A stretch of 64,000 nt of DNA from a virus (taxonomy: Duplodnaviria > Caudoviricetes), in the IMG/VR virus record IMGVR_UViG_3300008262_000055. One strand, given 5' to 3'. This document shows, one piece after another, positions 1 to 64,000 of the stretch (the first letter of the stretch is position 1; every line of letters starts with the position of its first letter). Both the position numbers and the translations under genes were made by a program. The notes under the pieces are model-generated. The model was not told the DNA's origin and did not search any database. It saw only the letters and a program-made list of their open reading frames with translations.

Positions 1-415
1 ACTTTCCTTTAGAAATAGGTGTAACATTAATGTATCCTGCTGGTCTATTAGTATCCATACCTTCTTCTGATAACATTTGTCTTACAATGTCTCTAAACCA
101 ACGATCTACGATTTCTTCCTCAGGGTCACCGTCAAAACCGTAACCCTCTTGCTTTAATTTTAACACAAATTGGTCGTTCCAGTCAAGTTCGAAAAAACCA
201 TTTCGAATATTATCTGGATTTACTTTGGTATCGAGGACGCTAACCCAAGGCTCATTTTTATGAGTAGCTCTTTCTTTTGGTGTTAGTTTAGCCTGCTCAG
301 CTTCTTCTTGTGCCCGAACTGTTTCGGCTACGGCTTTATCTCTGGCTGCTTGTAATGCTTCTTTTTCTGCCTTTAATTTATCGAGGCCAAACACTTTATC
401 TATAATTTTTTTCAT
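1..415 (-). CDS. hypothetical phage protein, runs off left edge (MKKIIDKVFGLDKLKAEKEA...EPWVSVLDTKVNPDNIRNGFFELDWND...)
   Basis: Hand-translated; ATG at 415 overlaps the queE stop (TAATG); open to position 1; absent from ORF track because no stop lies in the window. Confidence 0.8.
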   Translation of the reverse strand, partial: MKKIIDKVFGLDKLKAEKEALQAARDKAVAETVRAQEEAEQAKLTPKERATHKNEPWVSVLDTKVNPDNIRNGFFELDWNDQFVLKLKQEGYGFDGDPEEEIVDRWFRDIVRQMLSEEGMDTNRPAGYINVTPISKGK

Positions 416-1275
416 TAAGTTCCCCACTCATTTTTAAATAACGGTACCTGTAGTCTGTCGCTATAACGTAAACCTGCTTTTATTGCTAGTTCAGCCACCC
501 GTCGATTGTTAAGTGTGTAGACACTTTCTACACCTCCCACGGGCATCAAATATACAGGACCACTAAAACCTTCAGCACGATAAATGTCTACAGTCTCAAT
601 AGCTTCTTCTGCATCTTCTTCTGTAGCTATTACAAATTTAAGATATGTATAACCAACTTCTTCGTATTCACACACCACACTTGGTAATATAGCTTCGTGT
701 CTTGACTCTCCTGAACAGCTCAGTTTAGCACTTACACTGAAGGTTAATCTATGATAACCTCTATTTTCCATACCCCAGTCTAAAAGATATTTTTTAAATT
801 CTGGAGTGAGCGGTTGAGTACCGTTTGTTTCAAAGGTAATCTCTTTGAGATTTTTCATCTTAGGATGATCTAACAGTTCGGGGTAAGCACGTTGCCACCC
901 AAGCAGCGGTTCTCCTCCTGTGATGACGAGGTGTTCGTCTCTCCATTCATTGAACGGTAAAATCTCGCAGATTCTTTCTGCGATGGCGTCGGAAGTAAGC
1001 ATTGGGCTAAGGTCTTTAAAAGCAGGATGCCAGCTAGCGTAACTATCACAACCAGTAGAAACCAATGGAAGTTCTTCATATTTTTGAAATGATTCAATAT
1101 TTGCGTGTGTATAGGCAATGTCGTCGGCTTCAATGCTTATATCACCTTTAGGCATACCAAAGCCAGCACATTTAAAGTTACAACCAAATGTGCGTAAGAA
1201 CACAGAAGGTACGCCCATATAACGTCCTTCTCCTTGTACGCTGTAAAACAGCTCTGCGATTTTAATTTTGCTCAT
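415..1275 (-). CDS. queE: 7-carboxy-7-deazaguanine synthase (radical SAM)
   Basis: ELFYSVQGEG, FLRTFGCNFKC...GCDS, LVITGGEPL, ETNGT, YLMPVG and RLQV motifs typical of QueE. Confidence 0.9.
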   Translation of the reverse strand: MSKIKIAELFYSVQGEGRYMGVPSVFLRTFGCNFKCAGFGMPKGDISIEADDIAYTHANIESFQKYEELPLVSTGCDSYASWHPAFKDLSPMLTSDAIAERICEILPFNEWRDEHLVITGGEPLLGWQRAYPELLDHPKMKNLKEITFETNGTQPLTPEFKKYLLDWGMENRGYHRLTFSVSAKLSCSGESRHEAILPSVVCEYEEVGYTYLKFVIATEEDAEEAIETVDIYRAEGFSGPVYLMPVGGVESVYTLNNRRVAELAIKAGLRYSDRLQVPLFKNEWGT

Positions 1276-1540
1276 AGATGTTTGACCATTTTTTTAATTT
1301 TTCAAATTTAGCTTTTTTAGCACTTTCCATTTTGTCTTTGGAAATTATACCGTCTTTTTCTAAAAGATCAACCATAGCTAACAGGTCACCTAGTTCTTCT
1401 TCTAGATGCTCTCTGTTTGTCTTGGGCTTTCCTGGTTTGTAATTATCGATTCCAAAACGATTAATTTTAGAAACTGCTTGTATGACTTCGGAACATTCTT
1501 CTTGGAGAATGCTCATAATTTCGTGAGATTTAGTATTCAT
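1262..1540 (-). CDS. MazG-like nucleotide pyrophosphohydrolase
   Basis: EECSEVIQAVSK...LEEELGDLL acidic helical motif; start moved to MNTKSHE (1540). Confidence 0.75.
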   Translation of the reverse strand: MNTKSHEIMSILQEECSEVIQAVSKINRFGIDNYKPGKPKTNREHLEEELGDLLAMVDLLEKDGIISKDKMESAKKAKFEKLKKWSNIYEQN

Positions 1541-1547
1541 ACTAATA

Positions 1548-1715
1548 TTATACACTCTCTTTGTTCTCGTTGTCAAGCTTCTTAGATAACATCCAAGAAC
1601 CATCGCCATTATCTTTCCAAACTAAAACATCCCCTTCTTTCCAACCATTAGCTTCTAGGAGATCGGGCGGAAAGGTTATTACTCCGTCATCATCAATAGT
1701 TAAAACCCATTTCAT
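1548..1715 (-). CDS. small AbrB/MazE/SpoVT-like DNA-binding protein (55 aa)
   Basis: Hand-translated MKWVLTIDDDGVITFPPDLLEANGWKEGDVLVWKDNGDGSWMLSKK; fits the swapped-hairpin AbrB pattern; below ORF-track cutoff. Confidence 0.65.
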   Translation of the reverse strand: MKWVLTIDDDGVITFPPDLLEANGWKEGDVLVWKDNGDGSWMLSKKLDNENKESV

Positions 1716-2295
1716 ACAACTTCTCCTTAATTCGTTGAGCTACAATTTTATTACCTTCTTCGGTATAATGATTTACTAGTCCTCTATGAAAGGTCCAGTG
1801 ACTAGTAAAATCCATGTGTAATTCTTCAAAAGCATGATTACAACTAGTTGGTGTATGATCTATAGCTAGATAAGGCAGCTTAATCAATCTACGAATTTCT
1901 CTTCTAACAATATCGTAGATATCTGTTTGATATTGTTCATCATAATGATGTTTGAACCAATTGTAGGCTGTAACAGTACTTTCATTTTTAGGATCTAGAT
2001 TAGCTTCTACATCACTAAAGATCAAATCACAGTTAGCGTGTAACTTGCTTTGATGTATGGGATTAAGGGTGTGAACTCTAAAAGGACTAGTATGATTTAC
2101 TATTACTAAATCAAATTTATCTAAATTTTGATTCTTAATCTGATTTAATATTTTATATTCACCTACTCCGGCCTGAGAAACGTTAGTAATATTATAATCT
2201 TTTTTTAATAACTCGGGCCAACCAGACGGACTGTCGGGCCATTTAGCAGAGAAACTATCACCTGCTAATAAAATTTTTAAATTGTTTTTAGCCAT
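1693..2295 (-). CDS. SGNH/GDSL-hydrolase-like protein
   Basis: LAGDSFS near N-terminus, NVSQAGVG block II, C-terminal VNHYTEEGN. Confidence 0.55.
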   Translation of the reverse strand: MAKNNLKILLAGDSFSAKWPDSPSGWPELLKKDYNITNVSQAGVGEYKILNQIKNQNLDKFDLVIVNHTSPFRVHTLNPIHQSKLHANCDLIFSDVEANLDPKNESTVTAYNWFKHHYDEQYQTDIYDIVRREIRRLIKLPYLAIDHTPTSCNHAFEELHMDFTSHWTFHRGLVNHYTEEGNKIVAQRIKEKLYEMGFNY

Positions 2296-3095
2296 GGAAT
2301 AAATTTAGTAGCAATTAAATCGTGAAACGATTTGTTGTAGTGTTCATTGTCGTCAAGATAATATTTTTTGTGATCAATGAATTTCTTTCTAAAGAACGAT
2401 TCTACTGTAACAGGTGATATTATAGTAGACTTTAATTTTGTATAAAAATCAAACTTTTCCGGAAATTTTACTCTGTCGGTCATATTAAACAGATAGAGTT
2501 TACAACCGTGATCTTCACACATTCTATCCATAACAAGTACATCTTTAAAAAAATCTCTTTGTTCTAGATGAGTATTTAGATCAAAGAATAATTTTACATC
2601 CATGTATGTATCTTTTCGGAGATCTGGTTTTATTAGACCATTTTGATAATCAAAATTAATATCAGCAATTTTTCCAAAATCTTCAAATGTTGGTTTGTTA
2701 AGAAGTTGAAAACGATCGTCTTTAAATATTTGATCATAATACAGATCAACTAACGGATTCTTTTTTTCGTGTTTTAATGTAAAAAAATCTGCCGGTAATG
2801 TATCTTGCGAAAGAGTTTCGTTAAACGCAAGAACAAATCTATTAAAGCTAGATAATAAAACATACACTTCGTCAATGTCGGGGTGTCTATCTAACATAAC
2901 ACGTAACCAATCTGGATATATTCGATTACACACGCCCGGTAACGCATACACCGATGTTGGCTTAGAAAAAGTTTCAGCGTATGACTCTGCGTAGCTATTA
3001 TCATTCCACATACTATAACTACCAAAGCCAACCTTGCCGGGAATAGTTACATATCCGCACGTATGACTATCGCCTAAAAATAATGCCCTACTCAT
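2277..3095 (-). CDS. SGNH/GDSL-hydrolase-like protein
   Basis: FLGDSHTCG near N-terminus, C-terminal DNEHYN. Confidence 0.5.
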   Translation of the reverse strand: MSRALFLGDSHTCGYVTIPGKVGFGSYSMWNDNSYAESYAETFSKPTSVYALPGVCNRIYPDWLRVMLDRHPDIDEVYVLLSSFNRFVLAFNETLSQDTLPADFFTLKHEKKNPLVDLYYDQIFKDDRFQLLNKPTFEDFGKIADINFDYQNGLIKPDLRKDTYMDVKLFFDLNTHLEQRDFFKDVLVMDRMCEDHGCKLYLFNMTDRVKFPEKFDFYTKLKSTIISPVTVESFFRKKFIDHKKYYLDDNEHYNKSFHDLIATKFIPWLKTI

Positions 3096-3295
3096 GTGGT
3101 ATACCTGCTGTTATTTTTCTCGTGATATTCTTTTCTTAATCTACGACACTCTTCTTTAACTTCGATAGGAAAGTCAGGGCTGATTTCAGATATAGTACAA
3201 TCATAAATTTTAGTCCGCGGGTTTCCTAAGTCAGAAGTTAACATAATGAATACACAAAATAGCACTGCTATAATTATGATAATCCTGTCTCTCAT
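3092..3295 (-). CDS. hypothetical membrane-anchored protein
   Basis: MRDRIIIIIAVLFCVFIML hydrophobic N-terminus; ATGA overlap with upstream gene supports start 3295. Confidence 0.65.
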   Translation of the reverse strand: MRDRIIIIIAVLFCVFIMLTSDLGNPRTKIYDCTISEISPDFPIEVKEECRRLRKEYHEKNNSRYTT

Positions 3296-3486
3296 ATTTC
3301 CTCGCTGATCATTAGCTTGCAAAAGAAAGCATCTTTTTCGTTTTTAAAAAAGAACTTCATATCGTCAGCAGACACTTCAGTAGTGTATTTGTCCCCTGGC
3401 AAACCAAAGTGTTCAAGGATTTTAGCACAAGTTTCGTTCCAAAAAACATTACTTTGATTTTTCCAAGGTATCTTAATTTCAGTCAT
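3292..3486 (-). CDS. hypothetical protein
   Basis: ORF in operon packing with overlapping start/stop codons. Confidence 0.65.
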   Translation of the reverse strand: MTEIKIPWKNQSNVFWNETCAKILEHFGLPGDKYTTEVSADDMKFFFKNEKDAFFCKLMISEEI

Positions 3487-3682
3487 TAAAATATTTTTCC
3501 ATTACTTCAAGTTTATCCATATATTCAGCAATCTGAGCAACTTCTTTTTCAATAGCATCCATAAGATCTGTATGATCGTGAATGGCCATAGGATTAGCTA
3601 ACATAATGTCAACATTCATTTTATGTTTTAGAATGTGTGCTTCGAAATGTTGCTTTAGTGTTTCGACAATTTGCTTTTTCAT
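3479..3682 (-). CDS. hypothetical coiled-coil protein
   Basis: ORF in operon packing; helical composition. Confidence 0.7.
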   Translation of the reverse strand: MKKQIVETLKQHFEAHILKHKMNVDIMLANPMAIHDHTDLMDAIEKEVAQIAEYMDKLEVMEKYFND

Positions 3683-4071
3683 TTTGATTTCCTATAATTT
3701 CCCTTTTCGGGTATTACATGTCTAACCCCACCTGTGGGATCTTCCATGTCGCCTTTGCGTCTCGGTATTAGATGAACATGTGGCCATTCAACAGTTTGAC
3801 CAGCAGCTTTACCATAGTTGAGACCTACGTTAAATCCGTCCCATATACCCTGCTCTACTTGTAGTTTGCCAAATCGAACAGCATCTTCAATCGAGTCCAT
3901 CAACACAGCAACGGTGTTGTATTTAGGTACATATAATAGATGGCCTTCAGTTACTGGATATTTGTCAGCAAATACCTTAGTATGAAAGTCTTCGCTAATA
4001 ACAGTTTCCCATGGAGCGTCTGTTGAATCATCAATACACGGAGGTTGACTGTGTATTACGGTTTGGTTCAT
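3679..4071 (-). CDS. HIT family (histidine triad) nucleotide hydrolase
   Basis: DKYPVTEGHLLYVPK, GFNVGLNYGKAAGQTVEWPHVHLIPRR. Confidence 0.9.
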   Translation of the reverse strand: MNQTVIHSQPPCIDDSTDAPWETVISEDFHTKVFADKYPVTEGHLLYVPKYNTVAVLMDSIEDAVRFGKLQVEQGIWDGFNVGLNYGKAAGQTVEWPHVHLIPRRKGDMEDPTGGVRHVIPEKGNYRKSK

Positions 4072-4307
4072 CGTTGAAATTCCTTACGTTCTTGTGGTAG
4101 ATCGTTTTCTCGAACTACAAATTCACGCCCGCCTAAACTTCCTACAAATGCTTTGGTACGTTCCATATAGGCCAATCTTAGTTTAATAGTTTGGAATGCT
4201 ACTTCTAAAAATGCTTTAGGTTTGTATCCTAAAATATGCATATCAAAGTCTTTGCCTGCGTCTGTACAGTGAACTTTAATTTTTTGATCAATCATTTCGT
4301 CCACCAA
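4068..4307 (-). CDS. hypothetical protein
   Basis: ORF in operon packing. Confidence 0.6.
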   Translation of the reverse strand: MVDEMIDQKIKVHCTDAGKDFDMHILGYKPKAFLEVAFQTIKLRLAYMERTKAFVGSLGGREFVVRENDLPQERKEFQR

Positions 4308-4798
4308 TCTTCAAAAGGAAAATCAATCCAAACATCTTTTTCTGCTTTGTTTATCTCTTCGCCAATATAATCCATTGGCACTTCAGCTTTGCTAGCAAGA
4401 TTATCAAACACAGTGGCAAATCTTACATTGTCATTCCACACTTCGGCCCATTTGGAATCGTTAGAAAAACATCCACTAGGCCAGTCATTTAAAATCCAAT
4501 TAATTGTAGCACCAGTATCGTTGATATCATCAACAATGAGAATCTTCTTGTCATTAAACGCATCTTCAGCCATCCACAGATTGCTTTCAGTAGCGTGTTC
4601 CCCGCCGTTGTCTCTAAGGCTTACCTTTAATGCTTCACATGGCACATTAAAATATTGACTGATCATTACAGCAGGTAATAATCCGCCTCTAGTAATTCCT
4701 ACTATATAATCAGGACGCCAACTACTTAAACTGATATCTCTACATATTTTTGCTATCAGGTTTTGGAATTCTATCCAACTAACTTTACGCTTTACCAT
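4292..4798 (-). CDS. type I phosphoribosyltransferase (xanthine/guanine PRT-like)
   Basis: IVGITRGGLLPA and PRPP-binding ILIVDDINDTGAT; W.DFPFE C-terminus. Confidence 0.85.
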   Translation of the reverse strand: MVKRKVSWIEFQNLIAKICRDISLSSWRPDYIVGITRGGLLPAVMISQYFNVPCEALKVSLRDNGGEHATESNLWMAEDAFNDKKILIVDDINDTGATINWILNDWPSGCFSNDSKWAEVWNDNVRFATVFDNLASKAEVPMDYIGEEINKAEKDVWIDFPFEDWWTK

Positions 4799-5249
4799 TA
4801 GACTCCTTACGTTGTGCTATATATTTTTCGTTTTGTATCCATTTGTTGTTAACAAGAAATCCCCATTCTCTTTTTTGAGGACCTGGCATGAATAACGTCC
4901 AAGCAGTTACTCCTTCTTTTAGCTCAATACGATGATAACTGTTTGGACTACAAATTCTAAAATGACCAGGGCCACGCCAGTATTTTATTTCGTTAATTTT
5001 TTTACCTAGAGTGTTAAACACTGGGACCCATTCGTAGTACCCACCAGCAAGAATTAGTGTAGCATACGGCCATGGATGATCATGAACATCATCGGGATCA
5101 CCTTTTAAGAACTTATGTAAGAATATGTTAAAGGGAAAACGCTCGCGATCTTTAAGAAAAAGATAGTAGCGTTCTAGATATGGTTCGTTATCTACACGAT
5201 CCATGATGATACGTTTGCGACCTAGTCGTTCAAGCAGTTTCAACAACAT
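4785..5249 (-). CDS. cupin-like metal-binding protein
   Basis: VHDHPW...GGYYE and YHRIEL cupin-type His/Glu motifs. Confidence 0.55.
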   Translation of the reverse strand: MLLKLLERLGRKRIIMDRVDNEPYLERYYLFLKDRERFPFNIFLHKFLKGDPDDVHDHPWPYATLILAGGYYEWVPVFNTLGKKINEIKYWRGPGHFRICSPNSYHRIELKEGVTAWTLFMPGPQKREWGFLVNNKWIQNEKYIAQRKESNGKA

Positions 5250-5652
5250 CTCTTACCTCTTGGTCTAGATAACGGATTAATTCTTTGTCAGTAGGTTCGA
5301 CAGTATAATTCTGTTTGAAAAAGATCTCATAACTGTCTGAACCATATTTACCAATGCCATATAATATTGTAGCATCATTTCCGTCCCAGGTCAAATAACC
5401 TCTGCTCATTCCGATCAATCTCTTATAACGGACATTAACCATTCCCAAAGGCTGTATGATGCTTTTGACGAATTCTTCATCAGCGTTTATCAGTGTGATA
5501 GGATCGGGAAACCAATATAGGAATTCTGGCAGGCAGGTCTTAACAGGCTTTCGACTGGTCTGATTAAGCATTATGACACCTACAAAGTGTTCCCATGAGT
5601 TCGAGATCTGTTGTTGTACCATTAGGTCGTCACGTAGAGGGTTGAACCACAT
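5230..5652 (-). CDS. MBD4-like HhH-GPD DNA glycosylase (stand-alone catalytic domain)
   Basis: MLNQTS, IQPLGM, LYGIGKYGSDSYEIF (HhH) and EPTDKEL (catalytic Asp position) match the MBD4 glycosylase pattern. Confidence 0.8.
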   Translation of the reverse strand: MWFNPLRDDLMVQQQISNSWEHFVGVIMLNQTSRKPVKTCLPEFLYWFPDPITLINADEEFVKSIIQPLGMVNVRYKRLIGMSRGYLTWDGNDATILYGIGKYGSDSYEIFFKQNYTVEPTDKELIRYLDQEVRDVVETA

Positions 5653-5654
5653 GA

Positions 5655-5726
5655 TTATTTCCTAATAAAGATCCATAAGATGACACCAACGACGATTCCA
5701 ACTATCATACCTAGAGCGAACAGCAT
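5655..5726 (-). CDS. 23-aa single-TM micropeptide MLFALGMIVGIVVGVILWIFIRK
   Basis: Hand-translated; ATG overlaps the upstream stop (TAATG); fills the gap exactly. Confidence 0.6.
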   Translation of the reverse strand: MLFALGMIVGIVVGVILWIFIRK

Positions 5727-5944
5727 TATTCTACTCCTTCGCCAAACCAGTCATCGACCTGCTGTTCAGCTTCTTGCTGTGTCATGGCATGTACGAATAT
5801 TTTAGCAAGTTCACCTTGAGTATGTTGAATATTAAATTTAATAACACCTGCAGGGATCAAATCCCAGTCTCTTTCAACTACAAATTCTTGTAGATGTTTC
5901 ATTCTGTGTATTAAATTATCTGTGAGGGCTTTGGCTGTGCTCAT
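5726..5944 (-). CDS. hypothetical protein
   Basis: ORF in operon packing. Confidence 0.65.
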   Translation of the reverse strand: MSTAKALTDNLIHRMKHLQEFVVERDWDLIPAGVIKFNIQHTQGELAKIFVHAMTQQEAEQQVDDWFGEGVE

Positions 5945-6777
5945 CTTGGGGCAAACTCCTGTTGTAGTTTAATGTTATCAAAGAATTCTTTCTTAGTATT
6001 GCCGTCGTCTTTGAAAGCACCTTTTAATACTGTAGTCTGTGTAAGACTAGAGTGTGCCATAATACCGCGATTCTCACAGCATCCGTGTACTGCTTGGATG
6101 TAGACACCTAGATCTTTGGCTCCTGTGGCACGTTCGATCTCCCTAGCAATGTCATTACAAAGTTCCTCCTGGAGAGTACCTCGACGGGCACACCACTGAG
6201 CGATCCTTGTATACTTGCTAAGTCCGATGAGTTTCTGAGCCGCAATAAGACCAATATAAGCAACACCAGTAACGGGTTGGTGATGATGGCTGCACATGCT
6301 ACGAAGCTCACTGCGAACAACCAACATACCTTCATAACGATCCGCTGTGTCGTTGGGAAATGCTGTTGCGTCTGGTGCTGGTTCATATCTTCCTGCCATT
6401 ATTTCATTAAAATACATCTTAGCCAGTCTACGTGCTGTACCCTGACTGTTAGGATCGTTTTCACGATCAATCAGCAAACGATCTAGCACTAGTTCAAATG
6501 CTTCTGTTGCTTCGTCGATTAGTTTTTCTTTATCGCCTTCGTGTAAGAAGTCGCTGATATTATCTCCAGCCCAGAATCGTTTTCCTTCACGCTTCATTTT
6601 AAAGCGAAGATGATCACCAAGATATGCTTCTTTGTAGCCACCGTCGCCTGCCATTGCGTCAAGTGCTGTTTCTTTTTTAATATAAACCGTTTTACCTAAT
6701 GGTTCATATTTTTCTTCTTTAAAATCTTTATTCACATCTGCGTGAATTACAGGATCCGGTGTAAATTTGGTTGTCAA
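5941..6777 (-). CDS. folE: GTP cyclohydrolase I
   Basis: SMCSHHHQP, IGLSKYTRI, LQEEL, HGCCENRG motifs; TTG start with GGAG SD. Confidence 0.95.
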   Translation of the reverse strand: MTTKFTPDPVIHADVNKDFKEEKYEPLGKTVYIKKETALDAMAGDGGYKEAYLGDHLRFKMKREGKRFWAGDNISDFLHEGDKEKLIDEATEAFELVLDRLLIDRENDPNSQGTARRLAKMYFNEIMAGRYEPAPDATAFPNDTADRYEGMLVVRSELRSMCSHHHQPVTGVAYIGLIAAQKLIGLSKYTRIAQWCARRGTLQEELCNDIAREIERATGAKDLGVYIQAVHGCCENRGIMAHSSLTQTTVLKGAFKDDGNTKKEFFDNIKLQQEFAPR

Positions 6778-6812
6778 TTATTTTTCTCCGAGTTATTGTC
6801 GTGGATGACATA

Positions 6813-7913
6813 TTATTTTAACATCTTTAATAGTTTATCGCAACTAAAGAAATCATTCGTTAATATATCGACCTGTTTATTTAGGCTTGGTAAAAACTTT
6901 TCATAATTTTCCATGTACTGGATTATCTTATGGCAGACTTCTTTCCTGTGGATTTCATATGATTCAAAAGATTCAGTCCATTCGCTAGGATACTTAAATG
7001 TATCAAACGCCATTTCACTGTAGCTTAATCTATCAGGAACCATAGGAATAGCATCTACTAACGCACCTTCGTACCAGCTAATGCCTAGTGTTTCTTGTAA
7101 ATTAGCACTGAACACTAACTTTGCCTCTCCTAGCATATTATGATATTCATTTTTTGTCAACGGGTATTCTTGACAGACTTTGAACTCATATTGAGGAAGA
7201 TGTTTTTTAAGATCTTCAAAGATTGGCAATTGTTTTTCTGGAGCAATACGATGTGGAAATAGTATAAGATTACGTTTAGGCATATTCTTATACATTAACA
7301 ATGTATCAGACATATATTCCATAGGCCATCCAGAACGAACTACATTTTTCCATTCGCCTTTAAGGGCATCTGCTACATCGTCTTCTATCCAAGGATTTTC
7401 AAACATTCCGTCATTGATAAGGTTACGGATAAACATCTCAATATGAAAATTTGTAGCAAAGTAGTTGTGATCAAATGCGTAGAAGAAACTCTTCTCGGCA
7501 TTTCTAACCCAAGGCTTATTGCCTACAAGACGACCTAGGAAGTCTTGAGGATCATAACTGCCAGCATGCCATAATCCGTGTGTTGTTACCGGAATGCCCA
7601 GCAGTTCACTCATGTACTTTAAGTTTATGATACCAGGATGCCAAGCATCAGTAAAAATAAAGTGATCACCGGGATGAACGGCTCCGTTACAAAATAAGCG
7701 GCCCATCTGCTCAACCTGATTAGCTTTGTATATATTGGTACCACCAAAATTAAGAAAGGCACCAGGAGTAGTGGCACTAGGAATATCCTGAGGGCCAGAG
7801 ATAATTTGAACATCATGTCCCCTTTTTTGTAACAAGGTAGGCAAGTGAGATTTCCACTGGCCTGTGTACCTTGTTTCTACTGCTTCGAGATCTACAAGAA
7901 ATACCTTAGCCAT
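6813..7913 (-). CDS. GT-B fold glycosyltransferase (GT4-like)
   Basis: C-terminal FPHRIAPEK and E-x7-E (ETLGISWYE) nucleotide-sugar-binding motifs; start MAKVFLVD at 7913. Confidence 0.7.
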   Translation of the reverse strand: MAKVFLVDLEAVETRYTGQWKSHLPTLLQKRGHDVQIISGPQDIPSATTPGAFLNFGGTNIYKANQVEQMGRLFCNGAVHPGDHFIFTDAWHPGIINLKYMSELLGIPVTTHGLWHAGSYDPQDFLGRLVGNKPWVRNAEKSFFYAFDHNYFATNFHIEMFIRNLINDGMFENPWIEDDVADALKGEWKNVVRSGWPMEYMSDTLLMYKNMPKRNLILFPHRIAPEKQLPIFEDLKKHLPQYEFKVCQEYPLTKNEYHNMLGEAKLVFSANLQETLGISWYEGALVDAIPMVPDRLSYSEMAFDTFKYPSEWTESFESYEIHRKEVCHKIIQYMENYEKFLPSLNKQVDILTNDFFSCDKLLKMLK

Positions 7914-8124
7914 GGCGTTTATTGTATGGCTTGTATCCACGATCCGTGTAGCCACGATTGTTATCCCAACGTCTTGGAGGACGTTGACTATTTAAAAACG
8001 CACGATAATTTTCATTATCTTTATTGTATAAATGTGCGGGATTAAACTCACGCAACTCGAAACGGCAAAAATCCAAGTAGCGGTCGAGATCGTCAAAGAT
8101 TTTCTCAACTTGTTGTTTCATCAT
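7906..8124 (-). CDS. hypothetical protein
   Basis: ORF with AAGGA SD, operon packing. Confidence 0.7.
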   Translation of the reverse strand: MMKQQVEKIFDDLDRYLDFCRFELREFNPAHLYNKDNENYRAFLNSQRPPRRWDNNRGYTDRGYKPYNKRHG

Positions 8125-8133
8125 GTTTCCTTT

Positions 8134-8340
8134 TTAATATTTGATGAATGAACCATTTTCTCCGTCTTCGGAGACCTCAATCCAAACCTCACGGTCTGGG
8201 TACTTTGCGTGAATCTGAGCGTATAAATCATCGCTCATCATCTCACAACTCTTATAGTCTAGCGACAATACACCTTCGTTGCTAGAATACAATTTTTCCA
8301 ACCATCGTTTGAATTGTATAAATTCCACATCTCTGTCATT
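8134..8340 (-). pseudogene. 5'-truncated QueD-like/T-fold protein (C-terminal half NDRDVEFIQFKRWLEKLY...KSCEMMSDDLY...VSEDGENG)
   Basis: Frame is open from 8340 but preceded by in-frame TAG with no ATG or SD. From memory, it resembles the C-terminal half of a phage T-fold family found near folE/queE. Confidence 0.5.
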
Positions 8341-8531
8341 GCGTCTCTAGTCATATGAAAGTTATATGTGCTTGAAGAATTAACCTTGCCATCATCATTT
8401 AGACATTCTTGAATAATATCTACAGAAAATAATCCTTTAGGATTGATAGATTCCCAAGATTCTACACGAACCCTATATGCTGGACTTTCTTTAACAGTGA
8501 TGTTTTTAATATTTAGATCAGTGTGTCTCAT
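8259..8531 (-). CDS. hypothetical protein (C-terminus possibly chimeric)
   Basis: ORF; last ~27 codons run through the other frame of the 8134-8340 fragment. Confidence 0.6.
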   Translation of the reverse strand: MRHTDLNIKNITVKESPAYRVRVESWESINPKGLFSVDIIQECLNDDGKVNSSSTYNFHMTRDAMTEMWNLYNSNDGWKNCILATKVYCR

Positions 8532-8881
8532 CTTTTTAATGACTCCATCATTACAATTTTACCCAACGCATCACCAAGATCTTGATCTTCAGTGATAACG
8601 TGCATGCTATTAAAATTACGATCTTTGTGGCTATCGTAACTACGAGTTTCTACAACATAGCCGCCACTGGCTTTGTAAATCTGTAGACGCATACCATCAC
8701 TACAAAGTCTGTCCGATTCTACTACTTGAGGAATATCTTGTTCATACTCGTCGCTGTTCAACCAATTACGAATACGTTGTCTAAATGTTAGTTTCACTTT
8801 CGTTGCCTTTTTTATTTTACGACTGGGTCTAATTGCTTGATGTTTAGCACCAGATATAGTTGCGTAACCCATAGTTCCCAT
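8528..8881 (-). CDS. hypothetical protein
   Basis: ORF in operon packing. Confidence 0.7.
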   Translation of the reverse strand: MGTMGYATISGAKHQAIRPSRKIKKATKVKLTFRQRIRNWLNSDEYEQDIPQVVESDRLCSDGMRLQIYKASGGYVVETRSYDSHKDRNFNSMHVITEDQDLGDALGKIVMMESLKR

Positions 8882-9438
8882 TATTTGATGATCTCATCCT
8901 TGCCATATTGGTCCCAATCTGTAAAGCGATCTCTTCCCAGAAGGTCCTGTAGGTTATGGCACCATACCCCAGAATTAGTTGCGTTAAAATCTTTGTCGTC
9001 AATCTTTAATGTAGCGTTATAACCTAATTGATTTAGATAAGGTAATTTTACACTAATTTGCGGAATAAATCTACGTTTTTCGGTAAGACCGCTCTCTAGC
9101 AATCCTTCCGTTTCGCGTACATCAAAATCTAATGTACACCACAGATCATATTCACTATCTAAACATACATAGATCATACTTTCCCAAGGACGCCAAGTTT
9201 CCGAATCATTAGTGCCCTTAGTTTTAAAACTTTGATTAGCACCAAAGTAGATATGCTTGATATGTTTAGATTCGTCTGTGTAAGATCTACTTTCTTTGAC
9301 CATTTCTAAAATAATGTAAGGATCATGTACACCTACTACAAATAGAGTTTTCATTCCATAAGCAGGAGTCTTTTCAATCTCTACACCTGTAAAAAATGTA
9401 ATGTTATCTTTTATACCATCTTTATAATCACGTTTCAT
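8881..9438 (-). CDS. hypothetical protein in the deazaguanine cluster
   Basis: ORF (FFTGVEIEKTPAYGMKTLFV...HIYFGANQSF); function not recognised. Confidence 0.75.
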   Translation of the reverse strand: MKRDYKDGIKDNITFFTGVEIEKTPAYGMKTLFVVGVHDPYIILEMVKESRSYTDESKHIKHIYFGANQSFKTKGTNDSETWRPWESMIYVCLDSEYDLWCTLDFDVRETEGLLESGLTEKRRFIPQISVKLPYLNQLGYNATLKIDDKDFNATNSGVWCHNLQDLLGRDRFTDWDQYGKDEIIK

Positions 9439-9935
9439 TCTTCAAACCCCGATGATTTCATTTCACGGCTTCTCATACGTTCTTGATATTCTGCTTCATG
9501 CTTGTCGCAAAGTGTGCGGATCCACCCACCATTACGAGATTTGCCAGGATCTCCACAAGTTTCGCAAGTCCTAGCCGCCCACGATTCTGCCATACGCACC
9601 ATACCATGAATCTGTTCATCGCCACCGTCGTAATAAAAACGCAGCCCGCCAAATTTTTCTTTGACCTGTACAGCGACTACTTGATCAATAGCATCTGGAA
9701 CTTCTCTTAGTTCCTCTGGTGCGGCCTTGCTGTTAAATGTAATTGCCCATTGACGTTGTTTTTCTTTCCAATCAATGTGATGTTGAATATTACCGCATAG
9801 GCTATCGAGGACGTTATACCAACCATCGCCGCATTCAAACCCCCAACACATAAGTGTTTCTTTCATGTCTCCATGACGGTTTTTGAAAATTTTTGGATAT
9901 TTGCTACACAGTGCTTCGTCAAGTTCTTGTTTCAC
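9435..9935 (-). CDS. hypothetical protein with C-terminal CxxC...C zinc motif
   Basis: QVKEKFGGLRFYY, CETCG, TLCDKH. Confidence 0.75.
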   Translation of the reverse strand: MKQELDEALCSKYPKIFKNRHGDMKETLMCWGFECGDGWYNVLDSLCGNIQHHIDWKEKQRQWAITFNSKAAPEELREVPDAIDQVVAVQVKEKFGGLRFYYDGGDEQIHGMVRMAESWAARTCETCGDPGKSRNGGWIRTLCDKHEAEYQERMRSREMKSSGFEE

Positions 9936-10159
9936 CAGGTGCTCACATCAGTGATATCAACGGTAGTATCGATGTCCTTATCGATATCGTTGAATAGATT
10001 GAATTTTACAACAACGGTAGGACCAATTCCGCTGCTGCTACTTTCTTCTAGAGTGAACCACTCAACTTCTTTAAAGTGAGCGGCCATTTTTGCCAATTTT
10101 TCAATTTGACCTCGATTGAGGCAAAACTGAGCCGGTTGATACTTTTTATCTTTCGTCAT
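9932..10159 (-). CDS. hypothetical protein
   Basis: ORF; start moved to MTKDKKY to avoid long overlap. Confidence 0.6.
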   Translation of the reverse strand: MTKDKKYQPAQFCLNRGQIEKLAKMAAHFKEVEWFTLEESSSSGIGPTVVVKFNLFNDIDKDIDTTVDITDVSTW

Positions 10160-10358
10160 CGTCGTAATGGATAGTTTCGTGATCATGTTCCCATTGCTTA
10201 CGTTTAAGTATAGCAATTTCATCCTTTACTGTCAACTTATGTTTCTTCAAATCAGTCAATCTTTGGTCAGTAAAGTTGCCAGTTCTTTCCAAAGTTTCAA
10301 TTTGCTTGTCAAGTGCCCTGTGTGCTTCTTCCAAATGCTTGATTCTATTTTCATACAT
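10146..10358 (-). CDS. YdcH/DUF465-like coiled-coil protein
   Basis: HLEEAHRALDKQI...LKKHKLTVKDEI pattern. Confidence 0.65.
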   Translation of the reverse strand: MYENRIKHLEEAHRALDKQIETLERTGNFTDQRLTDLKKHKLTVKDEIAILKRKQWEHDHETIHYDDDER

Positions 10359-11877
10359 TCTGAGCCTCCTGTTCGTAATAAAGTTCTTCCAATTCTTTTA
10401 GCTTTTCATCTTCTGGGTCCATAAAATCTTCTACAGCACCAGTTTTGGCTTCTTCTTCGAATAAACTATTAAATTGATTTTTAGCAACACCGCCTTTAAG
10501 ACGCATACCCATCATATTATTGAGCATTGGACGAGCTTGTTCAATCATCTGCATTGGAGTTTCACTCTTAAACAATTCTTTTACGAATCGATCAAAGTAA
10601 AGTATATTTCTAGGCACCCAGTCTGAGTATTCATCACTCATGTCTGAGTCTTTGACCTTCTTCCATTCTCTCCAATCCGGATCAAATCTTGCTGTTTCGA
10701 TATCCATTAAATTATTGGCACGTTGTACTGCTTTAATATGACAGTAGGTATTATGTGCCATCATTAGAGCATAACCAAAACTGTCCCATGATGTTTTACC
10801 TTCTTTACCTACTTTGTTTAACATTCCTGGTTTATACCAACAAATGTCTCCTTGAGTAAGTCTTCTTCCTATTTCTGATTCGAAAGGGAACGGGATGTTA
10901 AAAGCCTGGCTAAGGGCTTTATTGTCGGGGGCTTTGTCCATGATGACTGACCAACGTTTGTTGGTATGTTGGGCGTTGGTGTAGACAAGTCCGTGGGCTG
11001 TTGCGATAAACGGGCTGGCACAATCAAAAGATATGGTAAAGTTTTCATTGATATTTTCCCTTACTTGACGTTGAATAGAAGTTAGATAGCAGGACCAATC
11101 CAACTGGGCTGTACCTAAGAAGTGCATCCAGTTCCTATCATCTAAGAGTTTTTCGTCTCTAAGAATAATAAGGCGTTTCAATGCGATTTCCATATCGCAC
11201 ATATTTTTACCACCCATCGCCCAACCTTCAGTTGGCAGATGTTTAACCGCTTCATACCAAGCCTGTGCTGTTTCCCAATCGCTGCCTTGTAGCACGTTTA
11301 AGAACTTGGTTTGCCCTAATCGATTACGAATGAAATAATCATTATTGTGTAAAGTTTTATCTAAGCAATCATTAAAACTTTTTAAACCAGTTTTTGGACT
11401 ATGAATATGATCACACGCCCACGTAGGCACGTCTAACAACATCGACCAGTCGGCAGTTAATTCTAACCAGTTAAGGATATTATCTCGAACTTTATTTGCA
11501 GCGGCACCTTCAAAGTTTTGCCAATCAAATTTAAGAACACCTTTACCAATCTGATAACCACCGGAATCACCTACAATCACTGTATTAGCACGATCTCGAT
11601 CTTGTATCATAGCATCCTGTGTTATGGTTTTATTTAGATCTAACTGTGCGTGACCTGCTGAATACAGTCCGTACTTGTAAGTAAAGTATCCTTCTTCCGG
11701 ATTTAAAAAGTTCATACCTTCGATGCCTCGATCAAAGCCTTTGGGAATTCGATCATCTGGAACAAATTTATCAAATCTTTGTTTGCTGACGTAGGTGCTA
11801 AAAAAGCAGCTAATGGCTGGCAGATATACTGCGTAATCTTTTTGTAAAGGTGTTAAATTAACTGGTGGCTGTTTCAT
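10351..11877 (-). CDS. dpdA: TGT-fold guanine transglycosylase, probably DNA-acting DpdA type
   Basis: TGT catalytic motifs in order: GDSGGYQ, LLDVP, VLQG, AMGG, HFLG, SFDCASP; same locus as folE and queE. Confidence 0.7.
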   Translation of the reverse strand: MKQPPVNLTPLQKDYAVYLPAISCFFSTYVSKQRFDKFVPDDRIPKGFDRGIEGMNFLNPEEGYFTYKYGLYSAGHAQLDLNKTITQDAMIQDRDRANTVIVGDSGGYQIGKGVLKFDWQNFEGAAANKVRDNILNWLELTADWSMLLDVPTWACDHIHSPKTGLKSFNDCLDKTLHNNDYFIRNRLGQTKFLNVLQGSDWETAQAWYEAVKHLPTEGWAMGGKNMCDMEIALKRLIILRDEKLLDDRNWMHFLGTAQLDWSCYLTSIQRQVRENINENFTISFDCASPFIATAHGLVYTNAQHTNKRWSVIMDKAPDNKALSQAFNIPFPFESEIGRRLTQGDICWYKPGMLNKVGKEGKTSWDSFGYALMMAHNTYCHIKAVQRANNLMDIETARFDPDWREWKKVKDSDMSDEYSDWVPRNILYFDRFVKELFKSETPMQMIEQARPMLNNMMGMRLKGGVAKNQFNSLFEEEAKTGAVEDFMDPEDEKLKELEELYYEQEAQNV

Positions 11878-12226
11878 GTTCTCTCGCTAAAATTGTTGTA
11901 AGTTCTAATCTAGTCTTTGCCTGTTCTAATTGATCTAATGCTATACGAACTGCTTCGTTGCTAGAAGCCAGCTTGTACCATTCATTTTCTTGAGCACGTT
12001 TCTTACGTGCCCATTGAACTATATCTAATACGTCTTGATCTAGGCCTACAGTAGCATAACTGGTACTCATGTTGATCCATGAGTTGCCGTCAAACACCTG
12101 CATATCATTACCCCATACACGGAGCATACCTTGTATAGGATTGTTGTTGTTTTGATTAATGTACGGCATACTGGTGTTACCACCAGTTACCGTTAACCCG
12201 CTAATACCTTGTAGACCTTTAATCAT
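11858..12226 (-). CDS. hypothetical protein
   Basis: ORF in operon packing. Confidence 0.7.
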   Translation of the reverse strand: MIKGLQGISGLTVTGGNTSMPYINQNNNNPIQGMLRVWGNDMQVFDGNSWINMSTSYATVGLDQDVLDIVQWARKKRAQENEWYKLASSNEAVRIALDQLEQAKTRLELTTILAREHETATS

Positions 12227-12963
12227 TATTGTTGCTGTGCTGGAATAATGTATTTGTAAGTAGCAAGTCCGCTGTCTAAAGTGATTTGGATAGCACCTTC
12301 ATTACTTAAAGCCATTTTAGTATTGTTAACATCAGCAGCTTTTAAGATACTTAGAATTGGAAGTACTGGCCATGTCCATCCGCGATCAAGTTTACCTACT
12401 ACATTCTGTGCGAATACAAATTCGCCGCCGTGTGTTGAAGCATCGCCAAATATAAACTTTAGATTATTGCCATCTGTTTTTGCCAAGAATGTTGGATGTT
12501 CACTATGAGCACCTGCCTGAAAGTTAAAACGTGTAACAGAAGCTACACTTGGCTCAAGCTCTACATCCCACTTAACACCACGGAACTTAACTGTTTTCAT
12601 CTTTTCGTTGATGATTTCTTGATTCATAAAACGATAATCGTTCTTAAAGTCGCCATCTTTGTTTTCAAAGTGAATACCAACAGGAATAGTTTCTCCGTTA
12701 CGTTCTGCTGTAGTAATGTTTATCTTAGCATCCTCTTTGTATTCTGGACCGTCTATTAGATATTTTAATTTCTGTAGTTGCGGCATTCCAAATGTACCAA
12801 TCATATCTGGATATGGATTGTGTGTGCTAGCTTCCATAATTACTGAACGGTCATCAGCCATTGAGAAGATGCTTGTGCCTTCTTCTGTGCCTGTGACCTT
12901 AACTGTGGTTAAGAAGCCTAGGTTTTGCGTATGTGATACGATGTCTTGTAAAATATCTTTCAT
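12226..12963 (-). CDS. gp45: DNA polymerase sliding clamp (T4 gp45-like)
   Basis: 245 aa; directly downstream of polB; two-domain beta-rich pattern ending LATYKYIIPA. Confidence 0.7.
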   Translation of the reverse strand: MKDILQDIVSHTQNLGFLTTVKVTGTEEGTSIFSMADDRSVIMEASTHNPYPDMIGTFGMPQLQKLKYLIDGPEYKEDAKINITTAERNGETIPVGIHFENKDGDFKNDYRFMNQEIINEKMKTVKFRGVKWDVELEPSVASVTRFNFQAGAHSEHPTFLAKTDGNNLKFIFGDASTHGGEFVFAQNVVGKLDRGWTWPVLPILSILKAADVNNTKMALSNEGAIQITLDSGLATYKYIIPAQQQ

Positions 12964-12992
12964 TTAGAGAGTCTCCATGTATATTAAGATTA

Positions 12993-12999
12993 TATTTAG
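12993..12999 (-). promoter_or_regulatory. T4-late-like promoter variant (CTAAATA)
   Basis: Variant of recurring NTAAATA motif upstream of the clamp gene. Confidence 0.35.
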
Positions 13000-13025
13000 A
13001 TCTTGAGAAAAAATCAACCTAGAAA

Positions 13026-15692
13026 TCACTCAAAATCAAACAATTTGCTGAATGTATTATCCGACCTAGTTGAACTGATGTCCCATTCCAAAACACCAAT
13101 TAGGTTTTCTAACTTTTCATCGATAACTGTGGTTTCCATTTCACCGTCGGCGAAAGGCAAGTCTTTGAACCATTGAGGAAGTCTAAGCTCGTCAACAGGA
13201 TAAGCTACACTAGTATAGCCCATTGGATTATCTTTGATCTTACATACAATGACTTTAGCACCATCAGTGATACTCATGCTGTATTTGTCATCATTCATGC
13301 GTTTCAAAGTATTCCAATTTAAGCTAGCTCGAACATGTCCTGGCATGTTTGCTTTGCCTTGTTTCTTTTCTTTGGCCTGATACTCAGTGATATTGTTGGC
13401 TCGTTTAGGAGAACCTTTTTCCCAACCCGGCCGTGTTTTAAATTCAGTTCTAAAATTAGTAATGTATTCTAGGACTTCTTCTTTAGGCACACCGTTTAGG
13501 ACTTGTTCTAGCACTTGACTTAAGAAATCTTGAATAACAACTGGAGTGTCTGAACGTTTAAGATCTAGACCCATAGCCTTGATCTTTCCCGGTTTACCAT
13601 TTACATCTGCTCGTTTACCTTCTTTATCATAATAAAGAACAGCATAGCGTTTCTTAGTAATAAACAGACCTTTTGAAGCTACTAGTTCTCTTCCTGCTTT
13701 GATAACTTCGCCGCGAGTTTTAGGACAATGAAACTTATCTTGCATCATTTTAGGAAAGCTGGCATTTACCTCATCTGCTATTTGGTCGTAGAGTTGGACT
13801 ACAGTTTCTTTATTCCAAGGTAACTGACCGCTTTCAATTTCTTTTTTCAACACAGGGTAAGCGGAAAAATAACAAGAGTCTGTGTCGCCGTAGATTACAG
13901 CTTTTCCTTTGTAATCATATTCGCCTGTGGCTATTTCATTTATTTTACCAGCCATGTGTCTAACAATCTGTCTACCACTAAGTGTAGTACTTTGACCAAT
14001 CCTGTTATCAAAGAATCTACAGCCGGGATTAAGAATAGCACCATACAGGCTGTTTAGGTTAATCTTTTTAACTAATTGACGCTTGTCCCAGTATTCTTCT
14101 TCTACTTTATTTCCGGCAGCAATACACTCTTTGAGTTTGGCCTGCATCTCTTTACGTTCAGCGTACCAGCGTTTTAACAATCCGGGAATAACACCTTCTT
14201 TTTCGTAAGTGAAAATTGTACCGTTAGCAGAAATCATCCAAGGTTGATTACTTTCGAAGATAAGGTCATAGATTTGAGCACCACTTAGGGTATCGCTACC
14301 CCCACCTTCCCAATCAATTGTAATTTCTTTGGCAATATTTCTTTCCATCACGAATTCGTATTCAAGACTACCAAATATACCTTCCCAAGCAGCAGCAAAT
14401 GATTTTCCCTTGCCCATTTCCTGTTCAATGTAATTTTTTGTATAGTCTTGACGTAATTGTCCAACAATAGTCTCTGGACCCATATTCAAAGCACGAATCG
14501 CTGACGGATACAGCGAGTTAATATCAACTGAACCGATCCATTCGTGGATACCTTTCTTTGGATACGCAACATACGCACCCGCAGCCGGCTCTGAACCAGG
14601 TTCTCTTCGGATCCTATTAGGAACAATCATTCCTCTTCGATGAGCTTCGTTAATAATAGCCTGTTCAGTAACAGCTACAGCACCCATAGTTGTCTGTAAT
14701 AATACAGTACATTCATGTGCTAGTTTGTTAGCAAGATCTAAAAACTTTAGTTTTTTGTCTAATTTATCTAACAAGGCCGTGTCTTGTCTATTGTATTCAA
14801 TGAACTTACGGAAATCGTTGTTATACAGTTGATCCAACGTACCTTCGTAGACAGTCTTGTTCTCACCTATCTCCATTTCTCCAATAGCATCAAGTCTGTA
14901 TGTGTGGCGTTCTTCATAGGTATATTTGCGGTACAACTCGAGACTGTCCAGATGAACACGACCAACAAGGTCATAAGTAACAGCTTGCCTTCCATACTTC
15001 TCATACTCTCGTTTCTTTGGATATTGATCCCACAGACAGAATCTACGTGTGTCGTCTTTGCTTAATACCTTGGTTACACGATTAACAGTATAAGGAATAT
15101 CAAAGCCTTCTGAGTTCCATCCGCTTAATACATCGGCGTCTTGGATTAAATTTAGGAAGTTGTCTAACAGCTCTGCTTCTGTTTCAAAAATATAAGTATT
15201 AGGAAATTCTGCTACTGCTTGTTTAGCTTCTTCTACGGTGAGAGTTTTTGGAGGTATAGCTAAACATACTAGAGTATCTAACCATTGTAAGTGTACAGCA
15301 ATAGCAGTTATAGGCATAAACGCATCTTCTGGTGATGCGTAGCCACGCTCAGGATCAAAGTCTACTTCAATGTCAAAGAATGCTACATGTAATTTGGGGG
15401 AGTCTTGATTTAGATAATTGTCTTCTAGACATCGATAAATTGGATTTATATCCGATTCATACAGCTTCATACCGCTGTGTATTTTAAGTTCTTTATGTAG
15501 GTCTTTGAGATTTTTACAAGTTACACGGCTAAGTGGTTCGCCGTTAGTACTAGTATATTTGCCCTTAGGGTCTTGAAAGTAAAAGATATGTCGAGCAGGA
15601 TATTCTTTAAAATGTCTATGGCCATTATCGTCTCGTTCAACGATGTGGATAGTATCCTGATCGCGATTATAGAATGCGTCAACGTAACTCAA
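13026..15692 (-). CDS. polB: family B DNA polymerase (T4 gp43-like)
   Basis: Exo FDIEVD, WNSEGFD, YNRQD; pol DINSLYPS, KINLNSLYG, YGDTDS; TTG start with AGGAG SD. Confidence 0.97.
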   Translation of the reverse strand: MSYVDAFYNRDQDTIHIVERDDNGHRHFKEYPARHIFYFQDPKGKYTSTNGEPLSRVTCKNLKDLHKELKIHSGMKLYESDINPIYRCLEDNYLNQDSPKLHVAFFDIEVDFDPERGYASPEDAFMPITAIAVHLQWLDTLVCLAIPPKTLTVEEAKQAVAEFPNTYIFETEAELLDNFLNLIQDADVLSGWNSEGFDIPYTVNRVTKVLSKDDTRRFCLWDQYPKKREYEKYGRQAVTYDLVGRVHLDSLELYRKYTYEERHTYRLDAIGEMEIGENKTVYEGTLDQLYNNDFRKFIEYNRQDTALLDKLDKKLKFLDLANKLAHECTVLLQTTMGAVAVTEQAIINEAHRRGMIVPNRIRREPGSEPAAGAYVAYPKKGIHEWIGSVDINSLYPSAIRALNMGPETIVGQLRQDYTKNYIEQEMGKGKSFAAAWEGIFGSLEYEFVMERNIAKEITIDWEGGGSDTLSGAQIYDLIFESNQPWMISANGTIFTYEKEGVIPGLLKRWYAERKEMQAKLKECIAAGNKVEEEYWDKRQLVKKINLNSLYGAILNPGCRFFDNRIGQSTTLSGRQIVRHMAGKINEIATGEYDYKGKAVIYGDTDSCYFSAYPVLKKEIESGQLPWNKETVVQLYDQIADEVNASFPKMMQDKFHCPKTRGEVIKAGRELVASKGLFITKKRYAVLYYDKEGKRADVNGKPGKIKAMGLDLKRSDTPVVIQDFLSQVLEQVLNGVPKEEVLEYITNFRTEFKTRPGWEKGSPKRANNITEYQAKEKKQGKANMPGHVRASLNWNTLKRMNDDKYSMSITDGAKVIVCKIKDNPMGYTSVAYPVDELRLPQWFKDLPFADGEMETTVIDEKLENLIGVLEWDISSTRSDNTFSKLFDFE

Positions 15693-15704
15693 ATTTTTCT
15701 CCTA

Positions 15705-15749
15705 TGCCATTTGCGGCTGGCAAACCAAACAGATCATTTATGGCTGATC
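15705..15749 (-). promoter_or_regulatory. tandem twin hairpins in polB leader (candidate translational operator)
   Basis: Minus strand GATCA-GCCATAAA-TGATC and TGCCA-GCCGCAAA-TGGCA; second hairpin abuts the SD. Confidence 0.65.
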
Positions 15750-15760
15750 AAACCTTATTC

Positions 15761-16051
15761 TTAAGTACTTAGCATCCTAACTAACCCTACTGAGTCAATT
15801 GTGACCAACAATAGGTAATTAGCCAGCATCCCAAAGGAACCACGACTATAAGCACACCCAGCGTATATAGCACAACCAGTAATCCAAATTGGGTAAAGTA
15901 TAATGAGAGGTGGTGTTGGAACGGTGAGTGCCATAGTGATAGAACAGCCAATGCTAATAGCCCAAGCAACGACCTCAAGACAAAAACGAACTCCATTGCT
16001 CGAATAGTCTTGTTTGATCCATGTAGCTGTTCCATTTAAAATATCTATCAT
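15761..16051 (-). CDS. hypothetical membrane protein (3 TM)
   Basis: Three hydrophobic segments. Confidence 0.7.
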   Translation of the reverse strand: MIDILNGTATWIKQDYSSNGVRFCLEVVAWAISIGCSITMALTVPTPPLIILYPIWITGCAIYAGCAYSRGSFGMLANYLLLVTIDSVGLVRMLST

Positions 16052-16308
16052 TCGGGTAATCTTTTTGTAACACCTAAGATCATTTCAATTTCGTCCCACT
16101 CTTCTTCATGGGATTTCCAATTATCTTTATGTGCGATTTTAATTGCTTTGTTAATAATACTAGGTTTTACTTGTAATTCTTCTGCGACTGCTTTTACAGT
16201 TTCTTTAAGACCTTCACTTAAATCTTCAATTTCACGAAGTACATTACCACCTTCGTTAATCAATCTTTCTAATTTTGCTTTTTCTTCAGGTCCGTACATT
16301 TTTGCCAT
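16048..16308 (-). CDS. T4 DsbA/GapR-like dsDNA-binding protein
   Basis: EIEDLSEGLKETVKAVAEELQVKPSIINKAIK pattern; GGAG SD before MAKMYG. Confidence 0.6.
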   Translation of the reverse strand: MAKMYGPEEKAKLERLINEGGNVLREIEDLSEGLKETVKAVAEELQVKPSIINKAIKIAHKDNWKSHEEEWDEIEMILGVTKRLPE

Positions 16309-16346
16309 TTGTAAACTCCAAGTAATAATGTATATTATATAGTCAT

Positions 16347-16378
16347 AAAAAAAGCCAGTCAAGTAATGACTGGCTTTT
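16347..16378 (-). terminator. rho-independent terminator
   Basis: Inverted repeat aaaagccagtca/tgactggctttt with T-tract on the minus strand. Confidence 0.8.
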
Positions 16379-16394
16379 GTTTACCAAAAGAAAT

Positions 16395-17348
16395 TTATTC
16401 TTTGATAATTTTATGTAGGTTCCATTCGCCGCCCATTCTTTCATAGGTAGCAGCAGCAAATGCCTGTGCTTGAACAGATTCGTTAAATTTGCTCTTACCT
16501 ACACGCTCTGCCCATGACCATAAATCTTTGTCCATAGGATCAATTTGAAATTGGCCTCTACTTTCTCTAACTACTTGAAGTGCTGTAGCAAAGGATAATG
16601 ATTCTTTAGCTTTCTTTTTGCCAAAGAATTTTTCTTGCTTGGCTGACATGCCTTTCTTAGCACCGTCTTTGGCAGCAGGTGTTTTACCTTTTCCTAGGTC
16701 CTTAGGACCTTTTCCGTCTTGTGCGTAATCCGGAATGCCGTCTTTGTTAGCGTCTGGCTTGGCACCTTCTTTAACAGATTCGTCTTTTTTACGATTGTCA
16801 AATTTTTCGCCGTCTTTCATACCCCAGGTCTTAGCACTCTTTGGAGATTGTTTTTGTTTTGGAGCACGATCTTTCTTTTCCGCTGCTGACATTGACTTAG
16901 CATGGCTCTTTTTACCCTTGCCTGACTTCTCTTCGCTGTCCCCGCCATCGTCGTAGCTTTCTGGATCACGTTCGTGTTTGATACCAGTTGCTGTTTTAGT
17001 AATTGTGCCACCGGAAGCTGATTTCTTTTTGTCGCCAACTTTCATTTCTTCTTTAACAGCTTCGGTTGTCTTTTTAGCTGTTGCTGTAGCAATAGCCATC
17101 TTTTTAGATTTTTTCATGCTAGGGTCGTCTTTTTCGATTGCCTTAGCAACTTCTTCTTTCTTTTTCTTTTCGGCTGCTGTTAATTTCTTTTCAGCAATAA
17201 CAGATTCAGTTAGTTTTGTAACACCAGCTAGAACACGTAATTCTGTGCCTTCGTCTAATCTAATAGGATCGGCTTGTTTTGGTGCTTGAACTCCCTTTGG
17301 AGGAGCAGACAAATTGTCTAGTTTGTTAATTATAGATTTAAAATCCAT
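16395..17348 (-). CDS. Lys/Glu-rich putative internal head protein
   Basis: MDFKSIINKLD...LRVLAGV; low complexity; DANKDG loop; start at 17348 with AAGGA SD. Confidence 0.7.
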   Translation of the reverse strand: MDFKSIINKLDNLSAPPKGVQAPKQADPIRLDEGTELRVLAGVTKLTESVIAEKKLTAAEKKKKEEVAKAIEKDDPSMKKSKKMAIATATAKKTTEAVKEEMKVGDKKKSASGGTITKTATGIKHERDPESYDDGGDSEEKSGKGKKSHAKSMSAAEKKDRAPKQKQSPKSAKTWGMKDGEKFDNRKKDESVKEGAKPDANKDGIPDYAQDGKGPKDLGKGKTPAAKDGAKKGMSAKQEKFFGKKKAKESLSFATALQVVRESRGQFQIDPMDKDLWSWAERVGKSKFNESVQAQAFAAATYERMGGEWNLHKIIKE

Positions 17349-17352
17349 GTTC

Positions 17353-17691
17353 TTATCCTTGTGTCTTAAATTTTTTCCATTGATCTGTGAGGTTTTCAGC
17401 AACTTCAGCAGTTAATGATTCGTCTGGTTCAGAGTCCAACGACATTTCGTCATCCATTTTAGGTTCTTCGAATTTCTTTTGATATTCCATATAATGTGCT
17501 ACAGAATCTAGATAATCAGCTGCTTTAGTGATCTTAGCAGCTACCCATCCTTCTAAATTATCGCCGGGCTTGATCATATGGAAGATCTTAATAGCATATT
17601 CAGCAGACTTGTATAGTTCTGCTCTAGCCATAGAAGCTTCGTGGTCTTGAGGACCTAGATCGTTATCTTCATTAAACACATTGTTTTTCAT
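17353..17691 (-). CDS. hypothetical protein
   Basis: ORF preceded by ATAAATA. Confidence 0.75.
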   Translation of the reverse strand: MKNNVFNEDNDLGPQDHEASMARAELYKSAEYAIKIFHMIKPGDNLEGWVAAKITKAADYLDSVAHYMEYQKKFEEPKMDDEMSLDSEPDESLTAEVAENLTDQWKKFKTQG

Positions 17692-17696
17692 AGTAG

Positions 17697-17703
17697 TATT
17701 TAT
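17697..17703 (-). promoter_or_regulatory. T4-late-like promoter ATAAATA
   Basis: Motif 5 nt upstream of ATG 17691. Confidence 0.55.
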
Positions 17704-17891
17704 CTTTTTACCAAAGAGCCGCCTGAAAGCAGGTTTCCGCCTTTTAGATCTAATGCGTTAGGAGCAGTACCGTCTTTTCGTTTTTTAGGCTGCTTTCCTT
17801 TGACATTAGGGTAAGCTACCCCTACGGAAACATTAGCTGCTGATGTAGCACCTGCTGTAGCTGTTTCTTGAATAATATCTTTAATTTTCAT
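17700..17891 (-). CDS. small putative head-targeted protein (MKIKDIIQE)
   Basis: ORF with shared N-terminal motif. Confidence 0.7.
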   Translation of the reverse strand: MKIKDIIQETATAGATSAANVSVGVAYPNVKGKQPKKRKDGTAPNALDLKGGNLLSGGSLVKR

Positions 17892-18073
17892 TTAATTTCT
17901 CTAACATTGCTAACTAGGGCAGTTTTTCCATACTGTGCTTTGATTAATCTACGGGCCATTTCTTGATTCTTAGCAGTAATAGTAGTATCTATAACTTGGC
18001 TATAGCCGGTCTGCTTGACTCGTACTTTAGCAGCAAAGAATTTAAACTGACCTGTGATCTCTTCAATCTTCAT
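17888..18073 (-). CDS. small putative head-targeted protein (MKIEEI)
   Basis: ORF with shared N-terminal motif. Confidence 0.7.
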   Translation of the reverse strand: MKIEEITGQFKFFAAKVRVKQTGYSQVIDTTITAKNQEMARRLIKAQYGKTALVSNVREIK

Positions 18074-18076
18074 AGC

Positions 18077-19249
18077 TTATTTACCGCTTTTCATATTGGC
18101 ACACCAATGATACATTTTAGCCTTTTCGCCGGAAGCATTCTTGGCTTTTTTTCTTAAATCAGTTACTGATCCATCACAACTAGCACCGGCACGTTTTACA
18201 CGCCCTGGCCTACTTTTGCCTTTGACTTTGCCATCGGCAAAATTTTCTACGTTGTACCTAGGATCAGTTTTTTGACGCTTCATTCCCTTAGGTTGTTTAG
18301 GATCAACCGGATCAATATCAGTAGTAGTTAATCCTGTTTTTTCTAAATCTTGAATATACTTGTGTTCTTCTTCTTCGTCACCAAACGATAAAATAGTACT
18401 TGGAGGCCCTTGGCCAAAATCGTGCTTGCCTAATCCCTTAAGATTAGCAATATGCATTCCTAGTTTATACCAATCGTAGACATCACTGACATCAACTTTT
18501 ACTGTACCTTTTGGCATAGTAGGTTTAGCTTCCGGACCATATGGCTCATCATTAACGTGTCGATCTTCACCACCAGCACCGTCCCCGCCGATACCACCAT
18601 CACCGCTGTACCCTACTGCTGTACCGTAATAGCCATATGGTCCTGGACCATAAGCAGCCCACCGACTACGTTTCTTTTTTCTTCTAGCTTCGTCTATGTT
18701 TTCAGTTGGCGTATTAGATAAAATTTCTTTAGCATCACGTAACCCGTCTAATACTTTTTTAAGACTGTCTTCATCTGCTTGATATTTGATAGCAATCCCG
18801 CCAGCAGCCTGCCACTTTCTAATGTTTACACCATAGTCGTCAATTAGTATATTAGGTACACCATTGGTATTAGCATACATTTGTTTTTCATGTTCAAACA
18901 CCCACGCATCGGCAGGCACGTTGATATGTTTTGCTAACCACTCTTTCTTGCCTTTGATACTACCTGCTTTGTCAAAGTTTAATGGACTACTTAAGATTTT
19001 GTATCCGCCAGCAAAGTTTTTAACAATGCTTAATAATTTATTAGCGGTAGGAAATGCTGGAAGTCCTTTAAAAAGTTCGTAGGCATTTGAATCTTTAAAA
19101 AACGTTTCCCATTGATCCTGAGTCATCTTGTTGTAATGTTCTACATCGTGTAATCCGCCAACGTGATTAAACAAGTCAGCAAGAACACCGTCCATGTCAA
19201 CGTAGACTGTAACACCTTTAGGTAACTGATTTAATTCTTTAGCTCGCAT
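18077..19249 (-). CDS. HAD-family 5'(3')-deoxyribonucleotidase-like protein with C-terminal extension
   Basis: YVDMDGVLAD and ILIDD HAD motifs; start MRAKEL. Confidence 0.75.
   Translation of the reverse strand: MRAKELNQLPKGVTVYVDMDGVLADLFNHVGGLHDVEHYNKMTQDQWETFFKDSNAYELFKGLPAFPTANKLLSIVKNFAGGYKILSSPLNFDKAGSIKGKKEWLAKHINVPADAWVFEHEKQMYANTNGVPNILIDDYGVNIRKWQAAGGIAIKYQADEDSLKKVLDGLRDAKEILSNTPTENIDEARRKKKRSRWAAYGPGPYGYYGTAVGYSGDGGIGGDGAGGEDRHVNDEPYGPEAKPTMPKGTVKVDVSDVYDWYKLGMHIANLKGLGKHDFGQGPPSTILSFGDEEEEHKYIQDLEKTGLTTTDIDPVDPKQPKGMKRQKTDPRYNVENFADGKVKGKSRPGRVKRAGASCDGSVTDLRKKAKNASGEKAKMYHWCANMKSGK
18078..18084 (-). promoter_or_regulatory. T4-late-like promoter GTAAATA
   Basis: Motif 4 nt upstream of ATG 18073. 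Confidence 0.45.
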
Positions 19250-19323
19250 CAATGATCACCGTAAGGATTTATTGGACGATCTTCTTCGCTCTGTTGTTCG
19301 GGGTATACTGGATATTTGTTCAT
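19249..19323 (-). CDS. 24-aa micro-[27 protein letters not shown]
   Basis: Hand-translated; ATGA overlap upstream and TGATG overlap downstream. Confidence 0.55.
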
Positions 19324-19646
19324 ATTGAAAAACTGCTTCCGCAACCGCAAGTTGTTTGTGCGTTGGGATTTTTAATAGTAAATTGACTGCCATTAATGTC
19401 GTCTGTATAATCTATCTGAGCACCAGTTAGATACTGCATACTCATAGCATCAATAACAACTTTCCAGCGATCACTAAGTGCTATCTCAAAGTCGTCATCG
19501 TTTTGTGCTTCGTCAAAAGTAAAACCGTAACTAAATCCTGAGCACCCACCTCCCTGAACAAATGTGCGTAACATTAGCTCTGGATTATTTTCTTCGTTTA
19601 GTAGATCAATTACTTTAGCTTTAGCTGATTCTGTTATCTCGACCAT
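19320..19646 (-). CDS. erpA: A-type Fe-S carrier (ErpA/HesB family)
   Basis: [12 protein letters not shown] and [14 protein letters not shown]. Confidence 0.85.
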
Positions 19647-19852
19647 TGATCATCTCCTACAGGTTTTTCGCCAGTCATATAAGGTAAACTGAACCATAGT
19701 TTAAACCATTCTGGTGTTCCGGGTTTTATATTGTGTTTCTTTTCTAATTGTCTTTTTTCTGTACCAGTGATGCTGATATTACTACCACCATAGGGTTGGT
19801 AGCCTTTAAATTCTTTAATACCGGCTAAACGTTTAAGATCTTCTATGTTCAT
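19634..19852 (-). CDS. hypothetical protein (LKRLAGI motif)
   Basis: ORF in operon packing. Confidence 0.7.
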
Positions 19853-20649
19853 TATTCTGTTGCTGGTTCACCAGTGATAGAAACTTCCCACTTTTTACCA
19901 GTGGCGGCAGTTTTTTTAGCAGCCCAATCTTTTAACTGGTAGTAGTGTTGTCTTTCACGCTCGTCGTCTGCGTAATATCCACGGCCTTTAAATACTTTCC
20001 ATTTCTTGCCGTTGATATAAACAGCAAAGTTATTTGGAGGTTCAGTATTGCCTTCGTCCCAATCTTCTGGATCTCTTGCTTCCATATTTGCCTCTTCGGG
20101 GAACACACGTTTTGCCACACCGCCCATATGAGATATTCTAGGATGCTGTGTATAGGTAAATCTTTCGTTAGGGTGTTTAGCTTTTAATTGTTCAAACGCT
20201 TCTTTAGCTTCTTCATATGTAGCGTATGCAGGACCAACAGCGTCCCATGCCTTAGGTGGCATTTCTAATTCAATATCTCGTTTGGTTTGATGACGCACTC
20301 TAAAGTAATGTGGATCTTCACCGGGATTAAGCTCTACGGTGCTTTCGGCCATGGCTTGATCTATATCTTGAATATTCACAGTGGTCAATTCACCGTTTGA
20401 TGCTTTGACTGTGACAGTGTTGCCCTCTACTGAGATCACAGTTCCGTATTGGGTTTTCATCCCAGGTTTGATTTGTGGGTCTCCATGGTCTTCCGCCACA
20501 CCTTGTTCAAACTGTTTAGCTTTATGTTTTACATCACCTTGTTTGGCTGCTTTCTTTTTATCTTTGTGGGCACCGGCCCCTGCAGTTTTTTGATTCTTAG
20601 CTACAAAGTTACGTGGCTTACTTGTTGGTATAAATTCTTTTGCTTTCAT
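19852..20649 (-). CDS. modular putative head protein (MKAKEFI)
   Basis: ORF with shared N-terminal motif and internal xxE-delimited modules. Confidence 0.7.
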   Translation of the reverse strand: MKAKEFIPTSKPRNFVAKNQKTAGAGAHKDKKKAAKQGDVKHKAKQFEQGVAEDHGDPQIKPGMKTQYGTVISVEGNTVTVKASNGELTTVNIQDIDQAMAESTVELNPGEDPHYFRVRHQTKRDIELEMPPKAWDAVGPAYATYEEAKEAFEQLKAKHPNERFTYTQHPRISHMGGVAKRVFPEEANMEARDPEDWDEGNTEPPNNFAVYINGKKWKVFKGRGYYADDERERQHYYQLKDWAAKKTAATGKKWEVSITGEPATE

Positions 20650-21332
20650 GATGATCTCTTTTGTTTAGGACCTTTACGAGTTTTCCATTTCTTATCAGTT
20701 GAGCACCAGTAGCGACCGTAGCTTTCTGAAACCCCTTCTGATATCCAAGGTTGTAATCCTTCTCTAACAGCAGAAAATACTGCTTCAACATCGCCCTGTA
20801 ATCCAGTAGCTAGTCCTGATTTAAATTTTTCAACGTCATTATCTATAGCAGCCTGTCTCATCTTAGTACCGCTCATGCCTTCTGCTCCCGGGGAGTCTGG
20901 ATCTCTCATGCCGCTAGACTGTATTTTTAAATTCTTAATATTATAATCACTACCGTTTCGATCATTTAGCAGCTGAGTGAATTCGGGCACTCGATCTGAA
21001 CCGCAGACCATGATTACTGTTTCGTAGCCTTTATCTTCTAGATACTTCATCATTTCTATAACTGTCTTAACAGATGTGTCACCTATAGGAATATTAGGAA
21101 ATGCTTTTTGTATAAAATGTAGTTTTGTATCAAATGGCAACGGATTTTCAAATCTTGTTTTGTTCTTTCCCGTAGGCTTATGAGTATGTGACACAAATAA
21201 GAAATGAGCATCTGCTGGTTGATCCATTACAGCTTTGATTAATTTTTCGTGACCAATAGTAGGAGGATTGAGTCTGCCAAAGGCAACTGCTACAGTTTTG
21301 TCTACTTGTTCAAAAAGTTCTTTAAGTCTCAT
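20646..21332 (-). CDS. cytidyltransferase-like (HxGH) nucleotidyltransferase
   Basis: FGRLNPPTIGH, VCGSDR, MSGTKMR motifs; N-terminus MRLKELFE. Confidence 0.75.
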   Translation of the reverse strand: MRLKELFEQVDKTVAVAFGRLNPPTIGHEKLIKAVMDQPADAHFLFVSHTHKPTGKNKTRFENPLPFDTKLHFIQKAFPNIPIGDTSVKTVIEMMKYLEDKGYETVIMVCGSDRVPEFTQLLNDRNGSDYNIKNLKIQSSGMRDPDSPGAEGMSGTKMRQAAIDNDVEKFKSGLATGLQGDVEAVFSAVREGLQPWISEGVSESYGRYWCSTDKKWKTRKGPKQKRSS

Positions 21333-21675
21333 AATCGCCGCGTTCTAAATAATTACATTGCTCTTCGGCAAATCTTTTACAAACTGCTTCAATAACTTCA
21401 TTGGTAAAAATGTCTTCTTCCACATCAGACATTTCGTATTCTGCACAGTATTTGGGAATTGCTGATTTTACAGCATTGAGATAAACATGATATTGCCCAG
21501 GTTCTCCACCTAATGCCTTGTGTTTCTTAATAGCTGGAAATAAACTTTGACTTACTAGATCGTTGTCATTGTCTATAAAAAATTTTAAATCAGATACATA
21601 ATCAATATCTGAATTTAATCTTTCGTCTTTGTTTTCTGACTCAGGGCCAAACAGTTCAAATAATCTCATTACCAA
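21322..21675 (-). CDS. hypothetical protein (MRLFELF)
   Basis: ORF with shared N-terminal motif. Confidence 0.7.
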   Translation of the reverse strand: MVMRLFELFGPESENKDERLNSDIDYVSDLKFFIDNDNDLVSQSLFPAIKKHKALGGEPGQYHVYLNAVKSAIPKYCAEYEMSDVEEDIFTNEVIEAVCKRFAEEQCNYLERGDYET

Positions 21676-22409
21676 CTCCTACAAGACCAGTATCTCGCTT
21701 TCCAACGTGGTCCTGGATTTTTACAATTATGTCTAGCACGGAATGATTTTCTACGTGCTGGATTTGATTTTTTAATACGCATTTTCTTATCGCCAAAGTT
21801 TACTTTGACAATATTACCATTAGGCTTGCGTACATATACTTTTGATTTTTTAACATCGCCGGCCATCTTTTTACCTAACGGTACTTCACGGCCTTGATAC
21901 TTAGCTTCGTCTGTTTGATCTTCTTCTATATCTTCGCCCATCTTAACGCAGTTATCTACAGTCTTGCCGCCTTTCTGTTTGGTGCCCATACGCTTGTAGC
22001 CTTTCCAACAAGCCTTGCCATCAACACCTTTTTGTTTTTCTTCGTTGACTACTTCGCCTTCTAAGAATGTTAAACCTTCGTTGGTCAGCATATCTAAAGC
22101 AGTGTCATCTAGTTCAATTACAATACCATCTTCTAGGATATCTACAATTTCTGTAGCAATTTCGTGATCTTCAGAAAAGCTAATACCAAACCCGTCACCT
22201 ATCTCTAAAGATTCTGAAAATCCTTTAGATTTAGCTTCTCGTTCAAGATCTGCTTTACGTTGCTCTATAGCAGATGAAATTTCAGGGTCGGATGATGCTA
22301 CAGGATCTGCTTCTAGATCAGCTAGGGCTTTGCGTTTAGCTTCTAGATCTCCCTGATCTTTGAGGGAAGATTCGTTGATTACGTTTAATTTATTAAGAAT
22401 ATCTCGCAT
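21669..22409 (-). CDS. modular putative head protein with Cys-containing basic C-terminal domains
   Basis: KACWKGY...NCVK and RRKSFRARHNC...ARYWSC modules. Confidence 0.75.
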   Translation of the reverse strand: MRDILNKLNVINESSLKDQGDLEAKRKALADLEADPVASSDPEISSAIEQRKADLEREAKSKGFSESLEIGDGFGISFSEDHEIATEIVDILEDGIVIELDDTALDMLTNEGLTFLEGEVVNEEKQKGVDGKACWKGYKRMGTKQKGGKTVDNCVKMGEDIEEDQTDEAKYQGREVPLGKKMAGDVKKSKVYVRKPNGNIVKVNFGDKKMRIKKSNPARRKSFRARHNCKNPGPRWKARYWSCRSW

Positions 22410-22435
22410 AGTATCTCTCTTTGAAGATGATACTA

Positions 22436-22442
22436 TATTTAT
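22436..22442 (-). promoter_or_regulatory. T4-late-like promoter ATAAATA
   Basis: Heads the 22409-16395 gene run. Confidence 0.55.
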
Positions 22443-22470
22443 CGCAGACTAGAATTGATAAGAAATTGTA

Positions 22471-23109
22471 TTAGTCCTGTATAATCAGGTTATAAACTGT
22501 GCCAACCACGTTAGAATTCTTTAATTTCAGCATTAGCAGCGTCTTTTCGCTATCTACAAGAATATATCTACGATCCCAGTTCCAGTGAGTAGTTATAAAC
22601 CACTGCGATACAGCGTCAGAAATAGAAACTCCATTAACGCTTTTTAACCATTTAATATACTGCGGTTTTTCACTAACATCCATTTTATGAGGTTTCATGT
22701 ATACTCGCATAGTAAACTTATCTTGAGGATACTTTTTTACAAGAATGGTATGTTTGTCAGATAGTTGCTGCTCGGGTTTTTGTGCGAATCGTATTTTTTC
22801 GGGTAACAGGCATAGCATTGTGTTAAAAAATGCTTCGTCGCTAGTATAAACATCAATGATATTTGTTTCTATTCTAATATCATAGGAATTTCCAGGAACT
22901 TTTTTTAATAAGCCAGTGAGATGTACTAAATCATCCTTGCTATTGATAATTTTGCGATTATAGGTACTGTTAGGCACAAGTTTTTCAATAGTATTCTCAA
23001 TACCGTCAAAAGACTTATGCCTTATGAATGAACAGCCGTCAATGTTATAGCTGACTTTGTAAAGCCATTTACCGTAGAATAACTTTTTAGTTGGCTTGTA
23101 TTGTATCAT
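22471..23109 (-). CDS. hypothetical protein
   Basis: 212-aa ORF. Confidence 0.75.
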   Translation of the reverse strand: MIQYKPTKKLFYGKWLYKVSYNIDGCSFIRHKSFDGIENTIEKLVPNSTYNRKIINSKDDLVHLTGLLKKVPGNSYDIRIETNIIDVYTSDEAFFNTMLCLLPEKIRFAQKPEQQLSDKHTILVKKYPQDKFTMRVYMKPHKMDVSEKPQYIKWLKSVNGVSISDAVSQWFITTHWNWDRRYILVDSEKTLLMLKLKNSNVVGTVYNLIIQD

Positions 23110-25429
23110 CTTTTATCAATGGAGCACCGTCTAGAATCCTTCTATGGTGCTTAAAAGCACGTTTTTCGTACTTGTCTAGCTCGTCCTCTTGTAATTTTAC
23201 AACAAACTCTAGTTTATTGTCAACCACATTAACAAATACCTTGCCTCCATTTTTCAATTCACCGAATAGTATTTTTCTACTAACAGGTGATTTGATTTCG
23301 TTATCAATTAGTCTGTTTAGAGGTCTAGCACCTAATTTGACATTATAACCATTCTTAGCTAGCCAATTTCTAGAATCATCTGTGAGTACAATTTCTACAC
23401 CCTTGTCTTTGATCTGATGATTTAATTCACGCATAAACTTGTCTACGATAACTTTGACAGTATCCATTGATAATCCGCCAAATTTAACAATAGCATCTAA
23501 ACGATTACGGAACTCAGGAGCAAAGAATTTCTTAACCGCTTTATCATCTTCGCCGTCTTTGTTTAAATCGCCAAACCCAATAGTGTTTCTTTCATTGTCC
23601 GCCGCACCTAAGTTTGATGTCATAATAAGAATGCTGTTACGGCCATCTGCTTGTTTACCATTACTGCCTGTTACAAAACCATTATCCATGAACTGTAACA
23701 AGATATTAGAAACATCTGGATGAGCTTTTTCAATTTCATCAAGCAATAAAACACAGTTTGGTGTTTCTTGAAGTTTAGTAATCAGTTGTCCGGCATTATC
23801 TTCAAAACCTACATAGCCCGGAGGAGCACCGATCAGTCTTGCTACACTGTGTTTTTCTTGATATTCGCTCATATCAAATCTTACCAATGGCATTGTCATC
23901 TTTTCAGACAATGCTTTAGCAGTTTCGGTTTTGCCACAACCAGTTGGACCCACAAACAAGAAACATCCAATGGGCTTATTGGGTACTTTCATACCTGCTT
24001 GTGCTACAAAGATTTTATCGAGCAAGTTAGAGATTGCTGATTCCTGACCAAACACAGAATTTTTTAAATTGGCTTCTAAGTCTGACAGATTTTTAGATTC
24101 CTTTTCGCTAACTGCTTCAAACGGCATATTGGTCATTTTACTGACTTCAAACATAACCTGTTCAATGTCAACAATACTTACAGCAGTTTCGACATCATTA
24201 TCTTTGATTTTATATCTAGCCGCAGAGCAATCGATAATGTCAATGGCCTTATCTGGTAATTTCTTATCGGGCATGTATTTGATACTCATTTTTACAGCCT
24301 GTTCGATAGCAGCATCGGTAATTTTAACACCGTGAAACTGCTCGTAATACTTGCGAATGCCTTTGATAATCTTAACTGACAGTTCCGGTGTAGGCTCATC
24401 AACTGTAACACGCTGGAATCGACGCATCAAAGCACGATCCTTTTCAAAGTGTTTACGATATTCTTCCCATGTAGTTGACGCAATGACTTTCATTGTACCT
24501 TTGGTCAACATTGGCTTGAGGATGTTAGCCAAATCGTTAGCTGACCCATTAGCGGCACCAGCACCATTCATCATATGTGCTTCGTCGATGAACAGAATAA
24601 TTTTTCCTTTTTTCTCCAAGGCTGTTAGAACTGCTTTAATTCGTTCTTCAAAGTCGCCTCTATATTTGCTGCCTGCTAGCAACGCAGAGATATCTAATGT
24701 ATAGACACTATGGTCTAATATAAATTTAGGAACTTTCTTTTCAAATATTTTACGAGCTAGCCCTTCTGCTATAGCAGTTTTACCAACTCCGGGTTCGCCA
24801 ACTAATAAAACGTTGCTCTTTGTCCTACGTGCTAGAATAAGTTGTATTTTTTCTAACTCGTCATCTCTGCCTATTACTGGATCAATCTTACGTTGTTTTG
24901 CCAAGAGGCTTAGATTACTACAGAATTGATTGAGAATTTTATCCAATTGGTTATGATTTAGTCTAGGATTTTGTTCGTCTACTTCGATATCGTTTTCAAA
25001 TTTGGATTGGAAGTATTCGATTAGTTTTTCTTTAGTAATACCAGCTTTGGTCATATAATAAAAACTAAAGCTCTTTCTTTCTCCGATAATGGCAATTAAC
25101 ACATCTTCTACTTCAATAACTTGTCGCCCACTGAATAAGGCCTGTGTAAATGCTCTGTTTAGCACACGCTCAACTGAAGTAGTTCTTTTTGGTTTGTGTT
25201 TATCAGTACCAGTTCTAATATCATCTAATTTTGTTTTAAGAAAATGATCTAAATTAACTTTGAGGTACTCGCTAGCAAATCCGGATTTCTGTAAACCATT
25301 AAATGTTTCCTCATCTAACATAATAGAAAAGGTTAAATGTTCAATAGTAATGTATTCGTGTTCTAGTCTTTGAGCAACATCGATCGCTTTTTCAAAGACT
25401 GCTTGGAGTTTTTTACTTGGTTCTAGCAT
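23087..25429 (-). CDS. clpA: ClpA-type ATP-dependent unfoldase
   Basis: Clp N-domain (HEYITIEHL); GEPGVGKT and GPTGCGKT Walker A motifs; FDMSEYQEKH; no ClpB coiled-coil M-domain. Confidence 0.92.
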   Translation of the reverse strand: MLEPSKKLQAVFEKAIDVAQRLEHEYITIEHLTFSIMLDEETFNGLQKSGFASEYLKVNLDHFLKTKLDDIRTGTDKHKPKRTTSVERVLNRAFTQALFSGRQVIEVEDVLIAIIGERKSFSFYYMTKAGITKEKLIEYFQSKFENDIEVDEQNPRLNHNQLDKILNQFCSNLSLLAKQRKIDPVIGRDDELEKIQLILARRTKSNVLLVGEPGVGKTAIAEGLARKIFEKKVPKFILDHSVYTLDISALLAGSKYRGDFEERIKAVLTALEKKGKIILFIDEAHMMNGAGAANGSANDLANILKPMLTKGTMKVIASTTWEEYRKHFEKDRALMRRFQRVTVDEPTPELSVKIIKGIRKYYEQFHGVKITDAAIEQAVKMSIKYMPDKKLPDKAIDIIDCSAARYKIKDNDVETAVSIVDIEQVMFEVSKMTNMPFEAVSEKESKNLSDLEANLKNSVFGQESAISNLLDKIFVAQAGMKVPNKPIGCFLFVGPTGCGKTETAKALSEKMTMPLVRFDMSEYQEKHSVARLIGAPPGYVGFEDNAGQLITKLQETPNCVLLLDEIEKAHPDVSNILLQFMDNGFVTGSNGKQADGRNSILIMTSNLGAADNERNTIGFGDLNKDGEDDKAVKKFFAPEFRNRLDAIVKFGGLSMDTVKVIVDKFMRELNHQIKDKGVEIVLTDDSRNWLAKNGYNVKLGARPLNRLIDNEIKSPVSRKILFGELKNGGKVFVNVVDNKLEFVVKLQEDELDKYEKRAFKHHRRILDGAPLIKDDTIQAN

Positions 25430-25432
25430 TGA

Positions 25433-25924
25433 TTATTTTCTCTTATTAATTTTTTTAATAGCTAATTGTAGCTTCATCTGAGATACTCTGTCAACAAAAC
25501 ATATTCCCTTTAGGTGATCAAACTCGTGTTGAAAACATCTAGCAATTAGCCCGTCCATCTCAGCAGTGACAATGTCTCCTTTGCTATTTTGAAACTCTGC
25601 GATAATAGCTTTGGGTCGTTTAATAGTTAACCATAAATCAGGATAACTCAAACATCCTTCTTTAAAAAGGTCTGTGTCTTTGCTTACTTCTAAAATTTTA
25701 GGATTAAACACAGCCATAGGTTCGTATCCTGAAATATTTTTACTACCTATCACAAAAACATTTTTTGTAAATCCTATTTGATTAGCAGCTAGCCCTATGC
25801 CGTTATTATCTAACATAAAGTCTATCATTTGTTTTTCTAGATCCTCTGCGTTTTTATCAACAGAAAAATCCCAGTCCAAGCTAACCTGTGTTAACGCATC
25901 ATGTGGGCCGAGTTCAAATGCCAT
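25433..25924 (-). CDS. def: peptide deformylase
   Basis: GIGLAANQIG, EGCLS, QHEFDHLKG. Confidence 0.95.
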   Translation of the reverse strand: MAFELGPHDALTQVSLDWDFSVDKNAEDLEKQMIDFMLDNNGIGLAANQIGFTKNVFVIGSKNISGYEPMAVFNPKILEVSKDTDLFKEGCLSYPDLWLTIKRPKAIIAEFQNSKGDIVTAEMDGLIARCFQHEFDHLKGICFVDRVSQMKLQLAIKKINKRK

Positions 25925-26723
25925 TGCGTAAATCCTCTATAAGTTTTTTTGCCTGCTCAGAAAGTATCTTTGGTATGTTAACTTTAACTTTAATTAAAAT
26001 TGCTCCACGCACTCCTGATCGAGGGTGTGGTAGGCCTTCTCCTTTGCAGCTAAACACTGTCCCAGGTTGTGTTCCAGCTGGTACTGTTATGCTTAGAGTT
26101 TTCTTTTCTAAAGTTTCAAAAGTTACTTCAGTTCCTAGTAGTGCTTCCCAAACATCTATATCTTTTTCTAACAATAGATTAGAGTGCTCTCTACGCCATA
26201 TTGGATGAGGTATTACTCTAACAGTTACAATAAGGTCGCCGGGGTGAAGTTTGGGAATACTGTGATCTCCCATTCCTGGATATCTGATCTGTACATTATC
26301 TTCAATACCTGCTGGTATGTTTATAGAAACTAGTTTTTTCTGACCGTTTCTAAAGCTGATCTCAGCATCTATGGTTTTACCAGTCAACACATCTTCTAGA
26401 GTAATTGTGACATTGGCACCTATGTTAGTATTTCTTTGTTGCTGTTGGAAACCAAATCCAAAAGGACTACCTCCACCAAAAAATGTTGTGAAGATATCAT
26501 CGCCCATATTACTGGTATTAAACTGGTATTGATTAGGATTGTCGTATTGAAATCTTTTTTCATCGTCGCTGAGTGTACGATATGCTTCTTCAATTTCTTT
26601 AAATTTATTAGCGTCACCGCCGCGGTCAGGATGATGCTTCATAGCCAAGCTACGATATGCTTTTTTAATTTCGTCCTGTGTAGCAGATTTTCCTACACCT
26701 AAAGTTTTATAATAATCTATCAT
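25914..26723 (-). CDS. dnaJ: DnaJ/CbpA-type co-chaperone
   Basis: J-domain with HPD, G/F-rich linker, C-terminal domain; no zinc finger. Confidence 0.92.
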   Translation of the reverse strand: MIDYYKTLGVGKSATQDEIKKAYRSLAMKHHPDRGGDANKFKEIEEAYRTLSDDEKRFQYDNPNQYQFNTSNMGDDIFTTFFGGGSPFGFGFQQQQRNTNIGANVTITLEDVLTGKTIDAEISFRNGQKKLVSINIPAGIEDNVQIRYPGMGDHSIPKLHPGDLIVTVRVIPHPIWRREHSNLLLEKDIDVWEALLGTEVTFETLEKKTLSITVPAGTQPGTVFSCKGEGLPHPRSGVRGAILIKVKVNIPKILSEQAKKLIEDLRNGI

Positions 26724-26728
26724 AGAGT

Positions 26729-26764
26729 AAAAAAGGGTATAGTAGTAATTATACTATACCCTTT
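26729..26764 (-). terminator. rho-independent terminator
   Basis: aaagggtatagta/tactatacccttt stem with T-tract on the minus strand, downstream of the lysis cassette. Confidence 0.75.
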
Positions 26765-26784
26765 GATAAAAGTCAAAAACAGAA

Positions 26785-27012
26785 TTATTTCTTTGCGTCA
26801 GGTACTTTGGTGCCTTCATGCTTTTGATGTTTCTTAACTGTTTTACACTCTTGTTTTGGTTTTTTGGTTTTTGGATCAATAACAGGTTTACCGTCTTTAC
26901 CCTGTACATCGACGCAAACTTTAGCAGTTTCTGCCTCTTTCTTTTCTTCAGCGGCATACACTGGACCAGCAGCTAAAAAGCCTGCCATTAACATTGTTAA
27001 AAATAATTTCAT
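26785..27012 (-). CDS. secreted Lys-rich small protein
   Basis: Signal peptide ending VYA; two Cys; AGGAG SD. Confidence 0.75.
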   Translation of the reverse strand: MKLFLTMLMAGFLAAGPVYAAEEKKEAETAKVCVDVQGKDGKPVIDPKTKKPKQECKTVKKHQKHEGTKVPDAKK

Positions 27013-27031
27013 TTAAATCTCCTTGATTAAA

Positions 27032-27364
27032 TTATTTTCTGCTCATCCAGGCTGTTACACCCATATAAGCACCTACTACACCGGCTTGAGCAATATAGAA
27101 CATTCCTAAAAGATCAGCCAAGGCCTTTACACGTTCAACTTCAATTATTGGTAAAAATAAAAATCCGCTGAAGATGATCATTGAAACCATTGCAACCCAT
27201 GCCATTCTTCTATGAGCATCTGCCTTTTCTTCTCGAAGCTCAATTTCTAAAATTTCATTAGCGTTGTTGATTTCTTCGTCACTAACAGTACCATCACTGT
27301 CCATATCGTATCTATTATATCTTGAATTTTTTTCTAGTATTTTTGCCATGTGCCGCTCCTGCAA
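27032..27364 (-). CDS. two-TM membrane protein with EF-hand-like loop; candidate holin
   Basis: DMDSDGTVSDEE then two TM helices; last gene of the lysis cassette. Confidence 0.5.
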   Translation of the reverse strand: MQERHMAKILEKNSRYNRYDMDSDGTVSDEEINNANEILEIELREEKADAHRRMAWVAMVSMIIFSGFLFLPIIEVERVKALADLLGMFYIAQAGVVGAYMGVTAWMSRK

Positions 27365-27368
27365 AAAC

Positions 27369-27641
27369 TTATTTTACTTCGTCAAAGATTTTTTTCTGTG
27401 ACTCGTACCATAGTATCCAATTATCAACTTTTAACTTACACTCGTGATATTGAGTATAATTTTCTGTAACAACTGTAAGTACTTTGCTCAAAGATTCTGT
27501 GCCCTTATCTACTTTTTTAAGATTTGGACACGCTGCTATTAGTTCAGCAGGTACATCTGGAAAGTTACGTTTTACTGGAGCAGTAGTAGTGAAGCAACCA
27601 GTTAATAGAAAAGCAGGTATTAATAAGATTAAGAATTTCAT
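27369..27641 (-). CDS. o-spanin (Rz1-like lipoprotein)
   Basis: Lipobox LLTG-C, Pro-rich; follows i-spanin. Confidence 0.75.
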   Translation of the reverse strand: MKFLILLIPAFLLTGCFTTTAPVKRNFPDVPAELIAACPNLKKVDKGTESLSKVLTVVTENYTQYHECKLKVDNWILWYESQKKIFDEVK

Positions 27642-28105
27642 TTCTTTTCTCCTTCAGGTACACCTGCAGCACTTTCGTTAAGAATATCTAAAGCTTCTTG
27701 CGGAACCTTACATTGTGCGTCAATAATTTTTTCTTTTTCTACTATAACTTCCTTGATACGATCTTGGAACACTTTAATTTCCTTGACTTTGGTTATAATT
27801 TTTTCTTTGATAATCGTATTAGTTTCTTTAGATTTTTGTTCTGCTATAGCTACTTTAGATTCTAATTCTCTAACACGTTCACGCCATACCATTTCGGTAC
27901 CGTAACTACCAAATACATAAGCTCCTACAGTTAATATTAGAACTCCTAATATTTCAGCAGGAAATTTGTACTGACTTATTATTGGAAGCCATTTTACTAT
28001 CTTACTGAGAACATATAGTCCTACACCTATGCCTATCAGTGCGTAGGACACCCAGAGAAAGAAGCTGTCTGGTATAAAGCTCAGCATCCACCCTGTTAGC
28101 CACAT
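27638..28105 (-). CDS. i-spanin (Rz-like)
   Basis: N-terminal TM segments then coiled coil, C-terminal Cys; between endolysin and lipoprotein. Confidence 0.7.
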   Translation of the reverse strand: MWLTGWMLSFIPDSFFLWVSYALIGIGVGLYVLSKIVKWLPIISQYKFPAEILGVLILTVGAYVFGSYGTEMVWRERVRELESKVAIAEQKSKETNTIIKEKIITKVKEIKVFQDRIKEVIVEKEKIIDAQCKVPQEALDILNESAAGVPEGEKK

Positions 28106-28106
28106 A

Positions 28107-28736
28107 TTAGTGAACTCCTAACACATGCTTGGCATGTTCGAAGTGCTTGATACGATCGTCTAATCCAATAGTACCACCGTTAATACGTTTAGTCAACGTT
28201 AGAATATCACCTTTGTCTGCCCATTGATTGAGATTGTTTTGTTCCCAGAAGAAACAAGCTGACTGGACAGCACCCTCAAAAGTTCCTAGATATTCTGGAA
28301 CATCCTCAACTTTCATGTCTAAGCTGGCAGCAAAAAATGTATAATTGTTTTTGCCAGTTAACTGAATAAGACCGCGACCGCAATAACGCCAGCCATCACC
28401 AGATGCTTCATCGCCGTTGCCCATGCGACTAGCATAAACTCTGTTGGCAATTTTTTCTTGTTTATTAGCATACTCGGCAGCAATAGCATCATCTGGAAAA
28501 TACTTAGGAAATACTTTACGCAGGCTAGGTGCTTTGTAATTTAAATTTTCTTTTAAGAATTTAAATCCACCACTCTCGTGAGCACACTGAGCAATAAATG
28601 CCGCTACACGCTCTTTGGTATTAATTTCATACTCTGGAAGAATTTCACATAAAGCATGATGCCAATTATCCAAGTAAGGATTATTACCGATCATTTCTTT
28701 TAGATGTGCTTTTGTAAATTCAAAATCAAAACTCAT
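28107..28736 (-). CDS. glycoside hydrolase family 19 endolysin
   Basis: FIAQCAHESGG, GRGLIQLTGKNNY, TKRINGG. Confidence 0.9.
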   Translation of the reverse strand: MSFDFEFTKAHLKEMIGNNPYLDNWHHALCEILPEYEINTKERVAAFIAQCAHESGGFKFLKENLNYKAPSLRKVFPKYFPDDAIAAEYANKQEKIANRVYASRMGNGDEASGDGWRYCGRGLIQLTGKNNYTFFAASLDMKVEDVPEYLGTFEGAVQSACFFWEQNNLNQWADKGDILTLTKRINGGTIGLDDRIKHFEHAKHVLGVH

Positions 28737-29476
28737 TATTGCTCCTCCATTTTAATTATCATGGATTTCTTTCCGTCTTCTAGGACGAATTGATCACCAT
28801 ACTTCGTAATATTAAAGTCTCCCAAGACTTTAGTAAGCCACATGACTTCTGCCATGCTTTTAGTATCAATTTTTACTGTTTCAGTGATTTTCACTTGTAA
28901 ATCATCTGCTTGACCAAATTCTACTAGATTAAAAGTAAATCTAGATCCGAAAGGTTTAATAACAGTGATTTTGTTTCCTTCTATAATTAATTCATTTTTA
29001 AATGTCTTAGAAAAGAAACGTTTAATGCTTTCCACCCTAATAGTTTCAACCATCATGTCGTAGGCGTCTGGGGTACCAGGAACTGCTGATTTTAAAGCCT
29101 GTTCATCTAAACTCTGGTATCTATTACCTTTATGGTATTTAAATTTCCATTCGTTGATAGCTGTTAATCTCTTAACGCCATCTATTAATTCGTTAATTTG
29201 ATCGTATAAAGCTGGGGTTCTTTTTAACTCAATAAAAATATGATAAAGACCGTGCTTGTCTTCGCCGGAACTTACATCGGCGTCAAGTACAAACGCATAA
29301 CCTTTTTCAATGAACTCCATCATGTCTTTAGCTGGACCACGTTCTCTAGCTTTGAACGACACTACGCAAACATCTCTATCTTCTCCCATCTTACTTTGGA
29401 AAGAATCAATTTCGATGCTGTCGAAAACCATATCGGCTAGATCGTTAGGTCGAAGACCTTCTTGTAATTGTGTCAT
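28736..29476 (-). CDS. hypothetical protein
   Basis: 246-aa ORF. Confidence 0.75.
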   Translation of the reverse strand: MTQLQEGLRPNDLADMVFDSIEIDSFQSKMGEDRDVCVVSFKARERGPAKDMMEFIEKGYAFVLDADVSSGEDKHGLYHIFIELKRTPALYDQINELIDGVKRLTAINEWKFKYHKGNRYQSLDEQALKSAVPGTPDAYDMMVETIRVESIKRFFSKTFKNELIIEGNKITVIKPFGSRFTFNLVEFGQADDLQVKITETVKIDTKSMAEVMWLTKVLGDFNITKYGDQFVLEDGKKSMIIKMEEQ

Positions 29477-29994
29477 TATTGTGTTGCCCCTTCTACAGGT
29501 TCAGCCTGACTTTGTTGCGATGGAGGTACAGCGGTAATAACACCAGCCATAGGACTTTCTACTTTATTTTTAGTAAGTTTTCTATAACCTTTATCAACAT
29601 CAAACATTAATTTCTTAGGCATACGTATTTCCACAATCCATACAGACTTGTGATCTATCTTACCTTGTTTAGTACCAGGACGAATATCGTCTGGAGTTTT
29701 AATCTTTCTTACTTCAGCCATTTCATCTTGTTCAAAGAATACTCTACAGCCGTAGTCTAGTAATCTCATGCCTCCCTTAGGATTAGGCATTTTCTTTTCT
29801 GGCCACATAAATTTACAACTGATAAAATATCTAGATTCTTTAGGACCTTCTAACAGCTCGCCGTCGATCCAGTTTTCATAAACATAAAGATCTAACTCGT
29901 CAAGCACACGCTCGAAGTCTTTTAGTAATTTTAAGCTGTTGTTTGAACCATAGATATTTTCTATGTTTTGTAGTATTTCGCGGGTATCACGCAT
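29476..29994 (-). CDS. hypothetical protein
   Basis: 172-aa ORF behind ATAAATA. Confidence 0.75.
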   Translation of the reverse strand: MRDTREILQNIENIYGSNNSLKLLKDFERVLDELDLYVYENWIDGELLEGPKESRYFISCKFMWPEKKMPNPKGGMRLLDYGCRVFFEQDEMAEVRKIKTPDDIRPGTKQGKIDHKSVWIVEIRMPKKLMFDVDKGYRKLTKNKVESPMAGVITAVPPSQQSQAEPVEGATQ

Positions 29995-30013
29995 AGCTTT
30001 TAATCTCCAATAG

Positions 30014-30020
30014 TATTTAT
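30014..30020 (-). promoter_or_regulatory. T4-late-like promoter ATAAATA
   Basis: Heads the run containing the lysis genes. Confidence 0.55.
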
Positions 30021-30079
30021 CGCAGAAAAATTATCTTAAGTTATTATTTTTTGACTCAGGTATTAAATACTGATGTGTT

Positions 30080-30114
30080 CGGTCACGGACACAACGGTTG
30101 AAAGGTCCGTGCCG
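30080..30114 (+). promoter_or_regulatory. GC-rich hairpin in phoH leader
   Basis: cggtcacggac/gtccgtgccg stem between TTAAATA (30063-30069) and AGGAGG SD. Confidence 0.45.
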
Positions 30115-30138
30115 CTCACTTAATTAGGAGGCTATCCT

Positions 30139-30879
30139 TTGAGAAAACAAAGAAAATCAGTCAAAAATCTAGCTGTACAAGAGCAAGATAACGTAGTTCA
30201 AATAAATAAATTCCTTCCAAAAAAGAAAAATAGGGTACTGATATATCCTAAAAACCTCAATCAAGAGAATTATCTCTTAAAACTCCAAGAAGAACAGAAA
30301 AACATAGTATTTGCTATTGGGCCTGCGGGAACCGGTAAAACTATGCTAGCCTGCCAGTGGGCAGTAAAGCTGTTTCAAGAGGGAGAGATCGATAAGATCG
30401 TGGTTACTCGTCCAGCTGTAAGCGTGGATGAGCAGCATGGATTCCTACCAGGAACTCTACAGCAAAAGATGGAACCTTGGACACGCCCTATTTTTGACGT
30501 ATTCGAAGAATACTATTATGCTAAAGAAATAGAAAATTTTATCAAAGAGGGGGTGATTGAGATCAGTCCTTTAGCATATATGAGAGGACGTACATTTAAA
30601 AAGAGCTTTATCATTGCCGATGAGATGCAAAACGCAACCCCTAGTCAGATGAAAATGTTGTTGACTAGATTGGGTGACGGCTCTAGGATGGTAGTAACAG
30701 GAGATTTACAACAAGCAGACAGACCAGCATCAAATGGACTTCTTGAATTTTTAAAATTATATAATAATTTTGAAAACCACAAACACGTTGATATTTGCCA
30801 GTTTAGTGTCGAGGATGTAGAACGACACAAAGCGGTTAAAGAAATATTAGCTATCTACGGAGATTATGACGGGAGGTAA
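30139..30879 (+). CDS. phoH: PhoH family ATPase
   Basis: GPAGTGKT, TRPAV, GFLPG, LAYMRGRT, DEMQN, GDLQQAD; TTG start. Confidence 0.95.
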   Translation: MRKQRKSVKNLAVQEQDNVVQINKFLPKKKNRVLIYPKNLNQENYLLKLQEEQKNIVFAIGPAGTGKTMLACQWAVKLFQEGEIDKIVVTRPAVSVDEQHGFLPGTLQQKMEPWTRPIFDVFEEYYYAKEIENFIKEGVIEISPLAYMRGRTFKKSFIIADEMQNATPSQMKMLLTRLGDGSRMVVTGDLQQADRPASNGLLEFLKLYNNFENHKHVDICQFSVEDVERHKAVKEILAIYGDYDGR

Positions 30880-31103
30880 TCGAGTAAAGTAGAACCAATA
30901 ACTTTCTTATAGAACTCCAACATATCGTTAAATGATGCGTTGGAGTTTAACTCGTTTTTAAGGATAGTTTTTTTCTTAAGGTCTAAGATGACCTTAGCAC
31001 GATGTCTGTTTTTGAATTTTAAACTGTTTTTAAACTCGGTAAGTTCATTATATTTTCCATCATCTCTTTGATGATAGGAGACTAACATATATCTGTATTT
31101 CAA
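30864..31103 (-). CDS. hypothetical protein
   Basis: ORF in operon packing. Confidence 0.6.
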   Translation of the reverse strand: MKYRYMLVSYHQRDDGKYNELTEFKNSLKFKNRHRAKVILDLKKKTILKNELNSNASFNDMLEFYKKVIGSTLLDYLPS

Positions 31104-31612
31104 AATTCCACCTGTTCTACTTTGACTCCCGATTTTTCAAGAAACTCAACACCACTAGTATCCCTATAAGAGTTCCGATATAAAACACTGCCAATACCAC
31201 TTTGGAATATAAGTTTGGCACACTCCATACATGGAGCATGGGTAATAAACATAGTAGCACCCACACCGCTGTTGTTAGACTTAGCCAGTTTTGCGATCGC
31301 ATTAGATTCTGCATGTAACACCTCTGGTTTTGTTTTTAATCCATATCTGACATTACGTTCTGCTTCTGAATGCCATTCTTCATAGGGATATTTGATTTCA
31401 ATCTCTTCTGGACTCAACCATCCACCGGCTCCGGGATCAAATACCTTATCCTCGCAGTTGTTATCCCAACCAGCAGGCATACCGTTGTATCCATAACTGA
31501 TAACACTATCGTCTTTGACAATAACAGCACCAACTTGTAATCGCATAGCATGACTAAGTTTTGAACAGCGTTCGGCCCAATCCATATACAGGCTAATAAA
31601 TTTCTGTTTCAT
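31100..31612 (-). CDS. dCMP deaminase
   Basis: GYNGMP, HAESNAI, PCMECAK zinc-deaminase motifs. Confidence 0.92.
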   Translation of the reverse strand: MKQKFISLYMDWAERCSKLSHAMRLQVGAVIVKDDSVISYGYNGMPAGWDNNCEDKVFDPGAGGWLSPEEIEIKYPYEEWHSEAERNVRYGLKTKPEVLHAESNAIAKLAKSNNSGVGATMFITHAPCMECAKLIFQSGIGSVLYRNSYRDTSGVEFLEKSGVKVEQVEF

Positions 31613-32529
31613 AATTTAAGTTTAGCTAATTTAACTAGTGTAGCAGAAAGATTAATTTCAGGATCAGAAATTAATGTATGATCTACCAGTCCTTGCTTGA
31701 TGATCAATATAGCGTTGTCTTGTTTTGCTTCTTCACCAAATATAGCGATATTATCGTAAAGCCAACGGTACACTTCTTCCATTTCTTCTGCTCTTAATTT
31801 ACCGCAGAGCAGTTTACGTGCTTCGTTGAGTTTACCTGCGTTGAAAAGTTCAACCATATCAAATTTCCAGTCAGCGGTACCTTCATCGCCTTTGTTTGGC
31901 GGTAAGAGTTTTCCTTCTTGTACATTTTGTTGAACAAGATTAATACACTTACGTAGATCTGGATATGTTACTTTAACATAATTGTCTAGCGTCTCAAGAT
32001 CGAAATCCACAGCCTCTTCAACAAGAATAGTAGCAACACGAGCGGTAAACTCAGTAAAATCCGTTCGCTCAACGTGAAATCCTTGACATCGTGAATGTAA
32101 AGCAGGGATAATGCGATTAGGGTAGTTACAGGTGAGGATGAAACGAGCAGTTGAATGATACTCCTCCATGACCCCACGTAACGCTGCTTGAGCATTCGGA
32201 CTAAGATAATCAGCTTCATCTAACAGTACCACCTTAAAAGGTCCAAACGGAATCATTTGGACGAAGTTTGTAATTTTGTCTCTAACATCATCGACAGAGT
32301 TTGTGCGACTTGCGTTAATTTCTAGAATATCATAATCTTCGATACCAATTTCGTTGATAAGAATTTTTGCTAACGTCGTCTTACCGATGCCAGCATTACC
32401 GCTTAACAGTAAATGCGGAATGCTTTTATCTTTGATCCAAGTTTCTACTTGTTTCCGTTGATGGGCATCTCTAAAAACATAACCATCTATGCTCTTAGGT
32501 CGATACTTTTCTACCCATAATTCTCTCAT
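31609..32529 (-). CDS. gp44: clamp loader ATPase subunit (RFC small / T4 gp44-like)
   Basis: WVEKYRP, GNAGIGKT, INAS, LDEAD, SRC. Confidence 0.92.
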   Translation of the reverse strand: MRELWVEKYRPKSIDGYVFRDAHQRKQVETWIKDKSIPHLLLSGNAGIGKTTLAKILINEIGIEDYDILEINASRTNSVDDVRDKITNFVQMIPFGPFKVVLLDEADYLSPNAQAALRGVMEEYHSTARFILTCNYPNRIIPALHSRCQGFHVERTDFTEFTARVATILVEEAVDFDLETLDNYVKVTYPDLRKCINLVQQNVQEGKLLPPNKGDEGTADWKFDMVELFNAGKLNEARKLLCGKLRAEEMEEVYRWLYDNIAIFGEEAKQDNAILIIKQGLVDHTLISDPEINLSATLVKLAKLKL

Positions 32530-32729
32530 TTTTTGTCCTTGTTTATTTGATCTAATTCGTGCGGTTCTGCAAATCTAACATTTGGATCTATCATTTTATA
32601 CAACTGAAAAGGTTTCCAGTACTTATGAAGAAGATTGTTTATAACGAGAATAACTGCAAATACAACAATAAACCCGAGTCCTGCTAAAATGCTACTTGCT
32701 AAAAAAATTGCTGCTTGATCCATCGTCAT
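32526..32729 (-). CDS. hypothetical membrane protein
   Basis: Single long TM segment. Confidence 0.65.
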   Translation of the reverse strand: MTMDQAAIFLASSILAGLGFIVVFAVILVINNLLHKYWKPFQLYKMIDPNVRFAEPHELDQINKDKK

Positions 32730-33160
32730 GTTTTTAATCCTTTGTTTATTTCAGCAGCAATTACTCGTTGCCGTAATTCACTGGTTGAGAAATTGTGTTC
32801 TCGTTTATTAAAATAGAACTCAATGCTACGGGCAGTACACTCAAATCTACCTGTAAAGTCTTGATGTTCATACTCTTGTCCTAATATTCTAACATCTATA
32901 GGATAAGAAAGCAAGATGTTTACAAGATCTTGTTCTGTTTCATAGACGAGGATTTCGTCAATATACTTACAGGCTTTGAGTTGTTCGTAGCGTTCAAAAA
33001 CACTTTGGACAGGTTTGTTTTTAATACCAGGACGATCAATAGTAGGGTCAGTTTGTAATCCTACTATCAAGTGATCGCATTGTGTCTTAGCTTCCTTGAG
33101 CATCATAATATGCCCAGCATGGAAGAGATCAAAAGTTGAGCAAGTAAAACCAATTTTCAT
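32726..33160 (-). CDS. tagD: glycerol-3-phosphate cytidylyltransferase-like
   Basis: FDLFHAGH, RYEQL...CKYIDE, FSTSELR. Confidence 0.8.
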   Translation of the reverse strand: MKIGFTCSTFDLFHAGHIMMLKEAKTQCDHLIVGLQTDPTIDRPGIKNKPVQSVFERYEQLKACKYIDEILVYETEQDLVNILLSYPIDVRILGQEYEHQDFTGRFECTARSIEFYFNKREHNFSTSELRQRVIAAEINKGLKT

Positions 33161-33915
33161 TCAGATACCATATTAATTAGGTTCCTGGCACGATATAATC
33201 TATCGCCAGATGTTTTTTCTCCTAATATAATTATAGCATATTTCTTTTGATTTTTCTCAACTATTATTACCAAACAGCGGCCTGCTGGATCAGTATATCC
33301 AGTTTTACTCAAAGTAATATTATCAAAAATTTTTAATAAATGACTATTGGTATTACCCACTGTCATGTATGTGATTTTTTTCTTGTTTTTGATTTCTACT
33401 TTAAAGAATTTTGATGCTGAGGTATTACTGATTTCTGGATGTTCGTGTGTTTTTGAAACTAATATGACCAAATCTTTGGCGGTACTAATATTGTGTCTTC
33501 CTAGACCGCTTGGATCTTCAAAGCCAGTATTGAGCATTCCTAGCGATTTAGCACGTGAGTTCATGACATTTATAAACACTTCTCGCCCGCCGGGGTACGA
33601 ATTTGCCAATGCTTCTGCGGCTTGATTATCACTCTTTATTAGCAATGATTCTAACAAATCTGATCTTGATACTTTTTTATTTCTCCAAATGCCACCTTTA
33701 TAGTCAACAGCTTCGCTCATGGATAACTTTGACTCCACTATAACTAGAGCAGTCATTAATTTTGTAATTGACGCAATGGGGCGTACTTTATCTTCATTAC
33801 TAGAAGATATAGTTTCTTTTTTTGAAATATCTAGGACTAAATGAGAAGGCCGGTCAACAGCATAGACTTTGTTGATCATCAGTACTGATATTGCTATCAG
33901 TAATGAGCGTTTCAT
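33157..33915 (-). CDS. D-alanyl-D-alanine peptidase (S11, PBP7/PbpG-like)
   Basis: Signal peptide; SxxK (SITK), SxN (SDN) and KTG motifs. Confidence 0.88.
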   Translation of the reverse strand: MKRSLLIAISVLMINKVYAVDRPSHLVLDISKKETISSSNEDKVRPIASITKLMTALVIVESKLSMSEAVDYKGGIWRNKKVSRSDLLESLLIKSDNQAAEALANSYPGGREVFINVMNSRAKSLGMLNTGFEDPSGLGRHNISTAKDLVILVSKTHEHPEISNTSASKFFKVEIKNKKKITYMTVGNTNSHLLKIFDNITLSKTGYTDPAGRCLVIIVEKNQKKYAIIILGEKTSGDRLYRARNLINMVSE

Positions 33916-34277
33916 TTAACGAATGGTTTTAGATCCGGGGGTGTCCAACCTAAAGGTTTTAGAACTTTACCATCTTCACGCTTACGCACCTTGCCAGTTT
34001 CTTTGTCGATCTTAGCTAAGTTAGTACGCATGACTTCTTTCCAACCATCCTCTCCGTCGTATCCGCCAGAATGAATGGCACCTATGGTTACTACAATAAA
34101 ATCTAACAAGGCATCTAGCGTTTCTAATCTGTCATTGTTATCAATGGCTACTTTTAGTTCTTTCCATTCTTCTTCCATTAATTTAAGATACAAATTAAAT
34201 TGATCTAAATTAAAATTATCTACTGATTGATCGCAGGCTCGCATAAAACGTTCCTGATCTCTAAATGGATTAGTCAT
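33912..34277 (-). CDS. MazG/HisE-like NTP pyrophosphohydrolase
   Basis: EEWKEL...ETLDALLDF...NLAK...DGKVLKP. Confidence 0.75.
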   Translation of the reverse strand: MTNPFRDQERFMRACDQSVDNFNLDQFNLYLKLMEEEWKELKVAIDNNDRLETLDALLDFIVVTIGAIHSGGYDGEDGWKEVMRTNLAKIDKETGKVRKREDGKVLKPLGWTPPDLKPFVK

Positions 34278-34519
34278 TGTTTCTCCTTGAGGATCCTAAG
34301 TATTTTTTTCTGTTCTTGCTCTTTTAACCAACGGTGCTCTAGTTCACCAAAGTCGGGAGCATCGGCTAATGCTTCTTCTACTATGTATTTGATAAGATAA
34401 AGATCTTTTTTACATTCGAAAGCAGTGAAGCCGTCGTTATAAGCACTAGCACATTCCCTTGATAGAGAACGCAGCTGATTGGCTATATCGGCAGCATCCC
34501 AACTTTTTCTAAAACCCAT
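34274..34519 (-). CDS. hypothetical protein
   Basis: ORF in operon packing. Confidence 0.7.
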   Translation of the reverse strand: MGFRKSWDAADIANQLRSLSRECASAYNDGFTAFECKKDLYLIKYIVEEALADAPDFGELEHRWLKEQEQKKILRILKEKQ

Positions 34520-34878
34520 TAAGAATTTACCAGAGGTATAAAATTATCGTCTGATGTTGGTGGGTCGTTTGAAATAGCTAACATACATTTAATGTCAACT
34601 TTACGTACAGTTTTTATTCCGTCGCCGTCGTCTATCTCCATGCCCCTAGTCCAACGACCGTGTTCGACTAAAACCCATTGACCTTCTTTGACGTCTTTTT
34701 GCTCTGGGCCTATTTTGTATACCTTGCCCCAACGTGGTTTAATACCATGTACCTTACCATCGTCGGATTTTAAAATGATACCGGAACTGGTTTTCTTTTC
34801 TCCAAATTCCATATCAATAATTAAAACGTCGGCATGGATTGCCCTAATTTTTAATTTCTTTGGTTCGTAAGCAGCCAT
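34519..34878 (-). CDS. groS: GroES-like co-chaperonin
   Basis: EKKTSSGIIL mobile loop; G.V..IG...V..G.WVL pattern. Confidence 0.8.
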   Translation of the reverse strand: MAAYEPKKLKIRAIHADVLIIDMEFGEKKTSSGIILKSDDGKVHGIKPRWGKVYKIGPEQKDVKEGQWVLVEHGRWTRGMEIDDGDGIKTVRKVDIKCMLAISNDPPTSDDNFIPLVNS

Positions 34879-34879
34879 T

Positions 34880-35101
34880 TTATTCCTGAGCTTTCTTTTC
34901 CGATTTTACACTCTTAGGATTTTTTTCATAATAATCAGAAACGATATCTTCACGCTTTCTAATAATTTGTCCGCCAGGCCCCAATTCATCCCCGCGAGCA
35001 TTAACTCTAGCATTTCCTACTGCCGGAGTTAGTTCATTTAATAGGGCTAGTTTTTCCATGTCGATCTCTTTGCCCTGCATTGTTCTATAAGTCTTTCCCA
35101 T
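34880..35101 (-). CDS. hypothetical protein
   Basis: Start MGKTYRT with AAGGAG SD. Confidence 0.75.
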   Translation of the reverse strand: MGKTYRTMQGKEIDMEKLALLNELTPAVGNARVNARGDELGPGGQIIRKREDIVSDYYEKNPKSVKSEKKAQE

Positions 35102-35102
35102 T

Positions 35103-35576
35103 TTATTCTCCTTTAAAGAAGTCCGATATAGGTAATCTATATTTAACACTATCTATCTTATGTATACCTATAAGATACAAACAGTAGCTAGAAACGGAAC
35201 TTCCCCTACCTACTCCCCAGACTATGTTATTTTTTCTTAGTGTATCTACAAGATATTTCATAACTTTTAACACATCTAACATATTGTGTTTTTTGTATAG
35301 ATTTAGTTCTTCGACTAATCTATCATAATTTTCTTTTGGACATTGATTTACCAAAAATTCTTCTATATCCATTTCCTTATACTCTTTAGGAATAAACCAT
35401 TTTCGTCCCTGTGGTTCCTCAATCAAAGGAAAAGGATAAGGGAGTTTTTCATCACTTATCCTTTGGATATAATTTTCAATATTTGGATTGTCTGTGTCTA
35501 CAAGGCAGTGCTCCAAAATATTCGGACCGTGCTTTAAGATACCTTGTAATAGATTTTCGTCTGTATTAATCGACAT
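35103..35576 (-). CDS. stand-alone DnaE (Pol III alpha)-like fragment
   Basis: EELNL...GVGRGSSVSSYCLYLIGIHKID resembles DnaE GRGSxxGSLVAY.LGIT.ID; only 157 aa. Confidence 0.65.
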   Translation of the reverse strand: MSINTDENLLQGILKHGPNILEHCLVDTDNPNIENYIQRISDEKLPYPFPLIEEPQGRKWFIPKEYKEMDIEEFLVNQCPKENYDRLVEELNLYKKHNMLDVLKVMKYLVDTLRKNNIVWGVGRGSSVSSYCLYLIGIHKIDSVKYRLPISDFFKGE

Positions 35577-35808
35577 TAATAAGTTGACCCAAGTCTTCGT
35601 TCGTTACGTTGTTGTTCATAGATAATGATTTAGCTTGTCGTTTACGCATTTCATCTCTATATATTGTAACAAATGTTGACAGTTGTGTCAATAGTTCTTG
35701 GCTTCCTAAACGGGATGCTTGATAATGTTTTTTAGTCAATTCTTGTAATTTAGATTCTACTTCTGAATCTTTAAGTTTACTAAGATCGCCTTCAAGCGGA
35801 TGGAACAT
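35566..35808 (-). CDS. hypothetical coiled-coil protein
   Basis: ORF in operon packing. Confidence 0.7.
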   Translation of the reverse strand: MFHPLEGDLSKLKDSEVESKLQELTKKHYQASRLGSQELLTQLSTFVTIYRDEMRKRQAKSLSMNNNVTNEDLGQLINVD

Positions 35809-36398
35809 TATGAAAATTGTCCTAAATAGTTAAGGAAAATAACTCTACCCAAAGAACCTGGATCTTGACTTTTGGCTCTAGTTATTATTTCAATTAAAAT
35901 TGGATTAGATGTGCTGGACACAGCTAACGATGTTGGAAAATTGCTGCTTTTTTTGATAGGATACGCACCGTCTGTAAAAAAAGATACATTATAAGTTCCG
36001 CCATCGGATAATAATTCTACTGTAACTTTGTTTACGTTATCAGTTGAAAATCCTTCAAACTCAAAAGTTACATCATCATCTAGTCGATAAACTTGATAAT
36101 CTGCATTTCCAAAATTTATATCGATTCTATTACTTACACCGGAACCAGTTCCGTAATTATTAAGACTATGTTGATTTTGTTTTAATACCGCATTTGATAA
36201 GACTTTGTTGTTATAGCTATTGTCACGATCAAGTCTAGCAGTATAATTTAGTAATTCATCTATTTCTGTTTTGGCAGTGTTTAACGCAGTCTTGATATAT
36301 GAGAAGTTATCTCTAAAGCCTTGTGTATCATTATCCACACCAGCAACAGGATAGGCCTCGTCAATGGCTGTTGCGTTAATATTACTGTTTGTTGGCAT
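35808..36398 (-). CDS. putative virion structural protein
   Basis: NDTQGFRDNFSYIK N-terminal coil, beta-rich C-terminus, late promoter. Confidence 0.65.
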   Translation of the reverse strand: MPTNSNINATAIDEAYPVAGVDNDTQGFRDNFSYIKTALNTAKTEIDELLNYTARLDRDNSYNNKVLSNAVLKQNQHSLNNYGTGSGVSNRIDINFGNADYQVYRLDDDVTFEFEGFSTDNVNKVTVELLSDGGTYNVSFFTDGAYPIKKSSNFPTSLAVSSTSNPILIEIITRAKSQDPGSLGRVIFLNYLGQFS

Positions 36399-36419
36399 CT
36401 TTTATCTCCACCTTATAGG

Positions 36420-36426
36420 TATTTAT
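36420..36426 (-). promoter_or_regulatory. T4-late-like promoter ATAAATA
   Basis: Upstream of 36398. Confidence 0.5.
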
Positions 36427-38996
36427 TGTCTAAATTTCTCTGCTTCAAATGTTGGAAATGCGAGATATTTATCCTCTATTTCTCCGTCTAAAGCATCTAT
36501 GATATAGCGATCTACTTCAAAGTCTAAAACTTTGAAATCAAATTGACTGTTTTTAATGTTTAGTATAATATCATCTGCTTGCCCGGGTTTAACGTAGCAC
36601 AGCGGAATCATACTTACAAATCCTGGTTCTGCAAATTGATCTTCTTGAATACTTCTCATCCATAACGGTAAGTATGACCTATCTCTATCTCCGGTCTGCT
36701 TAAGTCGCTTACGCATATTTTTAATAGAGTTTGGAAATATCCGTTGGTGATCTTCATCGCTGGCTAAGGGAATATCGCTGCTGACATTTATTCTTGTGTT
36801 ATTAATCAAAAATGGACTGTTGATAGTATCTGATAATGCTATTAAACTAGATATACTCTTTCCGTTCTTAACTAAAGGATCGACTATTTCTACATATACT
36901 ACTTCATATATTACATTTTGAGTAGATGTATCTTTGGCTACTGCTTTTTTTACACTACCAAAATTTAGTCTTTTGAAGTAATGATTTCTACTCATTGCCT
37001 GTACAAAGGTTTCGGCGTTGTTGCTTTCGATACCAGCAAACATCAGCATTTTAATTTCGTCCTGGACGCCAAACGCAGGATCGCCGTAACGATAGATTTT
37101 TTCTGGAATAAAAATAGAAAAATCTGAAATAAAATTATTCCAAACTTCTCTCTTTGATTTTTTCTGATAGGCTTTAAAATATAAGTTACTATAGACTATG
37201 TCAGCTTGTGTTTCTATTTTTATCTGAAAAGTTTTAGCACTTTCTGTATAGTTTAAGATATCTCTGGCTTCAACAATAAATGTATAGACTCTATCAAAAG
37301 ATGTTAAGTTACTGTCATATGTTGTTGAGGTATAATCTCTAGCACTGCTGCCATCCCAATTATAAAATCTAGTTATGCCTTCTACTAACTCTGTGCCTAT
37401 TTGATTAACCTTACCGTATATTTCACCTGACGGTAACAATTTTAATCCCGGAGGTAGATGTCCTGATCTTAGTTGATAAAATACATTTCCGCCGTTTATT
37501 TTAGACTGTGCTTCTACAAATAACATACTGTCTTTATTAGGACTGATAGTACCTAGCTCTCTATCTGATATCCATACAATACCGCTTTCAATTTCGCCCA
37601 ATACTCTTAGATTGAACGTTCTAGCCGTTGAAGCAGATACGCCGTTGTCGTATGTGTTTACAGCACTTACTGTAAATTTGTAATCTGTTGTTATTCTTGG
37701 TTGATAAGGTAAACTACCTACTAGTTCTCCTGTTATTGTATCGAGATCTAACCCTGGAGGAAATACACTGTCGTTGCCAAATATTATCTCAGCATCTTGA
37801 ATTACTCTTTCACCTAGACTAGGATTAAACGTAATTCCATACCTAGCAGTATATCCATCAATTTTTTCTACTTGTAAAATTGTGTAGGTTCCAAGGGAAC
37901 TGTCTAGATAATTGTAAACATTAGCAACAGCAAACTTTTGATTTCTTCTAGGTAAGCCAGTTACGCCTTTAGGGTCTGGAACTATGTCTACTTCAATATA
38001 ATCTGTTTCGTCTCTAAATATTCTAACAGATTTTCCGCTAAATTCGGGATTGATTGTTTCTGATCTATATGAAATATAACCAGGCATTGATGGCGGATTA
38101 TATACATCTAAATAAACTGTTACATAATTATTAGCACGTCTAATTCCCAGATCTGATTCAGTTAACCATATTGGTCTTCTTACATAGGTATTATCCGCTC
38201 TAAATATACCTGTGCCTACTTGCATTATAGTATTGTCAGATCTTAGGAAATCTTCGCTGACAACATAAATTTGGAAAGTTCGACGGTCTTCAAATAATCC
38301 GTCTGTGGCAACTACTGTAAATTGATAGTAGCGTGTTAATCGTCTTGGAAATCCTGTTTCGTCAAAGTAGTCAAAGGTTCTTGAATCAAAATCAAAACTG
38401 TCAAAGCCATTAATGGGTCTAGTACCTAGATCATAAGGTTCAGAATCAAATAAATTTAAATCAAAATTACCGCTGTATATCTTGTAGTCTAAGGCAAAAA
38501 TAGGATCGGTGAACCCTGTAATACGTCCGCCTCTTGATAATGTTAATCCTGGAGGAAGTTCCCCGCCGTTGTAAGGAATGTAGTATTCTATAGTGTCCCC
38601 GGCAGGCATATCGGGATCCATAGCTATTAATTGAAAATCTACTTTATCGTTGTCAAGAACAAAAAATGTTGAATTAGGACCTACTGGTAATAGGCCTCCT
38701 GTAGTTACCCATCGAGGTTCGTCGTACCCTCCTACAGATATACTAAATGTTCTATCTTTATTTTCTACACCATCGCTGGCTCGTATAACAAACCGTGAAG
38801 TAGTAGGTTTAGAAACTTCAAACGGAGTTCCTAGAATGTTATTATTTTCTAATCTAAGACCTCTAGGCAAGGATCCTGCCTGTATAGAAAAGGTCACTGG
38901 CCCTTGAGTTGATGTGGCAAGTATTGTTATATCTTGCCTATCTCTCTCATTTATGCTCCCTAGAGACCCAGGGGGTGTTATCCAAGACAGTGACAT
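36423..38996 (-). CDS. baseplate-wedge-like structural protein with Ig-like (LPPGL) repeats
   Basis: Repeated GSLPRGL, GELPPGL, FPPGL and GHLPPGL motifs; position in the structural block. Confidence 0.65.
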   Translation of the reverse strand: MSLSWITPPGSLGSINERDRQDITILATSTQGPVTFSIQAGSLPRGLRLENNNILGTPFEVSKPTTSRFVIRASDGVENKDRTFSISVGGYDEPRWVTTGGLLPVGPNSTFFVLDNDKVDFQLIAMDPDMPAGDTIEYYIPYNGGELPPGLTLSRGGRITGFTDPIFALDYKIYSGNFDLNLFDSEPYDLGTRPINGFDSFDFDSRTFDYFDETGFPRRLTRYYQFTVVATDGLFEDRRTFQIYVVSEDFLRSDNTIMQVGTGIFRADNTYVRRPIWLTESDLGIRRANNYVTVYLDVYNPPSMPGYISYRSETINPEFSGKSVRIFRDETDYIEVDIVPDPKGVTGLPRRNQKFAVANVYNYLDSSLGTYTILQVEKIDGYTARYGITFNPSLGERVIQDAEIIFGNDSVFPPGLDLDTITGELVGSLPYQPRITTDYKFTVSAVNTYDNGVSASTARTFNLRVLGEIESGIVWISDRELGTISPNKDSMLFVEAQSKINGGNVFYQLRSGHLPPGLKLLPSGEIYGKVNQIGTELVEGITRFYNWDGSSARDYTSTTYDSNLTSFDRVYTFIVEARDILNYTESAKTFQIKIETQADIVYSNLYFKAYQKKSKREVWNNFISDFSIFIPEKIYRYGDPAFGVQDEIKMLMFAGIESNNAETFVQAMSRNHYFKRLNFGSVKKAVAKDTSTQNVIYEVVYVEIVDPLVKNGKSISSLIALSDTINSPFLINNTRINVSSDIPLASDEDHQRIFPNSIKNMRKRLKQTGDRDRSYLPLWMRSIQEDQFAEPGFVSMIPLCYVKPGQADDIILNIKNSQFDFKVLDFEVDRYIIDALDGEIEDKYLAFPTFEAEKFRQ

Positions 38997-39006
38997 TCAT
39001 GATTCC

Positions 39007-40377
39007 TTAGAATGTGGCTAAAATAACAGGAGTTCTAATCCATATGTCAGCAACACCATCCCACGGTGCTATGCAGAAATAAATGTAATTGGCGTTTGCG
39101 TATATCATACCTGGCATATCACCGTTAAGACCTTTTGATGTAGCAGGAACAACATCTCTAAATGTAGCAAGCGGTGTACTAGTAGATGGATTAAAGAACC
39201 TTACAGTCTGCCCGCTTACGTTCCCTGAAGGAGTAAAAGTGCCAGTGGTTGTTACAGTACTACCTACGACGCTCTGAACTTCTAATTCTGAAGTACCACT
39301 TAGATAGAATTTAGCCCCATTTTTAATACCAGAACCAGATGTAACTGTAAAGTTAGTAGTTGAAACACCGTCGGGGATAGTAGCACTGAGCGTAGTAGTT
39401 ACTTCTACGTTACTGTTGATTCCGCCCCAAGCAGATAAGTTATCACCATCTAGTGTTAGATGTCTATCAGCAATGTTCAATCCGTTTTGGAAATAACCTG
39501 TGGTAAATCTATATTCTCTATTACCTACTCTTGAAGTGTCGTTAACCGCAGGAATAACTTCATCAACAGTTCCATTAGCATTAATACGTGATTCAACTCC
39601 ATCAACAAGCCTTGTAGAGTCATTGCCATAAACAGAGCCAAATACATCACCTAAAAGATTTGCTGGTAGTGTAATATCTCCGCTTAATCTAGTGTCAAAC
39701 AGAACATCACCTCCAGGAGTTTGTACAGCACCAATAAATGATCCAGTAACAACACCAGCTACGTTTCCGTTGACATCACCAAGAACATTACCTATAACGT
39801 TTCCAGTATGAGTTCCTGCGGTATTACCAGTGACATTAGCAAACACGGGACCAACTATTCTTCCTGATGTAGCATCAACTAATAACGTTGAATTATCTGC
39901 AAATATAGATCCAGTAACGTCTCCAGTATGATATCCCTCAGTGTTTCCATTGACAGTAGTAGCATCTACAATGTTAGCATAAACTGTATTCCATTTTTTA
40001 AGTGGAGCACCTAAGTCGTATGAATTATTTGTATCTGGAACAATATTAGAAATTATTTCTGCTTTAAATTCTACTTCGTCTGCGTCATTATTACCAAGTG
40101 TAATAGTTCCGTCTGATGTTATATTACCTGTAGCATGTATGTTACCAGTTACATCGATATCACCAGTTATGTCAATATTGCCTGTACCGGTAATGTCATT
40201 TCCGTTTAGAACAATATCATCAATAATTGTTCCGCCACTAGCTAATAGTTTTCCGCCGGCTAAGGCTCCGTCTCCTATATAGATCGCTTTTTGATCCGTG
40301 TCATAAACCAACTCTCCATTGAGTGGAGTGTAAGTTAATCTTTCAGCTGTGGTTCCTCTTTTTAATCTTAGAGCCAT
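39007..40377 (-). CDS. tail-fibre-like protein with Mtd_N-type N-terminus
   Basis: LRLKRGT...P..GEL.YDTD...IYIGDG; G-N-V-T repeats. Confidence 0.65.
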   Translation of the reverse strand: MALRLKRGTTAERLTYTPLNGELVYDTDQKAIYIGDGALAGGKLLASGGTIIDDIVLNGNDITGTGNIDITGDIDVTGNIHATGNITSDGTITLGNNDADEVEFKAEIISNIVPDTNNSYDLGAPLKKWNTVYANIVDATTVNGNTEGYHTGDVTGSIFADNSTLLVDATSGRIVGPVFANVTGNTAGTHTGNVIGNVLGDVNGNVAGVVTGSFIGAVQTPGGDVLFDTRLSGDITLPANLLGDVFGSVYGNDSTRLVDGVESRINANGTVDEVIPAVNDTSRVGNREYRFTTGYFQNGLNIADRHLTLDGDNLSAWGGINSNVEVTTTLSATIPDGVSTTNFTVTSGSGIKNGAKFYLSGTSELEVQSVVGSTVTTTGTFTPSGNVSGQTVRFFNPSTSTPLATFRDVVPATSKGLNGDMPGMIYANANYIYFCIAPWDGVADIWIRTPVILATF

Positions 40378-40390
40378 TTATAATTCTCCG

Positions 40391-41110
40391 TTAAAACGTT
40401 CCGAGATCTATTTCTAGATCGGTTGGGACTATTATAGTTCCCATGTCAAAGTCACTGTTGGAAACAAGAAATTGTAGAGCATTGTTGAATACATTTGTAT
40501 AAGTTCCAAAATCAAAAGAATACAACGCACTCACTGATTCAAAACCATTGTAGCCCCAAAGATCTCCATTAAAATTGTTAGCAGTAATGTTCCCGTTAAT
40601 TGTTATATTACCAGTACCGATAATATTATTTGTGTTTAAATCTAGATTCTGTAATAAAAGATTTCCTACAGGATCAGTATTAATTGTTATTGTTTTACCG
40701 TTAACTTCTAGATTAGTGTTAACCCCGCCTACAAAAGTTAGGGTTGTATCAGAAGTATCAGCACCAATTATTATACTAGCTTCTGGTACCGAAACTTTAG
40801 TAAAAACATTTTGTAACGGAGTAGAAATAGTAATATCGTTGGAATTTTCTGTAACTGTTATGTTAGCAGAACCTTTTATAGACCTAAATTCTAACCTATC
40901 TGACTCCGTTTCCGGAGCAATAGTTGCGTCGCCGTTAGCGTTTGATTTTCTTTTGTATACAGCAGCACCGTCGCCTAAACTGCGTCCTGCTAGAACTAAC
41001 TCGCTGTTTAACGATAAAAGGCTATTATTAACCTTTTGAAAAGCCGTGCGTAGATCGTCACCGAGCCCGTCGTTAACTAAATTTCCTATGTTTACTGTTT
41101 CTATAGCCAT
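40391..41110 (-). CDS. baseplate gp9/gp10-like structural protein
   Basis: VNIGNLVNDGLGDDLRTAFQKVN N-terminal motif. Confidence 0.65.
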   Translation of the reverse strand: MAIETVNIGNLVNDGLGDDLRTAFQKVNNSLLSLNSELVLAGRSLGDGAAVYKRKSNANGDATIAPETESDRLEFRSIKGSANITVTENSNDITISTPLQNVFTKVSVPEASIIIGADTSDTTLTFVGGVNTNLEVNGKTITINTDPVGNLLLQNLDLNTNNIIGTGNITINGNITANNFNGDLWGYNGFESVSALYSFDFGTYTNVFNNALQFLVSNSDFDMGTIIVPTDLEIDLGTF

Positions 41111-41129
41111 AATTATTGTTTCTATCTAA

Positions 41130-41136
41130 TATTTAT
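41130..41136 (-). promoter_or_regulatory. T4-late-like promoter ATAAATA
   Basis: Upstream of 41110. Confidence 0.5.
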
Positions 41137-42791
41137 CCGCGTCTTCTAATACGTAGGCGTGGATATATGTTACCTGCAGCTGGGCGTTGATCGTAACTAA
41201 CATCTGGAAAAGCTGAGCCTTGCTGTGCTCTTTCTATTGGAAAATATAGATATCTGTTTTTACTATCTCTAAGATTGGTAAAATCTCCGTAGTTTCCGTT
41301 AGTAGTTCCTATTTGCCCTGTTTTACATTTTTCAATTAGGTAATCGTATAATTCTTCAGGAGTAAAATTAGGATATCTACTCATAATACAAGCAATTACT
41401 CCTGCTACTTGCGGCCCAGACATACTAGTTCCTGATATTGAACCTAGTTTAAAAGTAGAGTTTCTTGGATCATCAGCTAAGGTAACTCCAAATTCACTGG
41501 CCGCTGTGGAATTGTAAACTGCTGATATTATATTTTGTCCAGGAGCCCATATATCTATTCTGTCACCGTAATTACTAAAATTTGTTTTATATTCTTGCGT
41601 AGAAGTACTTAATGCTCCTACACAAATAACTCCTGCGGCTGCTCCTGGGCTAGATCCATTAGAATGGTATAATACCCCGCCATTGTCTGTAATGCTATTA
41701 TTATAATCTGGATGAGTAGGGTCGTCAGTAACGTACCAATAACTATTTCCAGCCGAAGCTACGACAATGATTCCATCATCAATAGCATCAGCAATGTCTG
41801 CCTCCATAGCAGGATATCTTGCCGGAGTTCTATAAAGAAAAGTTCCTGCAGGTACAGGAACACCGTTGTTTTCTAACACAACTCTTTTGGCCGCGGTAGT
41901 TTGTCCAACTACATTAGTTGTACTGCCGCGATATGTAACTTCGTTTATACTTGAAAGTGATATACTGCCGTAGCTATAACCCCAACTGTTATTTGTGACA
42001 GTAGGATTTCTACGTCCAGTAACTGGATTAATTGGTTTACTGTTATGCCATGCTCTAAGAAAATCAAATAGGTACAACACCCAACCTTGAGGTTGACTCC
42101 AACTAGGATAATCAAATTCCATATAATAGATATTAGACTTTCTAGCCCAGCCTTGAGTATTACCTGCTGTTGTGCCTGCGGTATGTGTTCCGTGATTACT
42201 ACTAAAGGAAGCGTAGCTATATGTTCCTAAACCACTTAATCCTACTTCTGCTTGATGTTGAAACCAATCGTATTGAATAACTCTGGTACCGCCCGAGCCG
42301 TCTTCATTACGAGCAAACTCGGGATGAGCAGGATTTATATGGGCATCAATGATCACAACATCTACATGTTCACCTGCAGAATCTGTAGATATAGCAGTTT
42401 GTAATTCGTTGAATAATCCATTAGTACCCCAATCGTTAGTTTGAATCCCGTTTACAATTCTAGCTAACCCCCAATTTTTATCAGTAGATTGAATAGCTGT
42501 GCTTTTTTCAAATTTTCCAGTCTGCTTCCAGAAGGGAGTTGGCTCCATACCAAGATCTTTGGGTAATCTAGAAACTCCCGCTACACGAGGATCATTTTTT
42601 AATAAATCTGCTTCTTGGTTGGTAAGATAGTAATGAGTATTTCTGCTAATGTGTCTTCTACTGGCTACCGTTACAGATCGATCTGGAATATATAGATCGC
42701 CGCCAGGAGTTTCCATATCGTTATAGAATTGAGGCAAGTCCTCTTTATTTTTAAGAGTTACTATATATTCGTAACGATCTATTTCAGACAT
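41133..42791 (-). CDS. subtilisin-like (S8) serine protease with N-terminal prodomain
   Basis: Triad VVIID, HGTHTAG, GTSMSGP; oxyanion ASAGN. Confidence 0.9.
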   Translation of the reverse strand: MSEIDRYEYIVTLKNKEDLPQFYNDMETPGGDLYIPDRSVTVASRRHISRNTHYYLTNQEADLLKNDPRVAGVSRLPKDLGMEPTPFWKQTGKFEKSTAIQSTDKNWGLARIVNGIQTNDWGTNGLFNELQTAISTDSAGEHVDVVIIDAHINPAHPEFARNEDGSGGTRVIQYDWFQHQAEVGLSGLGTYSYASFSSNHGTHTAGTTAGNTQGWARKSNIYYMEFDYPSWSQPQGWVLYLFDFLRAWHNSKPINPVTGRRNPTVTNNSWGYSYGSISLSSINEVTYRGSTTNVVGQTTAAKRVVLENNGVPVPAGTFLYRTPARYPAMEADIADAIDDGIIVVASAGNSYWYVTDDPTHPDYNNSITDNGGVLYHSNGSSPGAAAGVICVGALSTSTQEYKTNFSNYGDRIDIWAPGQNIISAVYNSTAASEFGVTLADDPRNSTFKLGSISGTSMSGPQVAGVIACIMSRYPNFTPEELYDYLIEKCKTGQIGTTNGNYGDFTNLRDSKNRYLYFPIERAQQGSAFPDVSYDQRPAAGNIYPRLRIRRRG

Positions 42792-42792
42792 T

Positions 42793-43698
42793 TTAAACCT
42801 CTAATTTTATTAAAGATAACGTCACTGTTACAGTTCCAGTAACAGCGTCAGTATTAGTTACTCTCACATACACGTCGGTAGTAGGAACAGTTTCATCATT
42901 GAATCCAATAATACTTGGCGATATTAAAACTGGGTTGGTACCGTCAGTGATTGCTTCAGCTATAACTCCGGACCCCGGCAACGGATCGTCGGTGATTAGT
43001 CTTGAAGTATCGGCAAACCTAGCAGCCTGTGATGTATATACTCGAACCCATGCTGCTCTGTTTGTTAATATTTTTAACAATGCATAACTCTTAAATCCCA
43101 CTAAATCTAAATTTTCTGAGGCATTAGTTGCTAAACTTCCACTAGTGCCAACAGCAGTTGTTCTACTTTCCAACCCAGCACTAAGCAAATTGCCAACATC
43201 AGACAATTGATTAATGTCTGTAGGTATTTGATTATCGACGTATGTTTTTACAGCTAGTTTAGTAGCTAATGTAGAATTATCGTTGTCAACGGCAAATGTG
43301 GTATCTGTACTAATATTATCAACTAATACTCCAGAATCTAATTCTATAGAAGTAACTGATAGGACACTAGGAATAGCTGGAGTAATACCGCCAATAGTTG
43401 AACCTAATGGTAAATCTACAATACTGCCCGAAGAAGTAATTACCGCAGTCCCGATGTGTAATCCGGTTGAACTTACATAGATATTGTCCCATTTCTTACT
43501 GCTAGATCCTAGATCATGATCTTCGTCAAAATCTGGTATTAAACTCGATCCAAGAGATGTTAAGTCAACACCGGACCCACCAATACTAAGATATAACTCA
43601 GTAAAGTTATCGTTGATCTTGGCAAATATTGATTCAGTCTCTCCACCAAATTTTTCCCAAGTCAGCGGGGGTGTTATTGATATTGTTCTCTGTGCCAT
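42793..43698 (-). CDS. putative virion structural protein
   Basis: FAKINDNFTELY N-terminal motif shared with the giant protein. Confidence 0.65.
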   Translation of the reverse strand: MAQRTISITPPLTWEKFGGETESIFAKINDNFTELYLSIGGSGVDLTSLGSSLIPDFDEDHDLGSSSKKWDNIYVSSTGLHIGTAVITSSGSIVDLPLGSTIGGITPAIPSVLSVTSIELDSGVLVDNISTDTTFAVDNDNSTLATKLAVKTYVDNQIPTDINQLSDVGNLLSAGLESRTTAVGTSGSLATNASENLDLVGFKSYALLKILTNRAAWVRVYTSQAARFADTSRLITDDPLPGSGVIAEAITDGTNPVLISPSIIGFNDETVPTTDVYVRVTNTDAVTGTVTVTLSLIKLEV

Positions 43699-43700
43699 TC

Positions 43701-46700
43701 TTATAATCTCCCTACAGCAACTTCTATCAGGCCGATATAATCACTGTCATAGTTTTGTAATGCTTTTCCAATTATTGTACCAGGCTGAGCAACCTCGCCT
43801 GCCGAAATAGCAACACCTGATATTGAACTTGCAATTATTAAATCGCCTTTGTAAACTTTTCCTACTACTTTACATGGCACACGTCCCTGTAAAGCTACGC
43901 AAGATCTAGTTCCTTGTAATCCCTGGTTCATTGTGTATGCTGGGTTAGTAGTTACTACACCGGCTACTCTAGTAGTTCCTTGTTTGGTTGAAGCACGTAC
44001 TTCGGCATCGCCACCAAATTCTAAAACAGTTCCTGGTTCGTATTCTTTGTCTGAACTATACCACTCTGCTAAGTCGGCCCATGTGGCTTGGAAAGTAGCC
44101 CCAATATCTAAGGTAAATGTACCTTGTACAGTGGCAGCACTACTACCTCCACCTGCTTTTAATATCCCCCCAGAAATATTTAAAATGCCACCGCCACCTG
44201 TAGAATTATAGATTCTGTGTTCTTGAGCATAGTATTCTGTTCGTTTGTTAGCAGCACTATTGCCATCAACTAATACAATACCTAATCCACCGTTACCATT
44301 TCTTAGAACAGTTTTAAAAGCATTGTCGCCTGTACTTTCAATAGCTCTTTGTAATATAGTTGCAGTTGTACTGCCAATAGTTGCTCTAATACCCTTAGGA
44401 TTACTAATACTAGCAGTATCAGTGACTATAGTAATGTTGTCATTAGTTAAGATACCATTGGTAGTTATAAGGTTAGCTGAGAAATCACCGTTAGCATCTC
44501 TCTGTACTAGATCATTACTGCTGTTAGCAGAACCGTAGCCAATGGATGTGAAGCTGACGTCTGTAGGATCATTACTAAGGTCGGTTCGTACTATCACACC
44601 TTCTAACGGTACATCAAACTTAGATAATCCAAAACCGTCTCTTATAATAGTTCTAGCATCGATTGGTACAGGACTGCCTATTACGGAACCAGCAGTTGGT
44701 AAAGAACGTCTACCTAGTAGTTTAGTGCCGCCACCAGCATAGGTAGTTTCATCTGTAGCGTCATACACAGCAGGATCGATATAAGCAAGTTTGTCAAATG
44801 TAACACCCGTTGCTACACTGCTTGATGGTCTTAGTTGTAAGAAACCTGTGTTTGAAATTTGAAACTCTGTGGTCTTAGCACCGCTAAGAATACCGGGCTC
44901 TCTTACTTTAGCATTACCACTAAGCACACCAGTTAAGCCTGTAATAGGAATATCAAAAGTGTTTGTAGTAATGCTTACAGCCTTCCAGCGTTTGTTAATG
45001 CCTGACAGCGTTCCAGTAGTTTCGCCTAAGATCTCAATACTGTCATTTTCGCTAATACCATGTCCGTTAGCAGTAAATCTAGTAAAACCCGATGGAACTC
45101 CAGTAGTTGTATATGCTGTGATTGTAAATCCATCAGCAGCAGTATCGCGGATATAATTTAACTGAAGTTTATGTTGTAAAATTGCAGCATCGTAGTTTAT
45201 GTCGTCGTTGACTATAACGTTATCGTTGATAGTTGAAACAACAAACGGATCAGTCGGTGTTGTTGTGTTTAAAGTAAATGTTAACGCACCAGTCATTGTA
45301 GCATGACTAAACTGACTGTCAGTGCCAGTAAATGCTAATATGTCTGCTCTCTGTATAGCATAAGTTGGCGTACCTAATGCCGGTCTCCAATAGTCTGGAC
45401 CATCTTCTACGTTACCTAGCTTCATGAAGAACTTAGGCACAGCTTCTGTGTCACCTACAGCTCCTCTTCTTGGAGCAGGTAAGTTACGTAGAGTGTTACC
45501 GTCCATTTCGATAGTACCTTTAACTGCCAGTGAACCATCTAAAGCTAGATAACCTGGACCTCTTAGACCGTCTGTAACTCTAACACCAAAGTGATTTAAT
45601 CCTAATCGCTTGTCAATATAACTTCGAATAGCATATTCAGTTGGAACAGCCTGTGGGTCAGCCGCACCTTCGCCGCCCATAGTAATGTCGTTGGTAAATT
45701 CAAAAATTTCATTACCAGAGCGTAACTTGAGAGAGTCAATACCTTTCAAGTCGATCTTAGCATCAAGCGTAAGTTTACCAGTACCTTGGTCAACAGCAAA
45801 GAAGTCACCAACTTTAAAGTTACCGTTTTGGTCAGTACTTACATAGAATACACGACCTGTAGTTACTTCAACTACCTGTGCTTCAACGTCCGGCTCGTTA
45901 GCTGGCTCACCAAAGATATTACTTGGATAGTTAGTATCAGCATAAGAACCAGTACCAATGTCTAAGAAGTCATGACCAGTGGCTCGCATGGTTGAAATGT
46001 TAACAGTAACAGTACCTGTAGCACCTGCTCTAATACCTGCGTCAAACGATACATTTGTACCGTTGGTTTCTAATGGAGAATATGTTAATCCACCTAACAC
46101 TGTTAGGCTAGTAGCAACTCCTAGAGAACTAGAATTTACACCTAGAGTTAAATCTTCATCACTGTAAAGCTGAAGTTCCATCCTCACTGCTTTGGCTACA
46201 CCTCTTGAAATAATAGCTTCTGTAATATCTCCGCTGCCGCCTACATCATTTACTGTAATAATAATATCGTTGGTAGGAGTAGCACCACCTAGGCTAGTAC
46301 CTAAGATTCTTATAGTGTCTCCAATTTCATAGCCTGTGCCTGCCACACTAACTTGTATATTTTCGTAAACAATACTGTTAGTTCTTGTGATAATAAATGT
46401 AGCACCAACACCGCCACCAGTAGCAGGCACTACATTAGTACCTCCAATAGGTCCGTGATTAACATTGCTTACAACATTCTTAACATAATAATTAGAGCTA
46501 TTAATTTTAACTCTTCTGCCATCGGATAAGTTATGATCTGCTGTTAAGGCTAATTGAGCAGGTGAAGAACCTGTGACTGTAAAACTATATGTTCTAGAAC
46601 TTTCAATTAATGGTTGAGTAACATTTCTAAAGGTAATGATACCAAATATATTATTTGGGTCTAGATTATTAACTTCATAATCTGTGATTTCATACATAGA

Positions 46701-49700
46701 GTCCTGGAAACCAAAGATCATACCACCTGTGCCAGTAGTTGATCCATCATAGATCATAGCACCAGTAGTTGGGAATACCACACGTTTAGAATCTCTAAAA
46801 TTCAGAGCCTGGACGATTACACGATCATCACCTAGTTCTCCAAATCCCGCAGGAATATCAAACTCAGGAGTATCTTTTAAGATAGTGAGTTTAACATATT
46901 GATAGCCATCTCTAGTAGTAATAATTTGATCGTCAACCAAAGCATCAATATCATCGTACTGGTTAAAGCTCAATAATCTAATCGCTGTGCCTGTATTCTC
47001 ACTAAAGATAAGAGCAGTTGAAGGACGTACAGCAACAACTTCCTCTTTGTCTGATAGAACAAATTCTTCGTTGCTTCTAACAATTAAATTTTTACCAGGA
47101 GCAACATAAACCGCTAGGCCGGCATTGGCCGCAACAGTGCTTAACTGTAATTGTGCTACACCTGTAGGAAGACCTGATATAGTAACAGTTTCGACAACAT
47201 ATGATCTTTGACCAATAGTTGTTAAAGTATAAATTGTGCCATCGCCGTTGCCTGTGTTGGCTGCTGTAAATTTATCGCCTACGGCATACACTATAGCACT
47301 AGTTCCAGCCGCAGCATTCCAATCTGTAGTTCCTAACGTTGCAATTTCATATTCAGTGCCTACCTGTAAAGAGGTAGCAGGATTAATAGTATCGGTTCTA
47401 TCACCGGTATGATCTATGTCAACAATACATCCTGCTCTAGGTAGATATGAATAATTAGTTACCCAGATAGTATCGCCATTCCTTACATTTTCGATTTCTA
47501 AAGCTACATTTTCATAGGCCTGTGCTATCTGTATCATTGGGAATTTCAATACTACAGAATCTGGTATTTCGTTAGGATCAGCACCTTCAGCTTTAAGACC
47601 AAATACTCCGTGAGCTGATGAACCGTTCAGTGATCGAATCTGAGCTCCGTTGAGAGAATAGAAGGCTGTGTAGCAATAGTAAGTAAACACAGACACTTGC
47701 TCAGATAAACCGTTATTGGTACAGAAGATACCATACCCCATGTCGTTAACTTGAGTAAAGTCATTGCCCAACATAGACTTATTACCAGCTGTGCTGAGTA
47801 CTACTTTACCGGTAACGTTTTCTAAGAACTCCAATACAGCAGTCTTGATTGTTTCTTTAGCAGCAATTACTTCAGTTCTAGCTGCTAACTTATTAGCATC
47901 TTGACCTATAATAGTTGGTAATACTTCTGTAACCGGTGTGTCATAGTCGTCATCGGCAACATAGTCGATTAAGATATCTGTGAGGTTTTGTAAAGTAGTT
48001 CCCTCTGTGGCAGTAGCTGCAGGATTGCTAGTATCTTGTGTTAAGGTGTTACTAGATGATTTAGTCCATGAAACGGTATCGTTTTGTACAACATAGAATA
48101 ACACTGTTCTTAATCTTGTGAAAGCAGACGCCGTAATTACTTCTTGATCTGGTACAAAACTTTCTCCATCTCTATAATATGTTTCACCATTGTTTTTAGT
48201 CTGACTATTGCCACCGTAAAGCAAATCGTAGATCATACCATCTAATAGATAAGCTACGTCACGAGCACACTTGGCTGTGTCATATTCAAAACTAGGATTA
48301 GTATCAGTTACGTATGCGACTATTTCTGTCTTAATAAAATCTCTATTGGCCACTAACACATCAACTGCTTTGGCTTTATTAGAACCAACTGATACACTTG
48401 CCGGTAACGGGTATGTTACTGTGGGAGCAGCACCAACACCATTTCTTATTATGTTTCGAATTATTTCAAATCTATCTGAATAAGCACTTCTAGCTGCCGA
48501 ATAGATACCTTCTGGAATTAATGCCAACGCTTCAACTTCTGCTTTGGTAATGCCGTTGATAGTAGGTTGTTTCTGTTCGTCAATAACCACGCTGGAATAT
48601 GATCTTAGATATGATAGACCGGCTTTAACTGATTGATAGTTAGATCCTAATACCATATCGTAGTTAACAGCATCTAAGATTAGGCCAACGTCTCGAGCAC
48701 ACTTGGCTTGATTAAACAAACCGTTACCGTAATACGGACTGTCTAATACACACTCGTATTGAGGATATATTCCAGGCACGCCAGCTGTTTCACCACTAAT
48801 TAGTGTAGTGATATAATCTCTACCAGCGTTAATTGCTGCCTCAACACCAGAGTCAGTGATATCAATAACCACTAGTTCAGGATCAGTGACTTGATAGTAT
48901 TCTAAGGTGTGGGTTGTACCGCTGCCTGTGCCAACAATGTTTAATTCAATTGATGTACTAACACCTTTTTCTTTTGCAATTAACAGAGGTAAGTTTTCTA
49001 CAAGTTGAACATTGTCACCATCAACTACGTATACATAAAAAACAAGATCGTTTAAGTCGGTAATTGGATCACCATTCTCGTCGTCGAGGTTATCCACAAC
49101 AATAGAATTACCGCCACCGCTGCTGTATTTTATTCTAGATCCACTTTTGAATCCGTGATCTAAAATTGTAATAGTATTAGCTGTTAAATCAATGTTTGAG
49201 CTAGGATTAAAAGACTTAGTAGTTCTAACTAATCCACCTAACAATTCATTTTTAACAATCTTGTTAGCTAATAAAGCAGCATATTCAATACCGTCGATTG
49301 TTTCTGCTAACTGACTGGTTGGCCCAGAGTCGGGAATAATTCTTCCGCCTTGTTTATAATAAGCATAACCTGCTCTAACAGTATTATTGAAATCACCAAA
49401 AATATCTATAGACCATGCGTCTACAATATATCCAACATCTCTATAACAGGTATCTCTATCGTAATTTAGTGTAGGATAAATTGCATCTAGGTATGCGATT
49501 GTTTCAGCTTGTATAATTTCTTTGTTTGTTTGTAATAGATCTTTGGCCTTATAAATTGTTTCGCCAAATTCTACAATATTAGCAATAAGATCAAACGCAG
49601 CTTCTACTTCAGTCTGTGCGTCGCCGCCGTTTGGATAAGCTGGTAAAAATATTTGATCTACAGTACCAACACGTTCATAGTCTGGATCTTGTGTAATAAC

Positions 49701-52226
49701 AGCCACAGCTACTTCTTTGGCTTTAACTATTGCTGCTACAGTTTCTGCTACCTGACCAGAAACTACTGTATTACCGCCAACAAAATAAAGTCTAGCAGCT
49801 TGGGTGGAATTTAAATAGCCGCCGTATAACACGTCCTGGATTACAGCATCAACTAATAACCCCACATCTCTAAAACACTTGTCTTCGTTGAACTCTAATG
49901 TAGGAAATTCACCGTTAACAAATGCTACAGTTTCAGTCTGTATAAATCTTCTGTTTCTTTCAAGTAAAATCTTAGTATCAAAATAACCAGTCTCTATTCT
50001 ATTCGACAATGTTATTCTATATAGATTTTCACCTATAGTAAACGATGTTGGTAAACTAGGAGGACGTAATAAACCACCAATGATTACTTTTTCGTATTCT
50101 TTAAAAGTTGTAGGATCCGATGGAACATAAGCAGGATCACTAGGATCTACTTCTCGTTGTCTTAGTAAAACACCTTCTAGGTTACCAGAAAACCCGTCAA
50201 TAAATTGACCACCAGCAAATTGATGCTCGTTGATACTCTTAGAAAAACTAGTTCCTGTTTGGAAATAAGGTGACTTAGATAAAATTTGTCCATTTGGATC
50301 AAGCACCATGACAAAGCCGCCGTGTCCTTGGAAAGAAATTTCTGAAACACGGGTAGCATCATTACACAGTAATACATCCATTTCGTCATTGTTTTTTGGT
50401 TGACTTGAGTAGTCTAATGGATCTGTTAGATACTGATAACCGTATTCATATTCAGTTACACGCAATTCGTCAATGACGCGATCTCTTCTAAAGAAAACTC
50501 GAGCCCACGGTGATTGACTGATACCTGGTTTTGGTCTTATGATTGATCTACGAAGATCGTCTCCTCTTAGCGTAACGTTTTCTGCTAATCTTAATGGATA
50601 GTTTTCATAATAAATTCCAGTTTCAACATGGATAGTTACTTGGATATTTCTAGTAAGGTCGGCATAGCTAACTCTTTCTCCAAGCTGGAATACACCACTT
50701 AATACTTCAATTTCAAAAATCTCGTTACCGTCTTCGTCTAGCGAACCATCTTGTGAAACAATTCTAGCTAACGCACCTGATGTTTCGCCTCTTAAGGCTT
50801 GACCTTCACGAATGTCATCAAGATAGTCTGTGTTTAATCTTTCAGTTGATAACAACAATCTTGGAAGATAAACAGCTGCAGAAGGTACTCCGGTGTAACC
50901 AGTTCCTCCTTTAGCAACCGTAACTTCTTTGATTTCGCCACCGATCTCAGTAATAAAAGCTTCAGTTCCAGTTCCACCGCCGCCGGTGAAAATAACAGAA
51001 GCAGAAGTATAATTTTCTCCAGTGTCGGTGACATCGACCTGCGTTACAGTCCATCTAACTCTAGCACGAGCAGTACCTGAACCTGACCCGCCAACTAACA
51101 TTAGGTAATCGTTATCTACATGTGATTGGGGTAGTATGCTATAGATACCTTTTTGTTTGACATCGTCAACATCGGTGTTAATTGCTAACTGTAAAATAGA
51201 TCCAGCAAAGTCAACAGCAACAACTCTAAACTGTGTTTCTTGACCTAGATATGTTCCGCCGTTAGGGGTTAATATGTCATCCTTTTGATAACCAGTGCCT
51301 GCGATTAAAATCTGTATTGGCGATCCAATATCGTCAATACCCATTCGTGCTTCTACAGTACATCCGGTTCCCGACAGTTCCGATTCTTCAACAGAAACAA
51401 TTTCACAGAATTTAGTACCATTAGCATAGGTTAATATCTTTTGGTAAGGCCCCAATTCAAGCGGAGCATTGTTAACTAACTCTTCTGCTTTTTCGCAGGC
51501 CTTCTGAACAGTGGCAAAGGCAGTGGCTTCTGAACGTCCGATCTGATTTTGGGGGATGTCGGTTCTTTCATCGATGCCTCTAGGACTTACATAAATGTTG
51601 TATTCGCTGCTGAATGTTTTGCTATCTACATAGGCTTTTGTAGCAGCAATTAATCCGTTGTATTCTAAATCATCTTCTTCAATTGGATTTCTAGATAGCA
51701 CCAACGGACCACGCATCAATCCCCAATCTGGTCTAGCAAATCCGCTAACATCTATAGCATCAGTTCCGTCCAGACTTACCTTGTTGTCTACGTAGCCTTT
51801 GGTAGCAGCATCTTCGTCTTCAGTAGCTTCGCTAAGGTTAGTTAATCGTTTGAAGTTAGCATTTAAATTAGTTTGTAGTGTAGGGTCAGGGTCGTTAATC
51901 AACGCAGAAGCTAGAGAACTTAGACGTATTTGTCCGGGTATACTTTGATTAACAATAATAGTTTCAGAACCGACTAGTTCTTTAAAAACAATTTGTTCAC
52001 CCTCAGCATCAACTACTAGAACTCTGTTATTATCAGAAGTCCTATAACCTTTAACAGTTCGTTCTTTTTCAACATCGTCTAGGCCTATAAATGATAGTTT
52101 TCCACCTTGACCTAGGATAGCATATAATTCTGTAAAGTTTTCATTAACTTTTTGGAACGAATCGCGAATACTGTCGCCTGTACCGTCATTACCTTCGATA
52201 CCGATATTAATTTCTTTTCTTGACAT
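43701..52226 (-). CDS. giant (2841 aa) tail/baseplate-associated protein: gp9/10-like anchor, beta-helix-like region, four C-x-R-D helical repeats, C-terminal peptidase-G2-like chaperone
   Basis: INIGIEGNDGTGDSIRDSFQKVNENFTELY; GIYYENYPLRLAENVTLRGD; ADLAEWY...YEPGTVL...GRVPCKV. Confidence 0.8.
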   Translation of the reverse strand: MSRKEINIGIEGNDGTGDSIRDSFQKVNENFTELYAILGQGGKLSFIGLDDVEKERTVKGYRTSDNNRVLVVDAEGEQIVFKELVGSETIIVNQSIPGQIRLSSLASALINDPDPTLQTNLNANFKRLTNLSEATEDEDAATKGYVDNKVSLDGTDAIDVSGFARPDWGLMRGPLVLSRNPIEEDDLEYNGLIAATKAYVDSKTFSSEYNIYVSPRGIDERTDIPQNQIGRSEATAFATVQKACEKAEELVNNAPLELGPYQKILTYANGTKFCEIVSVEESELSGTGCTVEARMGIDDIGSPIQILIAGTGYQKDDILTPNGGTYLGQETQFRVVAVDFAGSILQLAINTDVDDVKQKGIYSILPQSHVDNDYLMLVGGSGSGTARARVRWTVTQVDVTDTGENYTSASVIFTGGGGTGTEAFITEIGGEIKEVTVAKGGTGYTGVPSAAVYLPRLLLSTERLNTDYLDDIREGQALRGETSGALARIVSQDGSLDEDGNEIFEIEVLSGVFQLGERVSYADLTRNIQVTIHVETGIYYENYPLRLAENVTLRGDDLRRSIIRPKPGISQSPWARVFFRRDRVIDELRVTEYEYGYQYLTDPLDYSSQPKNNDEMDVLLCNDATRVSEISFQGHGGFVMVLDPNGQILSKSPYFQTGTSFSKSINEHQFAGGQFIDGFSGNLEGVLLRQREVDPSDPAYVPSDPTTFKEYEKVIIGGLLRPPSLPTSFTIGENLYRITLSNRIETGYFDTKILLERNRRFIQTETVAFVNGEFPTLEFNEDKCFRDVGLLVDAVIQDVLYGGYLNSTQAARLYFVGGNTVVSGQVAETVAAIVKAKEVAVAVITQDPDYERVGTVDQIFLPAYPNGGDAQTEVEAAFDLIANIVEFGETIYKAKDLLQTNKEIIQAETIAYLDAIYPTLNYDRDTCYRDVGYIVDAWSIDIFGDFNNTVRAGYAYYKQGGRIIPDSGPTSQLAETIDGIEYAALLANKIVKNELLGGLVRTTKSFNPSSNIDLTANTITILDHGFKSGSRIKYSSGGGNSIVVDNLDDENGDPITDLNDLVFYVYVVDGDNVQLVENLPLLIAKEKGVSTSIELNIVGTGSGTTHTLEYYQVTDPELVVIDITDSGVEAAINAGRDYITTLISGETAGVPGIYPQYECVLDSPYYGNGLFNQAKCARDVGLILDAVNYDMVLGSNYQSVKAGLSYLRSYSSVVIDEQKQPTINGITKAEVEALALIPEGIYSAARSAYSDRFEIIRNIIRNGVGAAPTVTYPLPASVSVGSNKAKAVDVLVANRDFIKTEIVAYVTDTNPSFEYDTAKCARDVAYLLDGMIYDLLYGGNSQTKNNGETYYRDGESFVPDQEVITASAFTRLRTVLFYVVQNDTVSWTKSSSNTLTQDTSNPAATATEGTTLQNLTDILIDYVADDDYDTPVTEVLPTIIGQDANKLAARTEVIAAKETIKTAVLEFLENVTGKVVLSTAGNKSMLGNDFTQVNDMGYGIFCTNNGLSEQVSVFTYYCYTAFYSLNGAQIRSLNGSSAHGVFGLKAEGADPNEIPDSVVLKFPMIQIAQAYENVALEIENVRNGDTIWVTNYSYLPRAGCIVDIDHTGDRTDTINPATSLQVGTEYEIATLGTTDWNAAAGTSAIVYAVGDKFTAANTGNGDGTIYTLTTIGQRSYVVETVTISGLPTGVAQLQLSTVAANAGLAVYVAPGKNLIVRSNEEFVLSDKEEVVAVRPSTALIFSENTGTAIRLLSFNQYDDIDALVDDQIITTRDGYQYVKLTILKDTPEFDIPAGFGELGDDRVIVQALNFRDSKRVVFPTTGAMIYDGSTTGTGGMIFGFQDSMYEITDYEVNNLDPNNIFGIITFRNVTQPLIESSRTYSFTVTGSSPAQLALTADHNLSDGRRVKINSSNYYVKNVVSNVNHGPIGGTNVVPATGGGVGATFIITRTNSIVYENIQVSVAGTGYEIGDTIRILGTSLGGATPTNDIIITVNDVGGSGDITEAIISRGVAKAVRMELQLYSDEDLTLGVNSSSLGVATSLTVLGGLTYSPLETNGTNVSFDAGIRAGATGTVTVNISTMRATGHDFLDIGTGSYADTNYPSNIFGEPANEPDVEAQVVEVTTGRVFYVSTDQNGNFKVGDFFAVDQGTGKLTLDAKIDLKGIDSLKLRSGNEIFEFTNDITMGGEGAADPQAVPTEYAIRSYIDKRLGLNHFGVRVTDGLRGPGYLALDGSLAVKGTIEMDGNTLRNLPAPRRGAVGDTEAVPKFFMKLGNVEDGPDYWRPALGTPTYAIQRADILAFTGTDSQFSHATMTGALTFTLNTTTPTDPFVVSTINDNVIVNDDINYDAAILQHKLQLNYIRDTAADGFTITAYTTTGVPSGFTRFTANGHGISENDSIEILGETTGTLSGINKRWKAVSITTNTFDIPITGLTGVLSGNAKVREPGILSGAKTTEFQISNTGFLQLRPSSSVATGVTFDKLAYIDPAVYDATDETTYAGGGTKLLGRRSLPTAGSVIGSPVPIDARTIIRDGFGLSKFDVPLEGVIVRTDLSNDPTDVSFTSIGYGSANSSNDLVQRDANGDFSANLITTNGILTNDNITIVTDTASISNPKGIRATIGSTTATILQRAIESTGDNAFKTVLRNGNGGLGIVLVDGNSAANKRTEYYAQEHRIYNSTGGGGILNISGGILKAGGGSSAATVQGTFTLDIGATFQATWADLAEWYSSDKEYEPGTVLEFGGDAEVRASTKQGTTRVAGVVTTNPAYTMNQGLQGTRSCVALQGRVPCKVVGKVYKGDLIIASSISGVAISAGEVAQPGTIIGKALQNYDSDYIGLIEVAVGRL
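47900..49990 (-). repeat. four degenerate ~143-aa helical protein repeats with (K/T)C-x-RDV motif
   Basis: Cys codons at ~49876, 49447, 48700, 48268; spacings 429 and 432 nt within pairs; boundaries approximate. Confidence 0.8.
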
Positions 52227-52257
52227 TAGGGAACTCCGTTGGATACCTTATAATTGA

Positions 52258-52293
52258 TATTTAGCCCAAAATTTTATAAGCCGAATGTAAATA
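52258..52293. promoter_or_regulatory. divergent T4-late-like promoters (CTAAATA minus; GTAAATA plus)
   Basis: Between the giant gene and the plus-strand ORF at 52299. Confidence 0.45.
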
Positions 52294-52298
52294 AATGT

Positions 52299-52586
52299 AT
52301 GTTCTTAAAGAAAGAAACTAGAGAAATGGAATATGTTCGAACCAGTAAATTAGGTTCGGAACATACCTATGTGCGAACAAAAACTGTAGCACTATTACGT
52401 TGTGATAACTGCGACGAAAAGTTTGAAAGAGATTTAAAACATATGGACCATCGTAGACTTAGCAACAATTATTTTCATGTATGTGCTAACTGCGATGCTA
52501 AAAGATTTGCAAAAAGAAAAGCAGTGGAAAGAAGATCTATATGGGATATGCCAGCTAGCTCTACATTGCCTGTAGGCAAATACTAG
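52299..52586 (+). CDS. small zinc-finger protein
   Basis: CDNC...CANC; start moved to MFLKKE. Confidence 0.7.
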   Translation: MFLKKETREMEYVRTSKLGSEHTYVRTKTVALLRCDNCDEKFERDLKHMDHRRLSNNYFHVCANCDAKRFAKRKAVERRSIWDMPASSTLPVGKY

Positions 52587-53221
52587 CGAGTCATTAATTC
52601 GTCTACGAATTTTAATAGCAGTTTATGATGTCTGCCGTGATGCCAGTGCTTGGGCATCCAGGAATGATAGTCGTACCAAACTCTGGTACTTTCAGGGTGA
52701 CACCCAATTAGTCCAATTTTCCCTTGTATAACAGCCATAGGATCGCCGTTGCTGTAGGTAGCCACAACATCCATATTATCACCAACAATAGCACAGCCGT
52801 CATAAAAATACATCCTTTCTGGTTGTCCTTGCCAATTAACTAGTTGACCTTTGGCATGGGGTCTTCGAGTATCTGTATTGGGACGTTTAATATATTGTAC
52901 AACTCTAGTTCCCGGATCAAGGATATCAAAATAGTATTGATCGGCCCAATAAGCCCCAAGGCATATACCTAAGTACTTGCCACCGTTTTTCATCCAATTG
53001 CGTATAATGTCAGCATGTTTAACCATCACGGTATCAAAACTATCGCTGTCACCCAGCCCACCCGGAAAACAAACAATATCTACATCGTCGAAGTAGGTGT
53101 CCTCTACTTCATGCTTGGTGAATATTTTAAATTTGTAGTAAGGTGATAACGATTCGATAATGCCGTTTACAGAATCAACAGCACATAATGGGTGATGTAC
53201 AAATATTGCTATAGTTTTCAT
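52583..53221 (-). CDS. class I glutamine-amidotransferase-like (BPL_N-type) protein
   Basis: FPGG, YLGICLGAY nucleophile elbow, GCHPE. Confidence 0.75.
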   Translation of the reverse strand: MKTIAIFVHHPLCAVDSVNGIIESLSPYYKFKIFTKHEVEDTYFDDVDIVCFPGGLGDSDSFDTVMVKHADIIRNWMKNGGKYLGICLGAYWADQYYFDILDPGTRVVQYIKRPNTDTRRPHAKGQLVNWQGQPERMYFYDGCAIVGDNMDVVATYSNGDPMAVIQGKIGLIGCHPESTRVWYDYHSWMPKHWHHGRHHKLLLKFVDELMTR

Positions 53222-53237
53222 CGAACACCATAATAAA

Positions 53238-53336
53238 GCTCACTTCAGGATGCCATTCCGGGGCACGACTCCCATAACATCCAGCCCAGCAGCCGGGCAC
53301 ACCTATAGTAACGATAACGTCCTAAGGTAGGTGTTT
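53238..53336 (-). ncRNA. candidate structured RNA (three-stem), family unidentified
   Basis: GC-rich intergenic; ACACCTA/TAGGTGT, GCCCGG/CTGGGC and GGATG/CATCC stems. Confidence 0.45.
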
Positions 53337-53663
53337 TTAAACCCTAAACGATTCGCCACAACCACAGCGAGCTTTTTCGTTAGGATTTATGAATTCAAAA
53401 CCTTCGTTCAAACCTTTTTTCTGCCAGTCCATAGTAAGTCCATTGACATAAGGACTGCTACGACCGTCAACCCAAACTTTAATTCCGTTGCTCTCGTAGA
53501 CAAATTGATCTCTAGTAATAGGAGCAACATCTACATATTCTAAAACATAAGCAAGTCCTGAACAGCCGCTGGTCTTAACGCCAACACGGATACCAAGCCC
53601 ACCGCCTCTACGTTCCAATTGTTGTTTTACTTTTTTAGCTGCTAGATCTGATAGAGTTATCAT
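53337..53663 (-). CDS. iscA: Fe-S cluster assembly protein IscA
   Basis: [26 protein letters not shown]. Confidence 0.92.
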
Positions 53664-54039
53664 ATTTCTCTTTATAGTCCTTTACTGCTGCCTTAATAGC
53701 ATCTTCTGCTAGAATTGAACAATGTATCTTAACCGGAGGCAATGCTAGTTCTGTGGCGATTTCGGAGTTTTTGATTGTTCCGGCTTCATCGAGTGTTTTG
53801 CCCTTGAGCCATTCTGTAGCAAGGCTCGAGCTCGCAATAGCCGATCCGCAGCCATACGTTTTAAATTTTGCATCTGTAATAATACCTGTATCATGATCTA
53901 CCTTTATCTGTAATTTCATAACATCGCCGCAAGCAGGAGCACCAACCATCCCAGTACCTACATTAGTATCGGTTTTGTCAAAACTACCCACGTTACGAGG
54001 ATTTTCATAATGGTCAATAACTTTGTCTGAATATGCCAT
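53635..54039 (-). CDS. iscU: Fe-S scaffold IscU
   Basis: [34 protein letters not shown]. Confidence 0.96.
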
Positions 54040-54040
54040 G

Positions 54041-54607
54041 CTATTCTCCCATACTTGTTAATCTATCGTTTACGACACCCCAGTCTATAATACGCCAAAT
54101 ATTGTTTAAGTATTTGGCTTTGTCCTGCTGATAGTCTAATGCCCAAGCATGTTCCCAAGCATCTACCAACAATGAAATCTTCATAGATCTTTTGTATTCG
54201 TGATTATGAATAGTGTGCAAATCTCCGGATTCGTCCATATAGATCCAATTAGATCCTTGTGCTGCCATAAATTCTTTTTCAAACGCTTCTTTAAACTTTT
54301 CAAAACTGCTGTATTTTTTTTCTATAATTTCGTTACTGATCCCCGTAGGTTTATTAGCTGCTCTGGGTGGGGTAAGATTTCCAAAAAATAAATTATGTAA
54401 CATAGCACCCCCGTAATTAAAATCGGGGTCGCCTTCGCCTTTGTTATAACGATCAAAATACTTCGAAGCAAGTCCGTCATAGTGATACTTTAGAGTATCT
54501 TCGCTCATTACGGGTTCTAGCTCTTTGCGATCAAAATTAAGTTTATTTTGATATACTTCTCGCTGATCCGTGCTTTCAGTCAAATATTTCAAAAAATGTA
54601 GTGTCAT
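54041..54607 (-). CDS. sod: Fe/Mn superoxide dismutase
   Basis: Metal ligands in YHY, LHN and DAWEH; start probably MTLHF. Confidence 0.8.
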   Translation of the reverse strand: MTLHFLKYLTESTDQREVYQNKLNFDRKELEPVMSEDTLKYHYDGLASKYFDRYNKGEGDPDFNYGGAMLHNLFFGNLTPPRAANKPTGISNEIIEKKYSSFEKFKEAFEKEFMAAQGSNWIYMDESGDLHTIHNHEYKRSMKISLLVDAWEHAWALDYQQDKAKYLNNIWRIIDWGVVNDRLTSMGE

Positions 54608-54612
54608 AATCA

Positions 54613-54619
54613 TATTTAT
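54613..54619 (-). promoter_or_regulatory. T4-late-like promoter ATAAATA
   Basis: 5 nt before ATG 54607. Confidence 0.5.
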
Positions 54620-54625
54620 TGTAAA

Positions 54626-54928
54626 ATCGTACTTTTCGCAGTAGTTGTAGTAGCACTAGGTGCTTTCATTTATTACAATCGTAGCTCTAAGAGTTTAGAC
54701 GTAAACAATGATGGTAAAGTAGATGCTGCTGACGCTAAAGCCGCTGTCCAAAACGTAGTAGAAGGTGTCAAAGCCTCCGCTGACGTAAACAAAGACGGTA
54801 AAGTAGATGCCGCTGATGTAGCAGTAGTTAAAGAAAAAGCCAAAGCAGTTGCTAAGAAAACAACAGCTAAGGTTAAAGAAACTGCTAAGAAAGCAGCACC
54901 TCGCGGTCGCAAGCCACAGGCAAAGTAA
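54626..54928 (+). pseudogene. membrane-anchored dockerin/EF-hand-like repeat protein with Lys/Ala tail; no start codon or SD visible
   Basis: Hand-translated IVLFAVVVVALGAFIYY...DVNNDGKVDAAD...DVNKDGKVDAAD...KPQAK*; in-frame TAG at 54599 and no ATG between. Confidence 0.65.
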
Positions 54929-55943
54929 TACCCTTAGCCTCTTCGTATAGTGCAAACGAAGCTAAATTCTTAGCTTTGCTTTCGCACATGATATCGAAGT
55001 TATCCCTAAAACTCAGAGCCCATTGATTCACTGCTGTATTCCAGTAGAAGTTTGAGTGTGCCCTGAGTTTTGCTTTTTTATGTCCTGAGTCTAGGAGGGT
55101 CTGAAGAGCGGGACGTGATTCTCTGGAATGTTCTCCAAGTATATCTTCCCTAGAAACAGAGTAGTGTATGACAGGCCGCACACCACGCCAGCTATCAATA
55201 ATCCTTTTAACACGATCGTCAGTAACTTCAATATATTCTCCAGTTTTAATCCAGTGGTGATGAATGTCTAAGACTAGGGCACAGTCATTGACTAAGTCAA
55301 TACTATCTTCAATACCCCAGGTCATTTCGTCGTTTTCGATAGTTAGTGTATTACGGGCTTCGGGTGTCATCCGTGCCAAAGCACTACGGATACCTGCTGG
55401 ACCTTGTCGGCCTGCGATATGAACATTAATTTTAAAGTCTTGAAACGTTTTACCGTAGCCCATCCAGCGAACCATGTCCACATGATATTCAAACTCCTCT
55501 ATAGATCGATTTACAATATCTGGATTATCGCTAGCCAACACAGTAAACTGGCCAGGATGCATAGATAGCCGAACGTTTTTCTCACGAGCAATATCTCCGA
55601 CTCGTTTAAATTCTCTTTCACAATAGGCTCGCACATCGGGATTCCGCCAATACCCGCCCCAAGTTGGCTCAGTGTAGACAGGGAGGATATCGCTACTGAG
55701 TCGTACCATTCTAAGACTTTCATCTTGTTCTCCTACCAGAGAAACAAGTTTACGCACCGCTTCTATGTTGCCTACCATTAGATCCCATAGTTTTTGTTCC
55801 GCAACATCTCTGGTCTGTCTATTTAACCAGGCCACAGTAGTACTACCTGTGTTGTATTGTTTACAGTTGTCTTTTTGTTTGATACCGTCAATTTGACTAG
55901 GACCGTCGATCCACTTGCAGGCAAAGCCTATACGTTTAATCAT
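54885..55943 (-). CDS. uvsE: UV damage endonuclease
   Basis: RLSSD, RLSMHPGQF, LTIEND, LVLDIHHH, HSN motifs. Confidence 0.88.
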   Translation of the reverse strand: MIKRIGFACKWIDGPSQIDGIKQKDNCKQYNTGSTTVAWLNRQTRDVAEQKLWDLMVGNIEAVRKLVSLVGEQDESLRMVRLSSDILPVYTEPTWGGYWRNPDVRAYCEREFKRVGDIAREKNVRLSMHPGQFTVLASDNPDIVNRSIEEFEYHVDMVRWMGYGKTFQDFKINVHIAGRQGPAGIRSALARMTPEARNTLTIENDEMTWGIEDSIDLVNDCALVLDIHHHWIKTGEYIEVTDDRVKRIIDSWRGVRPVIHYSVSREDILGEHSRESRPALQTLLDSGHKKAKLRAHSNFYWNTAVNQWALSFRDNFDIMCESKAKNLASFALYEEAKGITLPVACDREVLLS

Positions 55944-56110
55944 TAGTGTACCATTTCTTTAGCGTCAACTTCACATTCGATTACCCAATTGTTAAATTCG
56001 GTAAACTTGGTTACTTCTACTCCTAGCCCAACTGCTTCGTGTACAAAATGTTTTAATAGAGCATTGTAGAGTTCATCGGGCATAGTTTCTTTATCAAACT
56101 TGATTTTCAT
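55943..56110 (-). CDS. hypothetical 55-aa protein (MKIKFDKETMPDEL...)
   Basis: Hand-translated; TAATG overlap with uvsE start. Confidence 0.7.
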   Translation of the reverse strand: MKIKFDKETMPDELYNALLKHFVHEAVGLGVEVTKFTEFNNWVIECEVDAKEMVH

Positions 56111-56393
56111 CTTTTGCTTTCGCTGAAATTACATTGGCGATACGGAAGGAACGCCATTCCTTTTTGTCCAAACACCAAACACTCATCACATCTGGGTTTT
56201 GCTTCTTTTCTTTCTTTACTACTGGAAAGTCAATGGGATTATCTGTATTGGTTATATGTACTGGCGTTGGCGGAAGCAGTGCTTCGTTAAGCGTACAAGG
56301 CATAGAACGGACTTCGCCGTTTACTTTGGTAAATTCTACAACACACTCGCCAGAGTGGAGTAGTTCGGATAGGTGTTCTCGTGTAATAGTCAT
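56094..56393 (-). CDS. WYL-like (DUF2693-type) Sm-fold protein
   Basis: VEFTKVNGEVRSMPCTL...WCLDKKEWRSFR. Confidence 0.7.
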   Translation of the reverse strand: MTITREHLSELLHSGECVVEFTKVNGEVRSMPCTLNEALLPPTPVHITNTDNPIDFPVVKKEKKQNPDVMSVWCLDKKEWRSFRIANVISAKAKDENQV

Positions 56394-56438
56394 AGTCTTA
56401 TTATACACTATGCGATGATGAAAGTCAATATATAAAGT

Positions 56439-57251
56439 ATGAGATTTGATCTTTATCCACAATATGGTGCTCTAAATAGTCCTCCAATCTTTGAAAGTTT
56501 TCGTCTCGGATTATTAAAAGCCAAACAAGAAGTAGGCATCGCTGACGGTCACGGCGATGCAGCAGTAATTTGGAGTGTGCTTTGGAATGGCCGTATGCGG
56601 CCTAATAGAAACATTTGGACTAGATATAGAGATTTAGGTAAACCAGTTATTGTATTAGAAATTGGTAATCTTATTAGAGACCGAACATGGAAGATTGGAA
56701 TCAACGGGATTAATCTTGGATCTTATTTTAATCAGCAAGGCAAAGATGATTCAAGGGCTAAAGAATTAGGATTAAAACTAGACAACTGGACTATGGAAGG
56801 GCATCAGATACTAATCTGCGGACAGCACGAACATAGTCAGCAATGGGAAGGTCAACCTTCTATGGGCATATGGGTAGAGCAGACAGTTAATAATTTAAAA
56901 AGATATACTGATCGACCTATAGTATTTAGACCACACCCTAGATGTTTGGTAAGGACTAGGAATCAAATTAGTATCAGTACTGGTGATTTTACATCGGAGA
57001 TTAAAAAATCCTGGGCAGTAGTTGGATGGAATTCTAATCCAGCCATACAATCTATCATAAAAGGTGTGCCAGCATTTGTTTCTAATAATAGTTTAGCAGC
57101 ACCGGTGGCTAATACAGATTTTAAATTTATTGAATCACCACAACGGCCAGATAGACAACAGTGGTTTAATGATCTATGTTGGACCGAATGGACGCAGCAA
57201 GAAATGGAAATGGGTGTGCCGCAAAAACTTATTGCCAGTTATCTAGGATAA
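56439..57251 (+). CDS. capsule-synthesis (KpsS/KpsC-like) glycosyltransferase
   Basis: LICGQ, VFRPHP, NSNPAIQSIIKGVP motifs. Confidence 0.6.
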   Translation: MRFDLYPQYGALNSPPIFESFRLGLLKAKQEVGIADGHGDAAVIWSVLWNGRMRPNRNIWTRYRDLGKPVIVLEIGNLIRDRTWKIGINGINLGSYFNQQGKDDSRAKELGLKLDNWTMEGHQILICGQHEHSQQWEGQPSMGIWVEQTVNNLKRYTDRPIVFRPHPRCLVRTRNQISISTGDFTSEIKKSWAVVGWNSNPAIQSIIKGVPAFVSNNSLAAPVANTDFKFIESPQRPDRQQWFNDLCWTEWTQQEMEMGVPQKLIASYLG

Positions 57252-57924
57252 CTTGATCTTGTACTTGATCAACTCTTGGATGCCCGTGAAAGGCTAGTAT
57301 ACAACAGTCTGTTGGTATTGGCGGATTTCTAACAGAAATAAATCTAGCACGTTGTCCCATCCCTTGTATTTCGTCCCTGGATCGAATTTCCCATTTGTAA
57401 CTTTGTATCCAAGGATCTGGAAAAAAGGTAATGTTTGATTTATGTAAATGCCATATCCAATCTTGGTCTCCGTGGAATTTTCTCATGATGCCGGGATTTT
57501 TTTCCATGTCTGTCCAAATATCCGAAAAGCATCCTGACTGCCAACGCATTACAGCACTGCCTAGTTTTTGATAATCGGGTCGAAATACTCTTCCTACATC
57601 TCTGAGACCTAGGAATTTTCCAGGTAGATATTCTATTAGCTGTGTAAAGTTTTTTACTATAACAGTATCTAGATCTAAAAAAAGATTAGTGTCGCCAATA
57701 GGAAAATGATCAACTTTGAACACATATGGTTTCCACCACCAACCTGAGATAGTAGAAATGGGCAAGATTCTAGTTTCTATTCTAGTATCTATTCCTTCAA
57801 TATTGTCTGTAAAACAAACGAATCTATGTGGCACATGTAGATGCCTTTGTACCATGTTGTACAGTTTGTTTACATATTCTGGACCATATTTGGTTCCGTG
57901 TTTTAGACAAACGACATTTAACAT
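57229..57924 (-). CDS. GT-A fold glycosyltransferase
   Basis: FVCFTD, WWWKP, LFLDLD (DxD), GDQDWI, FHGHP. Confidence 0.75.
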   Translation of the reverse strand: MLNVVCLKHGTKYGPEYVNKLYNMVQRHLHVPHRFVCFTDNIEGIDTRIETRILPISTISGWWWKPYVFKVDHFPIGDTNLFLDLDTVIVKNFTQLIEYLPGKFLGLRDVGRVFRPDYQKLGSAVMRWQSGCFSDIWTDMEKNPGIMRKFHGDQDWIWHLHKSNITFFPDPWIQSYKWEIRSRDEIQGMGQRARFISVRNPPIPTDCCILAFHGHPRVDQVQDQVILDNWQ

Positions 57925-58115
57925 TACCAGTGTCTTATCACATTTGCTATAATAAACAGGCAGGTGATAATATGAATTATTACCCAGAACGTTTTAAGAA
58001 ATAATGCTATCCTTGCTTCTTTAACAGTAAGGATAGGAACATCCGGACGATCATCGTCGGTATGTCCCATTAGGTGCCCGGTTGCCCGAGCCCATATTTT
58101 TTCTAGACTGTTCAT
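57924..58115 (-). CDS. hypothetical membrane protein
   Basis: C-terminal TM segment. Confidence 0.7.
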   Translation of the reverse strand: MNSLEKIWARATGHLMGHTDDDRPDVPILTVKEARIALFLKTFWVIIHIITCLFIIANVIRHW

Positions 58116-58660
58116 TCTCTTATAACAGGATTATCGCCTTCGTAGGTAGCCGAGTTACCTGCGTGTTCAAATACTTCTACTGATTTGATACGCACTGATG
58201 GATTCAGTGGATAACGATGATTGCCGTTCTTTAGCAACCAATCCATCTTATCGTAGCACATTTTGGCAAACAGTTCGCAGCCAACACCTTCTACAATACG
58301 TAAGTCGCAAACACCACTGCGTCGGAACGGTTCAGTTTGTACACGTTCTGGATTGCCGTCGTGTTCTGGATTTGAACTCCAACCAGCCATTTCTTTGAAT
58401 CTATCTAGCAATGGGTCGTCTTGTGCAATTACAGTAGTGTGGTCAAACATATGATCTGCCCACGCTTTGAAATCTTTTAGACCACCGAAGTCCATGCCCC
58501 AATTCTTTTCATCTAGCGTGTCGCATTCGAACACAAGTTTGATGCCAATTGAGTAACCGTGTAGCAGTGAGCAATGACTGTGTGTTGCTCTCCACTGTCT
58601 AAAACAGCATGACAGCCCTCTGTCGTTGCCGTATGTTTTTGTTGAAAGATATTTTGCCAT
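58112..58660 (-). CDS. queD: 6-carboxy-5,6,7,8-tetrahydropterin synthase
   Basis: HCSLLHGY, GMDFGGLK, FDH, EVFEH; AAGGAG SD. Confidence 0.88.
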   Translation of the reverse strand: MAKYLSTKTYGNDRGLSCCFRQWRATHSHCSLLHGYSIGIKLVFECDTLDEKNWGMDFGGLKDFKAWADHMFDHTTVIAQDDPLLDRFKEMAGWSSNPEHDGNPERVQTEPFRRSGVCDLRIVEGVGCELFAKMCYDKMDWLLKNGNHRYPLNPSVRIKSVEVFEHAGNSATYEGDNPVIRE

Positions 58661-58755
58661 CTCTAGTCTCCTTTTGTATGAGCAAGTTTGACGACATGCA
58701 GAATTTATAAAGCGGGATGAATGGCGTAGAAGGCCGCTATTGACTTAGTTTACTA

Positions 58756-59346
58756 TCATTGACGCAATAGGTCAATACTTTTAAAAGAAACATTTTCCAA
58801 ATACCAACTTTCTGGAACAGTCCAATTTTTCTCATTGTAAACTATGAAATACTTATCAGGACAGTAACGAAACACTTTAGAAATCTGATGTATCCAATAT
58901 CTAGGATCTATAGCTCTGTGAGTTTTAGGATTATAATTATCAGTGCCTTTGTAAAGATTGTTTATATTTTTATCGTTACTCCAAAGATCAAACCCTATCA
59001 TAGAAACCGTGTTTGATAATTGTGCTGCTAATAATACCGCATAAGGTCCGCTGCCCCAATGAAAAGGATCGTCTGCTCTTTGATCACCTTTGTAGGGAAG
59101 ATTGGGAACTGTTTTAACACAATTTTGAGTTTTAAATTCTTTGATCCAATCGGGTCTAGTATAGACATACGCTGGACAATTAGTATGTGACAGTGCCTCA
59201 CGAACCATTCTTCGATCAACACAAATGAGATGATCTACTACATAGTCTCTGACTATGGCATTACAACCTATTTTAATATCGCTGGGGATTTTGTTAAGAT
59301 CTATTTTGGAACGACTTTCACCGTTGCCTATTGCTAGAGATAACAT
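58756..59346 (-). CDS. DUF115/MptE-like Rossmann-fold protein
   Basis: IGNGESR, IGCNA, HLICVD, SGPYA, MIGFDL. Confidence 0.55.
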   Translation of the reverse strand: MLSLAIGNGESRSKIDLNKIPSDIKIGCNAIVRDYVVDHLICVDRRMVREALSHTNCPAYVYTRPDWIKEFKTQNCVKTVPNLPYKGDQRADDPFHWGSGPYAVLLAAQLSNTVSMIGFDLWSNDKNINNLYKGTDNYNPKTHRAIDPRYWIHQISKVFRYCPDKYFIVYNEKNWTVPESWYLENVSFKSIDLLRQ

Positions 59347-60785
59347 TAACTAATGATACCAAACGGTCTCCAAGTGCCAGGACTTCCAGCACGTACACAA
59401 ACCCAACCCACAGGTGAATTAAGTTTTGGGTCAGTGTTCCAGACTATATCACCAGAAGTATAATTACCAGTTTGTGGTACGTCATCACCATAGGTGTGTA
59501 AATGATTGTTAAATCTTACAGCACCATTTACGTGTAAGTCTACAGCAGGATCTGGACTATTAACTCCTATGGATATTTTACCATGTACATGTACTTGTGT
59601 AGGAGGAGTATTCTTATTACCAAGAGTAATTTGACCGTTGTTATGTATAGTTACTCTTGACGTATTGTCGGTGACCAATGATAGATCGTGGTACCCGTGA
59701 GTACCAAATACTGCTTTACCATCAACAAAGTCGTGCTTGAGTTCTATATTATTACCAAATACTGAAAGTTTACCATTAGCTTCGCCTAGCCCTACAGTTA
59801 ATCTTTCCGCTGATGAGTTTAGAAAAACAAAGTTAGATAGATTGGAATCTCCCATTACGGTAAGATCTTTTAGTATGCCAACTTCTCTTAAACGACTTTT
59901 TGTTATACTAGGACCTAATTCTTTTTCGCTAATCACAACAGTGTTATTGATTAGAAAACTTTTACCCGGTTGAAGATCTATATTTTCTGTTGAAAATATA
60001 CTGTCGTCTCCTTTGAGAACAAACTGTTTAGTTGGACCCATGCCGGTCCAAGCTAGACCCTTGCCAAATATGGGATTGTCTGGTGCGTGTTTAAATTCTA
60101 GGCTAGATGTTCTTTCTAGGCGTAGGTCTGATTTTATTTCAGAAACTTCAATCCTTTTAGCTTTGATAGTGCCAGTGATTTCAGCACTTTCTGCTCGGAT
60201 AGTTTTTTCTACAGTCAGTGTATCTAATACCTTAGCTATAGAAATAGTGTCAACAAATATACCTTCGTCTTTGATTGTAATTTTAATAGAACCGGTACTT
60301 TGATCTCTAATACCTGTGCTGGCAAAATTACGTACAGTGCCGGGACCTAATAGATCCTGCGATATGGCTTGTTTAGGAATACGTTTTAAGAAATCTGCGT
60401 AGTTAACTTCTACGTTAGCACGTAGTACACCTGAAACTGTAAGATCTTTTAGTACAGTTATTTCATTAGCAATTAAACTTTCTTCAACAAATACTCGACC
60501 TTTTAAAGCAGGAATAGTAGCACTAGGTGCTTCTATGGTTCCGTTTTTAACTAATAAAGTGGGTTCAGCAGCTGAATCTTGAATACCTGTACTAGCAAAA
60601 CTTTTAATTTTTCCGCCAGCAATTTGGTCTCCGGATATGCTATTATACGGAATTGCTTTAACAATATCTCCAATTTTATCTGTAACATCTTTGATATCAA
60701 AGGGCGTAGCGGCCTTTGTAGATTCAATGTTTTTCAGCGTTTGCCCTAGAGATTCTAATACTTGATCGATTTGATTTTGTTTCAT
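59346..60785 (-). CDS. putative virion structural/fibre protein
   Basis: Repeated NFASTGI.D; C-terminal GDIVWN...GWVCV..G.PGTW; perfect TATAAATA promoter; start MKQNQID. Confidence 0.7.
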   Translation of the reverse strand: MKQNQIDQVLESLGQTLKNIESTKAATPFDIKDVTDKIGDIVKAIPYNSISGDQIAGGKIKSFASTGIQDSAAEPTLLVKNGTIEAPSATIPALKGRVFVEESLIANEITVLKDLTVSGVLRANVEVNYADFLKRIPKQAISQDLLGPGTVRNFASTGIRDQSTGSIKITIKDEGIFVDTISIAKVLDTLTVEKTIRAESAEITGTIKAKRIEVSEIKSDLRLERTSSLEFKHAPDNPIFGKGLAWTGMGPTKQFVLKGDDSIFSTENIDLQPGKSFLINNTVVISEKELGPSITKSRLREVGILKDLTVMGDSNLSNFVFLNSSAERLTVGLGEANGKLSVFGNNIELKHDFVDGKAVFGTHGYHDLSLVTDNTSRVTIHNNGQITLGNKNTPPTQVHVHGKISIGVNSPDPAVDLHVNGAVRFNNHLHTYGDDVPQTGNYTSGDIVWNTDPKLNSPVGWVCVRAGSPGTWRPFGIIS

Positions 60786-60793
60786 GATATCAA

Positions 60794-60822
60794 TATTTAT
60801 ACTGTAGCAGTAACAATAAATA
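60794..60822. promoter_or_regulatory. divergent T4 late promoters (TATAAATA minus 60794-60801; ATAAATA plus 60816-60822)
   Basis: Exact T4 consensus on the minus strand; both precede structural genes. Confidence 0.65.
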
Positions 60823-60841
60823 CTAAGCAAAGGGATAGATA

Positions 60842-63800
60842 ATGCCGTTAACCAATACTTTTAACCCGTCTACAGCCGTCAATACCGGCACAGACACAAT
60901 TACAATAAATGCTCACGGATACTTAGATCGCCAGGGGGTGCTGTATCATTCTGGTGGCGGCACAGCTATTGGCGGTTTAGTTAATAGCTACAAATATTAC
61001 GTTATCGTTGTAACCCTAGACTCTATTAAACTGGCACTCACAGAAGAAGATGCTATTACCAGTACAGCAGTAGATCTGCTGAGTGTGGGCACAGGTACGA
61101 CGCATTCTTTTGAATCTACTAATATCTATCCTAACAGTGCAGCCTATTACGATTTCTTTAGAAAAGTAAGATTATTAGGTAACGGTACTCCGTCGGGCGG
61201 ATATAAACTTGAAGCAGATTCCGTGCGAGACAGTTTAACTATCGTTGCTGGCGACAACATAGTCTTTGAAAACGCCAGCGAGCAACAAGATACATTTACT
61301 ATTTCTGGTTCTGAATATGATTTTGATATCCCTGTTGGAACTACTGAACTTAGGTTATATGGTAGAGTTGGTCCCGTAATTACTGATGATCAAAGCATTA
61401 GATTTTCTGTAGATCGAGGCATCAACATTACACGTATCAGTGACACAGAATTAAGATTTGAAGGTCTAGGAGTTACTGAAACAGATACACTACATTCTGT
61501 AACTGAACGGGGTGCGTTAACTTCTAACACCATTTACGTTAATAATTTAGAAGTTGGTATTATACAAAGTATTCCAGGTGAAGACGGCGTAACAAATTTT
61601 ACATCTACCGGAACAACCGGAGTCGCTATTAACTTAACAGGCGACGGAACTCTAGACAGTCCGGGAGAAATAGATTTATCATCTACTACTGAAACTAGCA
61701 AAACTGTACAGATTAATTTTACCTTGCCGGTATCAGGAACACTAACATATTCTGCCAGTTATAAAGCTGAATCTGCTTTAACTACTGGCTCTGTTATTTT
61801 ACAAAGAGAAACCCCAGGAAGTCCTGGAACTTGGGTAACTATAGATTCAGCTTCTGGAACTACAGCCAGATACGCTTATACAATACAGAACATTTACGCT
61901 GAGCCAAATGCTACTGGAACAAACTTTAGAATAATAACAACCTGGACAGGATTGACTACAGGATATATAGACTTTCCTATCAATTTACAGTTTGAGATAT
62001 CCCCAATTTATATCAATGAGATGATCCGCACCGATACTGGTGCTGGTGAACTATATCTAGGTCGCATTGACGGTGAAGTCTACCTACGAGGTGACATCAA
62101 TATTAGAGATAGGATCAACACTGACGGATTGTATATCTATCAGAATGTCATTCAAGGAACTAACTCTAATGATGATATTATAATAGATCCGGCAGGTACT
62201 GGCGGTGTTGAGTTAAGAACACAGACTCTTAACACTGATCAAACCACATTTAATTTAATTGACAATATTGCTACGACAGTAAATGTATTTGGATCAGCAA
62301 CTGCTATCAATATGGGTGCTAACACTGGCACTATCACTATAGAAAATCCTACCTTAGTAGGCACAGTAGCAACACAGAATCTTTATGACACTACTGCCAC
62401 TACCGTTAACGCATTTGGGGATGCTACTGTTATCAACATGGGTGACAATTCAGGAACGATCACAGTTCGTAATCCTACATTAGTTGGCGTTGAAACCACA
62501 CAGAATGTTTATAATACAGTAGCCACAACAGTTAATGCATTCGGAGCAGCCGCTACATTAAACATTGGTGAGAACAGCGGAACCGTAACCCTGCGTAATC
62601 CTACATTGGTTGGTACTCAGACAACCCAAAATGTTTACGATACCGTGGCTACAACGGTTAATGCTTTCGGTGCTGCCACTACAATAGATGTGGGTGCCAC
62701 TACTGGTACAATTACTATTAACAATCCTACATTAGTAGGAACACAAACTACACAGAATGTCTATGACACTGTAGCAACTACTGTCAACGCATTCGGTGCT
62801 GCCACTACAATAGACATAGGTGCTGCTACTGGAACGATTACAATCAATAATCCTACACTAGTGGGGACACAGACTACACAAAATGTTTATAATTCGGTAG
62901 CAACTACTGTAAACTTTGCCGGAGCCGCTACACTTGTTGAAATTGGTGCTGCTACAGGAGACACTAATGTTAATAATAATCTTGTTGTTGATTTAGATTT
63001 ACAGGTTAAAGGTGGCGACATTACCACCAACCAAACTACATTTAACTTACTCAATACTACTGCTACAACTATAAATGCGTTTGGTGCGGCTACAACAGCC
63101 AACATAGCTACCGCCGGCACAACAATTGAAATAGGTGCTGCTACTGGAACAACAAATATTAATAATAATCTTGTTGTTGACTTAGATCTTGAAGTTAAAG
63201 GCGGCGATCTAACCACAAATCAAACCTCGTTTAATTTATTAAATGCAACAGCAACCACAGTCAATGCCTTTGGTGCTGCGACTACGATCAGCATAGGGTC
63301 GGCAACTGGCACTACCACAGTAAACAATAGTCTAACAGTAACCGGTGACTTGATAGTAAATGGCACTACAACAACATTAAACACCACAACATTAGATGTT
63401 GAAGATTTAAATATCACTATAGCCAACGGTGCTGTTACAGCCGCTGCTGCCAACGGTGCGGGATTAACAGTTGAAGGACCAACTACGCCGGCAACATTGA
63501 CTTATGCGTCTGCTGATGATAGTTGGAACGTTAACAAACTACTAAAAGGTACATCGTCTAGTTTCACAGGCGATCTACAAGTGGATGGAAATCTTACATT
63601 TGGTAGCGATGATACAGATAGCATTACAGCTAACGCCTTTTTTGTTAACGGTACACAATTAAAATCTGGCAAAGCTAATACTAATACTCTATCGTTGTCT
63701 GCGTATGATGTTGATGGTACAGCTTATACGAATTTAATAACACTCACAGCCAGCAATACTCCTACTCTTGCTTTGACTTCGATTGGCGTAGGTACTATTA

Positions 63801-64000
63801 ATAATATAAACATAGGTACTACTACACGAGCTACTGCTAACTTTACAACATTAGATGCTAATTCAACTGTCGGATTAAGTCCGGCAAATGCTACTGTGAC
63901 TATTAGTCCGACAGGAACAGGTACAGTAACTATCAATCCGGCAACAACTGGCACTATTGATAACACAAGTATTGGTGTTACTACAGCAGCATCCGGCCGC
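60842..64000 (+). CDS. long tail-fibre-like protein (>1053 aa), runs off right edge
   Basis: Hand-translated MPLTNTFNPSTAVNTGTDTITINAHG...; open to window end; Thr/Asn/Gly-rich repeats; missing from ORF track because no stop. Confidence 0.88.
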   Translation, partial: MPLTNTFNPSTAVNTGTDTITINAHGYLDRQGVLYHSGGGTAIGGLVNSYKYYVIVVTLDSIKLALTEEDAITSTAVDLLSVGTGTTHSFESTNIYPNSAAYYDFFRKVRLLGNGTPSGGYKLEADSVRDSLTIVAGDNIVFENASEQQDTFTISGSEYDFDIPVGTTELRLYGRVGPVITDDQSIRFSVDRGINITRISDTELRFEGLGVTETDTLHSVTERGALTSNTIYVNNLEVGIIQSIPGEDGVTNFTSTGTTGVAINLTGDGTLDSPGEIDLSSTTETSKTVQINFTLPVSGTLTYSASYKAESALTTGSVILQRETPGSPGTWVTIDSASGTTARYAYTIQNIYAEPNATGTNFRIITTWTGLTTGYIDFPINLQFEISPIYINEMIRTDTGAGELYLGRIDGEVYLRGDINIRDRINTDGLYIYQNVIQGTNSNDDIIIDPAGTGGVELRTQTLNTDQTTFNLIDNIATTVNVFGSATAINMGANTGTITIENPTLVGTVATQNLYDTTATTVNAFGDATVINMGDNSGTITVRNPTLVGVETTQNVYNTVATTVNAFGAAATLNIGENSGTVTLRNPTLVGTQTTQNVYDTVATTVNAFGAATTIDVGATTGTITINNPTLVGTQTTQNVYDTVATTVNAFGAATTIDIGAATGTITINNPTLVGTQTTQNVYNSVATTVNFAGAATLVEIGAATGDTNVNNNLVVDLDLQVKGGDITTNQTTFNLLNTTATTINAFGAATTANIATAGTTIEIGAATGTTNINNNLVVDLDLEVKGGDLTTNQTSFNLLNATATTVNAFGAATTISIGSATGTTTVNNSLTVTGDLIVNGTTTTLNTTTLDVEDLNITIANGAVTAAAANGAGLTVEGPTTPATLTYASADDSWNVNKLLKGTSSSFTGDLQVDGNLTFGSDDTDSITANAFFVNGTQLKSGKANTNTLSLSAYDVDGTAYTNLITLTASNTPTLALTSIGVGTINNINIGTTTRATANFTTLDANSTVGLSPANATVTISPTGTGTVTINPATTGTIDNTSIGVTTAASGR
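62240..62960 (+). repeat. 126-bp (42-aa) tandem coding repeats
   Basis: NPTLVG anchors at 62345, 62471, 62597, 62723, 62849 (exact 126-nt period). Confidence 0.9.

Follow-up and report, generated by a model that had tools for sequence, protein, structure and literature searches.

The 64,000-nt stretch of viral DNA analyzed here, hereafter the window, carries a locus that we interpret with moderate confidence as a QueC-free, DpdL-type 7-deazaguanine DNA-modification module situated within a jumbo-phage replication gene block. The phage itself is of the giant or jumbo type and comes from freshwater. A glycosyltransferase (GT) and a 185-aa protein (o185) are integral, conserved members of the module that lie outside the published pathway. 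A sugar on the final DNA base is plausible, though we propose it tentatively; if this reading is true, the phage DNA base would be a glycosylated deazaguanine, a step beyond the published DpdL pathway. Of the overall interpretation in the initial annotation, the DNA-type 7-deazaguanine module, the GT tied to it and the core position of o185 are retained, while its T-fold fragment is a truncated dpdL and its analogy with glycosyl-queuosine fails. Table 1 presents the features of the locus, where an open-reading-frame check of the window places all named genes on the minus strand and folE, queE and the GT gene are co-oriented with polB and the clamp upstream, as first described.

Table 1 Features of the deazaguanine locus and associated genes. 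Counts out of 35 refer to IMG/VR loci with enough downstream DNA.
Feature	Position	Strand	Evidence
QueE, radical-SAM CDG synthase	415..1275	-	phrog_2076 E 7.9e-50; NCBIfam QueE models; 30% identity to phage Marzo QueE
MazG-like NTP pyrophosphohydrolase, overlaps queE	1262..1609	-	PF03819 E 2e-7
HIT-family nucleotide hydrolase or transferase	3679..4071	-	PF01230 E 1.5e-8; 23/35 loci
6-oxopurine phosphoribosyltransferase-like (PRT)	4292..4798	-	PF00156 E 2.2e-14; PDB purine PRTases, best 1vdm 1e-10; 27/35 loci
Cupin with three His, probably a metal-dependent oxygenase or decarboxylase	4785..5249	-	phrog_4786 E 1.2e-37; HDHPW...YHRIE motif; 29/35 loci
HhH-GPD DNA-glycosylase-like, accessory	5230..5652	-	PF00730 E 1.7e-7; only 9/35 loci
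FolE, GTP cyclohydrolase I, N-terminal extension	5941..6777	-	PF01227 E 4.5e-38; phrog_2197
GT4-like GT-B glycosyltransferase, 366/380 aa, likely start 7913	6813..7955	-	AF2 pLDDT 86; GT-B Z 20-24; Foldseek GT4 matches
Conserved 72-aa protein (o72b), basic tail, always between dpdL and GT	7906..8124	-	33/35 loci
3' half of dpdL, residues 64-131, HRH metal motif missing in window	8137..8340	-	84% identity to intact L004 DpdL
Small ORF, 3' end fused out of frame onto dpdL remnant	8259..8531	-	Public contigs show its normal 3' end
Conserved 117-aa protein	8528..8881	-	21/35 loci; no family match
185-aa partner (o185), fold unassigned; invariant E20, E22, D104, K145, D147, D148	8881..9438	-	35/35 loci; alignment
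DpdA-like transglycosylase, 508 aa, TGT fold, without zinc CxCxxC motif	10351..11877	-	AF2 model, Foldseek, VIA-align, hhalign
Sliding clamp + family-B DNA polymerase	12226..15692	-	Replication-module context; PolB Pfam match
Sliding clamp	12226-12963	-	Synteny with annotated PCNA of phage PAC2
polB	13026-15692	-	Pfam match
QueD/PTPS-family enzyme, CxxxHGY variant	58112..58660	-	PF01242 E 6e-14; 36% identity to ACP17 QueD

The grouping of these genes is beyond chance, as the same order is repeated across 80 IMG/VR loci. The conserved order runs PolB, clamp, DpdA-like enzyme, o185, DpdL, o72b, GT, FolE, cupin, PRT, HIT and QueE, with its first three genes found in this order in 76-77 of 83 loci and in the PA5oct-like phage PAC2.

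FolE, QueD and QueE act from GTP to give 7-carboxy-7-deazaguanine (CDG) in an established pathway, and the same conversion would supply the module. All three genes sit where they were initially placed, where queD lies 46 kb away from the main cluster and a single PTPS gene is present in four of the five relatives searched. The reported lack of queC also holds: tblastn returned no match in the window, and the PF06508 model found none in five relatives, one of which is 99% complete. The combination of FolE, QueD and QueE without QueC, together with a TGT-fold transglycosylase in the replication module, supports a DNA-type 7-deazaguanine module ending at CDG or a derivative.

Searches with the 508-aa protein against Pfam, PHROG, NCBIfam and PDB sequences gave zero matches, and its assignment comes from structure and profile alignment. 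The AlphaFold2 model (pLDDT 91) retrieved Z. mobilis TGT as the first 50 Foldseek matches (best E 8e-9), and the top five VIA-align matches were ArcTGT (Z 18.7), QTRT2 (17.4), TGT (17.3), DpdA 7ui4 (15.6) and Cap10 (13.8), with generic TIM barrels next, none scoring above Z 11.7. Alignment with hhalign gave 91.8% to E. coli TGT and 96.7% to ACP17 DpdA, where D104 (DSGG), D149, Q197/G198, L254/G255 and D285 (FDC) align to the E. coli enzyme. Across 66 relatives these residues vary little or not at all, and D104 and D285 are invariant. The description of a TGT-fold enzyme with all catalytic motifs is correct for the fold, the two catalytic aspartates and the residues that recognize guanine; inspection of the sequence reveals no zinc CxCxxC motif, and the Pfam TGT model misses the protein. 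Homology extends to phage DpdA and to BFVD models of nt-1 and phiST DpdA. The bacterial Dpd system enzyme (PDB 7ui4) has the same fold and is likewise proposed to exchange bases in DNA; it differs in inserting preQ0 and working with DpdB, while the window's protein is extended at its C terminus by a long helical segment and lacks CxCxxC. Because the tRNA enzymes (Z 17-19) score above bacterial DpdA, the fold alone cannot specify DNA as the substrate. The protein very probably acts as a DpdA that swaps guanine of the phage DNA for a deazaguanine base, a role deduced from its fold and catalytic residues, from its genomic context and from the G modification of the relative PA5oct. The missing zinc motif counts against this role, as does the fact that activity of DpdA3 and DpdA4 in E. 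coli could not be demonstrated. In Vibrio phage 2.275.O, a DpdA of the window's type works with QueC/QueF and without a GT or DpdL.

The T-fold fragment listed as a possible tailoring gene is a genuine T-fold piece, not a separate gene: it is a truncated dpdL. Relatives carry intact dpdL with an LGYPHRHIF motif, and their DpdL family is homologous to that of Cellulophaga phage phiST. Contigs from four public runs continue at 8341 into intact dpdL. The truncation is thus either specific to the window or an assembly error: the natural population, like the relatives, has a complete gene, and the window's assembly a truncated one. The missing metal-binding half nonetheless counts against the module reading for the window itself. 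DpdL, a T-fold protein that binds pterin or purine, is the predicted CDG decarboxylase of phiST leading to 7-deazaguanine, a step left unproven by Cui, Hutinet et al. 2023 (PMC10516641), and intact DpdL would perform the same decarboxylation here. Since the fragment is dpdL, the system corresponds to the already described phiST-type DpdL pathway, and the notion of a locus without precedent was rejected.

The closest known system is the DpdL/DpdA3 pathway to 2'-deoxy-7-deazaguanosine of phiST (Cui, Hutinet et al., NAR 2023, PMC10516641), here with a larger DpdA-like enzyme. Both have FolE, QueD and QueE without QueC, a distant TGT-fold transglycosylase beside replication genes, a nearby MazG (beside dpdL in phiST) and, in relatives of the window, a T-fold paralogue (DpdL) bearing LxxxHRHxF. 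In contrast, the window's transglycosylase, at 508 aa against 259 aa, has double the length and resembles DpdA2-type proteins more closely than DpdA3; the GT4-like enzyme, o185, the PRTase and HIT have no counterpart in phiST.

The GT gene lies directly upstream of folE, as annotated, with a 36-bp gap, and the structural model confirms a GT-B fold. Translation probably begins at M15 (7913; 366 aa), because homologues measure 356-371 aa. The best structural matches are sucrose-phosphate synthase (Z 24.4) and BshA (Z 23.8). With the GT-B fold, invariant R222, K227 and E282, an E274-x7-E282 motif and R/K donor-site residues, the modeled enzyme looks active. The gene is kept in 34 of 35 IMG/VR loci, and the comparison of its co-occurrence with the module across phages, called for in the initial annotation, was positive: all 18 isolate records with a full-length relative (Phosso, 11 PA5oct-like, two ACP17 records, BUDD, X1, BUCT-ZZ01 and BCSR5) carry dpdL within 3 kb. 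Among isolates, such relatives are restricted to dpdL-carrying phages, and the linkage spans T4-like phages, jumbo phages and a 469-kb phage despite rearranged gene orders. About ten dpdL-carrying phage records have no GT. The literature searched held no description of a GT-dpdL association in phages. These data support a real GT-B enzyme genetically tied to the deazaguanine module, and we consider it likely that the two belong to the same pathway. A GT unrelated to deazaguanine, directed at another DNA base, a phage or host protein or the cell envelope and placed here by clustering of early and replication genes, would fit the mostly small-molecule, lipid and polysaccharide substrates of GT4 enzymes, the cell-wall enzymes encoded elsewhere in the window and five weaker GT4 matches in Xanthomonas and Erwinia phages without dpdL; the restriction of full-length relatives to the neighborhood of dpdL across such different phages, along with the metagenomic conservation, renders this quite improbable.

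Two cultured phages illustrate the arrangement. Acidovorax phage ACP17 encodes QueD, FolE, an o185-like protein, DpdA, GT, DpdL and QueE in one compact run, with homologues of the GT (34% identity), DpdL (54%), QueD and the C-terminal part of o185, which lies directly upstream of dpdA; its DpdA is, however, of the nt-1/VH7D (DpdA2) kind. The closest cultured relative is Pseudomonas jumbo phage PA5oct (Wroclawvirus). Its DpdA-like enzyme belongs to the same family (43% identity) and is followed directly by the GT (41%), and then by DpdL, cupin, PRTase and QueE. The phage differs in that its DpdL has HFH for HRH and its o185 homologue (43% identity) adjoins an ADH-like gene at a distance of about 28 kb. 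PA5oct DNA is G-modified by experiment: it resists cleavage at G-containing restriction sites, and nucleases that recognize hypermodified DNA attack it (PMC12191111).

In the pathway we favor, the GT would most likely use an NDP-sugar to glycosylate a deazaguanine-derived base before or after insertion. The glycosyl-queuosine analogy fails chemically because no cyclopentenediol is present here. A closer precedent by analogy is HuiG of the huimycin pathway (Kutzneria albida), which attaches a sugar to a free 7-deazapurine at its 2-amino group (PMC7439116) and belongs to a GT4-type family (Pfam Glyco_transf_4; 10.64898/2026.04.15.718813). The likeness is one of gene context and reaction, with HuiG encoded beside FolE, QueD and QueE homologues; in contrast to the window, HuiG serves secondary metabolism, its free base is made via QueC (preQ0) and DpdA is lacking. 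T4 alpha- and beta-glucosyltransferases are likewise phage GT-B enzymes that sugar a modified DNA base, 5-hydroxymethylcytosine, after replication, and the alpha enzyme is a structural match (1y6f, Z 17.7); their acceptor is, however, a pyrimidine hydroxymethyl group, and the window's GT matches small-molecule GT4 enzymes better (Z 20-24). We know of no glycosylated purine in DNA, and the literature searched contained no report of purine glycosylation in DNA. Arguing against a sugar, CDG and 7-deazaguanine have no hydroxyl acceptor at C7.

A somewhat unlikely alternative is that the GT serves the pathway and leaves no sugar in DNA, the final base being plain dDG or dCDG. The enzyme might then attach a sugar transiently to a free precursor, be it CDG, 7-deazaguanine or a pterin intermediate, for activation or as a carrier, or be an accessory for DpdL or DpdA activity. 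Such a role is consistent with the finding that ACP17 DpdL and DpdA alone gave no detectable dDG in E. coli, for which the authors, who considered these two proteins and do not mention the GT, suggested that other enzymes may be needed (PMC10516641). The GT also follows dpdL and not a single DpdA subfamily, adjoining two in PA5oct, ACP17, Phosso, X1, BUCT-ZZ01 and others; GT4 enzymes are known to accept free 7-deazapurines, DpdL is itself a pterin or purine binder, and tetrahydrobiopterin glucosyltransferases (5zer, Z 20.6; 9v0l) are among the structural matches, although not top-ranked. That phiST reaches dDG without a GT of this kind weighs against both a transient and a retained sugar. Directly after the GT, some relatives encode a UDP-glucose dehydrogenase family gene (seven or eight loci) or an NDP-sugar epimerase/dehydratase (two loci), and such tailoring would be costly for a transient step; nucleotide-sugar genes are absent from the window and present in a minority of loci. 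Elsewhere in the relatives' clusters are 2OG oxygenases and, beside o185, pairs of Gfo/Idh/MocA and ADH genes.

The remaining genes include two that were initially grouped with the locus, o185, a core partner, and the cupin, confirmed by its family match and HxH...H motif. No PDB or Pfam match was found for o185; its language-model neighbors are small phage GT-A-like proteins (0.85-0.89), a lead only. The PRTase also lies inside the PA5oct and BUCT-ZZ01 modules, and its presence in the deazaguanine cluster of three lineages, beside an IMPDH/GMP-reductase gene in one relative, would suit a route in which it makes a modified nucleotide that PolB incorporates once MazG has depleted dGTP, leaving the TGT-like enzyme to tRNA or salvage. 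MazG, HIT and an NT5C-domain protein are encoded, and phiST-type phages replace all G. We regard this route as very improbable: every virus known with these bases encodes DpdA, the field takes insertion as post-replicative, PA5oct protection is motif-dependent and not complete, and the TGT-like gene is held between the clamp and the remaining module at the frequency given above. Under post-replicative insertion by the DpdA-like enzyme, the PRTase would most likely salvage the released guanine or handle the free base, and MazG and HIT would most likely trim nucleotide pools.

Inspection of the gene layout reveals that the minus strand carries all genes of the deazaguanine region, with family assignments taken from Pfam, PHROGs and NCBIfam, and that the remainder of the window encodes jumbo-phage functions. 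The stretch is present in freshwater and lake metagenomes from 15 studies. The system it encodes is a DpdL-type deazaguanine modification, already known, in a new variant. A GT4-like glycosyltransferase (GT) and a 185-aa ORF family (o185) are conserved parts of it and have no explanation in the published pathway.

Features of the deazaguanine cluster in transcription order, followed by other features of the window and by examples from related loci (L-numbers)
Feature	Coordinates	Strand	Remark
PolB	13026-15692	minus	first in order
Sliding clamp	12226-12963	minus	after PolB
122-aa ORF		minus	between clamp and TGT-like gene
TGT-like (DpdA-like) protein, 508 aa	10351-11877	minus	small ORFs next
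185-aa ORF (o185)	8881-9438	minus	then 117-aa ORF
117-aa ORF		minus	between o185 and 90-aa ORF
90-aa ORF running into T-fold remnant	remnant 8137-8340	minus
72-aa ORF		minus	between T-fold remnant and GT
Glycosyltransferase (GT)	6813-7955	minus	then FolE
FolE	5941-6777	minus	then HhH-GPD protein
HhH-GPD DNA-glycosylase-like protein, 140 aa	5230-5652	minus	then cupin
Cupin, then purine phosphoribosyltransferase (PRTase), then HIT		minus	downstream of HhH-GPD gene
Several small ORFs and two DUF6071-like paralogues, then MazG	paralogues 1693-2295 and 2277-3095	minus	between HIT and QueE
QueE	415-1275	minus	last of cluster
QueD/PTPS	58112-58660		apart from cluster
NT5C deoxynucleotidase-domain protein, 391 aa	18077-19252
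ClpB-like double AAA+ chaperone (780 aa) and DnaJ (269 aa)	23087-26723
Subtilase	41133-42791
2841-aa ORF	43701-52226		one ORF
UvdE UV-damage endonuclease	54885-55943
ADH_N/o185 example, phage PAC2	L089:4081-5492
ADH_N/o185 example	L048:10152-11560
ADH_N/o185 example	L033:11167-12577
IMPDH/GMP-reductase family gene adjoining PRTase	L080:16740-17792, L080:17970-18566		one locus

FolE, QueD and QueE are present by Pfam and PHROG matches and QueC is absent, as expected of a pathway to 7-carboxy-7-deazaguanine (CDG). The initial annotation had noted no queC, and none was found in the window with phage QueC as query. Beyond the window, the Pfam QueC model, which recovered its targets in 14/14 control genomes, gave no match in the records of five related genomes, which include one of 353 kb that is 99% complete; a single PTPS gene was present in four of the five. 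With QueC not found, the pathway would end at CDG or at the product of DpdL, the predicted CDG decarboxylase of Cellulophaga phage phiST. In this it is like the QueC-free pathway of phiST; unlike phiST, the window has a GT. Two supply enzymes show unusual motifs: QueD carries CxxxHGY where CxxxHGH is canonical, its Cys being immediately preceded by a His, a variant shared by the QueD of phage ACP17. In QueE, CxxxC and, about 40 residues on, a GCDS cysteine take the place of a compact CxxxCxxC, as they do in the QueE of phage Marzo.

The T-fold fragment, which had been proposed as an extra tailoring component, is genuine T-fold sequence of another role. At its position, relatives encode a 123-139-aa protein with an LGYPHRHIF motif, and LxxxHRHxF is the defining signature of DpdL (PMC10516641). 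This family also matches phiST DpdL directly (34% identity, E 6e-10), and on these sequence grounds the fragment is identified as a dpdL remnant. The window retains residues 64-131 only and lacks the LxxxHRHxF motif; the remnant is fused to the 3' part of the preceding small ORF at a short near-repeat, ATGACTAGAGAC / ATGACAGAGAT (8338-8341, minus strand). Along the stretch, contigs of four public runs, which belong to different studies, are otherwise near-identical to the window and part from it precisely at positions 8338 and 8341; from there they run into the missing dpdL 5' half (...HFRVWLSVTHNDRD...) and, for the upstream ORF, into its normal 3' end. None of the contigs listed from these runs bridges the window's junction, and an exact search for it in IMG/VR gave no match. 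The truncation is therefore likely a private deletion or a misassembly, and the natural population carries an intact dpdL.

The 508-aa protein gave no usable match in Pfam, PHROGs, NCBIfam or PDB sequences, and its homology to tRNA-guanine transglycosylase (TGT) is visible solely by profile-profile and structure comparison. Pfam TGT (PF01702) misses it and matches 4/66 relatives, at E 0.0045 or worse; the family itself is large, with 944 clusters at 50% identity and at least nearly 8000 close relatives. The AlphaFold2 model (pLDDT 91) has the TIM-barrel TGT fold. Foldseek placed only TGT structures among its top 50 matches, and the exhaustive aligner VIA-align ranked ArcTGT, QTRT2, bacterial TGT, the DNA preQ0 insertase DpdA and Cap10 as its top five (Z 18.7-13.8), with other TIM barrels at Z 11.7 or less. 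Among viral models, it matches the DpdA of phiST (E 1e-3) and that of Vibrio phage nt-1 (E 5e-10), and hhalign gave probabilities of 96.7% to ACP17 DpdA and 91.8% to E. coli TGT.

The alignment of 66 members retains the motifs GDSGGYQ, LDvPT, LNVLQG, HFLG and FDcaSP, with S73, D104, S105, G107, P151, H252 and D285 invariant. Residues D104, D149, Q197/G198, L254/G255 and D285 align with catalytic and guanine-binding residues of E. coli TGT, where the nucleophile D285 (FDC) corresponds to MFDC and the general acid/base D104 (DSGG) to TDSGG. Of the zinc site CxCxxC...H, only the HN histidine H375 is retained; there is no CxCxxC anywhere in the 508-aa sequence, and the hhalign match to E. coli TGT ends short of this region. 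The description of the enzyme as having all catalytic motifs is thus accurate for both aspartates and the guanine-binding residues and inaccurate for the zinc motif. Given the fold, the matching residues and the missing CxCxxC, sequence and model together point to a divergent and probably active transglycosylase. We infer that its substrate is DNA from the position of the gene, which is flanked by the clamp on one side and the deazaguanine genes on the other, and from its relative in PA5oct, a phage with G-modified DNA. No tRNA genes occur within the window, an absence that has no bearing on the target of the enzyme.

Structural comparison bears out the assignment of the GT as a GT4-like enzyme. 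Its full-length model (pLDDT 86) shows the two Rossmann domains of a GT-B fold and matches sucrose-phosphate synthase (6kih, Z 24.4) and BshA (Z 23.8) over its full length, followed by tetrahydrobiopterin glucosyltransferase (Z 20.6) and T4 alpha-glucosyltransferase (Z 17.7); the best Foldseek matches are GT4. Across 33 sequences, an E274-x7-E282 motif in the C-terminal domain is conserved and R222 and K227 are invariant or nearly so, which, judged from sequence, fits the donor site of an active GT4 enzyme. Structure and profile-profile comparison alone were informative, as PHROGs, NCBIfam and PDB sequences gave nothing usable and Pfam GT models did not match the window's GT; among the 33 relatives, three match Glycos_transf_1 (best 3.8e-6) and a few match related models, the relatives that match being divergent ones. 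Homologues are 356-371 aa long, so that translation probably starts at the ATG at 7913. The family yielded at least 8000 scored metagenomic candidates, nearly all significant, and an exact look-up of the window's GT in a contig index returned no record. Co-folding of the GT with residues 1-460 of the DpdA-like protein returned a score of 0.00, a neutral "no answer".

To place these components in context, related loci were collected from IMG/VR using a query alignment of 12 sequences. A stable order of PolB, clamp, DpdA-like, o185, DpdL, o72b (the 72-aa ORF), GT, FolE, cupin, PRTase, HIT and QueE is seen in 80 loci. Thirty-five loci extend 5.5 kb or more downstream. Among them, o185 is present in 35/35, as a core partner of the module, and GT in 34/35, followed by the dpdL 3' half (31/35), cupin (29/35), QueE (28/35), FolE and PRTase (27/35 each) and HIT (23/35). 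Full-length GT relatives also occur in cultured phages: the PA5oct group (11 records), ACP17 (2), Phosso, BUDD, X1, BUCT-ZZ01 and BCSR5. Gene orders there vary: QueD, FolE, o185-like, DpdA, GT, DpdL, QueE in ACP17; GT, DpdA, DpdL, QueE in X1; QueE, PRTase, x, QueD, FolE, x, DpdA, DpdL, GT in BUCT-ZZ01; and DpdA-like, GT, DpdL, x, cupin, PRTase, QueE in the PA5oct-like phage PAC2 (x, other gene).

Despite this variation, dpdL lies within 3 kb in 18/18 records having a full-length GT relative. These records include two kinds of DpdA, the nt-1/VH7D kind in ACP17, X1 and BUCT-ZZ01 and the 508-aa kind, which is also that of the window, in PA5oct and Phosso. Vibrio phage 2.275.O presents the converse, with a DpdA of the window's kind and neither GT nor DpdL; the genes paired with this DpdA bear the annotations QueF, queuosine-biosynthesis protein and amidohydrolase. 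The suspected co-occurrence of GT with the module therefore holds in a specific form: GT tracks the DpdL branch and not one transglycosylase. It is frequent there and not obligatory, being absent from about ten dpdL-carrying records, phiST among them.

Sugar-related genes accompany the GT in several relatives, none of them within the window. A short UDP-glucose/GDP-mannose dehydrogenase family protein lies right after GT in 7 or 8 loci and an NDP-sugar epimerase/4,6-dehydratase in 2. Just before o185, a Gfo/Idh/MocA oxidoreductase and an ADH-like gene occur in 3 loci; PA5oct-like phages share the pairing of o185 with this zinc alcohol-dehydrogenase-like (ADH_N) gene, often with Gfo/Idh/MocA alongside. 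Elsewhere in the cluster, a 2OG-Fe(II) oxygenase is found in up to 3 loci, two of the matches being weak, and a PfkB sugar kinase in 2. These genes support the view of GT as a working nucleotide-sugar enzyme inside the operon. In one divergent relative, the IMPDH/GMP-reductase family gene beside PRTase lies inside the deazaguanine cluster and is reminiscent of toyocamycin-type pathways with their nucleotide-level steps. As for o185, nothing usable came from Pfam, PHROGs, NCBIfam or PDB sequences. A reading as a second glycosyltransferase was set aside as a lead only: its GT-A-like neighbours scored 0.85-0.89, below the reliability mark, and its DxD-like motif is unconserved, with D104 of o185 alone kept. 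BLAST shows no similarity between the cupins of the window and of phiST, and we therefore do not equate the two.

Modification with 7-deazaguanines is a major phage counter-defence. To our knowledge, eight such derivatives are known in DNA, none of them sugar-bearing, and we know of no glycosylated purine in any DNA; a literature search found no paper on glycosylated deazaguanine in DNA. Cui, Hutinet et al. described dDG (2'-deoxy-7-deazaguanosine) in phiST together with DpdL and DpdA3, without mention of a glycosyltransferase (PMC10516641). In the same study, E. coli with DpdL and DpdA from phiST and from ACP17 yielded no dDG; the authors considered that further enzymes might be needed. GT and o185, which accompany dpdL in phages as different as T4-like, jumbo and 469-kb ones and have no place in the published pathway, may explain this failure. 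PA5oct DNA is resistant to five enzymes whose sites contain G, and END nucleases, which sense hypermodified DNA, restrict it; the preprint on these nucleases notes QueE and PTPS in PA5oct and names no base (PMC12191111).

Taken in order, FolE, QueD and QueE would convert GTP to CDG by established chemistry, DpdL is predicted to convert CDG to 7-deazaguanine, and the TGT-like enzyme would swap G in phage DNA for this base, with PRTase salvaging the released guanine back towards GTP. GT, possibly assisted by o185 and the cupin, may attach a sugar to the base, either ahead of its insertion or afterwards. The initial annotation had proposed attachment by analogy with glycosyl-queuosine; this mechanism is rejected because the pathway offers no acceptor diol. 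The idea of a deazaguanine module with sugar tailoring is partly upheld, through its deazaguanine gene set and conserved GT. A glycosyltransferase of huimycin biosynthesis, whose gene lies next to those for homologues of FolE, QueD and QueE, transfers GlcNAc onto a 7-deazapurine at its 2-amino group (PMC7439116), so that even plain 7-deazaguanine offers a chemically precedented acceptor; the huimycin glycosyltransferase family carries a GT4 Pfam domain. The sugar might accordingly sit on the 2-amino group, or else on a hydroxyl put in by the cupin or a 2OG oxygenase, and in some lineages phage nucleotide-sugar enzymes would tailor it. The main rival holds that GT acts on a precursor, leaving only dDG or dCDG in the DNA. 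We consider a sugar in the final DNA possible and would not call it probable. Our proposal that virion DNA of this phage group, whose cultured members are PA5oct, ACP17, Xanthomonas X1, Synechococcus BUCT-ZZ01 and Sinorhizobium Phosso, carries GT-glycosylated 7-deazaguanine is equally tentative. If true, this would be the first sugar-bearing purine in DNA and possibly a new class of DNA modification. The DpdA-like and GT families are abundant in metagenomes. The question is addressable in cultured phages, including PA5oct with its G-modified DNA, a phage-therapy candidate already in culture.

Several further observations concern the surrounding genes. The sensor of END nucleases is an inactive EndoIII domain. 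The HhH-GPD gene sits in the cluster, yet it occurs in only 9/35 related loci, and Phosso has an annotated glycosylase between clamp and GT. By language-model comparison, the adjacent DUF6071-like paralogues are similar to phage DUF6071 / GDSL-SGNH-like clusters (scores 0.95-0.99); they are found in only 4-5/35 loci. Beyond the cluster, the window encodes a chaperone pair, a UV-damage endonuclease and a deoxynucleotidase-domain protein. The 2841-aa ORF, followed by the subtilase and by Ig-domain and Mtd-like proteins, probably marks a structural or tail-fibre region.

Follow-up and report, generated by a model that had tools for sequence, protein, structure and literature searches.

Mismatch Glycosylases and DNA-Modification Systems

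In the Mig.MthI and Escherichia coli dcm-vsr systems, the repair of G:T mismatches is encoded beside a DNA-modification system. MBD4 is commonly regarded as an enzyme of eukaryotes that is associated with CpG methylation, and its active site has been described for the mouse protein. In this enzyme, Asp534 is catalytic and the Y514F substitution nearly abolishes activity, with Tyr514 occupying the position of the lyase Lys in bifunctional helix-hairpin-helix (HhH) enzymes such as hOGG1 (PMC3458566). The O2 and N3 of the flipped thymine are read by Gln423 and Tyr514 and its O4 by the amide of Val422, while the flipped base is sandwiched by Leu440, Leu421 and Lys536 (PMC3458566). The space vacated by the flipped base is occupied by Arg442, Leu482 is inserted as a wedge in the opposite strand, and main-chain carbonyls hold the orphan guanine at its Watson-Crick edge without any contact in the major groove (PMC3458566).

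Glycosylases have also been connected with modified phage DNA from the side of the host. Dag1 and Dag2, found in Vibrio integrons, are host-encoded enzymes that excise modified guanine and degrade phage DNA, and Dag1 contains a Lys-Asp pair and a stacking Trp (bioRxiv 10.1101/2025.10.29.685425). A literature search found no paper on phage MBD4-type glycosylases, and neighbouring topics returned unrelated or host-side work.

The locus described here lies in a 64,000-nucleotide stretch of viral DNA (IMG/VR record IMGVR_UViG_3300008262_000055), referred to as the window, which derives from an uncultured giant phage. Its family B DNA polymerase (PolB) is 51% identical to that of Sinorhizobium phage Phosso and 47% identical to that of Atu_ph07, and a megablast search of positions 4000-12000 against cultured phages gave no match.

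An MBD4-Type Glycosylase Encoded by a Giant Phage

The ORF of gene P0001 (Table 1) encodes an MBD4-type HhH-GPD glycosylase, with a match far beyond chance. The protein scores 31.9 bits against the Pfam HhH-GPD family (PF00730; cut-off 26.2), and all 15 matching chains in a phmmer search of the PDB are MBD4 glycosylase domains, aligned over residues 4-130 with E values of 2e-16 to 7e-15. No family in PHROGs or NCBIfam matches the protein. AlphaFold2, run on a 52-sequence alignment, produced a model with a pLDDT of 91.1, and the best 16 Foldseek matches to this model are all MBD4 (TM 0.81-0.87, E 1e-7 to 1e-5), whereas MutY, MIG (1KEA) and endonuclease III reach only TM 0.6-0.7 with E values of about 1e-3. 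Set beside MBD4, MutY, Nth and MIG, the protein thus sides clearly with MBD4 in both sequence and fold matches, which confirms the stand-alone MBD4-type enzyme with a catalytic Asp proposed by an earlier, sequence-only reading of this DNA. Since there is a single Cys among the 140 residues, the protein has no Fe-S cluster. The methyl-CpG-binding domain (MBD) is missing as well, leaving the catalytic domain alone, and the long relatives that were found (240-535 aa) are eukaryote-like sequences.

The 140-aa ORF and both motifs on which the sequence-only reading relied are present, LYGIGKYGSDSYEIF at residues 97-111 and EPTDKEL at residues 119-125, and the HhH motif itself spans L97-Y108 (LYGIGKYGSDSY). 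The MBD4 strings that it had given for comparison are also correct, as LHGIGKYGNDSYRIF and HPEDHKL stand opposite the phage motifs in the phmmer alignments with the mouse and human MBD4 chains.

The glycosylase gene is the second gene downstream of folE, with the short orf72 in between, and its 3' end overlaps the start of a cupin gene by 20 nucleotides (Table 1). This overlap suggests co-transcription and translational coupling of the two genes. No terminator-like site was found on the minus strand from folE to the HIT gene.

Table 1. Features of the window, with positions counted from its first nucleotide
Feature	Positions	Strand	Remarks
Cupin gene	4785-5249	minus	154 aa; PHROG 4786, 'cysteine dioxygenase'-like; downstream neighbour of the glycosylase gene
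20-nt overlap	5230-5249	minus	shared by the glycosylase gene (3' end) and the cupin gene (start)
MBD4-type HhH-GPD DNA glycosylase gene (P0001)	5230-5652	minus	140 aa; start codon ATG 5652
Shine-Dalgarno-like AGGAAA	5658-5663	minus	5 nt upstream of the ATG at 5652; read from the sequence
orf72	5726-5944		72 aa; between folE and the glycosylase gene
folE	5941-6777	minus	
Family B DNA polymerase (PolB) gene	13026-15692	minus	Head of the co-directional array containing the glycosylase gene
UvdE-family endonuclease gene	54885-55943	minus	Pfam PF03851, E 9e-40
queD	58112-58660		

Around the glycosylase gene, a single strand carries queE, a MazG-like gene, a HIT gene, a PRTase gene, the cupin-like gene, folE and a gene for a 380-aa protein of unknown function, followed farther along by genes for a 508-aa protein, the clamp and PolB. 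Two further ORFs near the glycosylase gene on this strand (200 and 272 aa) look SGNH/GDSL-like by eye and have no Pfam match. The 508-aa protein is DpdA-like, and it has no match in Pfam or, even as a 10-sequence profile, among PDB sequences. Its predicted structure is poor (pLDDT 56), and the one basis for assigning it to the tRNA-guanine transglycosylases (TGTs) is that its top 50 Foldseek matches are all TGTs, at low TM. Deazaguanine DNA-modification cluster is therefore a fair description of the array, subject to this weak model of the DpdA-like protein, and the claim that the glycosylase gene lies inside a modification cluster holds in view of the array of folE, queE and the TGT-fold gene. 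A conserved glycosylase-glycosyltransferase pair was also considered and was rejected, as no similarity could be detected between the 380-aa gene upstream of folE and the gene product encoded after the glycosylase in another group of phages.

Conserved and Divergent Residues of the Active Site

The catalytic residues of MBD4 are retained in the phage protein. D122 corresponds to the catalytic Asp (D534 in mouse, D560 in human), Y103 within the GIGKYG motif to mouse Tyr514, and Q13 to mouse Gln423, the residue that reads thymine or uracil. These three residues map to their MBD4 counterparts in three of four alignments. For Q13, the position opposite Gln423 is found by phmmer, by a 10-sequence MAFFT alignment, in which the column is invariant, and by hmmalign to a profile that excludes the clade of the window; the 52-sequence MAFFT alignment displaces Q13 by one residue. 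In the phage protein, a deletion of one residue comes directly after the N-terminal VQ motif. Across the 52 sequences, G70, G101, Y103, D122 and L125 are invariant. In addition to D122, Y103 and Q13, the phage protein keeps V12, L29, N30 and L69 of MBD4, and M71 takes the place of the wedge. Together, these residues are what would be expected of a monofunctional mismatch enzyme of the T/U type, with both the substrate and the monofunctionality predicted from sequence.

Other positions in or near the pocket differ from MBD4. The Arg finger (Arg442) is not kept and is replaced by Gln31, as in MutY and Nth. Gln is the commonest state of this column among 46 stand-alone members (24 Q, 8 L, 8 R and 4 K), and the eukaryotic sequences have R or K. 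The column of Lys536 holds Glu124, with Lys123 one position earlier, giving D-K-E-L in place of D-H-K-L; a D-K-x-L pattern is shared by 34 of the 46 stand-alone members and by some eukaryotic sequences. Finally, Gly445, which in MBD4 lies near C5 of the flipped base, corresponds to Arg34. Given Arg34, the preference of the phage glycosylase for 5-substituents may differ from that of MBD4.

The differences at Arg34/Gly445, Glu124/Lys536 and Gln31/Arg442 line or flank the pocket, and in some phages the gene is paired with one for an Fpg/Nei glycosylase. Both observations fit an enzyme acting on another substrate, such as oxidised pyrimidines or a phage-made 5-substituted uracil, or one that counters the DNA cytosine deaminases of the host. 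However, the residues that read the Watson-Crick edge of thymine and uracil are conserved, and no thymidine-modification gene was seen within the window, which makes this explanation very improbable.

The sequence-only reading had further raised an attack on unmodified host or competitor DNA. Bacterial HhH-fold glycosylases do destroy deazaguanine-modified phage DNA (bioRxiv 10.1101/2025.10.29.685425), and a phage enzyme that damages the DNA of its host or of competing phages would mirror the host-encoded Dag1 and Dag2 (HhH) and Brig1 (UDG). The location of the gene in a DNA-modification cluster would also suit such an offensive or exclusion role. On the other hand, the conserved pocket residues are the T/U readers of MBD4 rather than a purine pocket, Dag1 (compared here by its description) appears to be bifunctional whereas in the phage protein a Tyr stands in for the lyase Lys, mismatches in host DNA are too rare to serve as a target, and the neighbours of the gene across the family are replication genes. 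Nothing was found to support an attack on unmodified host DNA, and an offensive function is hardly credible for this enzyme.

Distribution and Evolution of the Family

Members of the family are very numerous in uncultured phages and nearly missing from the genomes of prokaryotes. Metagenomes contain more than 4,100 clusters at 90% identity, and each scan of IMG/VR returned about 600 or more stretches, so that the earlier view of a phage copy as unexpected finds no support. An exhaustive search with E values up to 1e-3 yielded 1,276 clusters at 50% identity, a mixture of stand-alone proteins of 130-200 aa and eukaryotic MBD4s of 240-535 aa. Among prokaryotes, a first pattern scan gave no match, and a second, covering 185,579 species genomes, gave only eight, all on contigs of metagenome-assembled genomes (MAGs). 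Of the six contigs with a full-length match, five (L172, L175-L177 and the fragment L178) carry further genes of the phage group of the window nearby, and L175 contains a GT380-glycosylase-PRTase-HIT-folE-queE array.

Cultured carriers include Cyanophage S-TIM54, all Xp12-type phages of Xanthomonas and Stenotrophomonas, Janthinobacterium phage Donnerlittchen and Aeropyrum virus APSV1. Many members of the family have already been named by annotation pipelines, and the cultured homologues are annotated as hypothetical protein, endonuclease III, ENDO3c or A/G-specific adenine glycosylase.

In a quick unrooted tree, 24 of the 28 long, eukaryotic sequences fall in one clade (SH-aLRT 87) and the stand-alone sequences form a broad radiation in which the window groups with S-TIM54. 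In this tree, which was built without an outgroup, the family appears as a stand-alone radiation beside the eukaryotic MBD4s. Among 44 syntenic relatives, the median identity of the glycosylase is 80%, in comparison to 84% for PolB, 65% for the DpdA-like protein and 62% for the PRTase. The level of identity points to purifying selection and strong constraint on the glycosylase gene.

Genomic Context Across the Family

Across the family, the context of the glycosylase is replication and repair. In distant phages, its neighbours are PolB (26-33% identical to that of the window), PolA and AEP primase, together with UvrD- and UvsW-like helicases, an FkbM methyltransferase and a NUDIX hydrolase. 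Elsewhere, the neighbours include gp32/UvsX and DNA ligase, and where an Fpg/Nei glycosylase accompanies the MBD4-type enzyme it is encoded two genes away. A 98%-complete syntenic relative of the window (G006) encodes ThyX and an ATP-dependent ligase. No UDG-family enzyme was found in this genome, and the MBD4-type enzyme would thus be its only detectable glycosylase for the excision of uracil or thymine.

In some cultured carriers, the context recalls the classical role of MBD4, in which deaminated 5-methylcytosine or 5-hydroxymethylcytosine is repaired. Homologues are present in all Xp12-type phages, and in the DNA of Xp12 5-methylcytosine replaces cytosine. The Xp12 gene lies two genes upstream of genes for a ThyA-family enzyme and a dCMP deaminase, and S-TIM54 has a C5-methyltransferase and a ThyA-family gene in addition to ThyX. 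If the same role applied to the window, the DNA of this phage would also carry modified cytosine. However, G006 has ThyX only, with neither a C5 DNA methyltransferase nor a ThyA-family enzyme found in its genome, and neither enzyme was found among the scanned window ORFs of at least 100 aa. With both enzymes missing from G006, the 5-methylcytosine hypothesis was rejected for the lineage of the window, and repair of deaminated modified cytosines is highly unlikely as the function of this gene.

Linkage to the Deazaguanine Cluster

The placement of the gene raises the question of whether the enzyme serves the modification encoded around it. As a deazaguanine specialist, it would excise T or U from positions opposite a 7-deazaguanine derivative, at which mismatch or base-excision repair by the host may fail, and it would complete a modification-plus-repair module comparable to dcm-vsr or M.MthTI-Mig. 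Gene order in the closest relatives favours this explanation, as 52 of the 80 nearest IMG/VR loci (76-94% identity) have the order GT380-folE-orf72-glycosylase-cupin-PRTase-HIT-queE, which places the gene between folE and the cupin, PRTase, HIT and queE genes. Relatives with a glycosylase of about 50% identity (PolB 70-74%) keep the gene within 10 kb of the cluster at other positions, in at least three other orders, for example in the PRTase-HIT or the PolB-clamp interval. Additionally, the phage contigs binned into MAGs again pair the glycosylase with queD or HIT, and in the window the gene overlaps the next gene of the cluster. The absence of major-groove contacts in MBD4 also suits such a specialist, since position 7 of the guanine should then be tolerated.

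The association is, however, broken in both directions. In about 28 of the same 80 loci (80-86% identity), the neighbours are a MazG-like gene, ClpP, a GDSL lipase, sugar-nucleotide enzymes and DNA ligase, and on a 379-kb contig they are gp32, UvsX, helicases and DnaB. The gene has no fixed position within the cluster, and relatives place it in at least five slots: folE-cupin, PRTase-HIT, PolB-clamp, PRA-PH-clamp loader and gp32/UvsX-helicase. Of the loci that were seeded on the DpdA-like protein and extend over both folE and the cupin gene, 13 encode the glycosylase. It is missing from at least 14, among them three relatives whose DpdA-like protein is 92-94% identical to that of the window. 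A profile search found no copy anywhere in G013 (353 kb, 99% complete), which has the DpdA-like gene, folE and queE. In G014, which has the most similar DpdA-like protein (92% identical) among the relatives searched as whole records, a 62%-identical copy of the glycosylase lies about 20 kb away, between homologues of the window genes at 33918-34286 and 31618-32541; at this spot, the window instead has a D-Ala-D-Ala carboxypeptidase and a cytidylyltransferase. Phages of the PA5oct type keep the arrangement of PolB, clamp, DpdA-like gene and queE and lack the glycosylase gene.

Conversely, the family is present and folE is absent in the complete phages S-TIM54 and Xp12 and in three giant phages that are at least 91% complete (G008, G009 and G010, of 349, 294 and 225 kb). 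Fragments of 68-133 kb with an 80-86% identical glycosylase showed no folE or DpdA-like gene, but these fragments are only 19-36% complete. Co-occurrence with the TGT-fold enzyme, folE, queD and queE therefore fails across phages both ways, with S-TIM54 and Xp12 on one side and G013 and the PA5oct group on the other, and the functional tie to the deazaguanine system suggested by the sequence-only reading found no support in the comparison.

The link between the glycosylase and the deazaguanine cluster is thus lineage-specific and facultative. Given the variety of slots, the clusters that lack the gene and the carriers that lack folE, the glycosylase gene is best seen as an accessory cassette moving among slots beside replication and nucleotide-metabolism genes, and it should not be counted as a part of the deazaguanine pathway when the cluster is interpreted. 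The recurrent linkage to folE, queD, queE and HIT in several gene orders still allows for an adaptation to modified DNA that is specific to the lineage, and the deazaguanine specialist, unlikely as it is, is a more serious candidate than any of the rivals discussed above.

Proposed Role in Phage Base-Excision Repair

The phage protein is probably an accessory enzyme, a monofunctional glycosylase that acts on G:T and G:U mismatches and thereby initiates the repair of phage DNA by base excision, and it is not a step in the 7-deazaguanine pathway. Family, fold, catalytic residues, distribution and gene order are the basis on which we infer its substrate, monofunctionality, partners and tolerance of modified guanine. 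In this scheme, the enzyme would be expressed together with replication and nucleotide-metabolism genes and would bind duplex DNA through its HhH motif. M71 would wedge into the helix, and a pyrimidine mispaired with guanine would flip out. The target base, which could be thymine, uracil or a 5-substituted uracil, would then be accommodated in a pocket made up of M11/V12/Q13, L29 and Y103. Cleavage of the glycosidic bond by D122 would leave an abasic site.

UvdE enzymes incise AP sites. The UvdE-family protein encoded in the window, which has no positional link to the glycosylase, is a candidate for the incision of the abasic site, and PolB could fill the resulting gap. Subsequent processing could thus involve UvdE, PolB and an ATP-dependent ligase of the kind present in the near-complete relative, or else the enzymes of the host. 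Because MBD4 reads the Watson-Crick edge of the orphan guanine and makes no contact in the major groove, the phage enzyme should also tolerate a 7-deaza substituent on the partner guanine. By analogy with MBD4, it is probably indifferent to 7-substituents at this position.

A more far-reaching interpretation joins several of these observations. The virus radiation could be ancestral to the eukaryotic MBD4 domain, it could have been kept preferentially by phages with modified DNA (5-methylcytosine, 5-hydroxymethylcytosine or deazaguanine), and in the lineage of the window the enzyme could have been tuned to T or U opposite 7-deazaguanine, as the repair half of a module for modification and maintenance. 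This combination is speculative and somewhat less likely than the deazaguanine specialist taken by itself.

The family at large is of more interest than the locus of the window. The compact viral type of MBD4 (130-160 aa), abundant in giant phages, constitutes a large group of uncharacterised base-excision enzymes. It could throw light on where the eukaryotic MBD4 domain came from, reveal how phages with unusual DNA keep their genomes accurate, and supply small thymine/uracil mismatch glycosylases as tools.

Comparison with Known Systems

Among systems that place G:T repair beside DNA modification, Mig.MthI (PDB 1KEA) likewise belongs to the HhH-GPD enzymes and has Tyr in the HhH motif, and its fold matches that of the phage protein at TM 0.69. 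Unlike the phage protein, Mig has an Fe-S cluster, belongs to the MutY/Nth branch and gave no sequence-level match in the phmmer search of the PDB. Vsr differs further, as it is an endonuclease. Dag1 and Dag2 share with the phage protein the HhH superfamily and a connection with 7-deazaguanine phage DNA, whereas the phage protein keeps the pyrimidine pocket of MBD4 and has no lyase Lys (Dag1 being compared by its description).

The homologues in cultured phages are small, stand-alone proteins as well. That of S-TIM54 (UYE97365.1) is 47% identical and belongs to the clade of the window, and those of Xp12 (QNN97216.1) and its relatives are about 30% identical. Unlike the window, these carriers lack folE, as searched for S-TIM54 and Xp12, and the Xp12 homologue adjoins genes for the synthesis of 5-methylcytosine.

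The closest known system is the glycosylase domain of mammalian MBD4/MED1 (PDB 1NGN, 3IHO, 4E9E, 4EVV, 4EW0, 6VJW and 7KZ0), which accounts for the top 16 fold matches and, across these 16, is 31-35% identical over the whole domain. The phage protein differs in being viral and in standing alone at 140 aa, without the methyl-CpG-binding domain and linker, and in having Gln31, D-K-E-L and Arg34 where MBD4 has the Arg finger, D-H-K-L and Gly445. It shares with MBD4 the fold, the catalytic Asp, the Tyr of the HhH motif, the T/U-reading Gln, the hydrophobic wedge and the lack of an Fe-S cluster.

Gene content around the glycosylase and in a variable slot

The gap between the MBD4-type glycosylase gene of the window and orf72, the small gene that separates it from folE, is filled by a hydrophobic micro-ORF encoding MLFALGMIVGIVVGVILWIFIRK. 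Its ATG shares bases with the stop codon of orf72 (TAATG), and its own stop codon lies 2 nt upstream of the glycosylase ATG. In relatives, the corresponding gap is shorter, and the N-terminus of the glycosylase is instead longer by eight residues. Another slot, flanked by the PRA-PH/MazG-like gene on one side and the clamp loader on the other, is variable: its content differs between the window and the related phage G014, which carries its glycosylase copy there.

Features of the window and of the related phage G014
Feature	Position	Strand	Remark
Hydrophobic micro-ORF, 23 codons, MLFALGMIVGIVVGVILWIFIRK	5655-5726	-	occupies gap between orf72 and glycosylase gene
DpdA-like protein, 508 aa	10351-11877	-	
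ClpB-like double-AAA chaperone (780 aa), peptide deformylase, DnaJ-like gene in a row	23087-26723	-	
D-Ala-D-Ala carboxypeptidase and cytidylyltransferase	32726-33915	-	window's content of variable slot
157-aa ORF	35103-35576	-	match to part of DNA polymerase III alpha (DnaE) NTPase domain
UvdE-family UV-damage endonuclease (352 aa) near Fe/Mn superoxide dismutase (190 aa)	54041-55943	-	
MBD4-type glycosylase and homologue of window ORF 56094-56462	G014 C1:49995-53390 (L259)		G014's content of variable slot

DpdA-like protein and other genes of the window

No sequence match to the DpdA-like protein was found in Pfam or PDB. In the predicted model, residues 1-117 are disordered and the resemblance to TGT by fold is limited to the central barrel. 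A hypothetical protein with 43% identity to it is encoded by phage PA5oct at the corresponding place, following PolB and the clamp. Elsewhere in the window, the 157-aa ORF aligns with no more than profile positions 9-94 of the 260 that make up the DnaE NTPase domain, a short stretch towards its N-terminal end; an RFC-like clamp loader (31609-32529) lies beside this ORF. The row of ClpB-like, deformylase and DnaJ-like genes is a phage chaperone block. As a UvdE-family endonuclease and an Fe/Mn superoxide dismutase are both present, the phage has DNA-damage genes in addition to the glycosylase.

Glycosylase matches in MAG contigs and in other phages

Among prokaryote MAG contigs with matches to the glycosylase, four (L172 and L175-L177), one of them 335 kb in length, carry genes of the window's phage group and were binned as Methanobacteriota, Rickettsiales and Neomarinimicrobiota; these contigs are probably mis-binned giant-phage DNA. 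Two others, L173 (Actinomarina) and L174, showed the glycosylase match only.

The cultured phage Xp12 (MT664984.1) is a 5-methylcytosine phage. An unannotated MBD4-type glycosylase gene is found at 5875-6357 of its genome, two genes upstream of a ThyA-family enzyme and a dCMP deaminase, and all Xp12 relatives also encode such a glycosylase. The enzyme is a natural candidate for the repair of deaminated 5-methylcytosine; no description of it was found in the literature. The glycosylase-carrying cyanophage S-TIM54 (OP053362.1) encodes ThyX, a second ThyA-family enzyme and a C5 DNA methyltransferase (142324-146233 and 167030-167629), a set that hints at cytosine modification in this phage.

What the first reader, a model, noticed from the sequence alone, without database searches (positions are those of the whole stretch)
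15692..15749. Twin 5-bp/8-nt-loop hairpins with matching loops before the polymerase SD
Seen: GATCA-GCCATAAA-TGATC and TGCCA-GCCGCAAA-TGGCA have different stems but near-identical loops (GCCRYAAA); the second ends 1 nt before AGGAG and the gene starts with TTG. Established: T4 gp43 represses its own translation by binding a short leader hairpin. Inference: a duplicated autogenous operator, where stem divergence with loop conservation suggests loop recognition by a protein.
Basis: partly seen in the sequence, partly recalled or inferred. Interest (0 to 1): 0.65.

Follow-up and report, generated by a model that had tools for sequence, protein, structure and literature searches.

The report
Twin RNA pseudoknots before phage polymerase gene
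Just ahead of the DNA polymerase gene of an uncultured giant phage lies a conserved pair of small folded RNA elements, found only at this gene, that probably let the phage control how much polymerase it makes.

Summary
On the minus strand, two 5-bp/8-nt-loop hairpins (15749-15732 and 15722-15705) lie between the stop of a small upstream ORF and the AGGAG/TTG start of a T4 gp43-type polymerase gene.

In about 200 distinct leaders of related uncultured jumbo phages, both hairpins persist. Their stems change by compensating substitutions. G-U pairs place the fold on the mRNA strand.

A covariance model finds the motif nowhere else. It was run on the window, on eight long related contigs and on one complete 329-kb genome. 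This looks like a gene-specific element, not a repeat or a regulon.

The conserved loop start GCY pairs with a conserved RGY triplet 1-3 nt upstream of each stem. GGY goes with GCC and AGY with GCU, with no discordant case. So each unit is probably a mini H-type pseudoknot with an A-rich third loop, and loop conservation is no longer good evidence of protein read-out.

The element is absent from Rfam and shares no sequence with the T4 operator, though the hairpin geometry is identical.

Most likely function: a translational operator at the ribosome-binding site, probably autogenous as in T4. The binding partner is untested.

The parts
13026..15692 (-). Family B DNA polymerase gene (T4/RB69 gp43-type), TTG start at 15692-15690
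   Evidence: ORF listed. Pfam DNA_pol_B and DNA_pol_B_exo1 match. Collinear with RB69 gp43 chains in the PDB, E 5e-66. The start position is conserved as ATG or TTG in relatives.
15699..15703 (-). Shine-Dalgarno AGGAG, 6 nt before the start codon and 1 nt after hairpin 2
   Evidence: Sequence read. In relatives the GGAG core begins 0-7 nt (mode 2) after the hairpin 2 stem.
15705..15722 (-). Hairpin 2 (SD-proximal): TGCCA / loop GCCGCAAA / TGGCA
   Evidence: Sequence. 98.5% of cells are paired in 52 leaders, and 4 of 5 pairs show double changes. 100% paired in 110 distinct units, but these were selected for a stem of 4 bp or more. Covariance model score 32.8 bits.
15724..15726 (-). GGT triplet, proposed 5' strand of pseudoknot stem pairing with loop-2 GCC (15717-15715); one T (15723) as loop L1
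   Evidence: The RGY triplet covaries with loop GCY: GGY+GCC in 241 units, AGY+GCT in 45, none discordant. Confirmed by column counts and by the concordant versus discordant pattern scan.
15732..15749 (-). Hairpin 1 (distal): GATCA / loop GCCATAAA / TGATC
   Evidence: Sequence. Stems in relatives include AATCA/TGATT, GCGG/CCGC (with or without a 1-nt bulge), AACCA/TGGTT, AGTCA/TGACT, GTCG/CGAC and AAACG/CGTTT. Covariance model score 31.1 bits.
15752..15754 (-). GGT triplet, proposed 5' strand of pseudoknot stem pairing with loop-1 GCC (15744-15742); TT (15751-15750) as loop L1
   Evidence: GGT or GGC lies upstream of every GCC-loop hairpin 1. AGT lies upstream where the loop is GCT (L229, L291).
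15761..16051 (-). Upstream ORF, 96 aa, small hydrophobic protein with no family match; its stop lies 7 nt before the first GGT
   Evidence: ORF and translation. No Pfam or PHROG match.

Best explanation
The 50-nt stretch 15705-15754 (minus strand) is a cis-acting RNA element in the polymerase mRNA, made of two tandem units.

Each unit is RGY, then 1-3 nt, then a 5-bp stem of free sequence, then an 8-nt loop GCY-NN-AAR. The RGY probably pairs with the loop's GCY, which would make a compact H-type pseudoknot. The A-rich remainder of the loop would lie along the 3-bp stem.

The second unit ends 1 nt before the Shine-Dalgarno sequence. The most likely function is a gene-specific translational operator: a factor that binds and stabilises the folded units blocks or traps the 30S subunit at the adjacent ribosome-binding site. 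By analogy with T4, RB69 and RB49 gp43, the most likely factor is the polymerase itself when it is not engaged on DNA (autogenous repression).

Shown here: the hairpins, their conservation, the stem covariation, the sense-strand orientation, the restriction to this gene, and the RGY/GCY covariation.

Inferred: that the pseudoknot actually folds, that the element controls translation, and which factor binds it.
For: Conservation:
- All 98 distinct leaders of polB relatives fetched by protein similarity or by loop pattern carry two GCC-loops closed by a base pair.

Stem covariation:
- Hairpin 2 is 98.5% paired, and 4 of 5 pairs show double changes.
- The whole structure is 82% paired against 65% in shuffles, and 12-42% when one strand is slid out of register.
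- Single units are 96% paired, with 87 doubly changed cells.

RNA on the sense strand:
- Hairpin 2 has 12 G-U pairs against 1 A-C.

Gene specificity:
- Covariance model R1 scores only the two leader hairpins in the window (32.8 and 31.1 bits; next best 12.6).
- It finds only polB-leader sites in eight long contigs and in a complete 329-kb genome with terminal repeats.
- In an IMG/VR pattern scan, every match in which a loop sits in a hairpin stem of 4 bp or more lay upstream of polB (62 of 83 matches). The 21 non-polB matches had no such stem.

Pseudoknot:
- GGY+GCC 241 units, AGY+GCT 45, none discordant.
- Three independent switches on the polB tree for hairpin 2, all concordant, plus one lineage for hairpin 1.
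- The covarying column pair is GC 74, AU 21.
- In the same sequence context, AGT...GCT occurs in 14 polB leaders and AGT...GCC in none.

Position:
- Hairpin 2 ends 8-19 nt (mode 12) before the start codon.
- In some relatives its stem extends to pair with the first bases of the SD.

Precedent:
- T4 gp43 is an autogenous repressor that binds an 18-nt hairpin (5 bp plus an 8-nt loop) upstream of its RBS. RB49 has UAAA in its loop (PMC3014915).
- The T4 operator read directly from the genome is AGCCU-AAUAACUC-GGGCU.
- This polymerase is a collinear gp43 homologue.
Against: - No binding or repression data exist.
- There is no sequence similarity to the T4 operator.
- The review states that some T4-related gp43 proteins do not autoregulate.
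- If the pseudoknot is real, nearly all conserved bases are explained by RNA folding, so little remains that points to sequence-specific protein contact.
- The hairpins are thermodynamically weak (z = +1.1).
- The pseudoknot rests on one covarying pair with only 4-5 independent events. The sign test on hairpin 2's three independent switches gives p = 0.25.
- The element was lost or gained at least 7 times within the clade and is absent from polB clades at 53% identity or less. It is therefore dispensable.
Confidence: 0.45

Rival explanations
1. A protein-independent cis element. The tandem compact folds could stabilise or process the polycistronic mRNA, insulate the RBS from upstream structure, or couple polB initiation to termination of the upstream ORF, whose stop lies only 7 nt before the first unit.
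For: The pseudoknot model explains the conserved bases by RNA folding alone. The element sits in a short intercistronic gap directly after an ORF stop. In lineages that lost it, polB abuts or overlaps the upstream ORF.
Against: A general stabiliser or insulator would be expected at many genes. This motif occurs once per genome. The tight, conserved spacing to the SD fits control of initiation better than decay.
Confidence: 0.22
2. A small-molecule riboswitch. Two tandem mini pseudoknots would bind a metabolite, for example a signal of the nucleotide pool, and gate the adjacent SD, in the manner of tandem-hairpin or mini-pseudoknot riboswitches.
For: The architecture is two units with variable stems, invariant loop bases, a possible H-type pseudoknot with an A-rich loop, and a position abutting the SD.
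Against: No Rfam family matches. Very few conserved bases are left free to form a pocket. One stem pair swaps G-C for A-U freely. The motif is restricted to one gene in two sister phage clades, whereas riboswitch classes normally serve several genes and taxa.
Confidence: 0.12
3. An operator for a different RNA-binding protein, such as a phage RegA-like or SSB-like repressor or a host protein, rather than the polymerase.
For: The positional and structural evidence is the same as for the main explanation. T4 uses several translational repressors (PMC3014915).
Against: Global repressors such as RegA act on many mRNAs, and this motif is unique to polB. No RNA-binding gene was recognised next to it: the neighbours are a small hydrophobic protein and a DsbA-like DNA-binding protein.
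Confidence: 0.12
4. A DNA-level site (a palindromic operator, an origin element or a terminator), or a chance pair of palindromes.
For: Perfect inverted repeats. Hairpin 1 carries two GATC sites.
Against: Half-site sequences vary freely while complementarity is kept. G-U pairs outnumber A-C pairs 12 to 1 on the sense strand. There is no T-run and no terminator call at the site. The chance rate is 5 in 200 shuffles, yet the element is conserved in about 200 leaders.
Confidence: 0.03

Closest known systems
T4/RB69/RB49 gene 43 autogenous translational operator
   Same: It lies in the 5' leader of the orthologous gp43-type polymerase gene, just upstream of the SD. The hairpin has a 5-bp stem and an 8-nt loop, as in T4. 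Loop 1 here ends in UAAA, as reported for RB49.
   Different: There are two units rather than one. There is no sequence similarity. The conserved loop bases are GCY..AAR rather than UAAC. An upstream triplet probably forms a pseudoknot, which the review says has not been seen for the gene 43 operator. The hairpin abuts the SD (1 nt) instead of lying 7 nt away. Polymerase binding is untested.
T4 gene 32 operator (5' pseudoknot nucleating gp32 binding)
   Same: It is a pseudoknot in the leader of a replication gene that is under autogenous translational control.
   Different: The gene and protein differ. The gene 32 pseudoknot lies far upstream of an unstructured AU-rich tract. Here two mini pseudoknots lie directly against the SD.
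Guanidine-II (mini-ykkC) and preQ1-I riboswitches (recalled from general knowledge, not tested beyond Rfam)
   Same: Mini-ykkC has two tandem hairpins with variable stems and matching conserved loops before an SD. preQ1-I is a very small H-type pseudoknot with an A-rich loop.
   Different: Neither family matched in Rfam. The loop sequences and pseudoknot topology differ. No ligand is known. The element is confined to one phage gene.

Membership tests
T4-type gp43 translational operator | Lies in the leader of the gp43-type polymerase gene, at or next to the RBS | tested here: met
   The polymerase is collinear with RB69 gp43. Hairpin 2 ends 1 nt before AGGAG.
T4-type gp43 translational operator | Hairpin of about 5 bp with an 8-nt loop (18 nt in T4, 16 in RB69) | tested here: met
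   Both hairpins are 5 bp with an 8-nt loop. The T4 operator was read from NC_000866. Sizes are given in the review.
T4-type gp43 translational operator | Conserved loop bases UAAC (UAAA in RB49) and sequence relatedness to the T4/RB69 operator | tested here: not met
   Loop positions 4-5 vary freely and the conserved bases are GCY and AAR. The covariance model of the unit does not match the T4 leader.
T4-type gp43 translational operator | Specific binding by the polymerase and repression of its own translation | not testable with these tools
   This needs EMSA or filter binding, toeprinting and a reporter assay.
Any Rfam 15 family (including mini-ykkC, preQ1-I and small ribozymes) | Covariance-model match | tested here: not met
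   cmscan of 15000-16500 at E up to 10 gave no match overlapping 15690-15760.
H-type pseudoknot (structural class) | A second helix between a flank and the hairpin loop, supported by covariation, with loop lengths that can span the stems | tested here: inconclusive
   One pair covaries perfectly: GGY/GCC 241, AGY/GCU 45, none discordant. Only 4-5 independent events support it. The other two pairs are invariant or change on one side. L1 of 1-3 nt and L3 of 5 nt fit the geometry by general knowledge. No probing data exist.

The most novel reading that the evidence does not exclude
The twin units are a new class of tandem mini-pseudoknot riboswitch that senses a small molecule, for example a signal of the nucleotide pool, and sets synthesis of a viral replicative polymerase. 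It would be the first such class dedicated to a phage DNA polymerase gene.
Probability: 0.1. Interest if true: 0.9.

Novelty: new variant of a known kind. Interest (0 to 1): 0.62.

Why it matters
Autogenous translational control of gp43 is a classic of T4 biology and gave SELEX its first target. It has been documented only in T4 and a few close relatives.

Here a large, environmentally abundant clade of uncultured jumbo phages carries a different RNA at the same place in the orthologous gene. It is duplicated, supported by covariation and probably pseudoknotted.

If the polymerase binds it, this would be an independent solution to the same regulatory problem, and a natural pseudoknot ligand for a family B replicative polymerase.

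If it does not, the element is an undescribed structured RNA family with a clear alignment, ready for Rfam and for biochemical testing.

Tried and rejected
- **Genome-wide repeat or regulon.** GCCRYAAA is not enriched in the window (6 found, 7.45 expected). Relaxed loop and stem scans find no other copies. The covariance model finds none in the window or in nine long related contigs.
- **Known RNA family.** None matched in Rfam.
- **Homology to the T4 operator.** No match.
- **Promoter reading of the conserved ATGCTAA upstream of hairpin 1.** This is the C-terminus (..RMLST) of the upstream ORF. The degenerate motif is not enriched in the window (8 found, 14.8 expected).
- **Terminator.** There is no T-run and no terminator call at the site.
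- **Thermodynamic support.** None (z = +1.1).
- **Motif in more distant polymerase clades.** Absent from Phosso, L217, L267, L377-L379 and L380-L396.
- **G-U intermediate (GGT...GCT).** The metagenome scan returned only four chance matches.
- **Tool and source limits.** Petrov and Karam 2002 (PMC137073) is not held. A second literature search failed on a term format.
- **Hairpin 1 of the sister clade.** Its loop is ACUUNAC, and it fits the pseudoknot rule only in part. I left this unresolved.

Full report
**What is there**

The finding lies on the minus strand. An 888-aa ORF (13026-15692, TTG start) encodes a family B DNA polymerase (Pfam DNA_pol_B and its exonuclease domain). It aligns end to end with RB69 and T4 gp43 structures (E 5e-66).

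The closest cultured phages are jumbo phages: Sinorhizobium Phosso at 51% identity, Atu_ph07 at 47%, and the Rak2/121Q group at about 43%. No whole genome is held for the window.

Upstream lie a 96-aa hydrophobic ORF with no family match and a DsbA-like transcription-factor gene.

The leader was read. In order it contains:
- the stop TAA (15763-15761);
- hairpin 1, GATCA-GCCATAAA-TGATC (15749-15732);
- an 11-nt linker;
- hairpin 2, TGCCA-GCCGCAAA-TGGCA (15722-15705);
- one T, then AGGAG (15703-15699);
- six nt, then TTG.

**Is it more than chance?**

Within the window the loop word is not enriched, and only these two copies sit in hairpins. A twin of this kind arose in 5 of 200 shuffles. The leader is not unusually stable (z = +1.1). 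The sequence alone is therefore only suggestive.

**Comparative evidence**

IMG/VR holds hundreds of contigs with a polymerase 82-95% identical to this one. All of their leaders carry both hairpins.

In an alignment of 52 distinct leaders:
- Hairpin 2 is 98.5% paired, and four of its five pairs show changes on both sides.
- The whole structure beats all 500 shuffles and all slid registers.
- Hairpin 1 scores lower in that alignment only because one subclade has a GC-rich 4-bp stem with a 1-nt bulge.

A loop-pattern scan of IMG/VR gave 83 matches:
- Every match in which a loop sits in a stem of 4 bp or more lay upstream of a polymerase gene (62 matches).
- The 21 non-polymerase matches had no such stem.

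In 98 distinct leaders, hairpin 2 has 12 G-U pairs against 1 A-C pair. The fold is therefore on the mRNA strand and is not a DNA palindrome.

**Specificity to one gene**

A covariance model of the single unit (R1) scores only the two leader hairpins in the window with filters off: 32.8 and 31.1 bits, with the next best at 12.6. It finds only polymerase-leader sites in four long related contigs and in five more. One of those five is a 329-kb genome with terminal repeats that CheckV rates complete. There is no sign of a regulon.

**Range**

- The twin element persists down to about 73% polymerase identity.
- A sister clade at about 64% keeps an SD-proximal unit with loop GCU-NN-AAR and has a different first hairpin.
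- Clades at 53% or less, and Phosso, lack the element.
- Within the two clades the SD-proximal unit changed presence or absence at least seven times on the polymerase tree, and 19 of 200 leaders lack it.
- In many leaders that lack it, the gene abuts the upstream ORF.

**A pseudoknot**

Each hairpin is preceded, 1-3 nt upstream, by a conserved RGY triplet.

- I took the nearest RGY without reference to the loop. GGY then goes with loop GCC in 241 units, AGY goes with loop GCU in 45, and there is no discordant case. All apparent exceptions were spurious overlapping hairpins.
- On a polymerase tree the switch occurred three times for hairpin 2, always together on both sides, and once more in hairpin 1 of L229/L291. 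With so few events the sign test is not significant.
- On an ungapped alignment of 110 units the covarying column pair is GC 74, AU 21. The combined structure is 95.6% paired against 80% in shuffles and 23-35% when slid. These units were selected for a stem of 4 bp or more, so the stem percentages are biased upward, while the triplet-loop pair was not selected for.
- As a direct attempt at refutation, I scanned IMG/VR for the same context carrying the mismatching combination (AGT...GCC). It gave 20 matches, none of them a polymerase leader. The matching combination (AGT...GCT) gave 14 polymerase leaders, each with a 5-bp stem.
- A search for the G-U intermediate found only chance matches.

By general knowledge of H-type pseudoknots the geometry is sound: a 3-bp first stem, a 1-3 nt L1, a 5-bp second stem, and a 5-nt A-rich L3. 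I regard the pseudoknot as likely but not proven.

The conserved loop bases can be explained by RNA folding, so they are not in themselves evidence for protein read-out.

**Function**

The SD-proximal unit ends 8-19 nt (mode 12) before the start codon, and the GGAG core begins 0-7 nt after the stem. In some relatives the stem extends into the SD. A ligand that stabilises the fold would obstruct or trap the 30S subunit.

T4 gp43 does exactly this through an 18-nt hairpin of 5 bp with an 8-nt loop. RB49 has UAAA in its loop, but some relatives do not autoregulate (PMC3014915). I read the T4 operator directly from the genome, and it has the same geometry. There is no sequence relationship to it, and no Rfam family matches.

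A motif that occurs once per genome, at the RBS of a gene whose orthologue is a known autogenous repressor, is best explained as an autogenous operator. I put this at about 0.45.

The rivals are:
- a protein-independent structural or coupling element (0.22);
- a riboswitch (0.12);
- another protein (0.12);
- a DNA-level site or chance (0.03).

**Limits**

- The identity of the binding partner, the effect on translation and the tertiary fold are all untested.
- The primary paper on the operator's RNA determinants is not held.
- Another note in this scan reports the same twin loops in a different genome. This agrees with the family-wide conservation shown here.

Noticed in passing
window 16334-16362 (-): A strong sigma-70-like promoter match (TTGACT, 17 nt, TATAAT; 11 of 12) overlaps the listed TTG start of the DsbA-like ORF (16048-16362). 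The family matches begin at residue 25-44, so the real start is probably further downstream. This promoter could drive a DsbA-like / 96-aa / polB transcript.
   Followed up: partly
L297-L376 (sister clade), e.g. L298:500-600: The sister clade has a different first hairpin. Its loop is ACUUNAC or GCUAUAC, with conserved flanks GAGUCG and CAUGUAGAGU. It obeys the triplet-loop pairing rule only in some members.
   Followed up: partly
L305, L306, L311, L313, L314, L321, L326, L330, L349; L383-L392: In lineages without the element, the upstream ORF runs right up to or overlaps the polymerase start (for example TGATTAATG). This suggests translational coupling has replaced the operator.
   Followed up: no
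window 15690-15692 and relatives: The polymerase start codon is TTG in the window and in 34 of 98 distinct related leaders, and ATG in 55. The weak start is a recurrent, tolerated state.
   Followed up: partly
window 15987-16002 (-): A terminator-like hairpin followed by a T-run lies inside the 5' part of the 96-aa ORF. Either it is a chance match or the ORF starts later than listed.
   Followed up: no
window 18077-19252 (-): A 391-aa ORF whose N-terminal 165 residues match a 5'-3' deoxyribonucleotidase PHROG. The rest is unassigned.
   Followed up: no
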